From: Nemertoderma westbladi
Lineage: Eukaryota > Animalia > Xenacoelomorpha
Reading direction: 5' to 3'
Assembly: GCA_032718475.1 (NCBI GenBank)
Contig: JAUCBJ010001973.1
Location: 1 to 64,000, forward strand
Length of the DNA stretch: 64,000 bases
The notes under the pieces are model-generated. The model searched no databases. It was not told where the DNA came from and worked only from the letters and a program-made list of their open reading frames with translations. The translations under genes and the position numbers were made by a program. Shown here one piece after another: positions 1 through 64,000 of the stretch; within the stretch, counting starts at the first letter, position 1; each line of letters begins with the position of its first letter.

Positions 1-99
1 ATTGGTCTGTTCAACAGTTCTGCTGTTAGTATAGAGGTCGCGGTTGTTTATCAAAGAACTATGGCGACGAGGTGGAACGCGTCAGTAAACAACAGCATC

Positions 100-1352
100 T
101 CTGACGGGACAGTGAGCTGATTGCGCTGTCACCACAACTCAATGATGACGGGATGTTAGTAATGAACTCTAGGGTGTGTCATCCCACCAAAGCCCATCAT
201 CATCCCCAATGGATCGCCGATAGTCCACCAGATTATATGGGACTCCCACAAGTCGATATTGCACGGGGGCACCAACTGGACCCTCACGGAGATACGGAGG
301 ACCTTTTGGGTCAAACAGTTGAGGAAGAAGGTAAAGGCGGTAGTGGGGCAGTGCCAGACCTGCCGACGAACGAAGAAGGAGCGAGCTATACAGGAGATGG
401 CACCACTGCCGGCCAGTAGGGTGAGACAACATGACCCGCCATTTACGCATTGCGGTGTGGATATGTTTGGGCCAATAAAGATTAAGGTGATGCGACACAC
501 GGAGAAACGCTACGGTATTATCTTCGTGTGTAACAACACGCGGGCAGTAGGGATAGAACTCGCCCAAGATGCAACCGCATCAGCATTCATTAATGCTCTA
601 GAAAGGTTCAGAGACCGCAAAGGTGGGATGATCGCAGTAATATATCCTGACAACGGGACCAACTTTGTGGGGGCGGAGAAGAGATGGCAGAGGCATTGGA
701 TATCCTGGAAGGGGATGAAGTCAGGGCAGCCATGAGAAGGCGACAGGTAAAGTGGGAGAGGAGGACGCCATATGCTCCGCATACTCTAGGATGCGTCAAG
801 AGACTCGTGGGTAGTTCCAAGTGTCTGATGACGAAGTTGATGAACACCCATATGGTAACAGAGGACGTACTAAGGACGGTACTAGCTAAGTGTGAGGGTA
901 TCATTGATAGCAGACCGCTATATCCAGAAAATGATGACCCTGAGTCGTTAGATGTGCTGACGCCCAGTCACTTTCTAATGGAAAGGCCAGCGACCATCAA
1001 CATGCGGGGTGTAGACCCAGACAATATACACTCCGCCAGAGTTGGAAAGCTAAGGTGATAAGCGCGGAGTACCGGAGGAGGTGGGTCGAGGAAATATCTA
1101 CCCATGCTTCATAGGAGAAGCAAGTGGAGAAATACAAACAGGGAGTTAAAGGAGGGTGATCTGGTGATCGTCACGGACGATACCATCATCAACAACCAGT
1201 GGCGGTTGGCGAGAGTTATGGGCACTTACTCCGATGAGGACGGAAGAGTCCGATCGGTAGAAGTGCGGATAGGTGGCAAGATAGGGGCGAAAGATAGGAA
1301 GACCTACAGGAGGGCTATAGGGAAGTGCTGCCTGTTAGAGGGAGCACCTTAG
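100..1352 (+). pseudogene. BEL/Pao integrase (HHCC zinc finger, rve core, C-terminal DUF5641-type region), frameshifted
   Basis: HGGTNWTL...CQTC; PPFTHCGVDMFGP; DNGTNFVG; SRPLYP...LTPSHFL; RSKW...LKEGDLV...WRLARV...DGRVRSVEVR split over ORFs 259-735, 684-1058, 1104-1352. Confidence 0.93.
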
Positions 1353-1484
1353 TCGGGTAGAGTTTAGTCGTCCAAGTTTTGGACTGAGGGGGGTGGGATT
1401 GAGGGCGAGACACCCTTCCCACACATAAAAATAAAAATAAAAAAAATAATAGTACATAATAGGTACGCAGTAAAGTAGGCAGAT

Positions 1485-1992
1485 AGAAGTTAGTTAGTTA
1501 AGTTGTAAGAGGGTACGTAGTACTGTTAGTTAGTTAAGTTAGAAGTTAGTAAGAGGGTACATAGTACCGTTAGTTGGGAGAGTTAGAAGTTAGTTAGTTA
1601 AGTAGTAAGAGGGTACGTAGTACCGTTAGTTGGGAGAGTTAGAAGTTAGTAAGAGGGTACGTAGTACCGTCAGTTGGGAGAGTTAGAAGTTAGTAAGAGG
1701 GTACGTAGTACCGTTAGTAGGGAGAGTTAGAAGTTAGTAAGAGGGTACGTAGTTCCGGTTAGTAGGAGTTAGTGGGAGTTAGAGGTTAGTAATAGGGTAC
1801 GTAGTACCGGTTAGTAGGAGTTAGTGGGAGTTAGAGGTTAGTAAGAGGGTACGTAGTACCGGTTAGTAGGAGTTAGTGGGAGTTAGAGGTTAGTAAGAGG
1901 GTACGTAGTACCGATTAGTAAGAGTTAGTTAGAAGTTAGTGAAAGGGTATGTAGTACTGGTTAGTAAGAGTTAGTGGTAGAAGGGTATGTAT
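1485..1992 (+). repeat. Tandem array of ~10-11 units (44-56 bp), each with the hairpin GGTAC-GTA-GTACC in an AGTT/TTAG-rich spacer
   Basis: Unit such as agaagttagtaagagggtacgtagtaccgttagttgggagagtt is repeated head to tail. Confidence 0.95.
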
Positions 1993-2443
1993 AATATAAA
2001 TATTAGTTAGTAGTGAGTAGCGAGAGGGGGGCACGTGAGTACAGCTGGATAAATCGTGTAGGCCACGCGACGCATACTGTTGTACTGCACAAACCCACAG
2101 AGTAGGCCAGAATGTGGATTATAAGGTAGAATAATCCATTGGCAGAAGTAGTAGCACAGTAGTAGGATTAAATTAAAAATAAAATAGGGTTAGAAAATTA
2201 GACAAATGATGGCAACAGTAGGAAAATAATTCTGGAACATAATTAAAGTAACAGACAAAATTACAATTTAGGGTACAATTTGACAGTTTTAGGAATTAGG
2301 TAGCAAAATTAGGTAATAACTCAGAAATTCTGCGAGAGATAGGCCATTTTCGAACTGAATAAACCATCTTAACTTTATCACTCATCCATACCGCGCCTTG
2401 GCAAGGCACCACCTAACGGGTGAGCGATTGTGGAGAGTTCGAA

Positions 2444-5400
2444 ATGGCAGAGAAACTTGTCCGAAAGAGAAAGGCGGAGTTAGGAGGAAAGGAGATACTG
2501 GTGGATTTCACCGAGAGGCATCCGGAAGAGAAGACGAGGGGATACTACCCAGTGAAAGTGCGCAAGCGTATCGCAAGCATGCAACGCAGGCGTATCTTAT
2601 GTGATTCCCAAGAGTTATGGCCCGACCTTTACGCAAGCGACCTACTTGCGTTAAGTCGCATAGATATCGCAACAACTTGCGTTCAGTCGCATAAAACTCA
2701 CATGCGATTCACTTGCGACTTTCAAGCGTCATGGCGCATAAATATCGCAAAAATCTACTGGTTGTGAGTTTTGTGTAATATATTGAGAACTTTGTGACAG
2801 AAAATATGATACAGTAGTTGATTATTCCACTACTGTTTGATACTATGGGCTTCCGTATCATCTGCCTACTGTACTTACCTTACATTACATTACATTCTCT
2901 AGACTTAGAACATTAGACATGCTGTATGAATCAATACTAGAAATGGTTGGTTATATAGAGGGTAATACAAATAGATTAGAATAACCATGATACAATTTTA
3001 ACTATTCCCTATAATTTTCAATTCTATAAAATATATTAATATAATCTCTAAATTCGACAGCCATATTAGATAATTCGATTCATCAATTTTATATTTTAAA
3101 ACTATTTATTTCTTGATAGGCAACGTTATTTTAATTAATAATCTTTAGTGTAATTAAAAACATGCAATTCACATGGGAATTAACGCATGAGATTCTCATG
3201 GTGTAAAACATGTGTAAAATAAGCGTTAAATGAGGTGTGATTCCCATGCGATTTTAATGCACCGAATCACATGCGTAAAATTAAGTTGTGAATCGCATGC
3301 GTGGAATCGCTTCCCTATTTTACATGTGATTCACATGCAAATCACAAGAGTTTTATCGCTATTTATTGAGCTGCAATAAAAACGCATGATGCTTTAAAAT
3401 CACTTGCGATACGCATGTGCATTTTTCACTGGGTACGAGCAGTTGGAGAGGGGTCACAAAGCGCGAGCGCTGCAGGACCATTTCAGGGAGATGCACGAAC
3501 AGCGACTGGTCGGGACCTAAGGGACACCGTCGCAAGACAACGCAATCTTCGAGCATTTCCACTATGTGGTGAAAGGAGACGAGGCGAAGTTTGGGATTCC
3601 GAAGTACGCGAGAGAGCCACCGAGGAAAGATTGGAAGAGGTTCGTAGAGTCCGTCAGCAGAGGAGGATACATGATCCTAGACGATGAGGGGACCGTGGAA
3701 GACGAGGAAGGTTTGAGGAGAGGATCGGCGGGGTCGGCCAGAACCATACTCCTACATTTGGCCAAATGGGGATATTTTCCTATTCGACCTAGGGACGTAT
3801 GGGAGCAAGAACAGGTCGAAGTTGAACCGGTTGCCGAAGGCGGTGCAAACCCTAGTGAGAGAGAAGTCGACGACGAAAGTGGGATTGGCGATTCGCGACG
3901 ATGCGGAGAGAATCATCGGTCCGGACACCCCCAACCTTCTGGACATGCAGACAGTCTACATGGCTATGACAGCACCAGATGGGTTGGGACTAGTGGAGAA
4001 CGCAGACCATTGTGGAGCGGTGGTGATGGGCCAGCTATTGGGGCTCGTGTGTCACAAACCAATGGACTGGGGTAAGTTCAGAGAAGAGTACAGAGCGGAG
4101 TTAGCGAACTCGCTGAAGTGGGGAGCGAGGCCAGGGAAACAAGAGGTGTATCAATTCCGGAGTGGAGCGATAAAGGTATATCAGAAGCGATATGATATAT
4201 CCTGCAGGAGGACTGGATAATGATAGGTTTGCTAAACCTATTCATGACCGTCGTCATTGGGAAAGAACCAACAGCATTCCTGCTATCGGGATCACCCCTG
4301 AACTACAGAAGCGCCTTCAAGACGGCTTTCGAGGGTCTGGTAGACCACCCGGGGCTGAAGGGTGAGTCGGTGTACTATAACTACCGACATCTAGTAGATG
4401 GGGACGTAGATACACTGTATCAGAGATGGGAGCAGTTAGAGGCGGATAGACGAGAAGCGAAGCGATTGGAAGAAATCACTAGACAGGAGAGGAGAGAGGC
4501 AGAAGAAAGGGAGGAGGAAGCCAGGGCGCAGAGCTACGGCTTCGAGGAACAAGCGGCCTTAGACGAACTTCGTTGGACCTCGTCAGGGAGTTTGGGGGAG
4601 TCTCTAGGGCGAGAATTAGGGTGGACGGTGGGATCACCGAAACAGTCGACATCGGGATCGCAGGCGACGCCCATACCAGCGGGCGCCGAGGGCGATCACC
4701 CACTAAGGAGGCTAGGAGAGCTAGAAGGATGGAGAGCCACGGGCGAGAGCCAAGGTGGGAAGGGACACAGTGGATCCACCAGGATACCGGGGTTGGAGCC
4801 ACTCCCAGAGGAGGACGATGATGACGACGAGTTCGGAGAGATGCCGCCCATCGGGAGGATCGGCCACTCGGACATAGACTGGGTTGGCTGGAGGGTGGTG
4901 ACGGCCAGTGGGGCGAGAGCCTTCTGGGATAGACCCGGCAAGCGGGCTTGGGTGCATGAGGAGCCGGCAATGGATTTCGTGGGGAGTACCATCAGGTTGG
5001 GTGAGCAACCAGGGACGGCACCACGGGTAGTATTCGGGGAGACGATGCCTGGGAGGGGTGAGGAAATAGACGTGGACAGGGATGCTAACGTCCAAAAGTT
5101 CGCTTACCAGCGACTCCACAGACCGCGGAGATCGCTTGGGACGAAAGGCGACGTGGGGTGGGAGGCATTGGTGCTTGGCTGTGATTACTGCGGGAGGCAA
5201 ACTCACCAGGAAAGGAGCTGTTTGTACCAATTCCAGAAAGGGACTAGTTGTCTCTACTGCCGCGAGTCGAGCCACAGGATGGGGGCGTGTCCACGGTTGC
5301 ACAACCGATGTTTGAAGTGCAACTTTCGGGGGCACTATGGATGCCAGTGCGACTGGATGGACGACGAAGAGGAGTTTAGAATCTTCGAGGAGTGGGCCGA

Positions 5401-5899
5401 CGTCGGCGCCATGACACGGCAACATATGAAGGCCCAGGAGTTCCAGTGGGGTTTCTTCAATATTAACCAGGAGGCCCACCTGGAGATTATCAAACGGAGA
5501 CTTCCATCTACCTACCAGGAGGTAGCAACGGCGGTGTCGTGTGCCGGGGTGATAAATACGCAAAGGTATTTGGACAGGTGGACGCCACAGAACCGAGGGG
5601 AGTTCAGAGATTTCTTGGCGGAGCATGTGCCGCGGCCGATGAAAGTGATCTTATGGGACGCCACTAGGGGGAGACAACAGGGCCACTCGGAGGGGCCACC
5701 CACGAAGCGATACCGGGAGCTGATAACACCAGCGCCCAAGGAGTCGATGACCGGGATTAGTAGAGAGGTGACGGCAAGGGTCAGGTGTCTGAAGGGAGAT
5801 AAACTCAAGGGAGTGGCAGCGGCCAAGAAACGACCAAGGGAGGAGGACGACAGAGGGAAGGAGTTGAGATGGTTGCCAAAGTCAGGTGGAACGAACTAG
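2444..5899 (+). pseudogene. Accessory ORF of BEL/Pao element 1: DEDDy 3'-5' exonuclease + coiled coil + 3 CCHC zinc knuckles (~850 aa reconstructed)
   Basis: Removing 2548-3435 joins ...KTRGYY|EQLERG... in frame. ExoI-like GYMILDDEG (3680-3688); GDIFLFDL...LPKAVQTLVREKSTTKVGLAIRDDAERI (ExoII); LLDMQ; QKRY-ILQED (ExoIII-like after removing a duplicated GATAT). CDYCGRQTHQERSC, CLYCRESSHRMGAC and CLKCNFRGHYGCQC are all Cx2Cx4Hx4C. Confidence 0.75.
2548..3433. mobile_element. Non-autonomous DNA transposon (MITE), 886 bp, CCCAG...CTGGG termini, TA target duplication; animal CMC/EnSpm-like by termini
   Basis: Imperfect TIR cccagtgaaagtgcgcaagcgtatcgcaag / cttgcgatacgcatgtgcatttttcactggg; TA at 2546-2547 and 3434-3435; excision restores the host ORF frame. 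Confidence 0.88.
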
Positions 5900-6588
5900 A
5901 ACTTCGATGTGGCATGCCTGGAAGGCACCACATGAGACGTGCGAACTCCTAAGTACAAATTCAAATAATTTAAATAATTGAAAAGTGCAATTAGTATGTA
6001 CGTACGTAACAATCATTAGCTTAGCAAGTGAATATAAACAAAGTAGGTACTATAGCCATATAACCTTTTCCAATTAGCTACTGGGACTGGGTACCAATTG
6101 ACTATGGTACTAATCACAGACGAGACGTTGGACGACTCCACACTTCTTGAGTTTGACGGCACAGGAGGGGGGTGAGACTCGTCGGGAGTAAGTGAGCTGA
6201 GATGGGGGTTGAGTAATAGTGTGGAGAGAGTGCAGGTGCAATTCAAGTGTGGGGGGGGAGAGGCAGGAGGCAGAGTGAGGGACGAGGAGGTCCGGGAGTA
6301 TGAAGGAGTTAGAGTGAGAGTGGAGGGGATTTAGTGGTGAAGGTGTTGGGGAAACAAAAGTCGTGTGAGAGAGGCGCACGATCGGCCCGACACGGGACGC
6401 CAGGTGTCTTGGTACAAGATAGGTAGAGTTGTACCAAGACGGGGTAGCGATATCATACCCATAGGGAGCTGCCTGGAAAGCCGGCTCTGAGAAAAATAGC
6501 TCCACCCCACACCCGATGGTAGATCGGGATCCCGCGGAATTGTAGCGCACTAAAGGTGGATGTTATCTTCTCACCAGGAAGATAGCAT

Positions 6589-6597
6589 GGGGGGGAG
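6589..6597 (+). promoter_or_regulatory. Polypurine tract of BEL/Pao element 1
   Basis: GGGGGGGAG directly before TGTTAGCG. Confidence 0.8.
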
Positions 6598-7158
6598 TGT
6601 TAGCGAATTCAATTCCGCTAATCACCCCAAAAAGTTAGCTTTAAGCAATATTGGGAACACGAGGTTGATTGCCAATCAACCTCGTATCACCCCAATAAAC
6701 AGGGACGAGAAACCCCAAAGGACACACACACAATGGGGGTCAGGGGTTATACCTCTAAGAGAGAGAATAACAGTAGCGGGGGAGAAAACACTCCCAGAGA
6801 GATGGGAGGCGAGAAGTGAGTTATTAGCCAATGGGGGGCAGGCATCCGCTGAGTAATGTAATACGGCCAACCAGTGCAATATATTACCAGTTGCTGTGTC
6901 ATTTTATTCACTTTAGTTAGTCAGTTAGTTAGGGCAGAACGGGAACTCTTAACACCGTCCTCGACCACTGCCACCATCATCATTCAGTTAGTCACTATCT
7001 TACCGGTACTCATTCAATCTGTGCTTATACTTTATTACCATCATTATACATACCAAGGACAATAAGACTCTCAATCAGAACTTCTTTCACATACACACGG
7101 TGGGGACGCGTAGTCAAGATAACCGGATAAACCGGGATCCTCGGTGGATCCCGTCACA
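6598..7158 (+). repeat. 3' LTR of BEL/Pao element 1 (~561 bp)
   Basis: Starts TGTTAGCG after the PPT and ends CGTCACA; AATAAG polyA-like signal at ~7061. The 3' end is inferred because the partner LTR is not in the window. Confidence 0.7.
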
Positions 7159-7397
7159 CTCGAGATTCAGTGATTTGCCAGATAGTGGCGCACATTAACC
7201 GCAATTGAAAATGGTGATATTCAGCACGGGTCTTGCAGTCTTGTTACTTTAGGGACTGTTCTTTTCAGGGTTTAACTAAATTAATATTGTATAATCAATC
7301 ATGTACCGGTACTGAAATAGTTTACTAACATTGCCAAACTTGTCGGCATACTGTCTGACTGTCAGTTTGTGATTTTACCTGATGGTAAATTCATCCT

Positions 7398-7616
7398 TAA
7401 TTGCCTGGCTGAGTTGTGAATAAAGGAGGAGAGAGCCCTTTTGACGTCAGTTTGTAAGTATTGTGACTACAGCGTGTGACTAGCTTATTCGATTAGCTAG
7501 CGCCCGGTATTGATATTTTGTTAAAATCACCAAAATCTAGTATAACAGCAATACACCAAAATTGTTTTATCGTAACACACACACATACACATGTCTCGAG
7601 ATCTACTGATTTACAG
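7398..7616 (+). repeat. ~218-bp dispersed repeat, copy 1 (copy 2 at 33629-33846)
   Basis: Both copies read taattgc.tggctgagttgtgaa.aaaggaggagagagcccttttgacgtcagtttgtaagtattg ... gagatctactgatttacag. Confidence 0.9.
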
Positions 7617-7699
7617 TTGGGACCGAATTGTCCGGGACCGAATTGTCCAGGACCGAATTGTCCAGATCGAATTGTCCGGGACCGAATTGACCTACATCC
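7617..7699. repeat. 15-bp tandem repeat (ggaccgaattgtcc[g/a]) x5 ending in CATCC; probable subterminal end of a non-autonomous DNA transposon
   Basis: Direct reading; this produces the spurious GPNCP peptide repeat. Confidence 0.75.
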
Positions 7700-10600
7700 A
7701 AAGAGGAAGAAGAACTATACTGCCTGGACGGGAGGTTAGAGGCGCTTACAAATTTTCTCCATAGATGAGGCGTACTGATCGAAGAGCCGGAAGTTGTACC
7801 GAGAGGGACGACGGAAGTTCTAACTATGGAAGGCTCGCAAGCCTACCAAATTCCACAACTGGATAGATCGTTTGTTAGCGTATGGAGCGATGTTGGCGAC
7901 GTTAGTCGGACAGCGTCCCTAATTACTCAACAACAACAGGAGATCGCATGCCAACAACAAGTTGCTGAGGAAGAAGCGCAATGACAGTGTAAGCCGTAGT
8001 TTATTTGAAGAGAGAGACGAACCTGTGTTTCTGACAGTAAAACAGGTAAGTGAACCGGTTCCAGTTAAACCTGTGACGTGCTATGCAAACCCTATTAGTT
8101 ATAGACAAACTCCTCCTAACTCTGATGTATTTATTAGACCACTTACTCAGTGTGTATCAAGACCTACGACTTCGTGGAGGGCTTGTGAGCCTACCGAACA
8201 ACGGAGAATGGTAGACGTGGGTAGTAAGATAACCCACCAAATCGAAACAAGTTTACCGAGACCTACTACTTCGTGGAAGGCTTGCGAGCCTACCGAACAA
8301 CGGAGAGCCGTAGATCCCCGACCACAACGAACTCGGCCAACTATAGTAATACGCCGAATGCGAACCCGCCAACCACCGTATCCCAACGACAGCGATTCAT
8401 CCACCAATACGGAGTTGACGGAACGGGAAATACTCCGTACTGGAGCGGCAGGCGATTACAACCGGGTAGGAAGCGTGACGAACCTGTACATTGACATCCC
8501 TCCATGAGAAACACCCGTGCAGAAACCCATGTCGCAACCAGCAGAGACGATTTGCGCCAAACAACTCACTGAGATAATGCAACCTGTAGCGGACAGGTTG
8601 GCTCAAATCGAAGTGCGGCTCGAAGCGCTGTTGTCAGATCGATTGTGAACCAGCGTGGAGTTAGAACAACCTCAACCACAGAGACCACCCTATCGAGTGC
8701 CAGAAGCTCGGCAGACCCCAAATCCTCGAGGAGAAGATCCCATTAACTTTGTTCCGTATTGACGAACGACACGCGGACAAGAACACCTGAACGCTATTGC
8801 TGGACAAGGACACGGACAGTTTGACCTAGTTAACGAGATCGCTAAATTTGCGGCCAGACAAGGATTACCGGCACAACAACCACCAAAGTTCTCTGGCAAT
8901 GCGAAACACTGGCATACGCTGGTAGACTACGTAGAGTCCCAGATCGCTATGTTTGCCTTCACCTCGACGGAGAAGTTTAACTTCTTGCTTCAAGTGCTAT
9001 CATGTGAGCCGAAAAGATTAGCAGAGACCCTTATTGATGTTCCAGACACTTTCGAACTATAGTATGACCGTCTATTTTCCATATACGGCAGTAACATCAC
9101 CATGGCTAAATCCATTATAGAATACCTCTGTAGAGGCGGACCCATCTCAAAACCCATCGACCTTCTACGATTGGCAGATGAGATCAAAAACGCTATAGGG
9201 ACTTTGTGGTCCATCGGTCAACTCGAGTACGCCAACGCGCCGACAGTTCTAATCCGGATTATCGGCCGACTACATCATCGGTTGCGTCGAGAATGGCGCT
9301 GGATAGAGTACCAGCGCGAAGAGGCTGGCGGACTACTGAAACTAACAGATGTCTAGCAATTGATCTCACAAGAGGCAGTAGTGGAGACACGGTCTAACTA
9401 TACGGACCATCATATTGCGGCAGAAGGGATTACGGTTGCTGCGCCGAACCAGACCAAACAACCTCTGACGAATGCGAAAAGCCGTAACCTATGCTACACC
9501 AACGGATACCTCTAAGGTTCTGACACCTATTTGTACCAAACAGCCATGACAGCAGTTGTCGGCAGACGTTCTGTGAGCGGAACGGTGGACGATACAGTGG
9601 ACACAAGCTACGCAGATGTCGCACCTTTAAGTGGCGGAGAGAAGACTCCAGATCCGTCCATTGGATTCTTGCTAGAGATATACCATGCCTGGGCATGTCT
9701 GGAAGGACACTCCGATGCAACCATGACGTGTTGCTCCACACAAATAGTCATACTCTAACTAAGCAATTTCAACGCGAATATCCCCTTAAAGCGGAGAAAT
9801 GCGACGCGCTTTATAAAGAGTGCGCGCCGCGAGAAGTCCGTACCTTCTACACGGACTACATGGACCAATCAGGATCGTCGGACGAAGACGACTCAGAGGA
9901 CGAAACCTTTTATGTGCATGCGGGTGAGGACGAACAGCCATCTGTAACTCTCCTTACACAGAATCAGCTAAAGGGTTTTAGCGTGATTCCCATCAAGTTC
10001 ACTGGTACCCAAGGGAGCAAGCGCATATACGCTATATTGGACTCTGAGTCTTCGCATAGCTACGTTGACGAACAAGTAGCCGACATAGTCACTGACATGA
10101 GCCAAGGTAAGACTGCTCAGTATACTGTAAGCCGCATGCATGGTACAAGAGCGATACCCGTTATGTGGATCAAACTAACCCTGGATACTCTTCTTTCCAA
10201 AGCGGAGCATAGTAGCGAGGAACGCTCATTTCTTCCGGTGAGAAACCTTACGTTTGCTGCCACTAAGGACTTTAGCAATTTGCTTGGTCCTGTGCCAGAG
10301 CAATCTCCGGAAGACCCTAAGTATTTCCGACATCTTGGAATACCGGAATGTCGAGGTAACTATCGCTCAATCACGATGTTAATTGGGACACACCAGTTCA
10401 ACTTGCATCAAGTATGGGAGAAACGCCCATCTGTGGTAACAGCAGGCAACCCTTACGCTTGTAGAACTCCCATAGGTTTGTATACGAGAGCGCCTGTGCG
10501 TTCACTAGAGGTAAGTGACCAGAAGGACGACGTTCTAAGTACGTGTAATCTATTAACTACTATGTTAGCCAATTCTCCCTCACATTCCTGTGGTCCTACT

Positions 10601-12744
10601 GCACACGCACAGTCAGTACCACGACAGATTTACGTCGCTACAGACACCGACGTAACTGACTTGGACGAGGCCACACAGAACTCTAACTTACAGCTACTTG
10701 CAGCGAAACAGGTCGTATTGACTACCGAAGACCAAAGGGTTGATGCTGTGGATGTCTCGACTAATGAGGATATTGAAAGGCTTGCGAGCCTACCAACAGA
10801 TTCCGAGTTTATCGACCCATCTGCAATGCTTCAACACTGGTCGGGGATCTTGGAAGGCTTTCGAGCCTACCAATAGATTCAAAGGTCATCGAACTGCCTC
10901 AGGATGTTTCGAAGATGACTAGTGACACCGGAAGGCTTGTGAGCCTACCAGCTACATTGACACTAGCCACTGCGGCAGACGATAACGTAGACGAGGAGCA
11001 TGGCGCAGTGCAAGCATCGCTAGACAGACTGTTGACCGAGAGAACCATTAAGTGGTTGGAACAGGACTCAGCAGAACTAGGTAGTTACGAGAGCTATGTC
11101 AGAACAGGAAAAATGGTCATTAAAGATTATGAAGGATACCATTTGCCAGAATGCGAATGGCCACCTCGAAGTTGGGATGTTGTGGCGCCATGGACAACCT
11201 AAGCTCGTCAACAACTATCCACTTGCCTTAAAATGACTTAAGTCTATACGGCAGCGGCTGTTGCGTGATAAGACGGCCCATATGCAATACAATACGCAAC
11301 GAGTCCTGATGTGTTTCAGACAACGCAAGGTTGCCTTCACCTGTGATGTAGAGGCCATGTTCCACCAGGTTAAGGCTTTGGAGCGGGACAGGGACAGTTT
11401 GAGGTTTCTTTGGCATCTGGATGGAAATTTAAACCTTCCGCCAGAAACCTACCAAATGCAGGTAAGAGTTTTCGGGTCCAGGGACAGCCCCAACTGTACC
11501 ATGTATGCCCTAAGCAGACAGCTTTGGACGGACTTGACAAGTTAGACCCAGACGTGGTTTGGACAGTGGAGGGGGATTTCTACATGGATGACAGCCTCAA
11601 GAGCTGCGACACTCTGGAGCATGCTATAACCGTGGCCCACCAACTCCAGGACTGTCTCACCGAGGGCGGCTTTCACCTCACCAAATTAGCCTCCAATAAC
11701 TCCGACCTAGTGAATTCATTTGACCCTACTGACCGTAGCAGGGGTGATCTAGATTTGGACCTAGAAACTCTGCCTACGACCAAAGTCTTACTACTCAGTT
11801 GGGACCCGAACACCGACAACTTTAGGGTGCGCGTAAGGACCAACGACCAGACGAGACCTCTCACCAAGAGGACCTGCTTATTGACCATGAGTCATTAGTA
11901 TGACCCACTGTGCTTTATCAGTCCAGTGATCCTACATGCAAGGAACATACTCCGCAGCATTTGGCAGGCTGGACTGGAATGGTATGATCCCATCCCAGAA
12001 AAGCTGGCTGAGCAGGGGAGGGACTGGGAGGCACAACTGACACTCCTACAAGACTATACCATCCCGAGGGTATACTGGCCACTTCCTTATACTGGCGGCT
12101 TTACAGGCCACCTTTCCTGCAGATCTGGAGCTTTACAGCTTCAGTGACGCTTGCAAGGACGGGCTGGGGGTTACCTTATACTTACGTGACAAGTGACATT
12201 GGACAGTTACGAGGTATCTTTCGTTACTTCAAAAGCTAAGACAATGCCTCTGAAGTATATGACAATGCCTCGGGGAGAACTTCAAGCCGGGATGATAACC
12301 ACCATACCAACATCATCAGTCTAGTCCAGCGCAAACTGGAGGCCAACTTGAAAGTCACGTATTGGACCGACGCAATGTTAGTGCTTTGGTACATCAATAA
12401 TGAAACGTTTCAGCAAGACTTTTGTTGCCAACAGACGGGCTGTAATACTAGACAGGTCGCTCAAACAGGACTGGCATCACTGCCCAGGGAAATTTAACCT
12501 GGCTGACATGGCGTCATGGGGAATGTTACCCATAGACTTTTGTAAACTGGAACATAAGTCCTTCTGGTTTAAAGGACCCGATTTCCTACAACGACCATTA
12601 GATGAATGGCCACCACTATTCGACGCGACATCGAACACCATACTGGAAGTTGCCGAGATAAAAATCGACACTGTCATCAAGTCGAAAGCAAAAGCCAGCA
12701 CCAAGGTCAAGGGGAAACAAGGACGAGCAAAGTCTAATGACGTC

Positions 12745-13220
12745 TCATCAGACATTCTACCAGACGTTCCAACAAATATTTCGCTGGATGTTCCGCGGGG
12801 GATTTCACCAGACATTTCGCCAGATTGTTCACCAGACGTTTTGCCAGATTGTTCGACAGACTGTCCACCAGATTATTCTCCGGACTCTTCACCAGACTGT
12901 TTTCTGGATCTTTCGACCAATTGTCTACCGGACATCTCACCAGATTTTCCACTAGACATTTCGCTGGATTTATCACCAGACTTTCGACCAGACATCTCGC
13001 CAGACTGTCAACCGGATTTTCCACCTGACATCTCGCCAGTCTGTCAACTAGATTTAGACCAGTCATTCTGCCAGATGTTACACCAGACTTTCTACTGGAC
13101 GTACGAAGAACATTTCGCTGGATGTTCCATGACATGTTTCACCAGATGTCTCACCAGACTGTTCGCCAGACGTCTCACCAGACTGTCTACCAGACCATTC
13201 ACCAGACATTCTACCAGAAT
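12745..13220 (+). repeat. In-frame 12-bp tandem repeat (ccagacatttcg-like, ~40 units) encoding (P/L-D-x-S/P)n between RNase H and integrase
   Basis: Translation SPDISPDCSPDVLPDCSTDCPPDYSPDSSPDC... Confidence 0.92.
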
Positions 13221-13672
13221 GTAAAGACATGCACTACAACGCTGAATTACCCCATTGGAGCGGACTAGTATCAACCCATTAGGTATTACCAACTTACCTA
13301 CTTTGACTTCCTTGAGTCACCATGACAACGGTGTGAATACAGGTATTACAAGTATGGGTCATGCCCATCAAAACGTAAATACAGGTATCACACTACAATC
13401 AAGGAAAATACCCGACTTACAGCCGATGGCTAAATGTGTGACTAAGGTTAGGAGAACAACATCCACAAGAACACAAACAAGAAGATGTCCACAAGAACAC
13501 ACTAACCCCATAGAGTTGAAACTATTACTACAGGTCAACCCATTGAGTGAAGGCCAAGGTACTTAAGGACTCAGACAAACCCATTGCACAAAGGGAGACA
13601 CTCACTGGACCCTACCAAGTCCAAAAAAGTATCCACACCATACCTACACCTTACCTGATGATGTCACCAACA

Positions 13673-13883
13673 CTTACGTTGACCATATAGTCAACTTGAC
13701 ACGATCATGGACAGATGCTTGCTGCAAACTGGCATGGCTTAAACGAGTGAGACAATATGCCAAAGGCAAACACGGCACCAACTCTTACGTCAACCGGATA
13801 GTCAACTTGACACGATCATGGACAGACGCTTGACGCAAACTGGCATGGCTCAAATGCTTGAGACAATATGCCAAAGGCAAACA
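13673..13883 (+). repeat. 111-bp tandem duplication inside pol
   Basis: cttacgt...tagtcaacttgacacgatcatggacaga...gacaatatgccaaaggcaaaca occurs twice. Confidence 0.88.
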
Positions 13884-15029
13884 ACGACTTTCCACGAAGA
13901 CTAACCTTGGCCGAAATTGAGAACTGTGAAATTTATATTATTAGACATTATCAATTGTGATATTTCACACGAGAGTTCACAGTAATCAATAAGTCAATCA
14001 ATCAATAAGTTCACAGTCTTCACCGATACTGAGTTGGAGTCCAATAATATACAAGAGCTTACTTTGTCACAAGTCCAGACTCTAAAACATTGACTTTGCT
14101 ATTGACTTTAGGTATCCTATCATCATACCACAAAACCATGAGTTACAGCGCGCTATGATACTGGACACACATGTATAACTCAAACACATAGGTAGGCACC
14201 ACTGCCTATCACTCTTATGCTCGAGGTTTGAAATAATTAGACCTAGTAAGGCATTGAGTTCAGTAACGCACAACTGTATTATCTGTAAGAAGGTACATGC
14301 AAGGATAGGATGCCAGGAAATGAGTTAACTACCACTAGCTAGATTACAGGCGTTTAGACCCCCATTTACCGAGACTTGGATTGACTGTTTTGGACCTATA
14401 AACACAAAACTTGGATGCGTACAGGTGAAACGTTAGGGATGGATCTTTACCTGCATGGCCAGTAGAGCAGTTCATACTGAAAGCGTAACAGATCTAACCA
14501 CCAACGCATTTATTCTAGCTTTATGGCGATTTATCACTAGACGCGGATTGGTCAAATCCATACACTGTGACCAAGGGACCAACTTGTAGGTGCGAGGAAC
14601 AAAATCTCCAGAGCCTTAAAGAAGTTGGACCACAATCAAATCTCCAACGAACTATGTCCCAACAAGATCGTCTGGAACTTCAACCCTTCTGACAGTCCAT
14701 GGAGAGGCGGAGTTTGGGAGAGATTAATTGGATCCATCAAAACGGCAATGGCGAAAGTAATACCTATGCAACTACAACAAACTGACTACGTTGTTGATAG
14801 AAATCAAAGCGGTAAAGAATACCAGACCCATCGCTTTGATTCCAGATGATAAACAATCCCAGTTTGCCTTGACACCACCGCACCTGCTTATGCAGGCGGT
14901 GATGACACTGTTGCCCACTTCTGTACCCATCGACAGTGACAGTTACGGCAACAAAGCTTGGAAAATCACTCAGTTGTTAGCCAATAAGTTTTGGGAAGTA
15001 TGGCAGAAGCATTATTTGCCCTCTATTTC

Positions 15030-15707
15030 AAACTTAGTAAGTTGTGATGTGGGACCCTTGATGGTCGCCACGTAGTCCAACCATACTCCTGTACACTGTA
15101 GGTTAAAGACAATGGTGGAATTCCATTGCCTTTATATGTGAACATGGAGGGTAGTACCCTTATGTACAAATCGTTGCCCTTCAAAGTCGTAGATATATCC
15201 AATGTACCCACAATCTTCGAACTCCATAAAATTATCACCATGAATTTCCTTTTTCTTCGGTTCAATACGGGAAAGAACGACTTTGCCGTAGATGCTTTGT
15301 AAGACATCTAGAATTTTTCGCGAGATAAAAATTGATGCGCCGTTTTTCCCAATGCGTAAGTACGCATGATTTATTGGCGTTATAAGCAAATTGCCTCTGG
15401 TGTATTCCTTGTAATATTCAATGGCTATTTTCTTATAATTGAGGAAGTCAAATAGGAATCTTATGTTCTGGTAAGTAAGACTTACCGATTCTTGCACGAC
15501 GTTGCGTCCTTTGGTATCACCCCAACGGTTGAATCGAACGTATTTCCCGTTAAATGCTTTTATTTCTATTCCTTCCCCCAAACACTCGAGGCCCCACACA
15601 CTCTTACCTGTAATCACCGATACGTATGGGGCGGGCGCACTATCAGTAGAGCTACCGCTTAATGACATCATTTTTGGTTGTGATAGTTTCACAGATTCCA
15701 TCAACAA
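15030..15707 (-). pseudogene. Polinton ORF with putative tandem PC4-like (ssDNA-binding) domains; internal stop, truncated at the BEL junction
   Basis: IKAFNGKYVRFNRW...SVSLTYQNIRFL and YIYDFEGQRFVH...I*RQW...TGVWL resemble the PC4 pattern (F.G..vdIR.w....GisL); reading continues past TAA 15132. Confidence 0.4.
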
Positions 15708-15949
15708 ATTTTGCGAAATATTAATAATTAAGTGTAAAAATACAATAATATCACGCTATACAATGTGCGAAAAATATGAATAATGAATTATAACCCGAAT
15801 GATGAAATAAAGTATTTTACGACGTATTTATAATGTAATGATGGGCTATCGGGAAAACGGGTATATTTTAACCACTCAACCGGATTAATCGCTATTGTCC
15901 TGAGAGAATTTTTTTTTAAAAACTTCCTAAATTTCAAAGGAAATATTTA

Positions 15950-16100
15950 TTTATGCTTAAATTGGTTGACGTAAGTGGTAACAGCTTGCGGTGGCGATTA
16001 ATGTGACCTATATAAATTTTTATAGACACACCCCCGAATTTCCACAGAATATTACTCACGGTTAAATTGATTGACGTCAACTGTATTAACTGTGTAGCTT
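15950..16100. promoter_or_regulatory. Putative divergent Pol II promoter (CRE-like TGACGT sites, TATA box)
   Basis: attggttgacgtaag (~15961), ctatataaat (~16008), ttgacgtcaa (~16071), lying between divergent ORFs. Confidence 0.35.
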
Positions 16101-16260
16101 CTTAGAAGTTTCATAATTTTAAGCATGAGCGAATTTAATTTAATGTCGGCATTGTAAACTTTCTCTCCCGATGGATATTTTTCTGTAATCATCTACTAAA
16201 AATGAACAATTGCGGCGCGCGAACGACGTTTTAAAGACACACCCATTATAAATATACCCA

Positions 16261-16923
16261 TTGGTCAAAATATTATTGATTAAGCGACATGACAAGAGTC
16301 AATTGAAGCTTGAGTCTATAGATAAGATCATTTTTTCAAATATATTATTCATTGTTACCTTTCTTTTCGGAATTTTTTTAGGTAAAATACGCCGTAATAA
16401 AAAAATATTTCAAATAATACAAGCTGAAAATAGTTACCGCGGTCCTAATTCAATTATTCCAATTAAAATTGAATTGTTAAGCCCGGCAGCTCGGGCGCCT
16501 GTATGCGGCTCATATAGTCCCGCTGGGATTGATATATATAGCGCCGTGAATAGAACAATAGAGCCGCACTCACGAATGTTAATTGAGACGGGTGTTAAAA
16601 TATATTTACCCGTCAATTATTTTGGAAGAATTACACCGACTTTTAGCTTGACTAAAATTGGCATTGATGTTGCAGAATGTGTGGTCGATTCCAGTGTCGC
16701 GCGCGGCAATATAGATCAACTTGTAATTATATTGATTAACAACACATCTAAGGAATACGTTGTAACATCGGGCGATAAAATATGCCAGCTTATATGCCAA
16801 CAATGTAATGCGGCAATACTCTACGTTTCTAATATTTATTCGGATGATTATTTTGGGCTTTTACTGACGAATTTAACGCCGTATGGGGAAGATATTAATT
16901 CAGCATTTCACTGCACATATTAA
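16261..16923 (+). CDS. dUTPase-like protein with N-terminal hydrophobic segment; motifs II, III and V degenerate
   Basis: LLSPAARAP..GS..AGIDIYS (I), TGV.I.LP..YFGRITPTFSL (II altered), VVDSSVARG (III), GDKICQLI (IV), no RGxGGFGS motif V; IIFSNILFIVTFLFGIFLG N-terminal. Confidence 0.85.
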   Translation: MVKILLIKRHDKSQLKLESIDKIIFSNILFIVTFLFGIFLGKIRRNKKIFQIIQAENSYRGPNSIIPIKIELLSPAARAPVCGSYSPAGIDIYSAVNRTIEPHSRMLIETGVKIYLPVNYFGRITPTFSLTKIGIDVAECVVDSSVARGNIDQLVIILINNTSKEYVVTSGDKICQLICQQCNAAILYVSNIYSDDYFGLLLTNLTPYGEDINSAFHCTY

Positions 16924-17216
16924 ATATGTGACATTAAATGCATAACACCAAACTCGGGTGGTGACACATGTCAATACTATTTCAATACTCTTACACGCGA
17001 TTATACAACATAGTTAATAGAGCATATAAATAGGATAATTGTCAGTTCAGTAAATTTTGGTTGGTTAAACGGTTTCAAGCGCGGGTGGCTGACTGGGTAT
17101 TGGATATATTTATCTACATAAAATCTGCCGCATCTCTTTCATCGGCATATTGTAAATATGTTTTCTGTACCTACGTTAATAAATATATTATAATCGTAAT
17201 AATAATAATAATTATA

Positions 17217-19667
17217 ATGATGGGGATTAATTGCGTTTTTTGCGGTTGTACTATACTTAAGAAAAATTATTTACGGCATTTACGCACACATTTTGATGGG
17301 TATGTTTGCGATAATTGTAATTGCCGAACTACTTCTGAAAGAATAGCAATATTTCACAGTAATAGATGTTGCGGGTTGTCTCGCCCGAATTACACCTACC
17401 GTGGTTACGCGCTATCCTGCCTGACATGCTCTGATGATTTTGAAAACTTTGATTCATATATCGAACATAGTTGCCATCAAAACCATTACAATTCCTGCAA
17501 ACGCAAACATAACCAAAAACGATCAGAACCAACATTTCAATCGGATCTCAACGTTGGTTCGCCTGTAAGCATTACAAACAGCACAGATACACCCAACGAA
17601 GGTTTTCATCTCTCAAAAACATGTCACGAATGACGCGTTCACTCATAATGTACCATCTAATGAGATGTATCCGGATGTGCCGAATTATTTAAATTATATG
17701 GGGATATATGCTTCGCGCGCTTTTAACACGGCGCATCGGCTTTTATTGATATGTTTTATAAAGTGTGGGTGATTGCTTCGGTGATAATGGAACGTGATGA
17801 TGCTAATTATACTTTACAAGAAGAATTCCATTTTACTTCGATCGGTACAGATAATTATATTGAAAATAGCTCGGATTTTGACGAATGGTACTACACAGTC
17901 ATTTCCCATATCAGTAAAAAAATATCGCAATTTATTTGGCGGGGTAGCGGTTGGAAACTTGTAACTCTATCGTGCATCAAACTTACTATTGCGTCATACT
18001 TGCGATCGGTATATCGTTTTGAACATAGTGGTGATGCCAACCAATCAATCCCGACAAAATTAAAAAATTAACATTGTATAATAAATGTACCGTGTAATGA
18101 AGGTGAATGTTTTAAGTGGGCGGTCCTGACAGCAAAATTTTCAAAACATATATCGGATGATCACACACTGCGCCATGTTTCACGCCAAAGTTCTTATAAT
18201 CAGTATTTAGGGTTTTTTAATTTAAGCGAATTAGATTCTACCCTATCATGGAAACTAAATATTCTAAATTTTGAAAAAAAATTATCCAAATTATTTAATA
18301 AATTTATTGTATTTCGATAGAAGTAGCGAGAAAATTTCCTTTCTACGACAACCGAGCACTAAAAAAGCTGAAGGTAAAAGATTGCTAAATTTATTGCTTA
18401 TTGAACGTCAAAATTTAACCTCAACAAATCACATTATCACTTAATCACTTAAATAGATTATTTAATGGTCGCAGGGAAGGCAATAGCGACACTCATTGTC
18501 TTCGTTGTGAGTGGTGTATTTGTGGCTTCTACAGTCCAAATGCGTTAAAACGCCATAGATTGTGGTGTTGGCAAGGGAGAAATCAAATAGAGGAGATGCC
18601 ATCTAAACTGAATTTACGCTTTACTAATTACTATAAGTCTGTGAGTACGCCTTTTATAGTATATATGGATTTCGAAGTGGTACTAGCCCCAACAAATAAT
18701 GTAAAAAAGTATTATATAGCCGAACATCTCCCGTCGGCCGTTTCATATTTGATTGTCCCCAATAGCGAATTAATTAACCCACCAAATTATTTTTTATCTA
18801 CATTAAGACAAAATATCGATAATAACTCGGTATAATTATCGATAGTCTGGTTTTTGATTTATTTAAGTGTTATGAATGGTCTACCTTTAACACGCACCAC
18901 CCCAAATAACTGGATCGCACACAATACCAAGCTTATATGCGTACCACAAATTACTTTAATTGTAAATCATTTTTTCGGGAAGATATAAATCCAAGTGTAA
19001 TGCATCACAACCATTACAACCGGGCTTTCATTGGTGCGGCATGTATTTCCTGTAATAAACAATTAAGTGTTAAACGTCACCTATTCCCAGTTGTCTGTCA
19101 TAATTTTTTTTTTATGATTCACATTTAATTTTACAAAAAGGGTTTGCCTGTAGTAAATATGAAAACTGGAACATTGAAACCATTGCAAAAAATACTGAAA
19201 GATATATCTCACTTCGCATAGATATTCCAATGTCAGAAGCACTTAGCGTGCTTGGTTATGCTATTCAAGAAAAGGACGTAAGAGTGCTCCCAACCAGCAA
19301 ATCAATAACTATACAGTTTATTGATTTATTCGCGTTTATGGGATTTTCCCTTTCTGCTTTGGCTGGGTTTTTGACAAAAGATGTGTCAGATTTAACAACC
19401 GTTATTCCGCACACTGTGAAGCAAATGAGAAAATTATATCCAAATGTTACCAATGAAATTTTACGTCGTAAGTCAGTTTTTCCTTACGAATATGTCGATT
19501 CCTTAAGAAAATTGGGGGATACTAAATTACCGCATCCAAAAGAGTTTTACAGCGAATTAACATTATCATCTATTAGCCCTGAAGAATATACATTTGCTCA
19601 TCTTTCGTGGGAACAATTTGAATGTGAGACACTTTTTGATTATTTAGAAGCTTACTTACATCTTGAC
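17217..19667 (+). pseudogene. Protein-primed DNA polymerase B, N-terminal half only (C2H2 fingers, GSGW region, exonuclease motifs, EndoVII-like insert); polymerase domain missing
   Basis: CVFC...YLRHLRTH; FIWRGSGW; CFKWAVL; FTNYYK...PFIVYMDFE; HNHYNRAFIGAACISCN; VVCHN; FIDLFAFMGFSL; RKSVFPYEY; FYSEL...DYLEAYLHLD then abrupt change of sequence. Confidence 0.9.
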
Positions 19668-19754
19668 GGTTGGTTGAGACGACAAGGGGTCCGTGTGACC
19701 CCCTCCAACGCAAAATGCGTCGATGCGTGGAAACAATACGTAGGACTACAATAA
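19668..19754 (+). pseudogene. C-terminal remnant of a different Polinton ORF fused to pPolB by deletion
   Basis: GWLRRQGVRVTPSNAKCVDAWKQY does not continue pPolB and sits just upstream of integrase. Confidence 0.45.
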
Positions 19755-19872
19755 ATCGACATATGGAAACAAAACGCGGGATAACATTAAAATAGTAGTA
19801 TGTTTTTTGAATGTTTCATATTAAGTATTAACTGCCATTGCAAGTGTTTTCTACCGCGACTCGACACAACCG

Positions 19873-20964
19873 ATGGGGAGAATCGTAGAAAATCGAACAA
19901 ACAAACGACTGGGAAGAATATATTACGATGTTTCAAATGCTGCCGGTTTCGCGAGCGTAACCAAACTAGCAAAAGCCGCTAAAGTTACGAGAAATCGCGC
20001 AAAGGAGTGGTTGAGCTCCCAACGAGCGTATTCCCTACACGCGCCGGCTAGGCGCCATTACCCGACATCAAAAATTTTCACGGGCGGCATTGGACATCTA
20101 TATCAGGCGGACCTATGCGATATGCAACCCTTTAGGGTGGAGAATAATGGTTATGGTTACATAATTACTTGTATCGATTGCTTTAGTCGCAAGGCGTGGG
20201 CACCAGGGTTAAAACGTAAAACCGGTGTCGAAATTAAACGCGCCCTAACCACAATATTCAAAGAAAGAAAGCCTAAAAGACTGGCGGTTGATTAGGGTAC
20301 TGAGATTGTAAATAAATTAGTGAAAGAATTCTTACAGAATAATAATGTTAATTTTTATACATTAGTTAGCCAATTTAAAGCTAGCATCTGTGAGAGGCTT
20401 AACCGCACACTTAAGTCGAAAATGTATAAAGTGTTCACAAGGCGGCAAAATAAGAAATGGATCGACATATTACCAAAGCTGGTAATTTCATATAATAATT
20501 CAATACATAGAACCATCGGTATGGCGCCAAACTTAGTCAATAAAAATAATGAAACTGACTTATTTTTAAAACTATATGGCAGTGTGCGCCATCCCAATAA
20601 AAAGAAACGACGGGAACAGCGTCGAGTTTATTTCAAAGTTGGCGATAAAGTGCGTCTGAGATTAACCGCGACGCCATTTTCCAAAGGATATACACCTAAC
20701 TATACCTGGGAAATTTTCGAAATTTCTAGAATACAGATGGATCGAGAGCCGTACCCTATGTATGAAGTTATGGATGTGAATAGGCGTGTTATTAAAGGGA
20801 CATTTTATCAATATGAAATGAAAAAGGTGAAAGAACCGTTTGAGTTCTTACCAATTGAAAAAGTAATCAAGGAAAAAGTAATAAACAAAAAAACAGGGAA
20901 AAAACAATACCTGGTAAAATTCGTTGGTTATGCGAAGCACCGGTGGGTTGATAGGATACAATAA
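19873..20964 (+). pseudogene. Polinton retroviral-like (c-int) integrase with C-terminal chromodomain; one in-frame TAG at 20293-20295
   Basis: IYYD..NAAGF; WLSSQRAYSLHAP; YQADLCDM; CIDCFSR; VD*GTE; ERLNRTLK; YNNSIHRTIGMAP; FKVGDKVR...FSKGYTPN; IEKV...YLVKFVGY. Confidence 0.95.
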
Positions 20965-21854
20965 TGGATCGCTTACATTTGACATTGACTTCTGACGCCA
21001 GTCTAGATAAATATCCTAACAACACCCCGAGCGATTTTACAATTGAGTTGTCCAAACCTATCCCCATTACCACGGATTGGGTTGTGGGCCTAAAAGAAAT
21101 ACAATATGTATCAACTTATAGGAATATCGAGCAAAGATCCGGAATTAAAATTGGTGAATACATGGAAGATGTGGATATACCATTCCACATTGCCCCATAT
21201 AATCTTATTGAAATCGATCTTAATCATGGGCTGTATGCTTCTGTTGAGTCAATTATAAATTATATTACCGTATATTTGAAAAAAAATTCCGTAGCACATC
21301 ATGGTTTCTCCTATGTTAAGTTTAATTATCACAAGCACACATCGAAAATACATTTGCATTCTATGAAAGGACGCTATTTCCAATTCTACGGGGATTTAAT
21401 AAATATATTTGGCTTATCGTCTTTAAAAAATAACATACTTGGTCTTGGCGCGTTTTGGTCAATACATTACAACCCAGAAGACAACTTACTAAGTTTAGGC
21501 TCTAGAAATTCAGACAAAAATGGAATTGAATTTCCTGAACCCTGCGATATAACGAGGGATAGACATACAATGTTTATATATACAGATATAATTTAATCTT
21601 CCCACGTGGGGCATTCTATGGTTCCTCTTTTGCGGATAATTCCATTAAAATGGCAACCATACTCATTTATAAGTCAAGAGTTCGAAAACACTCATTACAA
21701 ACAGTTAAAAAATCAACAATAATTTGTTAATACAATTAGTATAACGCTTCGCGATCATAAAGGAAAGCATATAGTGTTTCACGGTGGTAAAACAATTTTA
21801 GTTCTAGAACTAAAAAAACAGTCGCAATTACAAAACTGGTATAATGATGAATAG
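20964..21854 (+). pseudogene. Minor capsid (penton) protein copy 1, two in-frame TAA stops (21594, 21720)
   Basis: LTLTSDAS...YPNNTPSDFTIELSKPI...WVVGLKEIQY; MFIYTDII*SSHVG...PLLRII; HYKQL...TISITLRDHKG...F..GKTILVLEL. Confidence 0.88.
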
Positions 21855-22695
21855 TTATTATGTTGTACTACCTTCAAACGCGAACCCAATAGAATTTCCA
21901 CTTAATAATGCTAGCGATTTCCAAACAAATTTACAAATTCCTTTACCTATCGCTAGAGGGCAATGGTTAGTAGGTTTGACTAGTATAACCTACGTACCTA
22001 GTATTCGTCACGATAATAGTAACATTTATATAAAGGCTATAAAAAATAAAAAAAATGGATACAAGAGATGTCACTCTCTGTCGTTCCTGACATTGGAAAG
22101 AATCATTGAGTTCTTCAACAAAAGCATTATTAAAGCACAAATTAATATAGTTGATAATAGAGCGAGGTCAGGCGATATAACTATTCATTTCAAAGGGAAA
22201 CAATGGGAAATATTCGTTAGCAAACGTTTGGGTGGTTACATAGTATTAATAGAGCACGATATTGATAAATTAGGTTTCAAGTGCGTAAAAACCGACGTCG
22301 GAGATTATAATTTAATTAGAATTAATCCGCGGAATAATAAGTACCAGTCCCATAAACATCCCGACGCAGTCGAGATACTAGACCCTAACATAAATATTCA
22401 CCTTAATTGTGTTGAATCTCAATTTGTGGACAATAACGAATATCGGCTGTTGCATACCATACCATTAGAAGGGGAATACGGTGAAGTCATTACTAGGGAA
22501 GTCAAACAGATATACTATAAAAAACTTAAAGTAACATCTAATTTACGCTATATATGGGCTAAATTGGTTGGGGATTCGGGTGATCTGTTGCGCTTTCATT
22601 ATGGAAATTCAATATTAACGCTTCATTTTATACGAATTGACTGCGATAGTCACAATTTAATCGATGTAAATTATTTATTATTTATTATTATCTGA
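21844..22695 (+). CDS. Minor capsid (penton) protein copy 2, intact
   Basis: YYVVLPSNA...FPLNNASDFQTNL..P....QWLVGLTSITY; CVESQFVD...LLHTIP; YYKKL...LVGDSG..LRF...ILTLHF. Confidence 0.88.
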   Translation: MMNSYYVVLPSNANPIEFPLNNASDFQTNLQIPLPIARGQWLVGLTSITYVPSIRHDNSNIYIKAIKNKKNGYKRCHSLSFLTLERIIEFFNKSIIKAQINIVDNRARSGDITIHFKGKQWEIFVSKRLGGYIVLIEHDIDKLGFKCVKTDVGDYNLIRINPRNNKYQSHKHPDAVEILDPNINIHLNCVESQFVDNNEYRLLHTIPLEGEYGEVITREVKQIYYKKLKVTSNLRYIWAKLVGDSGDLLRFHYGNSILTLHFIRIDCDSHNLIDVNYLLFIII

Positions 22696-22718
22696 TTATC
22701 TGAAGTAATAGCGACTAT

Positions 22719-23312
22719 ATGGATAAATTTCTAAGTCGCAGCCGCGGGCGTGATTATTACCCGACGCTGGAAAACCCAGGAATAATAGTAGATTTCCAAT
22801 ATTATACGCATCACCCGCAGATCGGCCAACACCCCGTTGCAACCATTTATTTTAAAGAGTTTGCGGCTTATGATACTACCATCAAATCATTAGAAAACGT
22901 ATGGTTTATTAATGGGCCGCCCGCAAAAATTTTAAGTTTAAGCGAATATGATCGTCTCACACAACTCGCCAATATTACGCATCACATTAATTTTGACTAC
23001 GGATTTATGGACCAAAGCGCATTTAAAATCTACATACAGGAATGGTTACAAGAAAAAAAACGGTTGGTGTTTCAAATATTAATACGTGGAATACCGAAAT
23101 TATTTATTTTAAAAAATGAATTTAATGTGAATGGAACACTTCTAGAAACGTACGGCATAAACGAAAAATATGTCGATTATGACACCAAATGCATTTTCCA
23201 TGATTATTCGGCAATAACAAATTGTGCCTACCATTCTGATAAAGATTCTTGTTTTAATTACTGTTCTATGAAACTCGCAGTTGGTTATGGGAAATGGTTG
23301 TCATCAAATTAA
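22719..23312 (+). CDS. Polinton accessory ORF, possible DEDD/DnaQ-like exonuclease fold with Cys/His tail
   Basis: IIVDFQYY...IYFKEFAA; HHINFDYG; C..H...C.YH.....C C-terminus; pattern recalled from arthropod Maverick ORFs. Confidence 0.45.
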   Translation: MDKFLSRSRGRDYYPTLENPGIIVDFQYYTHHPQIGQHPVATIYFKEFAAYDTTIKSLENVWFINGPPAKILSLSEYDRLTQLANITHHINFDYGFMDQSAFKIYIQEWLQEKKRLVFQILIRGIPKLFILKNEFNVNGTLLETYGINEKYVDYDTKCIFHDYSAITNCAYHSDKDSCFNYCSMKLAVGYGKWLSSN

Positions 23313-23577
23313 TGTGTATATATTTATTAATTATATTGTATTATTATGTGGTACATATATTGTTTGTTGATTACACATATACGTATGTAGTAAAGAATTA
23401 TTATTATACGTTATAATAAATACTCATAATAATAATTTTATATATATTACTTTATATTCGGGGACTTTGCCCATTAAAACACGACATTACACAATACAAC
23501 AGACAAAAATAGCACAATAATTTTATACATTAGGGGATTTTAACAGTAATTAATTAATATTAATATAATACAACTAA

Positions 23578-26466
23578 CTAGAATAGTAGGTAATTCATAA
23601 CATCCCAAATTGGGGACTTATATATAAATCGCGATTGCCGCACATTACTAATAATTAGGTTATTAGAGTTTAACACACGACGACGAAGGCTGAATGCCGA
23701 CCTTCGACGTACACATAAAAAACTAGGCACCTGATTAAATGTAAACATTTCCGACGCACTGCAGTTAAATGGTAGCCGATGAAGTTTCCTAAATATTCTA
23801 TGGTAAGCCATTTTAATTGAGTTCATAACAGATACTGTATAAGTGTTCCATAAATTGCACCCATATATGCCCGTACAGAATGAAATAAATAATACATTTT
23901 TGACCTGAGTAGTACAATGGGAGAACTTCCTAATAAGACCGTTACCCCTACGATAAATACCCCTTATTTGATTTTGTATATCTACTTTATCGTCCATATT
24001 AATATGTAAGTAGTGACCTAAAAATTTGTGTGATTCCACGCACTCGATAGGAGAACCATTCAATCTAGCTAAACCAACTGGAAAACTGCACCTAGCACTA
24101 GCACGAAAATACATACACTTTGTCTTCTTTAAGTTAAACTCTATATTATGTTCTTTAGCATAGGCACTAGCTAAATTTATTAATGCCTGCAAAGCCTGTG
24201 GACTGGTTGCCAAAAGTGACAAATCGTCTGCATACGAAAAATGATTTACCCTAATACCATTAACGTAGCATCCTAACTCACTGTCATTTAAGATGCTACT
24301 AAGCCAATCCATATACACATTATAGAAAACAGGCGAAATAACACTTCCCTGATGGGTGCCGTTCGATACCGTAAACAAAGTTGAGTGGCAGTTACCCCAC
24401 TTAACATAAACTGTCTGTGACCTATACCAATAACACAATAGTCTAACTACAAACTTGGGGACACTCCGCTCCAATAATTTATTAAACAACTTCGAATGAT
24501 TAACAAAATCGAATGCCTTCGAGGCATCAATGAAACAAATATATACTGACGTATTCTGGCTTAAATAATAATGCACAATCTCCTTCAAAGCATATATACA
24601 TAAATATGTACTGTGTTTCGGTTTAAATCCAAATTGATTATGAGCTACCATAAGTTTATCAATATACCTGTCTAAGATAATACGTTCTAGAACCTTACAT
24701 ATAATGTTAGAGATGGCAACAGGCCTATAATTATTCTTATCCGTTAACTTCTCATTCATATTCTTAATTACAGGTACAATATAACTTTGAATTAGTTTAG
24801 AAGGCATATAACCATGACCAAGTAAGGATGAAAGAAACAACGATAAATGCACTGATAATTCTAGTGGAGCATAAATTAGATGTTCCCCTGCTAGCCCATC
24901 AGAACCCCCAGCTTTACCCGTTGATAATTTACCAATGGCTTCGAGAACCTCCGAAGCATTAACGGACGTTTCCCCCAATGTAACCCCGCCATCGCCCAAT
25001 TTATCCTGCAGAGTTTGGAACTCCTGCTCACTACCGTTGACATCTTGATGAAGTAGGTCACTGTACTCCTGTCGCCACATATCACTTATACCCTCTTCCC
25101 CAGTTACATTACCTATGGTATCAGGTAGAGGGACCCGCTGGCGGTTCACTTTAGACACCTCCTTCCAGAAGTCATTCCTTTTACGCGACAGAAGGCTTTG
25201 AGCCAGCTTATCGTTACGCAATGTCGCTTCCCGTTTTTTACAGTCCCTAAATGCTAACTTAAAAGCAGCCCTTGTACGACGCATCTCTACACTAAGAGGC
25301 CCTTCCCGTGGCCTCCCTAAGGCCCGCTACCATTGGAATACCTCCCGCGCCCTGTCGAACTTGTCCTTCACCAGCTCAGTCCACCCCGGAACCGTTTTAG
25401 TTTTATTGTTATTAGGTTTATGAGATGGAATATTAGCCCGACTAGCAGTATGTATCGCATTAGTAACACCATTAAAATATTCATCAATTGCACCTTTATG
25501 ATTACAATCAGTACATGATCCATTACACTGAATTGCCGAAACTGGAATACATAATTTACCCAACTCTCTGGCCAATTGGCTTTTATAACTATCCCTATTT
25601 GCAGGGGATGCATTTTGCCAATCCAGGTTAATACCGGTACAGTCATTAGTAGAGTTATTACTAGTACCGGATACACTATCGGAGTTAGTACTGCCGAAAT
25701 AACCTTCAGTGTTATATAAATTTGACATTAATGAGAAAATAAACAAAATCGGCATGTGGTCATAGCACACCAAAGAAGGCATAGTAGCCACGGTAAATAT
25801 ACGTGAATCAAGTGACCCAGTACAAATAATGTGGTCTACCCATGATGTGGTGTGATGTGCGGCACTGATGTAAGTAAAAGTGTCGCTTTGTAACCGCTCA
25901 AGATCTGTCCAAGTTAAACCTAATTCGGTCACAAATGATTGTAAATATGCATCAAATTTACGTTTACTTGGGTCAGCATTAAAATCTCCCATTACTGCAA
26001 TTAACGGGCTATCCAAACTGTCAATCAGTGTTGATAATTCCCCTAAACAGTCTAGAAACTCTTCCTCATTATCAGAGGATTCGTATGGCAAATACACATT
26101 AATTATATATATATCGGGGTCAGAAGCTGGTGTGCGAATAACAGCTACTAACAGCCTATTATTAGATATTTCCTTTAGTATCTCGAAATTATTTCCCAAC
26201 GATTTACGCCATAAGAAAGCTAAGCATCCGTAAGGCCTCCCAGTTAGCACACCAACTTCCAGATCTACCGGAGAGACACCATACACATAATAGTCATCGT
26301 GTATTGTTGTCAGAAAATTGAGTTCTTGTTTCGGTAACATAATTTCCTGTAAACCAATAATATCTACTGATTCTGATTGACAAAGATGTTTAACTATAGG
26401 CAGGGAAGACCCACGTATAGAATTACAATTATAGGATATTAACTTTAAACTTTGTGTAGTAGCCAT
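23578..26466 (-). pseudogene. LINE ORF2 (AP endonuclease + reverse transcriptase), single in-frame TAG at 25327-25329
   Basis: LISYNCN, IIGLQE, NVYLPY, GDFNAD, SWVDHI, DHMPI; NYRPVA, QFGFK, IDASKAFD, NGTHQGSVISP, SYADDL, FLGH; the two ORF-track pieces are in frame. Confidence 0.95.
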
Positions 26467-26632
26467 TGTTTATAAAAATATTTATCACAATATAATATTT
26501 AAAAAAATAAAAAAAATAAATCATTTATTGTAAAAATAATTGAAAAAAAACAATATTTTTTATATGTATATATTGGTTTGGTACCGGTACATAATAATGT
26601 ATACATACATACATACATAATAGGCTATATAC

Positions 26633-27826
26633 TTAGCCAACAGTCGACTGGTCCGTCTGCTCTATGTGCTGCATGGAGTTGATGGCGTTCCCTCCCCCTA
26701 CTGCTGTAGCAGAGTCTGAGTTCCAGTAGCCATCCTTGCGTGGAGCGAAGTATGGTCTAATGCTTGCACCCGTCGGCCAGATGTCCCCCTCCAATAGCTT
26801 CTCCGACTTGGACCATGCCGCAATTATGAGGAATGATCTGAAATCAGCTGATGGCGGTGGACGCCCAGAGGAACCCACCACTGCACGTTCCAGCAGCTTA
26901 ACCGTCGCGTCAATATCGGTCTTGGACTCAATGTAAGATGTAACTTCGTCTGCATTTACGCTTATACCGCAGTTTGATAAATATAGTTTACGAGGATTCT
27001 CTGCCGTTGCAAATCCACCAGTCGCCGACCCTTTAACCACCTTACGCGGGGGTCGTCGCCATGTGGCCGCTCCTCGAGTGCCTTGAGAACCTGGCCTTCC
27101 ACAGCCAACGTTGGCCGGTTGTCGACGCCGATATGACACAGGCTCTGACCAGCCACCAGTGTCACCATCTTCTGCTGCCACATCCCTGAATGATCTACGA
27201 GCAGGTGGTTGACCCTGCTGACCGGAAACGGGCACTGCCGGTGAAGCGGGTTGACCAGTAGACCCTTGGCCCGTAGTCCCAATAGAGCCACCGATATTCA
27301 CTCGCTGCGCAGGCTGCATATCCTCTCCCTGTCCGCGTACCGTTAGACCTGCCGCCGCCTGACCATGACCGGAACCCGGATTCAGATCAGACTTCCGCAC
27401 AGCATCCCGTTCCAGACCCGCAAGACGCCCCTGCAGGTCCGACACCTGTCTCATCAATGATACCATGTCAACGGCATTCAACAAATGTGGTGGAAGACAT
27501 CGATGGTCCATGGTTACAAAGACCGGTTTCGGTGAACATTCCTGGAACCCACGATACTCGAACAGCGTAATGATGTCATTTATACTATTATCCCAAAACT
27601 GGTTAGTAGCCTCTTTCCGATGCACCAACTTAGGTGCATCCCTATTTCCAGATACAAAGCTATGAAGCTTTTCCTTTGACGACCGTATATCCGCTTTAGT
27701 AAACTTAGGCCACCCGGCTACCTGTCCACCTATCTCAGTGACCGGCATACCAGACACCCACATAGTATATGTGTAATTTTAAATATCATTGGCCACGAGA
27801 ATCTCATCAGGATCATCATCAGCCAT
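26633..27826 (-). pseudogene. LINE ORF1 (N-terminal conserved region, coiled coil, RRM-like C-terminus); TAA at codon 16
   Basis: MADDDPDEILVANDI*NYTY is in frame with ORF 26633-27763; DII...PVFV...LPP; KLYLSNC...FRSF...WP.G..IRPYF. Confidence 0.85.
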
Positions 27827-27980
27827 ACCGGTATGGCATATGGCAGTATGGCTACTTTACAGTAAGTAGTCACAGAGTCAGGTAGTGCCAGAAAACAGTA
27901 TTCAGTATTTCAGTATACAAATTCAGTAATAATTAATTATATCAATTTATCATTTATCAATTAAATCAAATTCATTAATA

Positions 27981-28508
27981 ATGTCAGATTCTAATTTGTT
28001 TAAATTATATAGCACCCCGCAAATCCAACTGGGAAGTGGGAATTATAGCGATATACCCATTTTTAAGGGTGGAAGCATTCTCCCCGGGTTTGGCCCATCT
28101 ACCAGTGTATGGAATAATAAGAATAATAAATTCGGCCAGCGATACACCCAAAATCGTCAGCGTGGGCGCGGAATATTAACAACTGGCCTCTGTATATTTG
28201 CGCGCAAGTTAGGGAGAAAGGTGCTAACTAAAGCACTCCCCAAAGCAGCAAAAGCGGCGCGGAAATACATAATACCGGAAGGAAAACGTATTTTACGCAG
28301 TAAAGCAGATGATTTGATAAATAAAGTGGCCTCGCGGTTAGAACCTCATCCAAAGACACGCCAAATCGCCCAACGGGTATACAATGAATTTACAAACCCG
28401 AAAAGTAAAAAAAAGAGGAGCGGGAAACGGCAACACCCAAGTGTGGGTATGAACGTTGGGCGCAAACGTAAAAAGCGAAATAATAAATGTCGTGATATTT
28501 TCATGTAA
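27981..28508 (+). CDS. Basic Polinton core/virion protein with QxGxG motifs
   Basis: QLGSG, QRGRG, amphipathic K/R-rich helix, KRKKR...DIF C-terminus, directly upstream of the major capsid gene. Confidence 0.75.
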   Translation: MSDSNLFKLYSTPQIQLGSGNYSDIPIFKGGSILPGFGPSTSVWNNKNNKFGQRYTQNRQRGRGILTTGLCIFARKLGRKVLTKALPKAAKAARKYIIPEGKRILRSKADDLINKVASRLEPHPKTRQIAQRVYNEFTNPKSKKKRSGKRQHPSVGMNVGRKRKKRNNKCRDIFM

Positions 28509-28515
28509 CTTAACA

Positions 28516-29769
28516 ATGAGTAAATTAGAATTATCATTATTCTCTAGTAAAACAAATCAGCGAGAATATACATCTTCACATTTTTTGGATATCTACCCGA
28601 TTTCTACTCTTGACGCGAATGCCAGGCAAATAGAGTTCTTTATACCCCAGTCAAATGTTCTATATACTGATTTAAAGAATTCGAAATTTCACATTAAATA
28701 TAAAATTACATGGGACGGTAATAGGGCTAACGACGATACAACCCTCCACCATCTCAATTACCCGGCGGGTGGGTCACTGTTTGAGAATTGTTCGTTGTAC
28801 CTAAATGAAAAGCTAGTTGAAACCTCGAATGGGTTCTACGCCTATAAGTCTACGTTTCAGACATTACTGTTGACAGATGCTAACGAAAAACGCGGTATTT
28901 TAAGAGCTGGTGGTTATGAGGATACAGATAATAATCTAGGCGGGGTACCTGTCGCTACTGGGAATGACGCTCGTGGGAATTATGTTAAATTCGTTGTGGC
29001 TCCAATTTTTTTAGACCTAACAAGTCAGGACAAATTACTGCCGCCAGGAATTAACATTCGACTTTGTATAGACCAAGTATCGAATAATTTTTTTTTGAAG
29101 GTTGAACCCCCCGCAGGATTGGCAAACCCAAGAGTTAAAATCATGAATATTAATTTAAAAATAAAACGCCACAGGATTGATGCCCAGGTTATGCGCGCGC
29201 ATTTGTTGGGGTCACAAAAAAATGACTTTATTTATAACTTGTTAAAACAAGAAGTGAAAACCTTCACTATTGGTGGCGGACAGTCCAGTTATACAGAATC
29301 GAACATAATCCAAGGGAAATTACCTAAGTATATTTTGATTGGAATGCTTACCAACGCCAGCTTCAACGGGGAATTAAGCAGTAATCCGCTACATTTTAAC
29401 CATTTCGGTTTAAATTATGCCGAACTAAACATCGACTCCCGTATTATACACCGGTATCCATATTGCCCTAACTTTCCGGAAAACAATTTTATGTTGGAAT
29501 TCGAAAGTTTAATGAACGTGTTCAAGAGCTTGAGCGGCGTATTTTGCTCGCTAACACCAGAACGGTTTCGTACCCAATTTCCTTTGATAGTATTTGATCT
29601 TACTGCGGGGGGCAATCAAAGCCATGAGATTCAACCTAGTATACATACAAGCGGGCATTTGATTCTGAAATTTAGTAATGCACTAGTTAACACTATTAAC
29701 GTTATATTAATGGCAAGCTATGATGCTCTTCTATCTATTTCGGAAGCCAAGGAAATAATAACCGAATAA
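28516..29769 (+). CDS. Polinton major capsid protein (double jelly-roll, F54H12.2-like)
   Basis: MSKLELSLF...YPISTL..IEFFIP...YTDL; SLFENCSLYLN; YAYK; QDKLLPPG; GKLPKYILIGM..N.SFNG...NPLHFNHF; VFDLT; likely ATG at 28516. Confidence 0.92.
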   Translation: MSKLELSLFSSKTNQREYTSSHFLDIYPISTLDANARQIEFFIPQSNVLYTDLKNSKFHIKYKITWDGNRANDDTTLHHLNYPAGGSLFENCSLYLNEKLVETSNGFYAYKSTFQTLLLTDANEKRGILRAGGYEDTDNNLGGVPVATGNDARGNYVKFVVAPIFLDLTSQDKLLPPGINIRLCIDQVSNNFFLKVEPPAGLANPRVKIMNINLKIKRHRIDAQVMRAHLLGSQKNDFIYNLLKQEVKTFTIGGGQSSYTESNIIQGKLPKYILIGMLTNASFNGELSSNPLHFNHFGLNYAELNIDSRIIHRYPYCPNFPENNFMLEFESLMNVFKSLSGVFCSLTPERFRTQFPLIVFDLTAGGNQSHEIQPSIHTSGHLILKFSNALVNTINVILMASYDALLSISEAKEIITE

Positions 29770-29849
29770 ATAAAGATCTCGCATAGTACAAAGTAAGCGG
29801 AATTAGAAAAATTCTCTTAAACTTTTAATGATACGCGCACGCTAAGACG

Positions 29850-30287
29850 TTGGACTCTATACAATTAACAAAATTCCCGGTGGGGCCTGAATACATTGGT
29901 GTTTACGCAATCGACCAATTACACCTAATATACGCAAAAAAAAATAAGCATAAACAAAATTATTCATTTATTATTAATAATCAACATATAGGCCTACCGG
30001 GGCAACACTGGTCTTGCGTACGCGTGGTTAACAGAATTGCTTATTATTTAGATTCGTTTGATAAAGCCCCACTGCCGAAAATATCATATTGGTTGCATAA
30101 ATATACCCAAAGGCATACTTGGAATTGTAAAATATTTCAAGCACCACATTCGACTCAGTGTGGTCTATTTTGTCTGTATTATTTAACCGAGGTGTCGAAA
30201 AATCCTGGAGCAATGAATATATTCAGCTCTAATTTGCGGTACAATGATTTATTGTTATTACTGTGGACACTTTCATTAATAAAATAA
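29850..30287 (+). CDS. Adenain-like cysteine maturation protease
   Basis: IINN...PGQHW (His), YLDSF (Asp), FQ...STQCGLFCLYYL (Gln/Cys); TTG in place of the expected ATG. Confidence 0.92.
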   Translation: MDSIQLTKFPVGPEYIGVYAIDQLHLIYAKKNKHKQNYSFIINNQHIGLPGQHWSCVRVVNRIAYYLDSFDKAPLPKISYWLHKYTQRHTWNCKIFQAPHSTQCGLFCLYYLTEVSKNPGAMNIFSSNLRYNDLLLLLWTLSLIK

Positions 30288-31479
30288 TTTATTTATTTCG
30301 GTTATGGGTATATTCAATTGCGGTGTGTGAAAATATTATTAGCATTAATATTAATAATAATTATTTATTTCGTGGGTATATAGTAATAACAATATTTTTA
30401 ATAAATATATGGGACGTGGTAAGTGACGTGGGTGGGGTCTTCGCGCGGCACTATTCGTTTTTTAATTTTTTTAATTTTCATCGTCAATCACTGAAACCTT
30501 GTGAGGTGAAGTCTTTAGCGCGTGGGCGCCTGTAAAACCGGTATAATCGGACATAGCCATATTGGGGCCCAACTCTTTCCATTATATACCAAGCATCTGC
30601 CTCCCAACCTATGTGGTTAACACAAAGGCCAGAATCTCTATCCATGCTACGCACATTAGACAATAATTAAACGCTCTAATGACAATCAAAGGTCTGTGTT
30701 CAATTTACTCGCATATGTGACCGGTTTCACAAAAGAACAAATAAGCCATATACGAAGCATAGATAATTAGCCTTACCAAATTAGCTGTTAAATTATAAAC
30801 TATCTAAATAAACTAAAACTCAATGTGCTTTTTATATTTAGTAGTTTGATAATTAATTCAATAGTTTTATATTAAGTTAGATTTCTTTGTGTTAGATTGT
30901 TTGTAAAACTTATATTTTGTAAGTCAATAATTAAATAAACAACTAAAACATATCGACATAATGGCTGCAGGCGGTGATAAATCAACCTCGGAGATTGCCG
31001 CAACTTTATTGCGGGTGAGACGAGACGAGAATCCAGAAGCAGAAGACCCCATCCAACAAGTACCTGTTTCCAGCAGGGTGCCCCAAACTTTCGGCAAGGG
31101 GACTCGCGGGGGTACCATTGAACCCCTTAGAAGGCCTAATACACCAATGGCAACGGCGTATAGGCCTATCAATTTTTATCTGGCGATTGGTAGGCCTCTT
31201 AGGCCTATTGCCATGGTATTTCCGAATAGGCGGCCCCGAGGGCGAGGTCGTGGTTTATCGCCGTGGTTCCCCCCGGATCCGCCGCAAGAAGGGGTACTCC
31301 CTGCGGAGCCTGGGAGAATTGTTGGTGGGGGAGTCCGCCCGACTTGCGCCTGCCCCCAAGAGTGATAGGGCAAATGAGAACGCAGCCTCCCACCCAACAT
31401 TAATGTAAGTAATAATTTAATTTCAACAATTAATATAATAACAATAAATAATTACCAAAATTCAACAATAGTACCCACA

Positions 31480-32220
31480 CGCTAAAGGCTTTGCTCACTC
31501 CGTGCTGCGCAGGTACCCATATTCTTAGGCTTCGTTCGATACATGGCTCATCCTATTTTTTCATCAAATCACTGTATAACCGAGTTATTAGCAATTAAAA
31601 TTTATGTTGGTGCCGGACGGCGATAAGACAACTCACTGATAGCGCCTATATGCTTTCACACACTTCATGGCTCACCCCCTCCGCATATAAGTAGAATAAT
31701 CATAATAAAATAATATTATAAATACTATAAGTTTATACTCACTTCGCGGCTCGCCCCACAACTAGTGGCTTAGCAATAACTATAGAATTGTAATATTGGT
31801 GGCTGCCGTTAGTTGAATACAATAACCTTACTTCGATGCTATCACTCACTTCATGGCTCGCCCCATAGGTAGAATAATCAAATTAAAATAATATTATAAT
31901 TATAAATACTATAACCTTAACAAATATGCTAAGGCTTCACTCGCTTCATGGCTCGCCCCATTTTTTCATCAAATCACAAAATAAACAACTTATTGCTTGG
32001 CAATAACTGTAGAATTGCAATATTGGTAGCCACCGTTAGTCTGTGTTTATTTACCTTTTTTAGTTGTTGCGTCATAACCTTACTTCGATGCTATCACTCA
32101 CTTCATGGCTCGCCCCATAGGTAGAATAATCAAATTAAAATAGTATTATAAATACTATAACTTTAACCCATATGCTAAGGCTTCATGGCTCGCCCCATTT
32201 TTTCATCAAATCACGAAATC
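31480..32220 (+). repeat. Degenerate ~250-bp tandem units with ~7 copies of CTTCATGGCTCGCCCC
   Basis: ataaccttacttcgatgctatcactcacttcatggctcgccccataggtagaataatcaaattaaaata at 31822 and 32074 (period 252). Confidence 0.85.
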
Positions 32221-32599
32221 ATGTTAAAGACTATATAACAAACGTCTGCAACCCATTTACTATATTGGGTTTTACCTATTGCGGTTCAAGGTCAAACGCC
32301 AACCGGTAGACACGAATTAATTAAATTACTTCCGTCTGCGGACTGGCCTTATACCACATATGTCACATATACACAGTGGTGACATGTTACATATGCACAA
32401 TGGTAACCATAGTAAGTGGGCGGGGTGACACAATGGTAATCATAGTAAGTAGGCGGTGCAAGAGCCGTTCGGGAAATTCTTTAACATGGTAGACTATGGC
32501 AGACAATGTTTTATTTAAATTGTTTATCATACTACTCGCAGGTCACATCCTAGGTAGGTCAAGAGTTCGAATTTGGGTCAGTAAAATTTGTATTAAATT

Positions 32600-32775
32600 A
32601 GATAAGCCAATGAAGTGCGTACAACACATGGACAGATTAGTTGGGCCAATCGTAGGATGTTTGATAATTTATTGGTCCAATGTGCGCTCATAGAATGTGG
32701 TAGAATGTTCTAGTGGATTCCACGCTTAGGATTTCCTATATAAGGCGCCGTTTGCTCTTTGGTTATCACTCAACA
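32600..32775 (+). promoter_or_regulatory. Pol II promoter-like module: three CCAAT boxes, TATATAAG, initiator-like TTATCACTC
   Basis: CCAAT at ~32607, 32647, 32677; TATATAAG ~32737; TCACTC ~28 nt downstream. Confidence 0.5.
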
Positions 32776-33628
32776 CTCTTATCACTGGACTTGTCTTGTC
32801 TTGTGTCTTTATAACTTTGTCATTAGTTAATTTGTGAAAGTTTAGTCTAATTCGATAAATCTTTTGTCGTTAAAATATACTGCAAACTCAGAACATGTAG
32901 CTTTTAGTGTATCTACCTTAAACAGCCAAACGCTTCGGGGAATGGCTGCCTAAACCTTTAGGCCATAGCAACACAAGGGGAAGGGATGTCCATGACGCAT
33001 AAAGGTGCCCACACCATCTTTACCCACGCCCATTTGGAAGCATGCCCTATTGTCTGAACATGCCCACATCAGAGGAGGTAAGACTTTGTTTGACGCCTTT
33101 GCCCGCCGTAAGTTGCTTAGATCATGGTGAAGCGTGACCCCATCCTGGGACACTGTAAAATTTAGGACCAAATATCTCAGATTCAGACAGGAAAAACCCG
33201 GGTCAACCTGTATCTCATACAGGTGCGAGCTGCTGCTGTTTGTCAGTACGCGCAAGTACACTTAGGTGCAAATAGCACGCTCTATAATTTGGTGTTTGGT
33301 GATTTGCCGTACTTGTGGTACAGTACCGGTTAGGTCTGTTAGGCCTTGCAGTTTAACTGACCTGTCTGAGTCCAAAGTATTTGATCAGGCAAGAGGCAGC
33401 TTTCTGCTACCGGCATGCATTTTGGCTGAGGGAGGTTTACTAACAATCTACCGCGCCCTTGCCACATACTGATAGGTATTTATTGCAGCCCACCGCAGTA
33501 ACAAAATTCTAAAATCAAATTACATACCAGATCAGCTAGACGTATGGTAGTAAATTAACACCCTATTTCCTTATCTCAAGATCAGAATCTGGTATCAGTG
33601 CCGATCACGGGCGTAGTTACTAACACCG

Positions 33629-33846
33629 TAATTGCATGGCTGAGTTGTGAACAAAGGAGGAGAGAGCCCTTTTGACGTCAGTTTGTAAGTATTGCGCCTA
33701 AGCGTGCGACTAGCTTATTCGAGTAGCTAGCGCCTGGTATTGTTATTTTGTTAAAATCACCAAAACCTAGTATAACAGTGATACCCCAAAATTGTTTTAT
33801 CGTAACACACACACACAAACGCGTCTTGAGATCTACTGATTTACAG
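33629..33846 (+). repeat. ~218-bp dispersed repeat, copy 2
   Basis: Matches 7398-7616 in direct orientation with scattered substitutions. Confidence 0.9.
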
Positions 33847-34200
33847 ATAGGTTATTATTATTTGTAGAGATATTTGGTATTTGTTTTACTCAGGCACCCT
33901 TTTGATTGCCTTTTCCTGTTGGCAGTATTGTTTCTTACGCTAGTATTGTTGAATCGCTAGCTCGTATTATACCCTTATAAATCACACTGCGGCAAGTTTA
34001 CAGTATTTTAGGTCCATTAGCGATAGTTAGGATTCGCTACGCGGGGATTGTTTTCCCATGAGTTTAGTCTGTATCTGTAGACTGTACATCTGCCTCACTA
34101 GTTAGAGGCTGGGCATCCTGTTTGTCTAGTTAGCCCGGGCAATTGATTCGCCCAAGTATTAGAAGAGACATCAGGCTCTGTTCCTCGCCAGTAGTAGTTT

Positions 34201-34488
34201 GTGTACTTGGTATCTGTTTATTTAGACACCCTTAAACATTAAACATAACAACATACATACTTAAACATTACAAACAAAAGCACTACTGTTCCAGATAACT
34301 TACTAAGTTAGGAGATTTGCGATTTTGTGACCTCCTGCTGTAATGTGTACTTGGTATCTGTTTATTTAGACACCCTTAAACATTAAACATAACAACATAC
34401 ATACCTAAACATTACAAACAAAACCACTACTGTTCCAGATAACTTACTAAGTGAGGAGATTTGCGATTTTGTGACCTCCTGCTGTAAT
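34201..34488. repeat. 144-bp near-perfect tandem duplication
   Basis: gtgtacttggtatctg...cctcctgctgtaat at 34201-34344 and 34345-34488. Confidence 0.95.
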
Positions 34489-34609
34489 GATCGGATCAGG
34501 CCCTTGTAAGAATGGCACAGACATTAAGTCTTCTTCTGTGTGTTGCCCATTAATCACTCTTTGTAGCTTTACCATGTCACCACCGAATGATTCAATTAGA
34601 AAACTCAAT
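34448..34609 (-). pseudogene. DEG/ENaC channel exon C (extracellular region, GHK..NLL motif)
   Basis: tttcacag|A TTG AGT... reads (R)LSFLIESFGGDMVKLQRVINGQHTEEDLMSVPFLQGPDPIITAGGHKIANLLT|gtaagt; phase matches exon B. Confidence 0.6.
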
Positions 34610-35689
34610 CTGTGAAATATAGATAATAATAGATAATTTAGAAGTAGTTCCTAAGCTGATTTCTTATGGTTGGAATATTTGCAGTAACATAGTTAGATGG
34701 TGACTGGGAACATTCGAACATTTCAACCTGGGGTCTTCTCGCCACATGACTTTTCGTCCATGTACTGCCCACCCCGGACTTTACGTCCCACACTATTCAT
34801 CCCTAAACATTTAGTCCCAAAAGGCTTTTGTCTCTGACTTTTCCCTCCAGACTATTTGTCTGTAAAAAAGCACCCCCCCCCCCCCCCCCCCCAACCCCCA
34901 CTATGGATTACATTAGCAATGCGGAGGTCCGGCCACTAGAGGCCAGTGGAATTACCGGACACAATCGGCCTCACAGGCGTCAGTTAACTCCTGACCGGCT
35001 GCCTGTCTCACCCCCTACTGGAGAGAGAGCAGCCAACAATTATTTGAGTCCCTTTCCTGTTGACCTTTCTGGCCCAAACCCTGGGTCACCAAGGAGGCCA
35101 GATTGTGATGGGGAGAGGGATTCTGTGTTTCGAGCGGGCCTGGAAGCATACAGAATTTTGTGAAAGCAAGAACTATATATATTGCGAGTTCAAAAATTAT
35201 CAATTGCTGCGAATTGGTCACCACAAGAACTACAATTGGTAGTTGCAGTTCTCGTTAAGAAGCTTTTAATGTATAGCTAGTATTTTATTCAATACTTGTA
35301 ACTCCCCTTCCAAATTATTTATTTTATTTGTTGTAAGTCACTTTTTTTGTCAAAGTCGTTAACAAGTTTGACTATTGTATTATTATTATTTTATTGACTT
35401 ATTAAAATTTCAAATTATTAAATAGCACCAGGTTGTAACATAACAAACACATCACCACATAGTATAACAACACATTAACACAACAGTATAAGTATAGACT
35501 AAATATAATAACGTTTAGGGTGGAAGGGGTTAAGTAAAATAATAAGTCCTGCTAGCACAAATCAGTATTATCATTATAGATCATGTATTATTACATACTA
35601 TTTTAAATTTAAATATCTAAGTAAACTAAATAAGTAAATATATAACTAACTAATTTAGATTTAGATTTAGAACGTTTTAGGCATCTAAA

Positions 35690-38090
35690 TCATGTGTTAT
35701 CTATTTCGAGCACCGCGGTTACTATTTTTAAATGCGAGACTGCATCTTCAGTGTTTTCAAAGAATTGGGTGGGTCTTTCTTCTGTAATTTCGGAAGTAAT
35801 AAACATGAATTCAGGATATGGGAGAGATCTTGGACCCCGCCTCCACATTTGCAAACATGTTGGTCACGTGGTATTAAAGTTCTATCATTCTGAGTAATGT
35901 GGCCATTATAATTATACTGATTCTGGTTTTTCACGTTTTGGGTATACGAAACTGGATTGATTGAGCTAGCTTTGGTTTTGAGTCCAAGGTCGGCTTGGTG
36001 ATGTCGATTTTAGTTTTTCGAAGTGTCTTACATTTTCTGTTTTCTGCAGGTCATTTACTCCTCTAAATTAATTGATCGAATTATCATAGTATTTGATGAA
36101 TTTAAGACCACTTTCTCTAGCTGGTCTAATCAACGGTTTCAGGTGGGTTTGCGTACTTGAATTTTCGATTGAATCGTTTACCCTCTTCCAAAAATTATAC
36201 TGTCCGAGTTTTCACGTGAATGTCGATCGGCAAATATCCACTTTCTATACAGAGTATTTCATTAGGGCAGCTATTCCTGAGGCCGAGCAGCATTTTTATT
36301 GATTTCCGTTGGAGTAAGTTTATTTTCTCTAGTTTAGTCGCCCCCATGATTCGCATCCATACAGCAATGAGGGAGGAGTCCATACACATATCTCGAACCA
36401 TTTTCTTGATCAGAACCGGAGCAGTTGCATTCTCATGTAGGAAACAATTGTATTTGATCTCGACTTGTGCGGTTTTATTCACTGCATGTCGTTTTGGGTC
36501 GTTACAGGTACAGGGAGGGCGACAGGTCGTTACTGAGAGAGCCTGAATCCGAAAATACCACCCCCAGATAAGTTATTTTGTTTTTGTAGTTTAATTTCAT
36601 TAAGTCTAGTTGTATGAATGTCTGGTGTCATTTCTTTGAGTGTTTATCAGCATACAAATAGTTTTTTCTGCATTGACTCTGAGCCTGAATATCTTGAATA
36701 TACTCCAGCGCATAATTGCATTTGATAATAAATTCATCCTAAGTAGTACTAATAACGCATGTATCATCTGCATGCTGTAACGCGTGAAGAGTTCCCAGAA
36801 GTTAATCAGGCACACACAACAATTTTAATTTGTTGAATAGATCATCTAAGAATGCAATAAATAGCAAAACGGACGATGGTGCACCCTGTCTAATTCCCCT
36901 GAAGATTTGTTTAAGACCCGAAAAGGTACCACCGACATGAATTATGCAGTTTGTGGTTGCATACAATGCTCTTAAAGCATTTAGCATTGTTGCACCTATT
37001 CCAAGTTTTACGAGTTTCGCAAGAAGAAGTGCTCTCGATACTTTATCAAAAGTGGTATCATTACGTGGTAGTATACCAGCACTAAAAATTATGTTAAATA
37101 AAATCATCAAATATGATACGAGAACAGGAAAACTATGTTTAAAGTTAAAACCAGATAAATCGCAACCACCTTTGTTTGAAACCTTTTAAGCTGCCGAATA
37201 TATTTTATGCTCTTGAATTGGGTCATCCAGTATCGGTATATATACATACATCAGACCTGGATGCATCCAAATCATCAACATTTTCATCTGGCTGTAAACC
37301 ATGTAACTCATCAATGTATTCCTCGAAACATTCCATATCTGGAGAATTATTTCCTGATTTATTGTTACCAAGTGATCCTTTCAAATTTATTTTTGACCAG
37401 ACTCCTTTTGGTTCACCTGCTAGAGCTGTTCTCCAACAAGCTGATTCCTGTTTATGGAAATTACTGATAATATTTCCATTTAGAGCAGATTGACATTTTG
37501 TAAACGTGAGCACAGCTGCATTAGTTGTCTCATTTTCACTGGTAATGTCGGCACACACAGTTTATTATATGCTTTTTTCGCACTCTTCATGAGCATTTAT
37601 GAAAACAGTTTTGTCAATGTGTTAAGTCTCTTCAGCATTACCCTGGGCCTTCCTTCGGTAATTTATGTGTCTGACAGACATTGTAGACAACTGTTCTAAT
37701 GGTATCCACCAATAATGCTGGGTCGTTTTGTGTTGTAACCTAAACTTTGTTTTGCAGACAGATTTTTAGTATTTCTGGTGCTAGAGCCCCTATGGGAGCT
37801 TTCATCATTTTTGGCGCTTTAATCGAGCAGGATTTGTTTAGTTCTTGGGAGTGCGCACATAAGGTCTTCAGGCATACTATATCCTCTGTGTACAATAATG
37901 TTAGGTCGGTATATGATCTGACAGGTAGCATTTTAAGTCTGCAAAGACAAAGTCATTGATTGCGGCTCGAGAGTTTTTAGAAATTAAATCTAAATCAACT
38001 TGCGAACGTTTTCCCTTCTTAAGTAAGTGAACATACCAGGTAGCTGTTTGCCATTCATAAACATGTGGTTTAGTGGACTAAAATAACACT
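35690..38090 (-). mobile_element. Heavily decayed LINE ORF2 (end of endonuclease, RT, C-terminal CCHC)
   Basis: FDKVSRALLLAKL..LGIG, GIRQGAPSSVLLF, HAD, KMLLGLRNSCPN, CKCGGGVQDLSHIL.SC. Confidence 0.85.
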
Positions 38091-38507
38091 TTTTTTGTCA
38101 ACCAAAAAAGTAATGTTGAATTAAATTTCAAAGTAATTTCTATGACATTGATTTTTTATTCTAGCTAGTTTATACTAGCCAGAGATTTGGGATCCGAATG
38201 CGAGGCTAGCCAAATGTATGAACAGTATTTTTAACGAATTGTAAAGTGTATGTGTTTTGTTATTAATTGTGGAAGATTTTTGTTCATAAACATAATCAAT
38301 GTTACGATAGATTTAGTATTTTTCCCTTCAAGACTAAAAGTCAGGGGTGAGAAGACAAATTCCGCCGAACGCAAACCCGGATAATTAATTAATACAACAA
38401 CAAAATAATAAATTATTCAATATTATTGATAAGATAAATCATTGAATAATCTATTCTAGATGTCTATTCAATTCTATTCTTGATTCAATAATCTAGCTGT
38501 TACTCAC

Positions 38508-38681
38508 CTCAATACATTTCTATTACAAATTGTTACACTTGGAAATGGTATCCCAAGATCGCCAGGCACGTTTGTCCTCACAGATGTAAGTTTCTCCTCG
38601 TTCAGATATTTCGTAATAACTTCCTTAGTTTGCACGGTGCACAGTACGATACATCCTATAAATGCCATCAGCCACAACGCT
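38508..38681 (-). pseudogene. DEG/ENaC (pickpocket/ASIC-like) channel exon B: TM1 and FPSVTICN
   Basis: ttgttttag|...(R)ALWLMAFIGCIVLCTVQTKEVITKYLNEEKLTSVRTNVPGDLGIPFPSVTICNRNVL(R)|gtgagt. Confidence 0.85.
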
Positions 38682-38838
38682 CTAAAACAATGTGGGGATG
38701 TGAGGCTATATTTATACCCTTAAAAAATATGAATTAATAAATAAATAATAAATAAAATAATAAATTAAGAATTTCGGAATATTTACCGAATTAGGATTCA
38801 AGACTTAATAATTGTAATACTTAATTATAAGACTTTAC

Positions 38839-38879
38839 CTAGCAACTGGAGTCGTTTATAAGTTTACAATGCGAGGCAT
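38839..38879 (-). pseudogene. DEG/ENaC exon A remnant (pre-TM1), contains an in-frame TAA
   Basis: MPRIVNL*TTPVA(R)|gtaaag; phase-2 donor fits exon B; upstream HG motif not found. Confidence 0.5.
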
Positions 38880-40079
38880 TTTAAAGTAAAATTTAATAGA
38901 AACGAGAACAGTAACTTATAAAGTGCTAGGTTGTGACTTAGAGTTTGTAAATTTATTATGAAATGGAAATATTGAATTAAAAAGAAGGATCATAGTCCTC
39001 ATGGCAAGGGTTATTGCTCGTCTCGAATTCCTCCCCATTCCGCCATTCAGTGTGTTTGACTCGTCTGTGTGGCAAATCTTGTTCGCTCGGGCGTCCCTCA
39101 TTCAAAGGTATGATGACGGTTCGTTCAAATTACTCCTCTCATCCCATCCTATCCCACCTCAAAACTCGTTTTTCTAGACGAATGTGTGGACGATTTTTTT
39201 TCAACGAATGTGTGTTGACGGATGAATGATTCCCAGTACCGCATCGGTTCAAAGATAAAGTAATGCCAATACATTTCGATTGTACTTAGTCAGTGGTTGT
39301 TTGTACCCATAGGGCCATATGTCAGTTCCCCCCTCCACCCCCTAATGTTAACTTTATACTCTGTATTGCAAAAAACACAAAAACATCAGTTGATACTCTC
39401 TGGGCCAAGGTTCAGTAATTAAACGGCATATTTCTGCCGGGCATTTTGATCCTTGAAAGTTGAGGAGTTGAAATGGGAAAATTTGGCGTCCCGTAGAATC
39501 TGCAACACCCAGTTGATCTTCACTTGAATAGATCACAAACAGCGAGAGAAAATTATTATAGTCGCAGGCGTTTCCTAACAAGGGAACATTATAGAGGATG
39601 GCGAAATGTTAATAGCGATTTGGGAAACAATGGGTCTTTCAGTACTAGTGTGAATTATTCCTTCCCAAGCTTTTTGTTCGGTCTGATAATAAATTAGTGT
39701 GAGGGTAGTCCCGGTGGTGTACGAAAAATTTTCTAGACAACTTCAAACTATAATTATTATGTTGCAATCATCTAATGAATTATAAAAGCGGTTGTGATTA
39801 TAGAAGATAGAGAGCAGTTAGCGAAATGATTTTTTTATTCTATCGGATAGAGTAGTCAGAGAGGAGTCGAGGTGTCAATTGATTAATATAATAATAACAG
39901 CAGTTGTCATGAATTCAATACAATCAATCGCGCACAAGAAGTGATAAGACAAAGTCGTTGTTATTTTTGTAATAAATAAAACAAGTTGAGAAGTTTCAAT
40001 GTAAACCGCGATTAACAATTTACACTGTTCAATGTAAACCACGATATTAATTAAATACAACAATTATATTATTATTATA

Positions 40080-43000
40080 ACAGATTTAAATATATTTCAA
40101 ACTATAATGTTAGCCTTACGGAGAATCATTATGAGGCTGAGTGAACATTCAGCCTTATCAACATACAGCCTCCACAGTATTAATGTTGGCACAAAGATTT
40201 TAAACTAAAACAATAATTAGATGAGAGATAGAGAGCACAGTACAATCAATAGTGTAGCCAACACACAGTATAACTAACAGTCATTTAGCTTGGACGCCAA
40301 TTAATTAACATAGCAAGGTTATTCAGCTGAGAGTGTAATAGCCAGCTAAACCAGTTAATGTTTGCTTACTGTCTGGGTTGTAGAGTATAGTGATCATACT
40401 TGGCACAGAATGTACTTCTTTGTCAGTTGCCCTTCCTATTGAATGCATTACCAGGCCATCTCTATACATTTTTCATGAGTGCCAGCTGGTGTTTTTATCA
40501 TTGCGCCTATGGCAATTTTCGTGTATTGGGGCTATTTTTCGAAATAAAACAAGTTGAGATGTTTCAATTTAAACCGCAATTTCACAAGTACCCATAGAAA
40601 TCTATTTTCATGGTCCATGCAAAATTTCATCAAAATCGTTAGAGCCAGTTTTGCTCTATTCAGCTCTACTCAGTAGTCAGCAGCTTTTTTTTCTTACAGT
40701 AGTCAAGTCTAACGACTTGTTAACTAGAAACGGCGTCAAGACGCCATTAAGCAAGTCGGATGTAATCAATCAAATATAAATTCCATCAACAATGTTTGCC
40801 TACGGTCTGAAGAAAGTGTTATTTACCTATGGTCAGAGAGAGAGATTTCACTCTGTAAGTTGGCAATGTTCAGGGAAAAAGTGGTGAGTGATATTATCGA
40901 TACCTTTGAATACCCGGGCTTCCAGAATTTGGATCCTCAACCCGTGTTTATTCCTAAGGATTTATCAGCAATCCCTCCGTTTGCGACTAAAGAAGCTGAC
41001 ATGCTCCACCTACTTAACATAGTTAGTGGATTACAGGATCGTGTTGCTGTGTTCGAGCACGAGATACGATCGAAACCGAGTGTCCCCAGTACCGTGTTAT
41101 CCCCCGGTACAACGGGTGAAGGGAATCAGGGCGAGCCGGCTGGCACTACGTATGCGTGTGTAGCTGGACTGGATCTACCCTCTGTGGCTGCGAAACAGCG
41201 TCCGGCTGGTGCTGCTAAAAAACCGAAAAAGAAGAAGGATCCAAAGTCCTCAGGGGGTGGCGGCAATACGGCAGCTGCAGTCGTTACTAATAATCGAGGT
41301 TCTGGACTCGTCTGACTCAGAAAACGACGTTGTGGCGGTAACCAATTCAGTCATCAATGTCCCATATACCAACGTGGGTCGCAATGGCAAACCGAGCCGC
41401 GTGGGAGCGGAGAAACTTCCTTCGAGTTTATACCCGGATCGAGGTCCTCCTCTGCAACCCGGTGAGAACTCCGCTCAACGGCGGAACTCTCGATCATGTA
41501 GACCTCCGCCTGTCTATGGTAGTTCTGACAGTGTAGCCTTCAGTGCTTTAGTCCCTAAAAAGAAAATCTTCCTAACTAACTGCGTTGCAGACGTGACTAG
41601 TGAAGTTGTATCCGACCACGTTAAGAATTCGACTGGATTCGATGTTCTCCGCGAACCTATTGGCAACGACACGTTGCCTTACAGGTCGTTCGTGATCACC
41701 TGCAAGCTGAACAAATGGAAAAGCTGATGGACGGCGCGCTATGGCCTCAGTATTGTCGCATTCGTGTATTTGTGGATTATCATCGACGAAAGCAGGTTCA
41801 TGGGTCCTTTGCAGCTGGTCCTGTTGCTCATAGCAACGGTACTGAATCTACTGATACACCTACTGTTAAGGGTACCGGCATTGTTGGTGACAAGGGCCAA
41901 TAACTGCTCACAGTTATGTTTATTCATAAACTCGTGATAATAAATCGGTGCTATTGTTAAATATATATATGCCATATGAAACTATCGACAATGATGATGA
42001 GTACCTAGAAATTCTGGGTAAATTGAGTAGCATAATTGACTGTGAAGTCTCCTCTTATTGTGTAATCATAGGCGACTTCAATGCTAATATCGGCTCTCGT
42101 TATCTCAATTTTGTTGACAATTGGTGCAGTGATATGAACTTGTCAATGTTAGATACTCTAATGCTCCCTCAAAGTTCTTTCACTTTTGTTAGCGCTGCTC
42201 ACAATTCGTGTTCGTGGTTAGACCACATTGTATGCTCTGGCAGTGTCTCTCCATTGCTAAGTAATGTTACAATTAATTACGATTTAAGCATTACTGACCA
42301 CATGCCCTTTACCTGTTACTTTGATTTCTTGGTGGCCCCTGAACCTAATATTAATAGTAATACTAGTAATAGAACGTGTGCAGGTAACAAATGCGATTGG
42401 AATAAAGCCAATGCAACTAATATCAATGAATATCAATCAGTCTTGAACAGTCTCTTAAATACAATTGTAGTCCCTGATACTGTATCTAACTGTGCAGATG
42501 CTCAATGTACTAATCCTGATCACTTAAGTGCAATAAACAATTTATACTGTGATATTGTTGGTGCATTGGCTAGGCACCTAGCCAGAGCGCACTATTCCGA
42601 AAAAGAAAGGTTCAGTGAACTCAAAGTTTAATGCTGTCCCGGGATGGAATGATTATGTTAAATCATTGTATGATAGGTCAAGATTATTTTTTAGAATTTG
42701 ACGTACTAACGGGTTGTCCCCGAGCAGGTCCTATTCTTTTTTATTATTATCAGTCCAAGTTAGAATTTAAACGCGCACTTAAACAGTGTAAGCGCAATGC
42801 TAATGGTATACGCGCTGATAAACTTGCGGAGTCATTATATTCGAGTAATCAAAATGACTTTTGGGCAAATGTTAAAAAGCACTGCAGTGCACACGTACCG
42901 CTTTCCAGTAAAGTTGGCGATGCTGTGGGCGAAAAAGATATATGTGACGCCTTTAAGGAAAGATTCAAAAACTTATACAATAAAGTAAATGATGACTCCG

Positions 43001-45410
43001 GCAAGCACGACATTGAATCTATTTTCAGTAATATTGAGTTTAGCAATGATATGTTGGTTTCTGATGTTGAGGTAGCTTTGTTGTAGGTAGGTTGTCTCCC
43101 GGAAAAATTGGACCTGATGGTCTGTCCAGCGAACACTATATCCATGGCACCGCGCATCTGTTCCGCCGCCTGGCGGCTCTGTACAGTACTTTCAATGTTC
43201 ATGGTCATATGAATGACGAGTTCATGCTATGCAATATTTTGCCCATCGTGAAGGACAAGAATGATGATATCACACATTTTGATAATTATAGAGGCATAGC
43301 CCTTGCAACTATAAGTAGCAAAGTTTTGGAGCTAGTTATGCTTGAACGTTTCAGTTCTAAACTGAATACTACAGACTCTCAGTTTGGATTTAAAGGTCAT
43401 TTAGGTACTGAATTATGCGTTTTCGCTTTAAAAGAAATCATACAATACTATTTCGAAAATGACAGTGCGGTGTACATATGTTTCATAGATTCCTCAAAGG
43501 CTTTCGATTTGGTTAACCATTACAAGTTATTTGATAAATTAATTAAACGTAACATTCCTCTGTTTTACATTAGGATAGTTCGATATTGGTACCGGTTTCA
43601 AGTTCTTAGTGTACGATGGGGGGGTTGTATATCTAACTCGTTTGCAGTCACTAACGGCACGAAACAAGGGGGTATTTTATCGGCCTACTTCTATGCTATA
43701 TATATGGACGACTTAAGTGTAGAGTTAACTAATACAAACGTAGGTTGTAAATTAAATAATAAGAGATCAAATCATCTTTTGTATGCTGATGACTTATCCT
43801 TAGCATCAAACTCGATAGCTGGTTTAAATAAGTTGATTGACACTTTCACGAGTTATGCCGACAGGCACTCTATTGTGATTAATATGAAGAAATCTAAGTT
43901 TATGCGATACATACCGAAATCTAGTAACAACGATTTAGTTAAATATATATCGATAAATGGTAAGGCTATTGAGACAGTTACAAAATTTAAGTACTTAGGT
44001 CATATATTTCACTCTACCACCGATGACAATTATGACATTCTAAATCAGCTATCGAGTTTATATCGTAGGGGTAATTTCCTCATTCGTAAATTCAGCTACA
44101 GTTCTCGGGACGTTAAAGTGAAACTTTTTCGCTCATTTTGTACGCAAGTTTATTGCAGCTCGTTGTGGGCTCGAAGTAACTACTCCATTGCAACGTACAA
44201 CAAGTTTAGGGTGGCCTACAACAATATAATTAGAAAATTGTTTGGATTTCGGTATGACTCTAGTGTATCATACATGTGTGGTGCATTAAATCTGCCGAAA
44301 CTCATTCATGTCCTTCACGATGCGCGGGTATCACTGTTGCATCGCGTGAACTCGTCTCAGAATAGTATTGTGCAGAGTGTGGCCATGGTGACGTTCCAGA
44401 CGAGCCGTGTGATTGGTCGGTGTTCCTTGGACAGCCATTAGGAGGTCCAAATCGTTTATTTTGTTTACCTTACTGTAGCATTCCACGTTTATACTACTTA
44501 TCTTGTGTTTTTTTTTTTCGCTGTATTATATTGATTTTCTTTATTCATTGCAGTTTGTGCTTCCCTGCTCGGGGCCCCACCCCACCATACCTAGCTATAT
44601 TATTATAATTTGTTAATCTAGTCTGTTGTTTAAATCACTGTGATATGGGTGTTCTTTGCCTGGCATAAATAAATAAATAAATAAATAAATAAATATCAAA
44701 CATTTTGAATGCAACAGTGTGTAACCTGATACAGATAATAAACAGTGATTTTTATATTTCAAACTATAGTGTTAGTGTTAGCCTTACAGAGTATCAGTAT
44801 AAGGCTGAGTAAACATTCCGCTTTATAAGCATACAGCCCCCACAGTACTAATGTTGCATTAATGTAGCCAATACACTGTGTACCTAACAGTCAGTCATTC
44901 AGCAGGGGGAAGTATTATTCAGCTGAGGCGGTCAGTCAGTCAGTCAGTCAGCCAGTCAGTCAGTCAGTCAGTCAGTCAGTCAGCCAGTCAGCCAGTCAGT
45001 CAGTCAGTGGCCGTTAAGCAAGTGGGTAGTCATCAATCAAATGTAATAAATTCCATCAACTTCTATTCTATCAAGGAAAGTGTTATTGACCTATGGTCAG
45101 AGAGAGAGAACTTGGCAATTACTCAAATCCATTCAGCTGAATGGCACAGTAGAGTAAACTAAAGTAAATTTCCTCAACAATGTTTGCCTATGTTCTGAAG
45201 GGAAGCCGCTAAATACCATTCACCTATACATTTTTAATGCTACAGTGTGTAACCTGATACAGATATTAAGCATTGATTTTTACATTTCACACTATAATGT
45301 TAGCCTATGGAAAATCATATTATGTGGCTGATTAAATATACACTTTTATAAACACAGTCTCCACAGTATTAATATTGGCCAAAAGATTTATAAATAGAAC
45401 AATTAGACGC
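40080..45410 (+). repeat. Interspersed repeat family with ~140-bp unit copies (~40080, ~44730, ~45260) and a (CAGT)n microsatellite at 44931-45008, split by the LINE at 40860-44695
   Basis: tatatttcaaactata.tgttagcc...ccacagta.taat.ttg recurs three times; ccatcaac...ctatggtcagagagagaga at ~40780 and ~45050. Confidence 0.7.
40860..44695 (+). mobile_element. LINE related to the 23.4-27.9 kb element; 5'-truncated frameshifted ORF1, ORF2 lacking the APE N-terminus; (TAAA)n tail
   Basis: DIIDTFEYPGFQ..DPQPVF...IPP; IFLTNC..YRSF..WP; NIYMPY, GDFNA, SWLDHI, DHMP; QFGFK, IDSSKAFD, NGTKQGG, YADDL; taaa repeats 44666-44693. Confidence 0.92.
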
Positions 45411-46079
45411 AATGTATTTTAGTTTAGACACCAGATGGTGTGGAAAGTTCTGTCCATTCAACTAATGCTGAGCTACGCCGTAGGTAGGACAAAGGAATTT
45501 AGTTGCCAAACCAGATAGTGTAATTGTCCTACAGTATGCCTTACACTCTGTCTATGACAGACGAGGTTTGTTTGTCCGGTACAAACAATGCGAGCTACTC
45601 TCACTCGAGTTGAGTTGAGATGTAATTAGTTGGCCATTCCTCTATTGAATAGCATTACTAGGCCATCTCTATACATTTCATTCATTCTAAATGCCATTCA
45701 CCTATAAAAAAACTATTCTCCACTGCAGCGTACGAAATCCTTATTTTATTCTAAATACTATCATAAATTATCTATCATAAACCGGTACGCAGTTGAATTT
45801 TCGAAAAAAATTATTAGGGTGGTTATATTACAGCAAACAAAATTACAAGTAGTGAAAAATTTTCAGAAAATTTGAAAGTTACAATTTTCGGCTAATCGTT
45901 TTTCAATACAAGTTTTCTTCAGCGCAAAATCCAATGGAAAATATTTAAAAAGGATCTGATTACTATGAATAGCAGTTTTAGTCCTCTACTTAGGAAAAAA
46001 ATGAGAAAAACAAGTAACCAGCACTTTTCAATTTAAACACAAATTTTTAATTCACTTATACTATGCTATAAATTCAGAT

Positions 46080-48260
46080 TTTCAGGTTTCAAGGGGCGCT
46101 GATTCTAATGGAATACATTTGTAAATTACCAGATCATTACTACTGTACCCGTATTTTTCGGCGTAATATCGCAAATTTTGGTGCTAGCACCAAATTTCTT
46201 ACCCACCACAAAAAAGTAGAATTTTGAGATGTCTAGTGATGTTTTTATTGATTCCATTGGATTCAGGACCCTCATAAACCCGTATAACGCAAGAAACAAG
46301 ATGATACTATCTATTGATAAATTTTTACTTATTCCATTCCATTCAGAACCATCATAAACCCGTATAACGCAAGAAACAAGGTGACGCAATCAATTAATAT
46401 ATTTTGATGGTTTTTAATATTTGGTGTTGCTCCAAATTTTGCTCCCACTTCCGAAAAAAACAAGTATAAAAGTTTCACTGCGGGGGTTTTTATGGTCGGT
46501 GATTTCATTTCCGGTGTTATCTTTCCTGTTCGACGGAGTTCAGTAAGTCTATAAATTTGTCTGGTTTTCAAGACAGACATACCGACAGACAGACAGACTT
46601 ACATACGTTCTAGATTCTGTCAAACCTAAAATCAAAATTGTCTTCAGAAATGAAATCGGCGACTAGGAGAACCCCCATATCAGAAATTTTGTTAAGGTGA
46701 TTGTTCGCGCTTTTAGACCTTTAACAGTTTAACCTGCTAATTTATATGTCTAATAATACCTGACAGTCCATACAAATGAACACAACCGAAGCCAGTCTAG
46801 CGCGGCGTATGACCCACCGGATGTGGGAGACTAGATCCGATGGCAGAGAGAGCCGTAGGACACATGTATGATTCGATTGGTCTTTATAATATATAATCTC
46901 CAAAAACTATGCTTATTTTCAGTTAAATACTAACAGTTCCTTTTAGGGTGCCGCGCTTTAAATACCACGCAGAGATATGACTTATACTAATTACAACGGG
47001 CGGGCATGAGATGACGCAAATGTTTACATTCTTTAGAGGGATGTATTATTAATCGTCACACTCCCACAATGGACAATAGTACTGAAACACGCTAATTTGC
47101 CAATGGTCACCAATTTTACTCGCATATAAGGATAAATTTAACTCACGAACGTTGTTGGGGACTATGAAACAGGGACTATAAACTCATACAAACCACTGTT
47201 ATTTGAACTAGGCAATTGTGAATAGTATCCCCCCCCCCCCCCCCCCCGCCTTACCTCAATAAATCATGAAAACCAAGAGATCTACCGGTTATACGTAAGT
47301 ATTCTCCAACTATTAGCATTAATCCATAGTTTACAAATTACAATATATCATAACAGCATAAAACAGTATAAAATGCGGTTTTGTTGCGGCAATATCAGCA
47401 GTCAGACGCCAGACAGTCAGGATGTGTTGCAGTGAAAGTATGTAAGATGGACGTGTGGTGTGGAAAGTATGAAAACGTTTAATAGATTTGCGTTCAGTGA
47501 TCTCTCTGGCCGCTGATGTTTCTGGGCGAAAAGTCAGGAAGTGTATAAACACTCACACTGAATGGTTGCAGTAATGTCCTTGCCTGAAGTAGTCAACAAG
47601 GCATGAATCACCATCGAACGTCGTAGAATCCATGGAATCCGGCAGAACTCCGATCAGGAATCCGTAACCAGCCACCCGTCCGTAACCAAGGGATCCCGTA
47701 ATTCAGGCTATGGCGTGACGTACAAGGGAAAGTATACTGATTGGACGGTAAATAACACAGAGGCAGGGAGACAAAGATAAATACTGTCCAATGGCTGATG
47801 ATTTCGTAATCTCAGCAGCTGGGTTTCTCTAAGAGTGTACGATAAAGCTGTATACTTAGAATAAACGCTGGAGGGAGTAAGTTTATACACACACGCATAA
47901 AATATAAAAGTTCTTAAGGGTTTTTAAGGGTTTTTAAGGTTTAGAGTAACCAGCGCATTGTGTAAAAGGGACATTTTAGCCGCAAAAGCTTTAACAGTGA
48001 TTATATTATCCTCCTTATATTATGACTGACAGACAGACAGAAATAAAAACAGACAATCAGACATTATAGATTCAGTCAAATATTAAAATTGACATCGGAA
48101 ATGGAATCAGCGACTATATCATAAATACAGTTTGAGACTGACTGTCAGTCAGTCAGACAGACAGACAGAAAGACAGACAAACAGGCAGTCCAGATGTCAT
48201 CAAACATTAAAACAGATATCAGAAATGAAATCAGCGACTACGAAAACCCCCCAAATCGTA
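46080..48260. mobile_element. Helentron/DINE-1-like non-autonomous sequence with (CAGA)n microsatellites, interrupted by a solo LTR
   Basis: Repeated gaaatgaaatc[ag]gcgact...aacccc motifs (~46647, ~48098, ~48222) and cagacagacag runs; assignment is by resemblance. Confidence 0.5.
46702..47996 (-). mobile_element. Solo LTR (1295 bp) of a family related to BEL/Pao element 3, 5-bp TSD GTGAT
   Basis: gtgat|TGTTCGCGCTTTTAGACC ... CGCAAAAGCTTTAACA|gtgat; both ends match 50475-51630. Confidence 0.92.
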
Positions 48261-48766
48261 CGTAACTTTAGGTTTGCGGGTGTAGTTTATTACATTTTGG
48301 CTTATTTTTTAAATTTCCCGCGATTTATATAAAATTATCGGGAAGGTTTGAAAACTTTAAATGCGTTTTTCTCCGCATTTAATTTTTTGTGTAATTTGGA
48401 GACAAAATAATGTATCTTTTTCTCGAGAACGACTTGATGGTTTTTGCTGAAATTTGGCAGCAGGTTTGTTGTTCTGATACACAATTGTGGAACCTCTAAA
48501 AACATATGTTTAAAACAATTATCAAATGTATTTCTAATATAAACTTTGAAAATGTGCCAATTTATGGGATGATTCTAAATTAGGAAAACACTAGTAAAAC
48601 AGTAAAACACTAGGAAAACATAGGAAAAGTACTGTAAAACACACGGAAAACAGTGAAAATATTGATCAGCAGGGAATTTAACACATGTACTTCTCCGAAT
48701 TGACAATCCTAAATGTACTCCTCGCATAGCACCCCTTAAGTAATCACCGTAAAACATAGGGAAAAC

Positions 48767-49528
48767 ACTATAAAAACACTATAAACCTTCCAGAAAACAG
48801 TGAAAAAATTGATTAGCATTAAATTTTACCTATATGCTGCAAAAAAATAAATTGAAAGAGTCTAATACTGCCCAGAAAGCTTGTTGCCAGGCAACCAAAG
48901 AACTGTAACCAATCAGCATACGGTGCAGTATCAGTACAGCAACACTATCGTTGTTTTACCGGTCAGTCGGTAGAGGCGCAAAGTACCAGTATTGCTGTAT
49001 TCTGGTAGGCATATTACCTGATTACAGATTACAGTATTAGTGCTGTAGTGCATTAGTGTAATGCTGTAATGTAATGTAATGCTCTAATGTCCCAAGGCTA
49101 TGGCACTATCTCTGTAACCAGGCTGCCATGCTGTCTTAATACTGTAATGCTTACCGGTACTACTCAGCTACTAAATATAGAAATATTTACAGCTTTAACT
49201 AACCCTAACAATACTGCAATATTTGAATACTGGAATACACTACTGCACTACAGCACTAATACTGTAATCTGTAATCAGGTAATAGGCCTACCAGAATACA
49301 GCAATACTGGTACTTTGCGCCTCTACCGACTGACCGGTAAAACAAGGATAGTACTGCTGTACTGATACTGCACCGTAACTGATTTGTTACAGTTCTTTGG
49401 TTGCCTGGCAACAAGCTTTCTGGGCAGTATTAGACTCTTTCAATTTATTTTCTTGCAGCATATAGGTAAAATTTAATGCTGATCAATTTTTTCACTGTTT
49501 TCCGGAAGGTTTATAGTGTTTTTATAGT
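48767..49528. repeat. Foldback: ~293-bp near-perfect inverted repeats (48767-49060 / 49236-49528) around a ~175-bp spacer
   Basis: e.g. ctgcccagaaagcttgttgccaggcaaccaaagaactgtaac versus gttacagttctttggttgcctggcaacaagctttctgggcag. Confidence 0.95.
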
Positions 49529-49559
49529 AGGATTTTAGAGTAGGTTTTATATGGGTATA

Positions 49560-50474
49560 TATACAGGAGCTCTATACAAGACTGTAATGCATTTACACTT
49601 CGACCCTTCTCCAGTGATCACCGCCTTATTGTGGCCAAGGTAAGACTTAGTCTGCGTGCTAGCAGAACAACGAAATCTGCCTTGCCGCGGCATGACTGGT
49701 CCTCTCTGTTGCAACAGCCAAGTGTGAGATCCAGCTTCACACTACAGCTGAGCAATAGGTATGAGGCTCTTGCCTCTGAGGCGGCAGATCACTGTGAGGG
49801 CTATACTGCCTTTACAGAAGCAGTTAAGTTAGCAGCTGCAGAAACAGTTCCTGTATACCCTCGAAACTGGAAAAGGGCCCCCTGGACTGACAACAAAATT
49901 CAGAAGTGCCGAAATGACCTTCATAAGGCGCAGAAAGAGTCCCGACTCAAACAGACTACAGTGGCCAAGAATGCAGTTAAGGCTGCATCTAGGTCCCTGA
50001 ACAGGCAGTACTCTGTTAATATACAGGAGCTAATAAACCAACAGGTTGATGCCATCAATGATGCTGACGACAGCAGGCAATCATCCCAGGCATGGAAATC
50101 GATCAATCTGCTTACTGGGTGGAAAAGCCAACCAACCACCAAGGTTAAGGCTGAATCACCAGCCGATCGCCTCAATGGTTGGAAAGCCCACTTTGAAAAG
50201 CTCCTCAATAATGACAGGGTATTGCCTGATAACTTTATAGAAGTAAAAGTGTCTGAGTCTGTACTCCCAGATATTCCCATTGGCGATATCTCCTTTGCAG
50301 AAGTGAAGGCTGCTGCAAAGAGCATTAAGACCAATCGTGCCAGTGGAGTAGATGGTGTTCCCCCTGAGGTCTTTAAAATACCTGAGTGTTTAAAGCTCAT
50401 CTATCCCATCATAGTAGACATGTACCGAACAACAAGAGTCCCACAAGAAATGAAAACAAATAACTTGGTGCCAG
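49560..50474 (+). mobile_element. RTE-clade LINE fragment (end of APE, linker, start of RT), cut by the LTR at 50475
   Basis: SSDHRLIVAKVRL; F.LQLSNRYEAL; WKAHFEKLLN; KTNRASGVDGVPPEVFK; stops at LVP where the LTR begins. Confidence 0.88.
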
Positions 50475-51630
50475 TGTTCGCGCTTTTAGACCTTAGGCAG
50501 TTTAACCCGCCTAATTTAGGTGTCTTTTAGTTTGTAAATCGACTTTAGCCTATGACGAGTATTTGATACACTACATTAGCCGAAGCCAGCCTATGCGCGA
50601 CCATTCACCCGCTGGATATACCCGGGAGACTGGATTCGGGGGCTCTGACTTTATTGCGGTGTAGGCCTACTGTATTATTCGATTGATCGTTAATATATAA
50701 TCTCTGACAAATATTATTCACTTTCGGGAAATACTAACAGTTCCTTTAGGACGTGGCGCTCTAAATATATAAACAGAGTTACGACTTACACTAAACACAA
50801 CGGGATGGCTATTGATTCACGTATAAGGCGCATTCTTTAGGAGATGCTTAGTTATCTGTCCCAATCATGCACACTACCGGTATCGCACAATACTGCACAC
50901 TGATCTGCCGACCTTTACTAATTTTAGTCACATATAAAGAGAACAGCAATTGACCCATGTAATGCCTATGAAATAGCATTAGATTCACTCCAAAACCAAT
51001 ATCATATAAGTCGCAATTGCTATATGTAACCGGTCTCTTACCTTCAGTATATCAAGAAGATGGGGTTTTATGATTATTTATCGATATTATCCAAATATAA
51101 CAATCTTCCATCAACTAATACAATTAATAAACACTGACAATAAATAGCAGTAAAATAATGCGGTGTGTAAGTTTGAGGTTCGATAACAGTTATACGTTCC
51201 GGTAATCAAAGCCGTTCTAATGTTTGGCTAAAGTCTGAAACACAGAATAATTCCATAGCCGATGTTCTGGCATCAGGAAAACCAACACAACTGAAACCTG
51301 TGGGCTGTTGTAGGTAGCTTTCAACACAAAGAGAAATAGCTCTCATTGGCAGAACTCCGGATTCTATAGGTTCCACGAATGTCTAAATGCCAAACCTCCC
51401 TAGCCTTTGCAGCCCATATCCAACACAAGGCTAAATCGCTCTGATTGGTCGATCATTGTTCTGATTGGTTGATCGAACAGAACAAAGAGGCCATACACGT
51501 ACAGCAAATCAGCCAATCAGCCAGCAAACTGCGTCACTCGAGCCAGGCAGTTTTAGAGTATTTGAGCGCATTGAGGGAAAACTGGATTGCGGAGAAAAAG
51601 GGCCAGTTACATCCCGCAAAAGCTTTTACA
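50475..51630 (-). repeat. 3' LTR of BEL/Pao element 3 (1156 bp)
   Basis: Minus strand TGTAAAAGCTTTTGCG...AAAAGCGCGAACA; ends homologous to the TSD-flanked solo LTR; PPT at 51631-51639. Confidence 0.9.
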
Positions 51631-51699
51631 CCGCTCCCAGAAAATGGGATTTAATTCTATAAAATATAAAAATCACAGTTTCTAAAATATAAAAATACT

Positions 51700-53230
51700 C
51701 TAAACAGTTAGTCTTTCTTGCGCGGACGGCGTTTACGCAGTTTTTTGAGGCTAGCAAGAGTCCTTTTCTCTTTGGGGCGAGCCACTTTACTAGGAGGGCT
51801 ATAACTCCTGGGCGAAGGGTGCAATACAATTGCATCAGAAGGTTTAGGGTTACGGTCGGTGTCTCGTCCATTTCGATGTGCTTCTCCTCGAGCTGATTTT
51901 CCTCCGCTTGTCGTTGGATGTGTCCGTCCAAAAATTCTCGTGGAGAATAGGGTCGTCCAAGTTCGATAACTTCTTAGAGATTCTGGATTTCCCGATCGAA
52001 CTGAGATAAAGTTACTTTGTTTACCGCTTGGACTTGCTAGTGCAATTTACGTTTATCTGAACAAGCGTAGGTTCCTTTTCTGATCTTTTATAGAATAGCG
52101 TCTAACGCGTTTGGTACTACGCTCTCCTCCACTTTGGTGACAGGTTATATCGGTGTTAAACGGGACGATGGTAAGGGTTATAAGGCGATATTAAATGTCC
52201 GCGTCCCAATCCGGCTAGGTAGGATGGGCTAATATCTAGGAAGCCCACAACCGGGGTGCCACCGAGTAATTGTTCAGGTAACACTAGATCTTTGAACAGT
52301 GAGTACAGCTCGGGAGGATCCGTCATACTAATAGGATCAAGAGTCTGAGGTCTCACTAGGGAATGAGGAGGTCTGATCGAGTATTCCGGAACTCTGATCA
52401 TTGGTTTATCCAAGGATCGTCTGAGTCGAACGAGCGCAGACGACACGCCAAACAAACCTCGCTCGAAACTCCCGCAAGCATAGCGAGTAAAACCGTGTTT
52501 AGCGCAATGTCTCCGCGGATGTTTGTCTTTCCGTTTGTTGGTTGGGTCTAGGGCATTCATCGCTATAATACCAAAGACGCACGTCTTGTAGGGGAAACGC
52601 GAGTGATCTTTCTCCAGTTTACAATATTCCTCCATATGTTCGAAGCTATCCGGTATAACAGGTAGCGGTCGATCGGCTGTAAGATACATCATAGTGGAAT
52701 AGAGCCGTTTGAGTTCTACCATGCGGTCATGATGTATACCTTGAGGATATCGAGTTTCTAGATTCTGTTGACTGGTAATATTGAGATATGTTTCTCTCAA
52801 GAATTCCAGAAATTTATTGAAGTCGCTGCGTTTATCCGGCTCTTCAACATCTTCACTTTCGAGTCGGTTTCGAATAGAATTTTCGTGTTAGAGTCTCAGT
52901 TTATCGTTCCGCTTCCGCTGGGTATGATATTTAAATAAAACCATTTCCCTTTCGGTGTCTATATCGTTCGTATCGTGTAGGTCGATAGGATGACCAGTAG
53001 TTAAGAAGTCCATATACGTACCATTTACGATGCGTATAGCGAGTGGTGAATTTTCTATAGTCCAACTCACGCGTAAGTTGCTCCTGGGACATTGGCGGTT
53101 CGATATAACAACCATCGTCCTCCGTAGTAGTTGGACCAGCGTCGCCGCGTATCAAGCTATCAACAAACGCTTGTAAAGGTAGAGTATATCGCTCCCTGAT
53201 ATCAAGATCATCTTCTATCAACTCAGTCAT
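51700..53230 (-). pseudogene. Accessory ORF of unknown function between integrase and 3' LTR of element 3 (frameshifted)
   Basis: Contiguous sense-strand ORF pieces 52931-53230, 52888-53115, 52156-52800 and 51626-51931; no recognised domain. Confidence 0.55.
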
Positions 53231-53554
53231 ATCTGCTATATGAGTTTATTAATATTATAATGAGTTTATATTTAGGCTAGCAGGCGTCGCTGCCTACCCC
53301 TCTCTGCCCCCGGACAGTGCGAGATTCTCAGCGCCGATGTATCGTCGTCTCTGTGTTTTTGCCAACATGTAGCCACACCACGACAACGATAACCGGCACA
53401 AGTCACTCCACTGTCCGTCCCAAAGGCTTAGATTTACTTCAGGTTCTTACTGCAGAGTTAGGGTTACTTTCACAATTGCAATTCACATTCACCTACAAAC
53501 GCACAAATTCCACATAACTGTCACAAATGGTACACATTCTATCACACATTCGGG

Positions 53555-56030
53555 TCATTTGTCCGTTAGTCAAGTGCCTTCCAGAATGTCACGTTGTTAT
53601 TATGTATCCTTGGATACTAGCGGTGTGCTATTTATTCCGTATGCTATTCAATGAGCAAGCTTTTTATTGTTCTGTTAACTCGCTTCTAATTCTAGCGTGG
53701 TTGTTGCCATGGTGACATTATGGAAAGCTAGCGGTAGAATTAGGGTAATTCTCATGCATACAGATCTGGGATGCTATTTAATAGTAATTCTTTAATGGTC
53801 CAATATCTCGTTTATATATGATTTTATAAATTTTATCGGCTATTCACTCATACATGGGAGATTCTCACACTCTAACACACTTAATAGGATGAATCTCCGC
53901 TCCCGTGATCTATTAATTAATGGGATTTTGGGAATGTTATAAATTGCACAGAATGACAATTTATTAAATTCATTAAAATATGAATTTAAATTTATTCCCT
54001 GAAATTTTATTATTTGATAGTACAATTGACACAATTTGATTCCAGAGCAGGTCTGGGGACATAGGATCCTTAATTCTATGAAAATTGTCTTTTAAGAGTA
54101 TCGGTAAGTGCTACGATATCTTAATCGACTAGAATTGTTAAAGGATCTGAATTTTACAGATTTTGATTTATAGATTTGTAAATATTAAATAATTAATATT
54201 TGAGATGGGCACCAATTTATTCCAGAACTTGTCTGGGGACGTTAACCACTGATTCTAGAATTTTGTCTTTCAAGTATATCGGTGGGTGCCGCGATATCTT
54301 AATCGACTAGAATTGCAGATGGTCAAAGGGTTTAACAGATTTATTTTGCGTTTTACGCTACTGTTAAAGGGACATCACGCTACTATATGTATTATTTAAT
54401 ATACGGTATGAGAGCAATATCGCACGAAGCAATGTCAGTGAGAAGAGGCAAGTCGTTTCCAAGGTCTACCCAGAGCTTGGTTTAGCCGAGACACGAGGAT
54501 CTGAACTTTGCATTCCTAATACTCTGCTTACCAATAATACTTAAATATAGTAGGAGCTTTATTGTACTTTAATAAGTACGGATATTTCATCTTACTGTAG
54601 TCACGTATTTATAATATGATACGGACAGTAAGGAAAGAGAAAAATAATTATTTCTCGCCGTCGCACTAAATATAATATACATAATTAACTAATAAACGCG
54701 AATATATTGCACTAATCTACTAAATAATCGCTAAAATAACATTCAACTAAATAAAATTAAAGAAAACGATTATAATAAAATTACATAATAATACATACAT
54801 AATCATTTGTCCGTTAGTCAAGTGCTTTCCAGAATGTCACGTTGTTATTATGTATCCTTGGATACTAGCGGTGTGCTATTTATTCCGTATGCTATTCAAT
54901 GAACAAGCCTTTTATTGTTCTGTTAACTCGCTTCTAATTCTAGCGTGTTGTTGCTATGGTGACATTATGGAAAGCTAGCAGTAGAATTAGGGTAATTCTC
55001 ATGCATACAGATCTGGGATGCTATTTAATAGTAATTCTTTAATTGTCCATATCCCTCTTTATATATGATTTTATGAATTTTATCGGCTATTGACTATATA
55101 TTGGAGATTCTCGCACACTAATACACTTAATAGGGTGAATCTCCGCTCCCATGATCTATTAATTAATGGAATTTTGGGAATGTTATAAATTGTACAAAAT
55201 GACAATTTATCAAATTCATTAAAAGAGATGAATTAGCATTTATTCCCGTAAATTTTATTATTTAATATTAAAATATACACAATTTTATTCCAGAACAAGT
55301 CTGGGGACTGGGATCCTGAATTCTATGAGTTTTTAAGAGTATCGGTAAGTGCTACGATATCTTAATCGACTAGAATTTTAAAGGATCTGAAATTTGACAG
55401 ATTTTATAAATATTAATAATTAATATTTAGGATGGGCACCGGTTTATTCCAGAACATGTCTGGGGACGTTAACCACTGATTCTAAAAATTTGTCTTTCAA
55501 GTATATCGGTGGGTGCCGCGATATCTTAATCGACTAGAATTGCAGATGGTCAAAGGGTTTAACAGATTTATTTTGCGTTTTACGCTACTGTTAAAGGGAC
55601 ATCACGCTACTATATGTATTATTTAATGTACGGTATGAGAGCAATATCGCACGAAGCAATGTCAGTGAGAAGAGGCAAGTCGTTTCCAAGGTCTACCCAG
55701 AGCTTGGTTTAGCCGAGACACGAGGATCTGAATTTTGCATTCCTAATTCTCTACTTTACCAATAATACTTGAATATAGTAGGAGCTTTATTGTACTTTAA
55801 TAAGTACGGATATTTCATCTTACTGTAGTCACGTATTTATAATGTAATACGGACAGTAAGGAAAGAGAAAAAGAATGATTTCTCGCCGTCACACTAAATA
55901 TATAATATATAAGTAATTAAGTAATAAACACTAATATATTGCACTAATCTACTAAATAATCGCTAAAATAACATTCTACTAAATAAAATTAAAGAAAACG
56001 ATTATAATAAAATTACATAATAATACATAA
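53555..56030. repeat. ~1.25-kb tandem duplication (period 1248) in the 3' non-coding region of element 3, each unit with an internal ~180-bp sub-repeat
   Basis: tcatttgtccgttagtcaagtgc starts at 53555 and 54803; ccaga..nn.tctgggga...gatatcttaatcgactagaatt occurs four times. Confidence 0.95.
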
Positions 56031-56092
56031 ATAATATAAAATAATAAAAATAAATATAAAATAATATAGTCACACACCCACTCCTGACGTTA

Positions 56093-59000
56093 TCACGTTG
56101 GGGAGCCCCTAGATGTTGGTTGGATTAGGGAGGTGGTCGTGGGAAGAGTCGCTTGCTTTCCATAGTTTCCGGAGAGTTCTCTGTCTCTTTCCAGTAAACA
56201 TAAACGACCAACTGGGTGATTGAGCTGCTGTGTCTCGAAGACAATTCCCGGTTTCTTAAAGTTACGTCGCATGACGACGAGTTCCACCGATCGCACCAAA
56301 CCATCATCCGAGATATGAGTCTCGATGATACAACCTGTCTGCCACCGCTTACGTGGAAGGTCGGGATCCACAATAAGGACCATGTCTCCAGCGCTGACGT
56401 TTTCTTGTTGCGCAAACCACTTAGTTCGAAGTTGTAGCATGGGCAGATAATGTTTTTCGAAATGGTCAGCGAAACGACGGGATAACAACTGCATAAGTTG
56501 CCAAGTCTGCCGGCAGTATTCATCTCCGTCTGTGATTTCCGATCGTGGGAGCATGGCTACAGGTTTCTTCAGTAGGAAGTGCGCGGGTGTTAGCGCTTCC
56601 AGGGAATCGGGACTCGATGAGACTGGCATAAGCGGTCTCTCGTTGAGATAGGCGGCGATTTCCTCCATTAACGTCCGTAAAAGTTCGTCGGTGAGATACG
56701 CGCGGCACGGCACTATAAAGTGAAATGCTGCCTTCACGCTCCTGATTAATCTCTCTCAACTTCCTCCCCACCAAGGGGCATCGGCGGCGTTGAAGGTCCA
56801 GCTAGACGCTGTTATCCTTAGCTGATCTTCCACCTGTCTTTGGTTCCAATCTTTGACGTAAGCCTTGATTTCATTGTTGGCACCAATGAAGTTCATTCCC
56901 TTATCAGATTTCATCGTGTTACTAGTTCCAAAGCGAGCGATCTGTCGGCGTAAGCTCAATAGAAAGCTGTTGGTAGATAAATCGTTCACCATATCGAGAT
57001 GGATAGCTCTACAAGTCATACAAACAAAGATGATACACCATCTCTTGACTATAGTCCTAGCACGATATACTTCAATAGGGCCAAATAAATCTACACCGGT
57101 ATTAGTGAAGGGTGGTTCATAGAAGCTTACTCGTTCCCTAGGTAATTCTGCATCTCGCTGTGTTAAAGGCCTACTGAATGCTTTCCTACAGGGTATGCAG
57201 TTCCTAAGAACTTGGTTCAGAGCTCTACGGGGTTTATAAAAATAATAGCGGGTTCGAATTTCGCTAAGACCTCGTTCTCTACCAGCATGATAAAGCTTAC
57301 TGTGAACATCTACAATCATCTTGATTTGTATTTCAAGATTTCTAATGACTATGGGAAACTTAGTGTCAAAGGATAATGGAGCATTAGTTAGTCTTCCTCC
57401 AACGCGTATTAACCCATCTATCATTGTGCTAGAGAAACGATCCCTTAAGCGCATCTGTGGATTTCTCAACAACAGGAAATACTTATTGGAATCCTGATAG
57501 CATTGCAGGAGTCTCAGTATCTGCTTATTGCTTTCTTCATGCTCCGGGTAACTGATCTTCTCCTTTAGAAACCTGTCGGATATCTTGTATTTGGGAAGAT
57601 CTTTCACAACATGGACCTGCGTGGATGTCAGTGGAGCAGTATCACTAGTGGTCTTCGTCCTGGAGTAGTGATGATGAAAACATCGCTTTAAATATGTAAC
57701 GGCCTTACAGAGCCGATTCCAGGAACTATAGTGATGTATCGCTCTCTGCAGGAGGGGTGAGAGTCCTTGCGAGACGTCTGGCGTTCCAGTTTTCCAATCT
57801 CTTTCTCAAATTTCCACAACAGACTTATTTGTGGCGGGGGATTGTGGATCCAAAGCATCGTCTCCGGAAATGTGTAGTACTGACAGATCTATCACAGGTT
57901 TAAATAACTTCGATTTACTCGCCCTGGTTTTAGGTTTGACTTTCTCCGCTCCCTTGGCCTGTCTAATCTCCGCTGTAGTAAGATGAGGAGGCCATTCATC
58001 TTCTTCTTTGCTTAGGAAGTCGGGTCCACCTAACCAGTCTGGAGTATCTATCAGTTCTTGTGGAGTTGCTCCCCTGGAGGCGATGTCTGCTGGATTAATC
58101 GTTCCGGGGCAATGTCTCCATTGATCTATCTTCGTGCGACTAAGAATAATAGCTACTCTGTTGGTAACAAAGACGCTGAACTAAAAGACTTCATTGGTGA
58201 GATACTCCAGCACACTCCAATAAACAGTTTTCTCCAGTGGATAGTCGATCTTTTCTGTTACATTCCGGCCGATGGCTGTAGCGTATAGAGCCGCTTTTAA
58301 CTCCGCTCGGGGAAACTTCAACTTGTTGTTAATCAAGGCCTTGGAGGTAACTAAGGCGACTTTGATTCCATCCGGAGTTTCAACTCTCAGGTAGGCTACT
58401 ATACCTATTCCCATATCGCTGGCATCTCCAAACACATGGAGTTGATAGGAATACGTAGGGAGAACATGACCAAAATAGGAACGGGAAATTATAAAGTTCT
58501 CGATGGCTGGTAGAGAATCTTCCCATTTCATCCACTTCTTTAATAGTTCTCCTTTAAGTGGATCGTCCCATGAATGGTTTTCAAGCCACATTTGTTGTAC
58601 TAAACTCCGAGCAATCAATATAACTGGGCTAATAAATCCCAATGGATCGAAATAAGTGCTCAGGATACTTAAACAAATCCGTTTAGTCCGAACTGGATTA
58701 TCTCGCTGTTTTAGCTGAAAAAACAGGATATCTCTCTCGGTGTCCCATTTCAAACCAAGAGTTTTGGTTTCTGGAAGATCGTTGTTGATTAGGTCTAGGT
58801 CTTTCGCTCCTCGGTCTTCTACCGGAATCGATTCCAGAAACTCACGGGAGTTGCTGGTGAATTTAGTCAATCGAAATCCACCTCTTTTCAAGCACTCTAC
58901 CGTCCCTTTGGCGATGTCAATGGCTTCTTCCACTGATGGGAGGGACTTTAAATTGTCGTCCATGTATATATCCTGTTTGATGTTATCTATCACCTCTTTA

Positions 59001-59680
59001 GAGAAAGCGTCCCGGTTGTCATCAGCAGTGGTTCGCACCACTGAGCAGGCGTTTGAAGGGCTTGAGATGATTCCAAAAGCTTGGATGGTCATCCAGTACT
59101 CCACCGGTTTCTGGTTGAGGTCTCCTTCAGGCTACCACAGAAATCGTAGGCTGTCTCGATCCCTATCCAGCGCCTTGATTTGTAAGAACATACCTTCTAT
59201 ATCGGAGGCGAAAGCGATTGAATATTGTCGTAATCTTAAGAGTATTCCCAACAAGGATTGGAGTAAGTTGGGTCCTGGTAATAACTCGGAAATCAGTGAT
59301 TGGCCCATGTAGAGGGCGGAGCCGTCAAACACTACACATACTTCATGGGCTTTACCGGGTTTGGGAATGTAATGATGTGTTAGATAGTACGTCCTCTCAG
59401 TTATGGGTGTTTCTTCCAGTACTCGCTCCGCTTATCCTTTGGTAATAAATTTCTTCAACTGAGTCTTATACATTTCCTTAGCTGAAGCATTCGCCGTAAG
59501 GCGTCGATGTAACTGCGCAATTCTTTTCTCCGCCAAGGGTCGGCTGTTTATGAATTTAGGTTCCCGTTTTCGAAATGGTAGACCGATTTCATATCTACCT
59601 TGATCTTTAAGAAAACGTGTAGTTGTCTCCTGGATCTGCTTGGCTCTTTCTTCTTCTACCGATAGGGTTCTTCTACCTTC
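56093..59680 (-). pseudogene. BEL/Pao pol: RT, RNase H, integrase, several frameshifts and stops
   Basis: FDGSA...LLPGPNL, ASDIEGMFLQI, YMDD, GGFRLTKF, FDPLGF, HVFGDAS, HAG...CIPC, GVDLFGP, SDKG.NF, PWWGG, NERPL...LTPAHFL, DGLVRSV. Confidence 0.94.
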
Positions 59681-62600
59681 TACCTTCTTCTATTGTAGGA
59701 ATTGGGCTCTACAGCCTCTTGAGTAAAGAATCGTACGGCGTGTTCATCCCGAGTTCTCGCGTTGTAGCGATCGATCACGTCATTCAGTTCATCATTATAG
59801 TTGACTTGTCCTGATGGACGAATGAGTTGACATAGGTTCACTTGATTTTGCCAAGTTTCGTTTTCCGTAAGGAGGTCGATGGTATTTTCCTCGTCAAAGA
59901 GTTGGTAGATATTGTCATTATCTGAGGAGTATGGTGTTCCCTCAGTTGGATCGTCCACCTCACTGCTCTCCACTTCCCATTCACTTACTTGGTAGACCCG
60001 TTCTTTGGGTAGTCTTTCCATGAGAGTTCTACGGGAAGGGCCAGTAAAGTACCAACCTACTCTAGTTCTTCCCGCATAGACTTGTAGTGGTTGCGGTTGA
60101 GCAGGCCGTTTTTCCAATGTCTCAAGCGCCTCATGTGCATTTTGGCCGATGAGTATTTGCACTCCAGGGTAGTCTGTGTTGAACCTAGGTATTTTAAGCT
60201 GCTGGGTACAATCATCCTCGTCCCAGTTATAAGGTTCCACTTGGCTGGTAGCGAAGTTCTTTATTGCCACCATTTTTACTGACCTTATACTGTGTTCTCC
60301 TAGTTCATCCTGGGGGGTGGACAACGCTCCTACATAGTAATCGGCAATTACTGTAGATTTCCAAACCTGCATAATTCCTGACATGTTTAACTTAGTTCGG
60401 AACTTGGGTTGTCCAGCAAAGATGTCTTCGGCTAGTTCTTGGTCAATGAATGTTCCTGTGCTGCCGGAGTCAAGAAGGGCGTTCACTATATAACTTTTGT
60501 CAGGACCGTGGACTCTCAACTGCACTACGGGAAATTCCCGGATTCCTACATTGGAAGTTGGTGCTTTCCAAGATGGTTGTCGATCGGGAGTAGTTAGGGG
60601 GGACTCACTGTCGGTGTCCTTTTCATACGTAAGTGCTCGATACACTGCGGTATTTATTAAGTAACAGGATTCGCCTTCGTCGGAGAATTCGTCCGTATAG
60701 AATCCTTCCATCTCAGAACTTTGGTCAGTGTCGTTCACATCACTGAATTGGACATGTAGTTCGGACTCACTTACCTGACTCGGGCTGTTTCGTTCGAATT
60801 CAGTGTGCAACAAGATATGATGCTTTGCGCCGCACTTGGCACACCTTGCGTCGGAGTAACAGGTTCGCCGTTGGTGTCCTTGTCTGAGGCAATTATAACA
60901 CAACCGCTTATCCCACATGACTTCACGTCTATCCTTTAATGATTTCTTTAGGAATTCATCACACGCATTTAAACGGTGGGGCCCGTCACACAGCGCACAT
61001 TTCGGTTTGATGTTACTTACCTTATTAAGAGTAACGTTGTGCACACTCGTTCTTTCCTCGGGCTTTCTCACATGAATTCTCTTAGGAGACGTAGGAGGAG
61101 TTTTTCTTACCTGTTCTCTCCTGTCATTGGTTCGAGACTTGAATTTACTTACGTCTTTGGGCGTTTTGTTTACATAGTAAGATCTTTCAGTATCTTTCCC
61201 GCTGTCTTCTTCTTGAGAAGCCTGGCTTTCGCCATCGTCGGTATAACACACTGGTGTTACCTTTCTCCTAGAAACGGGTTTCTCACTTACCTTATTTTCC
61301 ATTGTCTTCTCTCTGGACTGCTTTAGGAGCTGTAGTTTTACCTCGCCATCCAAGAATGACATGAGATCAGCCATGGTAGGGTCTCGTCGTTGTTGTTCCA
61401 TCATATATAACACTTTCTTGTCCCAACGTGTACCTACTCCACCCTTCGGCAAAGTAGATGCTACGGCTCCAATAACCATAGAACTCTGATATTCATGAGA
61501 CTTACCTAGCCAATCTAATTGTCTACAGATCTCCTGAATCTCATCGGAAAACTCGATAATCCCGCTGCTAATGAACTTTCGGGGCGCTACCAATTTTGCA
61601 TACAAATACCTAGCTATGTTATTCCTATTACCATACCTGATGTTTAATATATCCCAAACTTGTCTTAATCCATCTGGATGTCCAATAAACTTTAACGCCA
61701 TTAACTTGGGAGACCCTTCCAAGCACTCGATGAGGAATCTAAGCTTTTCTCCGTTAGATAACACGGAGTTCTGTATCACGGTCTGTAACACGGAGTTATC
61801 TTTGTAATATTCATTAAAAGGTAACCATTTCATCTCATCTCCATTGAACTTGACGATCTCTCCCACCTTTACCGCTTGACGGGCTTCGGTTCTAGCCATT
61901 TGACACGTAAAACTTTCTTGGGCCATCATATTATTTAATATCGAATTATCGGTATATAAATTTCTAGGATTATGATCAGTTCTATATGGAATATCACTGT
62001 CAACAGGTTTATAATTACCCTTAATAGGGTTTACTATAGGAGTTTCTACTTCACTAGCAGTATAGATGCGTGTAGGCTCCACACCTTGCGCATGAAATAC
62101 TTCAGACCTAACAGGTTGACACATTGTTACAGGGGGTGGTGGGATACCCTTTTGTATATTTACCAATTTATCGCGTTCTAACGCGATATTCTGCTGCACT
62201 TCTTGCAACTCTAACCTACTCTCTCTGACTGTTCCATTTAACTGCTGAACAGTCCCTTCCAACTCCCGGACCTGCTGTGAGGAACACGCCCGGTGTTCTC
62301 TCATCTGGCCGAGCAAGAGACTCATCTCCCACCGTCCCTCCTCAACCCACTCGCCCGCTGAAGCGGGAGCCGCTAACCTAGTAGCGGGCGGACGGGGGAC
62401 AACGGGCGACAAATCATTAATATTTCGCTCGGAGTCCAGGACAGGAACTGTCTCAGAGGTTGTTTTGCTGGGCACAGGTAGTTTAGTGCTGTGCAAAGGG
62501 AATTTAGAAGTAAGTTCTGTGAGTACAGGTGTCTCTCTCACCGAAGGGGTGGCTTCGAGTACAGGCCTAATTATTTCAGGTTCATCCACTATAGTAGGGA

Positions 62601-63978
62601 GTCTTTCTACTTTAATAATTTGGTCTGTACTACCTAATTCTGTACTACCTAAGTCTGTGCTAGCTAGTTGTCTTCTAACGGCTGGTGGCAAATTAGGCAA
62701 TTTCTGACGATGGGGCGTTCTTCTCCGCCTAATGGTACGAGATCTATTTCCTCCACCTTCAGGATCTGTGGTGTCGCCTTCATCGGATGATGTAAATCCT
62801 TGTCTTTTGGGAGTAGATTTACTTATCATCTGCCACTGACTCGCTGTTCTCTGTTTATCGATATAATCTTGCTTCTCTTGAAGATTTTCCAACTCTAGTT
62901 GGGCGGTCTCTTCAAACGCCTTCCGTTCTACTTCTGCTATTGCTCGCTTTCTTTCCGCTTCTGCCTCTGCCACTGCCGCTTTTCTTTCCACTTCTGCCGC
63001 TTTTCTTTCCGCTTCTGCCACTTTTCTTTCCGCTTCTGCCTCTGCCGCTGCCGCTTTTCTTTCCACTTCTGCCGCTTTTCTTTCCACTTCTGCCTCTGCC
63101 GCTGCCGCTGCTGCTATCTTTCTGTCTTCTATACGTTTTTTCTTTACTTGTTCTTCTTGAACCCTAACGATGCGGATGCTTTCATCAAATTTAGCTTGGT
63201 TCGCAGCTAACATTTCCGCATCTATTGCGTCCAACACCAACTTGGCTCCTTCACTATTAGGACGAAGTCCATCTAACCTTCTCCTTAACTCTTCATCACC
63301 TAGAAATTGTTGATAGTCTGACAGATAGATGTCAATAGCGTCCCTCTCATGCGGTTTCTCTGCTGTCACTTCACTTTCCACTTGAGAGAAGGCAGCGTCG
63401 GTTTATTCTCCATGGGCTGAGCGATCAGCCAGCTGAGATTTCCACTGGGCTGTTCCTTGAACTTTGAGACTCACACGCTGAAACCAAGTCTTTACGGCAA
63501 ACTGCAACGACGTGTCCTGTCTTCTTTTCGAAGCTTCCTCAAAGGCCGATAGGATTAGTCTGATTCGTAGAGTTCTTTCTCGTACTTGATAAAGCAGCTC
63601 TCCCTGCTCTTGAGGTCCTTGGGGTTGTCGAAACAGTTGTTCTTCTAATCGCTCCAAAGAGCCGAAGAATCCCTGTACATATCCTGCTGCCGACCTCTTC
63701 CACACAGCTGGATCTATTGTGTCTTTTGTCACTCCCATCCTGTGTATGTCTTCCCAGGTAGCTTCTGATAAGTCAAACGGGAGTCCGGGTCCGGGGAAGT
63801 TCGATTGTGACTCGACAATAGACTTCAGTTCCTCCTTGGTGTATCCCGCATAACTGTCCTTGGTCGATCGCCTACCTCTCGCCCAATCAAGTTGGTGTTC
63901 CTCCACCGCAATCAATACCGTAGTTAGTACTGCTGCAGGAAGAATGAGAAGGGGATCCGAATAAACTGTATCTTTCAT
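59680..63978 (-). pseudogene. BEL/Pao gag-protease (one in-frame TAA at 63403-63405)
   Basis: KFNGD...W; CALCDGPHRLNAC, CYNCLRQGHQRRTC, CAKCGAKHHILLH; ALLDSGSTGTF; AERKAAE coiled-coil repeat at ~62930-63115; both ORF-track pieces share a frame. Confidence 0.93.
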
Positions 63979-64000
63979 CTTTTCTCCGCGCTCGGGTGTC

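What the first reader, a model, noticed from the sequence alone, without database searches (positions are those of the whole stretch)
2444..5899. BEL/Pao retrotransposon carrying a captured DEDDy 3'-5' exonuclease fused to three CCHC zinc knuckles
Seen: four ORF-track fragments become one ~850-aa ORF after removing the TA-flanked MITE (888 bp, frame-neutral), reading through a TAA (~3518), a +1 shift near 3755 and a duplicated GATAT near 4190. The protein reads GYMILDDEG (ExoI DxE), IFLFDL...LPKAVQTLVREKSTTKVGLAIRDDAERI (ExoII), LLDMQ, G.....LLG...K and QKRYILQED (ExoIII-like). An E/R-rich coiled coil and three perfect Cx2Cx4Hx4C knuckles (5180-5350) follow. It lies in the env position, sense to pol, between integrase and the PPT/LTR. 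Established: this motif order is that of RNase D/WRN/EXD2/MUT-7-Nibbler exonucleases, and MUT-7/Nibbler act in small-RNA pathways. DEDDy ORFs are described in Gypsy-type elements (C. elegans Cer1, bdelloid rotifer LTR elements); I know of none fused to knuckles in BEL/Pao. Inference: an element-encoded RNA-binding nuclease that could counter piRNA/siRNA silencing, process element RNA or primers, or proofread cDNA.
Basis: partly seen in the sequence, partly recalled or inferred. Interest (0 to 1): 0.88.

Follow-up and report, generated by a model that had tools for sequence, protein, structure and literature searches.

The report
Retrotransposon exonuclease-like gene with zinc knuckles
This is a broken copy of an extra gene carried by a multi-copy jumping-gene family; the gene has been kept under selection and joins a likely RNA-trimming enzyme domain to three zinc knuckles, which may help the element escape host RNA silencing, but no activity has been tested.

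Summary
After a BEL/Pao-type integrase lies an 851-codon extra ORF in four pieces, ending in three exact Cx2Cx4Hx4C knuckles, a polypurine tract and an LTR start. Contigs from three DNA runs show a multi-copy family. The MITE, the stop and the 5-bp repeat are private to this copy, and differences among copies are mostly synonymous (11/13 and 10/16), so the ORF is a selected gene. Blind searches found nothing (Pfam, NCBIfam, PHROGs, PDB, 1.8 billion proteins). A directed test with a WRN/Nibbler/EXD2-type profile did: best of 1079 window frames, above 3000 shuffles, HHalign 68%, with motifs in order. The fold is likely, catalysis is not shown: the fourth acidic residue is Glu and the first motif scores weakly. 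Two additions: a splice-acceptor-like signal 40 nt before the ATG, and a +1 frame change at about 3764-3771 (not 3755) with no indel seen in other copies, so it may be family-wide. DEDDy ORF3s are known in rotifer Gypsy-type elements, and a DEDD-plus-CCHC fusion in trypanosome RNase D. I found no BEL/Pao case in ten literature searches, but could not read one older paper that may hold one. New variant of a known kind.

The parts
166..1352 (+). Broken BEL/Pao-type integrase, three frame pieces
   Evidence: Integrase_H2C2 E 1.3e-11, rve E 9e-4 (below cut-off), DUF5641 E 2.2e-18; 33-37% identical to the integrases of two other elements in the window
1353..2443 (+). Purine-rich spacer with tandem 44-56-bp repeats (1481-2023)
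   Evidence: D5, D6; purine share 0.63, like the integrase and ORF3 (0.60-0.64 in the long segments)
2365..2405 (+). Splice-acceptor-like signal: branch-point-like hexamer, pyrimidine tract, first AG at 2404-2405 (inferred)
   Evidence: most pyrimidine-rich of 5472 35-nt windows of the element (0.71; mean 0.38, sd 0.09); first ATG downstream is 2444; no RNA data
2444..2545 (+). ORF3, N-terminal 34 codons
2546..3435 (.). TA-flanked MITE, private insertion (888 bp with one TA)
   Evidence: inverted repeat I19; empty site in contigs of all three runs, joint 2545->3434
3436..3763 (+). ORF3 frame-A piece: private stop at 3518-3520, ExoI-like D-D-E at 3680-3688, LLHLA strand at 3749-3763
   Evidence: 11 of 13 among-copy differences synonymous, p 3e-4; stop position reads otherwise in 86-93% of depth; HHalign
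3764..3771 (+). +1 frame change, possibly shared by the family
   Evidence: selection switches frame between 3709 and 3773; no indel at 25% share or more listed there
3768..4187 (+). ORF3 frame-B piece with the ExoII-like motif KVGLAIRDD (3876-3902)
   Evidence: 10 of 16 among-copy differences synonymous, p 0.02; 12.8 bits, best of 1079 window frames against the WRN-type profile
4189..4198 (+). 5-bp direct repeat at the last frame change, private
   Evidence: absent in 59-69% of depth in the three runs
4196..4245 (+). ExoIII-like helix, Y-x3-E then W at +6
   Evidence: ranks 1 of 802 windows against the reference third-motif columns; 47 of 5000 shuffles reach the score
4420..4530 (+). E/R-rich charged segment (coiled coil inferred), followed by a G/S/P-rich linker
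   Evidence: composition; not tested further
5180..5350 (+). Three Cx2Cx4Hx4C zinc knuckles (5180, 5249, 5309)
   Evidence: zf-CCHC_4 E 0.03, below cut-off; 13 of 14 weak PDB hits (E 0.07-7) are named as nucleocapsid/Gag, LIN-28 or CCHC-domain proteins
5351..5899 (+). ORF3 C-terminal part, basic tail, stop at 5897-5899
   Evidence: no family match above cut-off
6589..6597 (+). Polypurine tract
   Evidence: sequence
6598..7097 (+). Probable 3' LTR, TGT start; end at about 7097 uncertain
   Evidence: sequence; no second copy in the window; contigs run on to 7131, so the end is not fixed

Best explanation
This is a dead copy of a selected accessory gene of a multi-copy BEL/Pao-type retrotransposon, whose product likely joins a WRN/Nibbler/EXD2-type exonuclease domain to three zinc knuckles and would bind single-stranded RNA and trim its 3' end, most likely to blunt host small-RNA or 3'-tail silencing of the element. 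Shown: position between integrase and polypurine tract, multi-copy family, private lesions, purifying selection in two successive frames, three knuckles. Likely: exonuclease fold (about 0.8). Inferred: expression from a spliced subgenomic RNA through the acceptor at 2404-2405; knuckles feeding RNA to the active site as in trypanosome RNase D; a D-E-D-E active site that still works; small RNAs or tailed element RNA as the substrate.
For: Family and selection: 1398-2186 contigs per run lie on 891 bases; stop and 5-bp repeat private, MITE empty site seen; among-copy differences 11/13 and 10/16 synonymous in the coding frames, against 1/10 for differences private to this copy. Fold: a 12-sequence bacterial profile whose best PDB hits are WRN (1e-30), Nibbler (3e-20) and EXD2 (2e-19) ranks the native frame 3717-4217 first of 1079 window frames (12.8 bits, E 0.003; next 4.7). 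The X read-through scores 11.9-12.2 bits against at most 4.9 in 3000 shuffles; a PolA-exonuclease profile from 29 loci gives -0.8 to -1.0. HHalign 68.5%, E 4.6e-5, 169 colinear columns; best of 60 shuffles 1.8%. The third motif scores independently. Precedent for the mechanism: trypanosome RNase D has a DEDD domain and four CCHC fingers that bind the RNA and are needed for full cleavage (PMC7797062, passages).
Against: No hit in Pfam, NCBIfam, PHROGs or PDB sequences for the read-through. The one hit among 1.84 billion proteins is a repeat artefact. The hmmsearch match rests on about 28 residues around the second motif; corrected for a 25,000-family library it would be only about 0.1. Fourth acid is Glu; the first motif ranks 41 of 808. 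The first two motifs lie in different frames and no indel is seen in other copies, so the whole domain may be made rarely or not at all. The rotifer authors found no clear link of their ORF3s to copy number and no demonstrated catalysis (PMC5408684 Discussion). The substrate is pure inference.
Confidence: 0.42

Rival explanations
1. The domain has the exonuclease fold but no catalysis, and the protein is an RNA-binding adaptor (as with inactive EXD1, Maelstrom or Egalitarian-type domains) that packages, transports or shields element RNA, with the knuckles as a second nucleocapsid-like module.
For: Fourth acid is Glu and the first motif is atypical; charged segment plus knuckles; weak PDB hits of the knuckles are led by retroviral nucleocapsids; inactive DEDD derivatives that keep RNA binding are noted in PMC5408684.
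Against: Acidic residues stand at all four positions; the rotifer ORF3s also swap one Asp for Glu and were judged possibly active.
Confidence: 0.25
2. The protein is an active nuclease of the replication cycle: it trims primers, RNA ends or cDNA 3' ends inside the particle rather than fighting silencing.
For: Closest profile hits include the DNA exonuclease WRN; Dada DNA transposons carry DEDDy domains thought to process exposed 3' ends (PMC3706591); 3'-end processing is the first role proposed for rotifer ORF3s.
Against: The two other BEL/Pao-type elements in the window give no hit to the profile; a separate, probably spliced ORF fits a factor acting in trans better than a particle enzyme (inference).
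Confidence: 0.15
3. The ORF and knuckles are real but the exonuclease motifs are chance resemblance; it is an orphan RNA-binding accessory protein.
Against: Two non-overlapping motifs score independently and in order, with shuffle and decoy controls.
Confidence: 0.13
4. ORF3 belongs to a separate element nested in or beside the BEL/Pao copy, and the LTR at 6598 belongs to the neighbouring element that starts near 7800.
For: The 5' LTR is outside the window; contigs continue from the LTR into 7098-7131 in several copies; cover is low at 2137-2403.
Against: One purine-rich strand signature runs from integrase to 3' UTR (0.60-0.64) and differs from the neighbour (0.52); single contigs join spacer to ORF3 (2252->4444) and ORF3 to the 3' UTR (4497->5908); the polypurine tract abuts the TGT.
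Confidence: 0.05

Closest known systems
DEDDy ORF3s of bdelloid rotifer Juno and Vesta LTR retrotransposons and Terminons (PMC5408684; abstract, 12 passages and Discussion read)
   Same: Extra ORF downstream of pol in place of env; RNase D-like DEDDy domain; one Asp changed to Glu (DEED there); function untested.
   Different: The lineages there are Juno, Vesta, TelKA and Mag (Gypsy-type, recalled), not BEL/Pao; those ORFs lack coiled-coil domains and some carry a Cys-His-Cys motif or a GDSL fusion, not three knuckles. No sequence comparison was possible.
Trypanosoma brucei RNase D, TbRND (PDB 7C42/7C45; PMC7797062, 9 passages read)
   Same: DEDD exonuclease domain followed by tandem CCHC fingers; the fingers bind the RNA and support 3' trimming.
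   Different: Cellular guide-RNA trimmer; four fingers after a 28-residue linker, against three fingers about 300 residues downstream here; canonical four acids. Convergent architecture is likely; common descent was not tested.
WRN exonuclease / Nibbler (MUT-7) / EXD2 subgroup of PF01612
   Same: Motif order and the second-motif context match a profile of this subgroup.
   Different: Below all library thresholds; Glu at the fourth position; insertions between motifs; retroelement-borne.
DEDDy domain inside Dada DNA transposases (PMC3706591, 7 passages read)
   Same: A transposon-borne DEDDy exonuclease.
   Different: Inserted in the transposase of a DNA transposon, all four residues canonical.
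Belpaoviridae (BEL/Pao) with env-like third ORF (PMC8742986, whole text read)
   Same: Third ORF between integrase and polypurine tract.
   Different: The profile names only env-like ORFs of unknown function; this ORF has no clear membrane segment. I recall an exonuclease-like domain reported in nematode Cer elements (Malik, Henikoff and Eickbush 2000); recalled only, the paper was not held.

Membership tests
BEL/Pao LTR retrotransposon (Belpaoviridae) | Integrase of BEL/Pao type | tested here: met
   Integrase_H2C2, weak rve and DUF5641; 33% identity to the integrase of the neighbour that carries DUF1759 gag. That DUF5641 and DUF1759 mark BEL/Pao is recalled.
BEL/Pao LTR retrotransposon (Belpaoviridae) | Polypurine tract of about 10 nt before the 3' LTR | tested here: met
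   6589-6597, then TGT (feature as in PMC8742986)
BEL/Pao LTR retrotransposon (Belpaoviridae) | Paired LTRs, primer-binding site, gag-PR-RT-RH-IN order, RT phylogeny | not testable with these tools
   The 5' part lies before base 1; no genome held
DEDDy exonuclease, WRN/EXD2/Nibbler type (PF01612) | Match to the Pfam family above its cut-off | tested here: not met
   0 families at E<=10 for the X read-through; single pieces blank
DEDDy exonuclease, WRN/EXD2/Nibbler type (PF01612) | Colinear homology to the domain | tested here: met
   Directed profile; moderate strength (HHalign 68%)
DEDDy exonuclease, WRN/EXD2/Nibbler type (PF01612) | ExoI D-x-E | tested here: inconclusive
   D-D-E aligned by HHalign at low confidence; rank 41 of 808 windows; MAFFT places the Glu differently
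DEDDy exonuclease, WRN/EXD2/Nibbler type (PF01612) | ExoII Asp in G-x-x-I-x-x-D | tested here: met
   K147, G149, D155 invariant with 12 references
DEDDy exonuclease, WRN/EXD2/Nibbler type (PF01612) | ExoIII Y-x3-D | tested here: not met
   Best register has Tyr and then Glu; no difference listed at 4205-4213 among the 40 of 95 places shown
DEDDy exonuclease, WRN/EXD2/Nibbler type (PF01612) | DnaQ fold by independent structure prediction | tested here: inconclusive
   Unguided model pLDDT 34, no match; alignment-guided model pLDDT 51 matches EXD2 and TbRND at E 0.003-0.004, but this is circular
DEDDy exonuclease, WRN/EXD2/Nibbler type (PF01612) | Metal-dependent 3'-5' activity | not testable with these tools
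   bench test
CCHC zinc knuckle | Cx2Cx4Hx4C spacing | tested here: met
   three exact matches; 0 of 20000 shuffles give three
CCHC zinc knuckle | Pfam zf-CCHC cut-off | tested here: not met
   zf-CCHC_4 14.4 bits against 27
env-like fusion glycoprotein | Transmembrane anchor | tested here: not met
   highest 19-residue hydropathy 1.46, and it is the third-motif helix; signal peptide not tested
Rotifer DEDDy ORF3 pool | Grouping with those ORFs in a tree | not testable with these tools
   sequences not available to the tools; supplements not read

The most novel reading that the evidence does not exclude
A successful BEL/Pao family has replaced env with a spliced gene for a knuckle-guided 3' exoribonuclease that counters small-RNA silencing, and it rations the enzyme through a family-wide +1 ribosomal frameshift placed inside the nuclease domain, between the first and second catalytic motifs.
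Probability: 0.12. Interest if true: 0.85.

Novelty: new variant of a known kind. Interest (0 to 1): 0.58.

Why it matters
Transposon-encoded counter-defences against piRNA or siRNA pathways are rarely identified in animals (recalled). The known retroelement DEDDy ORFs sit in low-copy rotifer families without evidence of selection or activity. Here the ORF is in a multi-copy family with clear synonymous bias, it extends the pattern to the BEL/Pao lineage, and the architecture parallels a solved enzyme (TbRND), which gives testable predictions on substrate. If the internal frame change is family-wide, it would be an unusual recoding site inside an enzyme domain.

Tried and rejected
No relatives found: the search for homologous proteins x3, metagenome contigs x2 and viral contigs x1, plasmids and phages by tblastn (one E 7 phage hit ignored), earlier findings by sequence and place. 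The single representative-library hit P0002 (E 4e-5) is a bacterial TPR-repeat protein matched through a short repeat and was rejected. No whole genome; the protein atlas gave no answer. No RNA holder listed; this is no evidence on expression. Summed contig depth was not used as a copy number. Unguided AlphaFold was uninformative; the guided model is circular. The first profile held 2 wrong sequences of 14 (a wrong frame and an unrelated exonuclease); both were dropped for onward. The alternative third-motif register chosen by MAFFT was rejected: rank 15 of 802 against rank 1. No stimulatory RNA structure near the frame change (z -0.04 to -0.36). The 101-codon open run of frame A past the change is not convincing (453 and 1371 of 20000 shuffles; a 112-codon run occurs elsewhere in the same offset). 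An intron cannot explain the frame change if both flanking strands are coding, as only 8 nt lie between them. No Rfam family in 1-9000 and no tRNA. A bacterial promoter scan is irrelevant here. Literature: 10 searches; none listed a BEL/Pao exonuclease ORF; PMC3118150 has 0 occurrences of 'exonuclease'. Three look-ups for two older Cer-element papers failed. No supplements were read.
Full report
Setting. The window looks like animal DNA rich in mobile elements. No genome is held. Bases 166-1352 hold a broken integrase with Integrase_H2C2 (E 1.3e-11), weak rve and DUF5641 (E 2.2e-18). It is 33-37% identical to the integrases of two other elements in the window, one of which carries DUF1759 gag. 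That these Pfam families mark BEL/Pao is recalled. The 5' half of the element lies before base 1.

Observation. The pieces total 851 codons. Three knuckles never arose in 20000 shuffles, although Pfam scores them below cut-off (E 0.03).

Family and selection. Three DNA runs (at most two samples and two studies; one may be the source) hold the stretch. Between 1398 and 2186 contigs per run lie on 891 bases, most under 99% alike, so this is a diverse multi-copy family. The MITE's empty site appears in all three runs. The stop position reads otherwise in 86-93% of depth, and the 5-bp repeat is absent in 59-69%. Of the 95 differing places at 25% share or more, 40 were shown; I classed 39, leaving out the stop. 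Places where copies differ among themselves (share under 0.95) are synonymous in 11 of 13 cases in frame A before 3714 (expected 0.34, p 3e-4) and in 10 of 16 in frame B after 3773 (expected 0.35, p 0.02). The other frames show no excess. Places private to this copy are synonymous in 1 of 10. This is a dead copy of a selected gene. Selection on the 567-aa C-terminal frame was not tested.

Is it an exonuclease? Blind searches are blank: Pfam, NCBIfam, PHROGs and PDB sequences on single pieces and on a read-through with X at the breaks, three word-index searches and HMMER over 1.84 billion proteins, whose one hit is a TPR-repeat artefact. I therefore ran a directed test. From 34 Bacteroidota-enriched genomes I took 14 stand-alone PF01612 matches, kept 12, and checked that their profile finds WRN, Nibbler and EXD2 first in the PDB. 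The native single frame 3717-4217 is the best of 1079 window frames (12.8 bits, E 0.003; next 4.7). The read-through scores 11.9-12.2 bits; the best of 3000 shuffles scores 4.9; a PolA-exonuclease profile gives about -1. HHalign gives 68.5%, E 4.6e-5, with 169 colinear columns over all three motifs; the best of 60 shuffles gives 1.8%. The third-motif window, read with X at the break, ranks 1 of 802 (47 of 5000 shuffles reach it; 12 of 5000 locally). Against this: the hmmsearch match covers about 28 residues, the first motif ranks only 41 of 808, and the fourth acid is Glu. The unguided fold failed (pLDDT 34) and the guided one is circular (pLDDT 51; EXD2 and TbRND at E 0.003-0.004). I put the fold at about 0.8 and catalysis at about even odds.

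The frame change. The alignment needs LLHLA from frame A and IFLFD from frame B, which places the change at about 3764-3771. One search lists only one indel at 25% share or more in 3400-4290, the one at 4189. As a control, a 1-bp indel at 680 in the integrase was seen in 53-72% of depth. So the +1 change may be shared by the family. Short contigs can hide an indel near their ends, and no contig listed in table 8 spans the place (one gap-free contig ends at 3763, another starts at 3768), so this is a hint at roughly even odds. There is no local RNA structure, and the open run of frame A beyond the change is unremarkable.

Expression. The most pyrimidine-rich 35-mer of the element (0.71; mean 0.38, sd 0.09; 5472 windows) lies at 2365-2399, starting with a branch-point-like hexamer. 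The first AG after it is at 2404-2405 and the first ATG is 2444. This fits an env-style spliced subgenomic RNA, by inference only. There is no clear membrane segment.

Linkage. One purine-rich strand signature runs from integrase to 3' UTR (0.60-0.64), unlike the MITE (0.49) and the neighbouring element (0.52). Single contigs join spacer to ORF3 and ORF3 to the 3' UTR. The LTR's partner and exact end could not be fixed.

Mechanism. The most likely reading is an accessory RNA 3'-trimming protein: knuckles hold single-stranded RNA and the exonuclease domain shortens it, as shown for trypanosome RNase D, where four CCHC fingers bind the RNA and support cleavage (PMC7797062, 9 passages). I infer small RNAs or tailed element RNA as substrate, which would blunt silencing (0.42 for the whole chain). 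Rivals: inactive RNA adaptor (0.25), replication helper (0.15), chance motifs (0.13), separate element (0.05).

Known and new. DEDDy ORF3s occur in rotifer Juno and Vesta LTR elements and Terminons, with a DEED variant and no shown activity (PMC5408684: abstract, 12 passages, Discussion; PMC6431247, 4 passages). Dada DNA transposases hold a DEDDy domain (PMC3706591, 7 passages). The ICTV profile names only env-like third ORFs (PMC8742986, whole text), and a genome-wide BEL/Pao survey never uses the word exonuclease (PMC3118150, word count and 12 passages). PMC11662393, PMC5603734 and PMC3985635 (passages) added nothing on this point, except that the last lists a cluster of uncharacterised Caenorhabditis PF01612 proteins. 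Ten searches listed no BEL/Pao exonuclease ORF and none on Cer1 with DEDDy. I recall such a domain in nematode Cer elements from a 2000 paper that was not held, so priority is uncertain; no supplements were read. An earlier scan note (e1-7217852, unchecked) reports a similar but unconfirmed ORF in another genome.

Verdict. Observation confirmed; interpretation partly supported; new variant of a known kind; interest 0.58.

Noticed in passing
window 22704-23312 (+): Inside a Polinton/Maverick-like stretch (about 15100-30300; dUTPase E 2e-16, rve E 5e-5; the element label is my reading) a 202-aa frame has a weak Maelstrom match (E 0.008, 16.3 bits against a cut-off of 22): a second mobile element in the same window with a possible DEDD-derived, piRNA-related domain.
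   Followed up: partly
window 52156-52887 (-): A 243-aa frame with no Pfam match at E<=0.01 lies downstream of the integrase of a third BEL/Pao-type element (56093-63999, - strand), after a 1.25-kb tandem duplication (53555-56035): another possible accessory ORF. No hit to the WRN-type profile.
   Followed up: partly
window 7769-15100 (+): A second, decayed BEL/Pao-type element directly after the LTR; integrase 37% identical to the first; a 12-bp tandem repeat at 12751-13219. Its own 5' LTR is not evident, so whether it shares the 6598 LTR is open.
   Followed up: partly
window 23578-27778 (-) and 40728-44441 (+): Two LINE-like elements with ORF1, endonuclease-like and RT frames (RVT_1 E 4e-36 for 23581-25326); the first interrupts the Polinton-like stretch.
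   Followed up: no
window 2137-2403: Contig cover is about ten times lower here than on either gene, so the spacer just before the acceptor-like signal may differ among copies.
   Followed up: no
window 7395-7616 and 33626-33846; 48625-49528: A 222-bp repeat at 91% identity and a long inverted repeat with 97% complementary arms: further small mobile elements.
   Followed up: no
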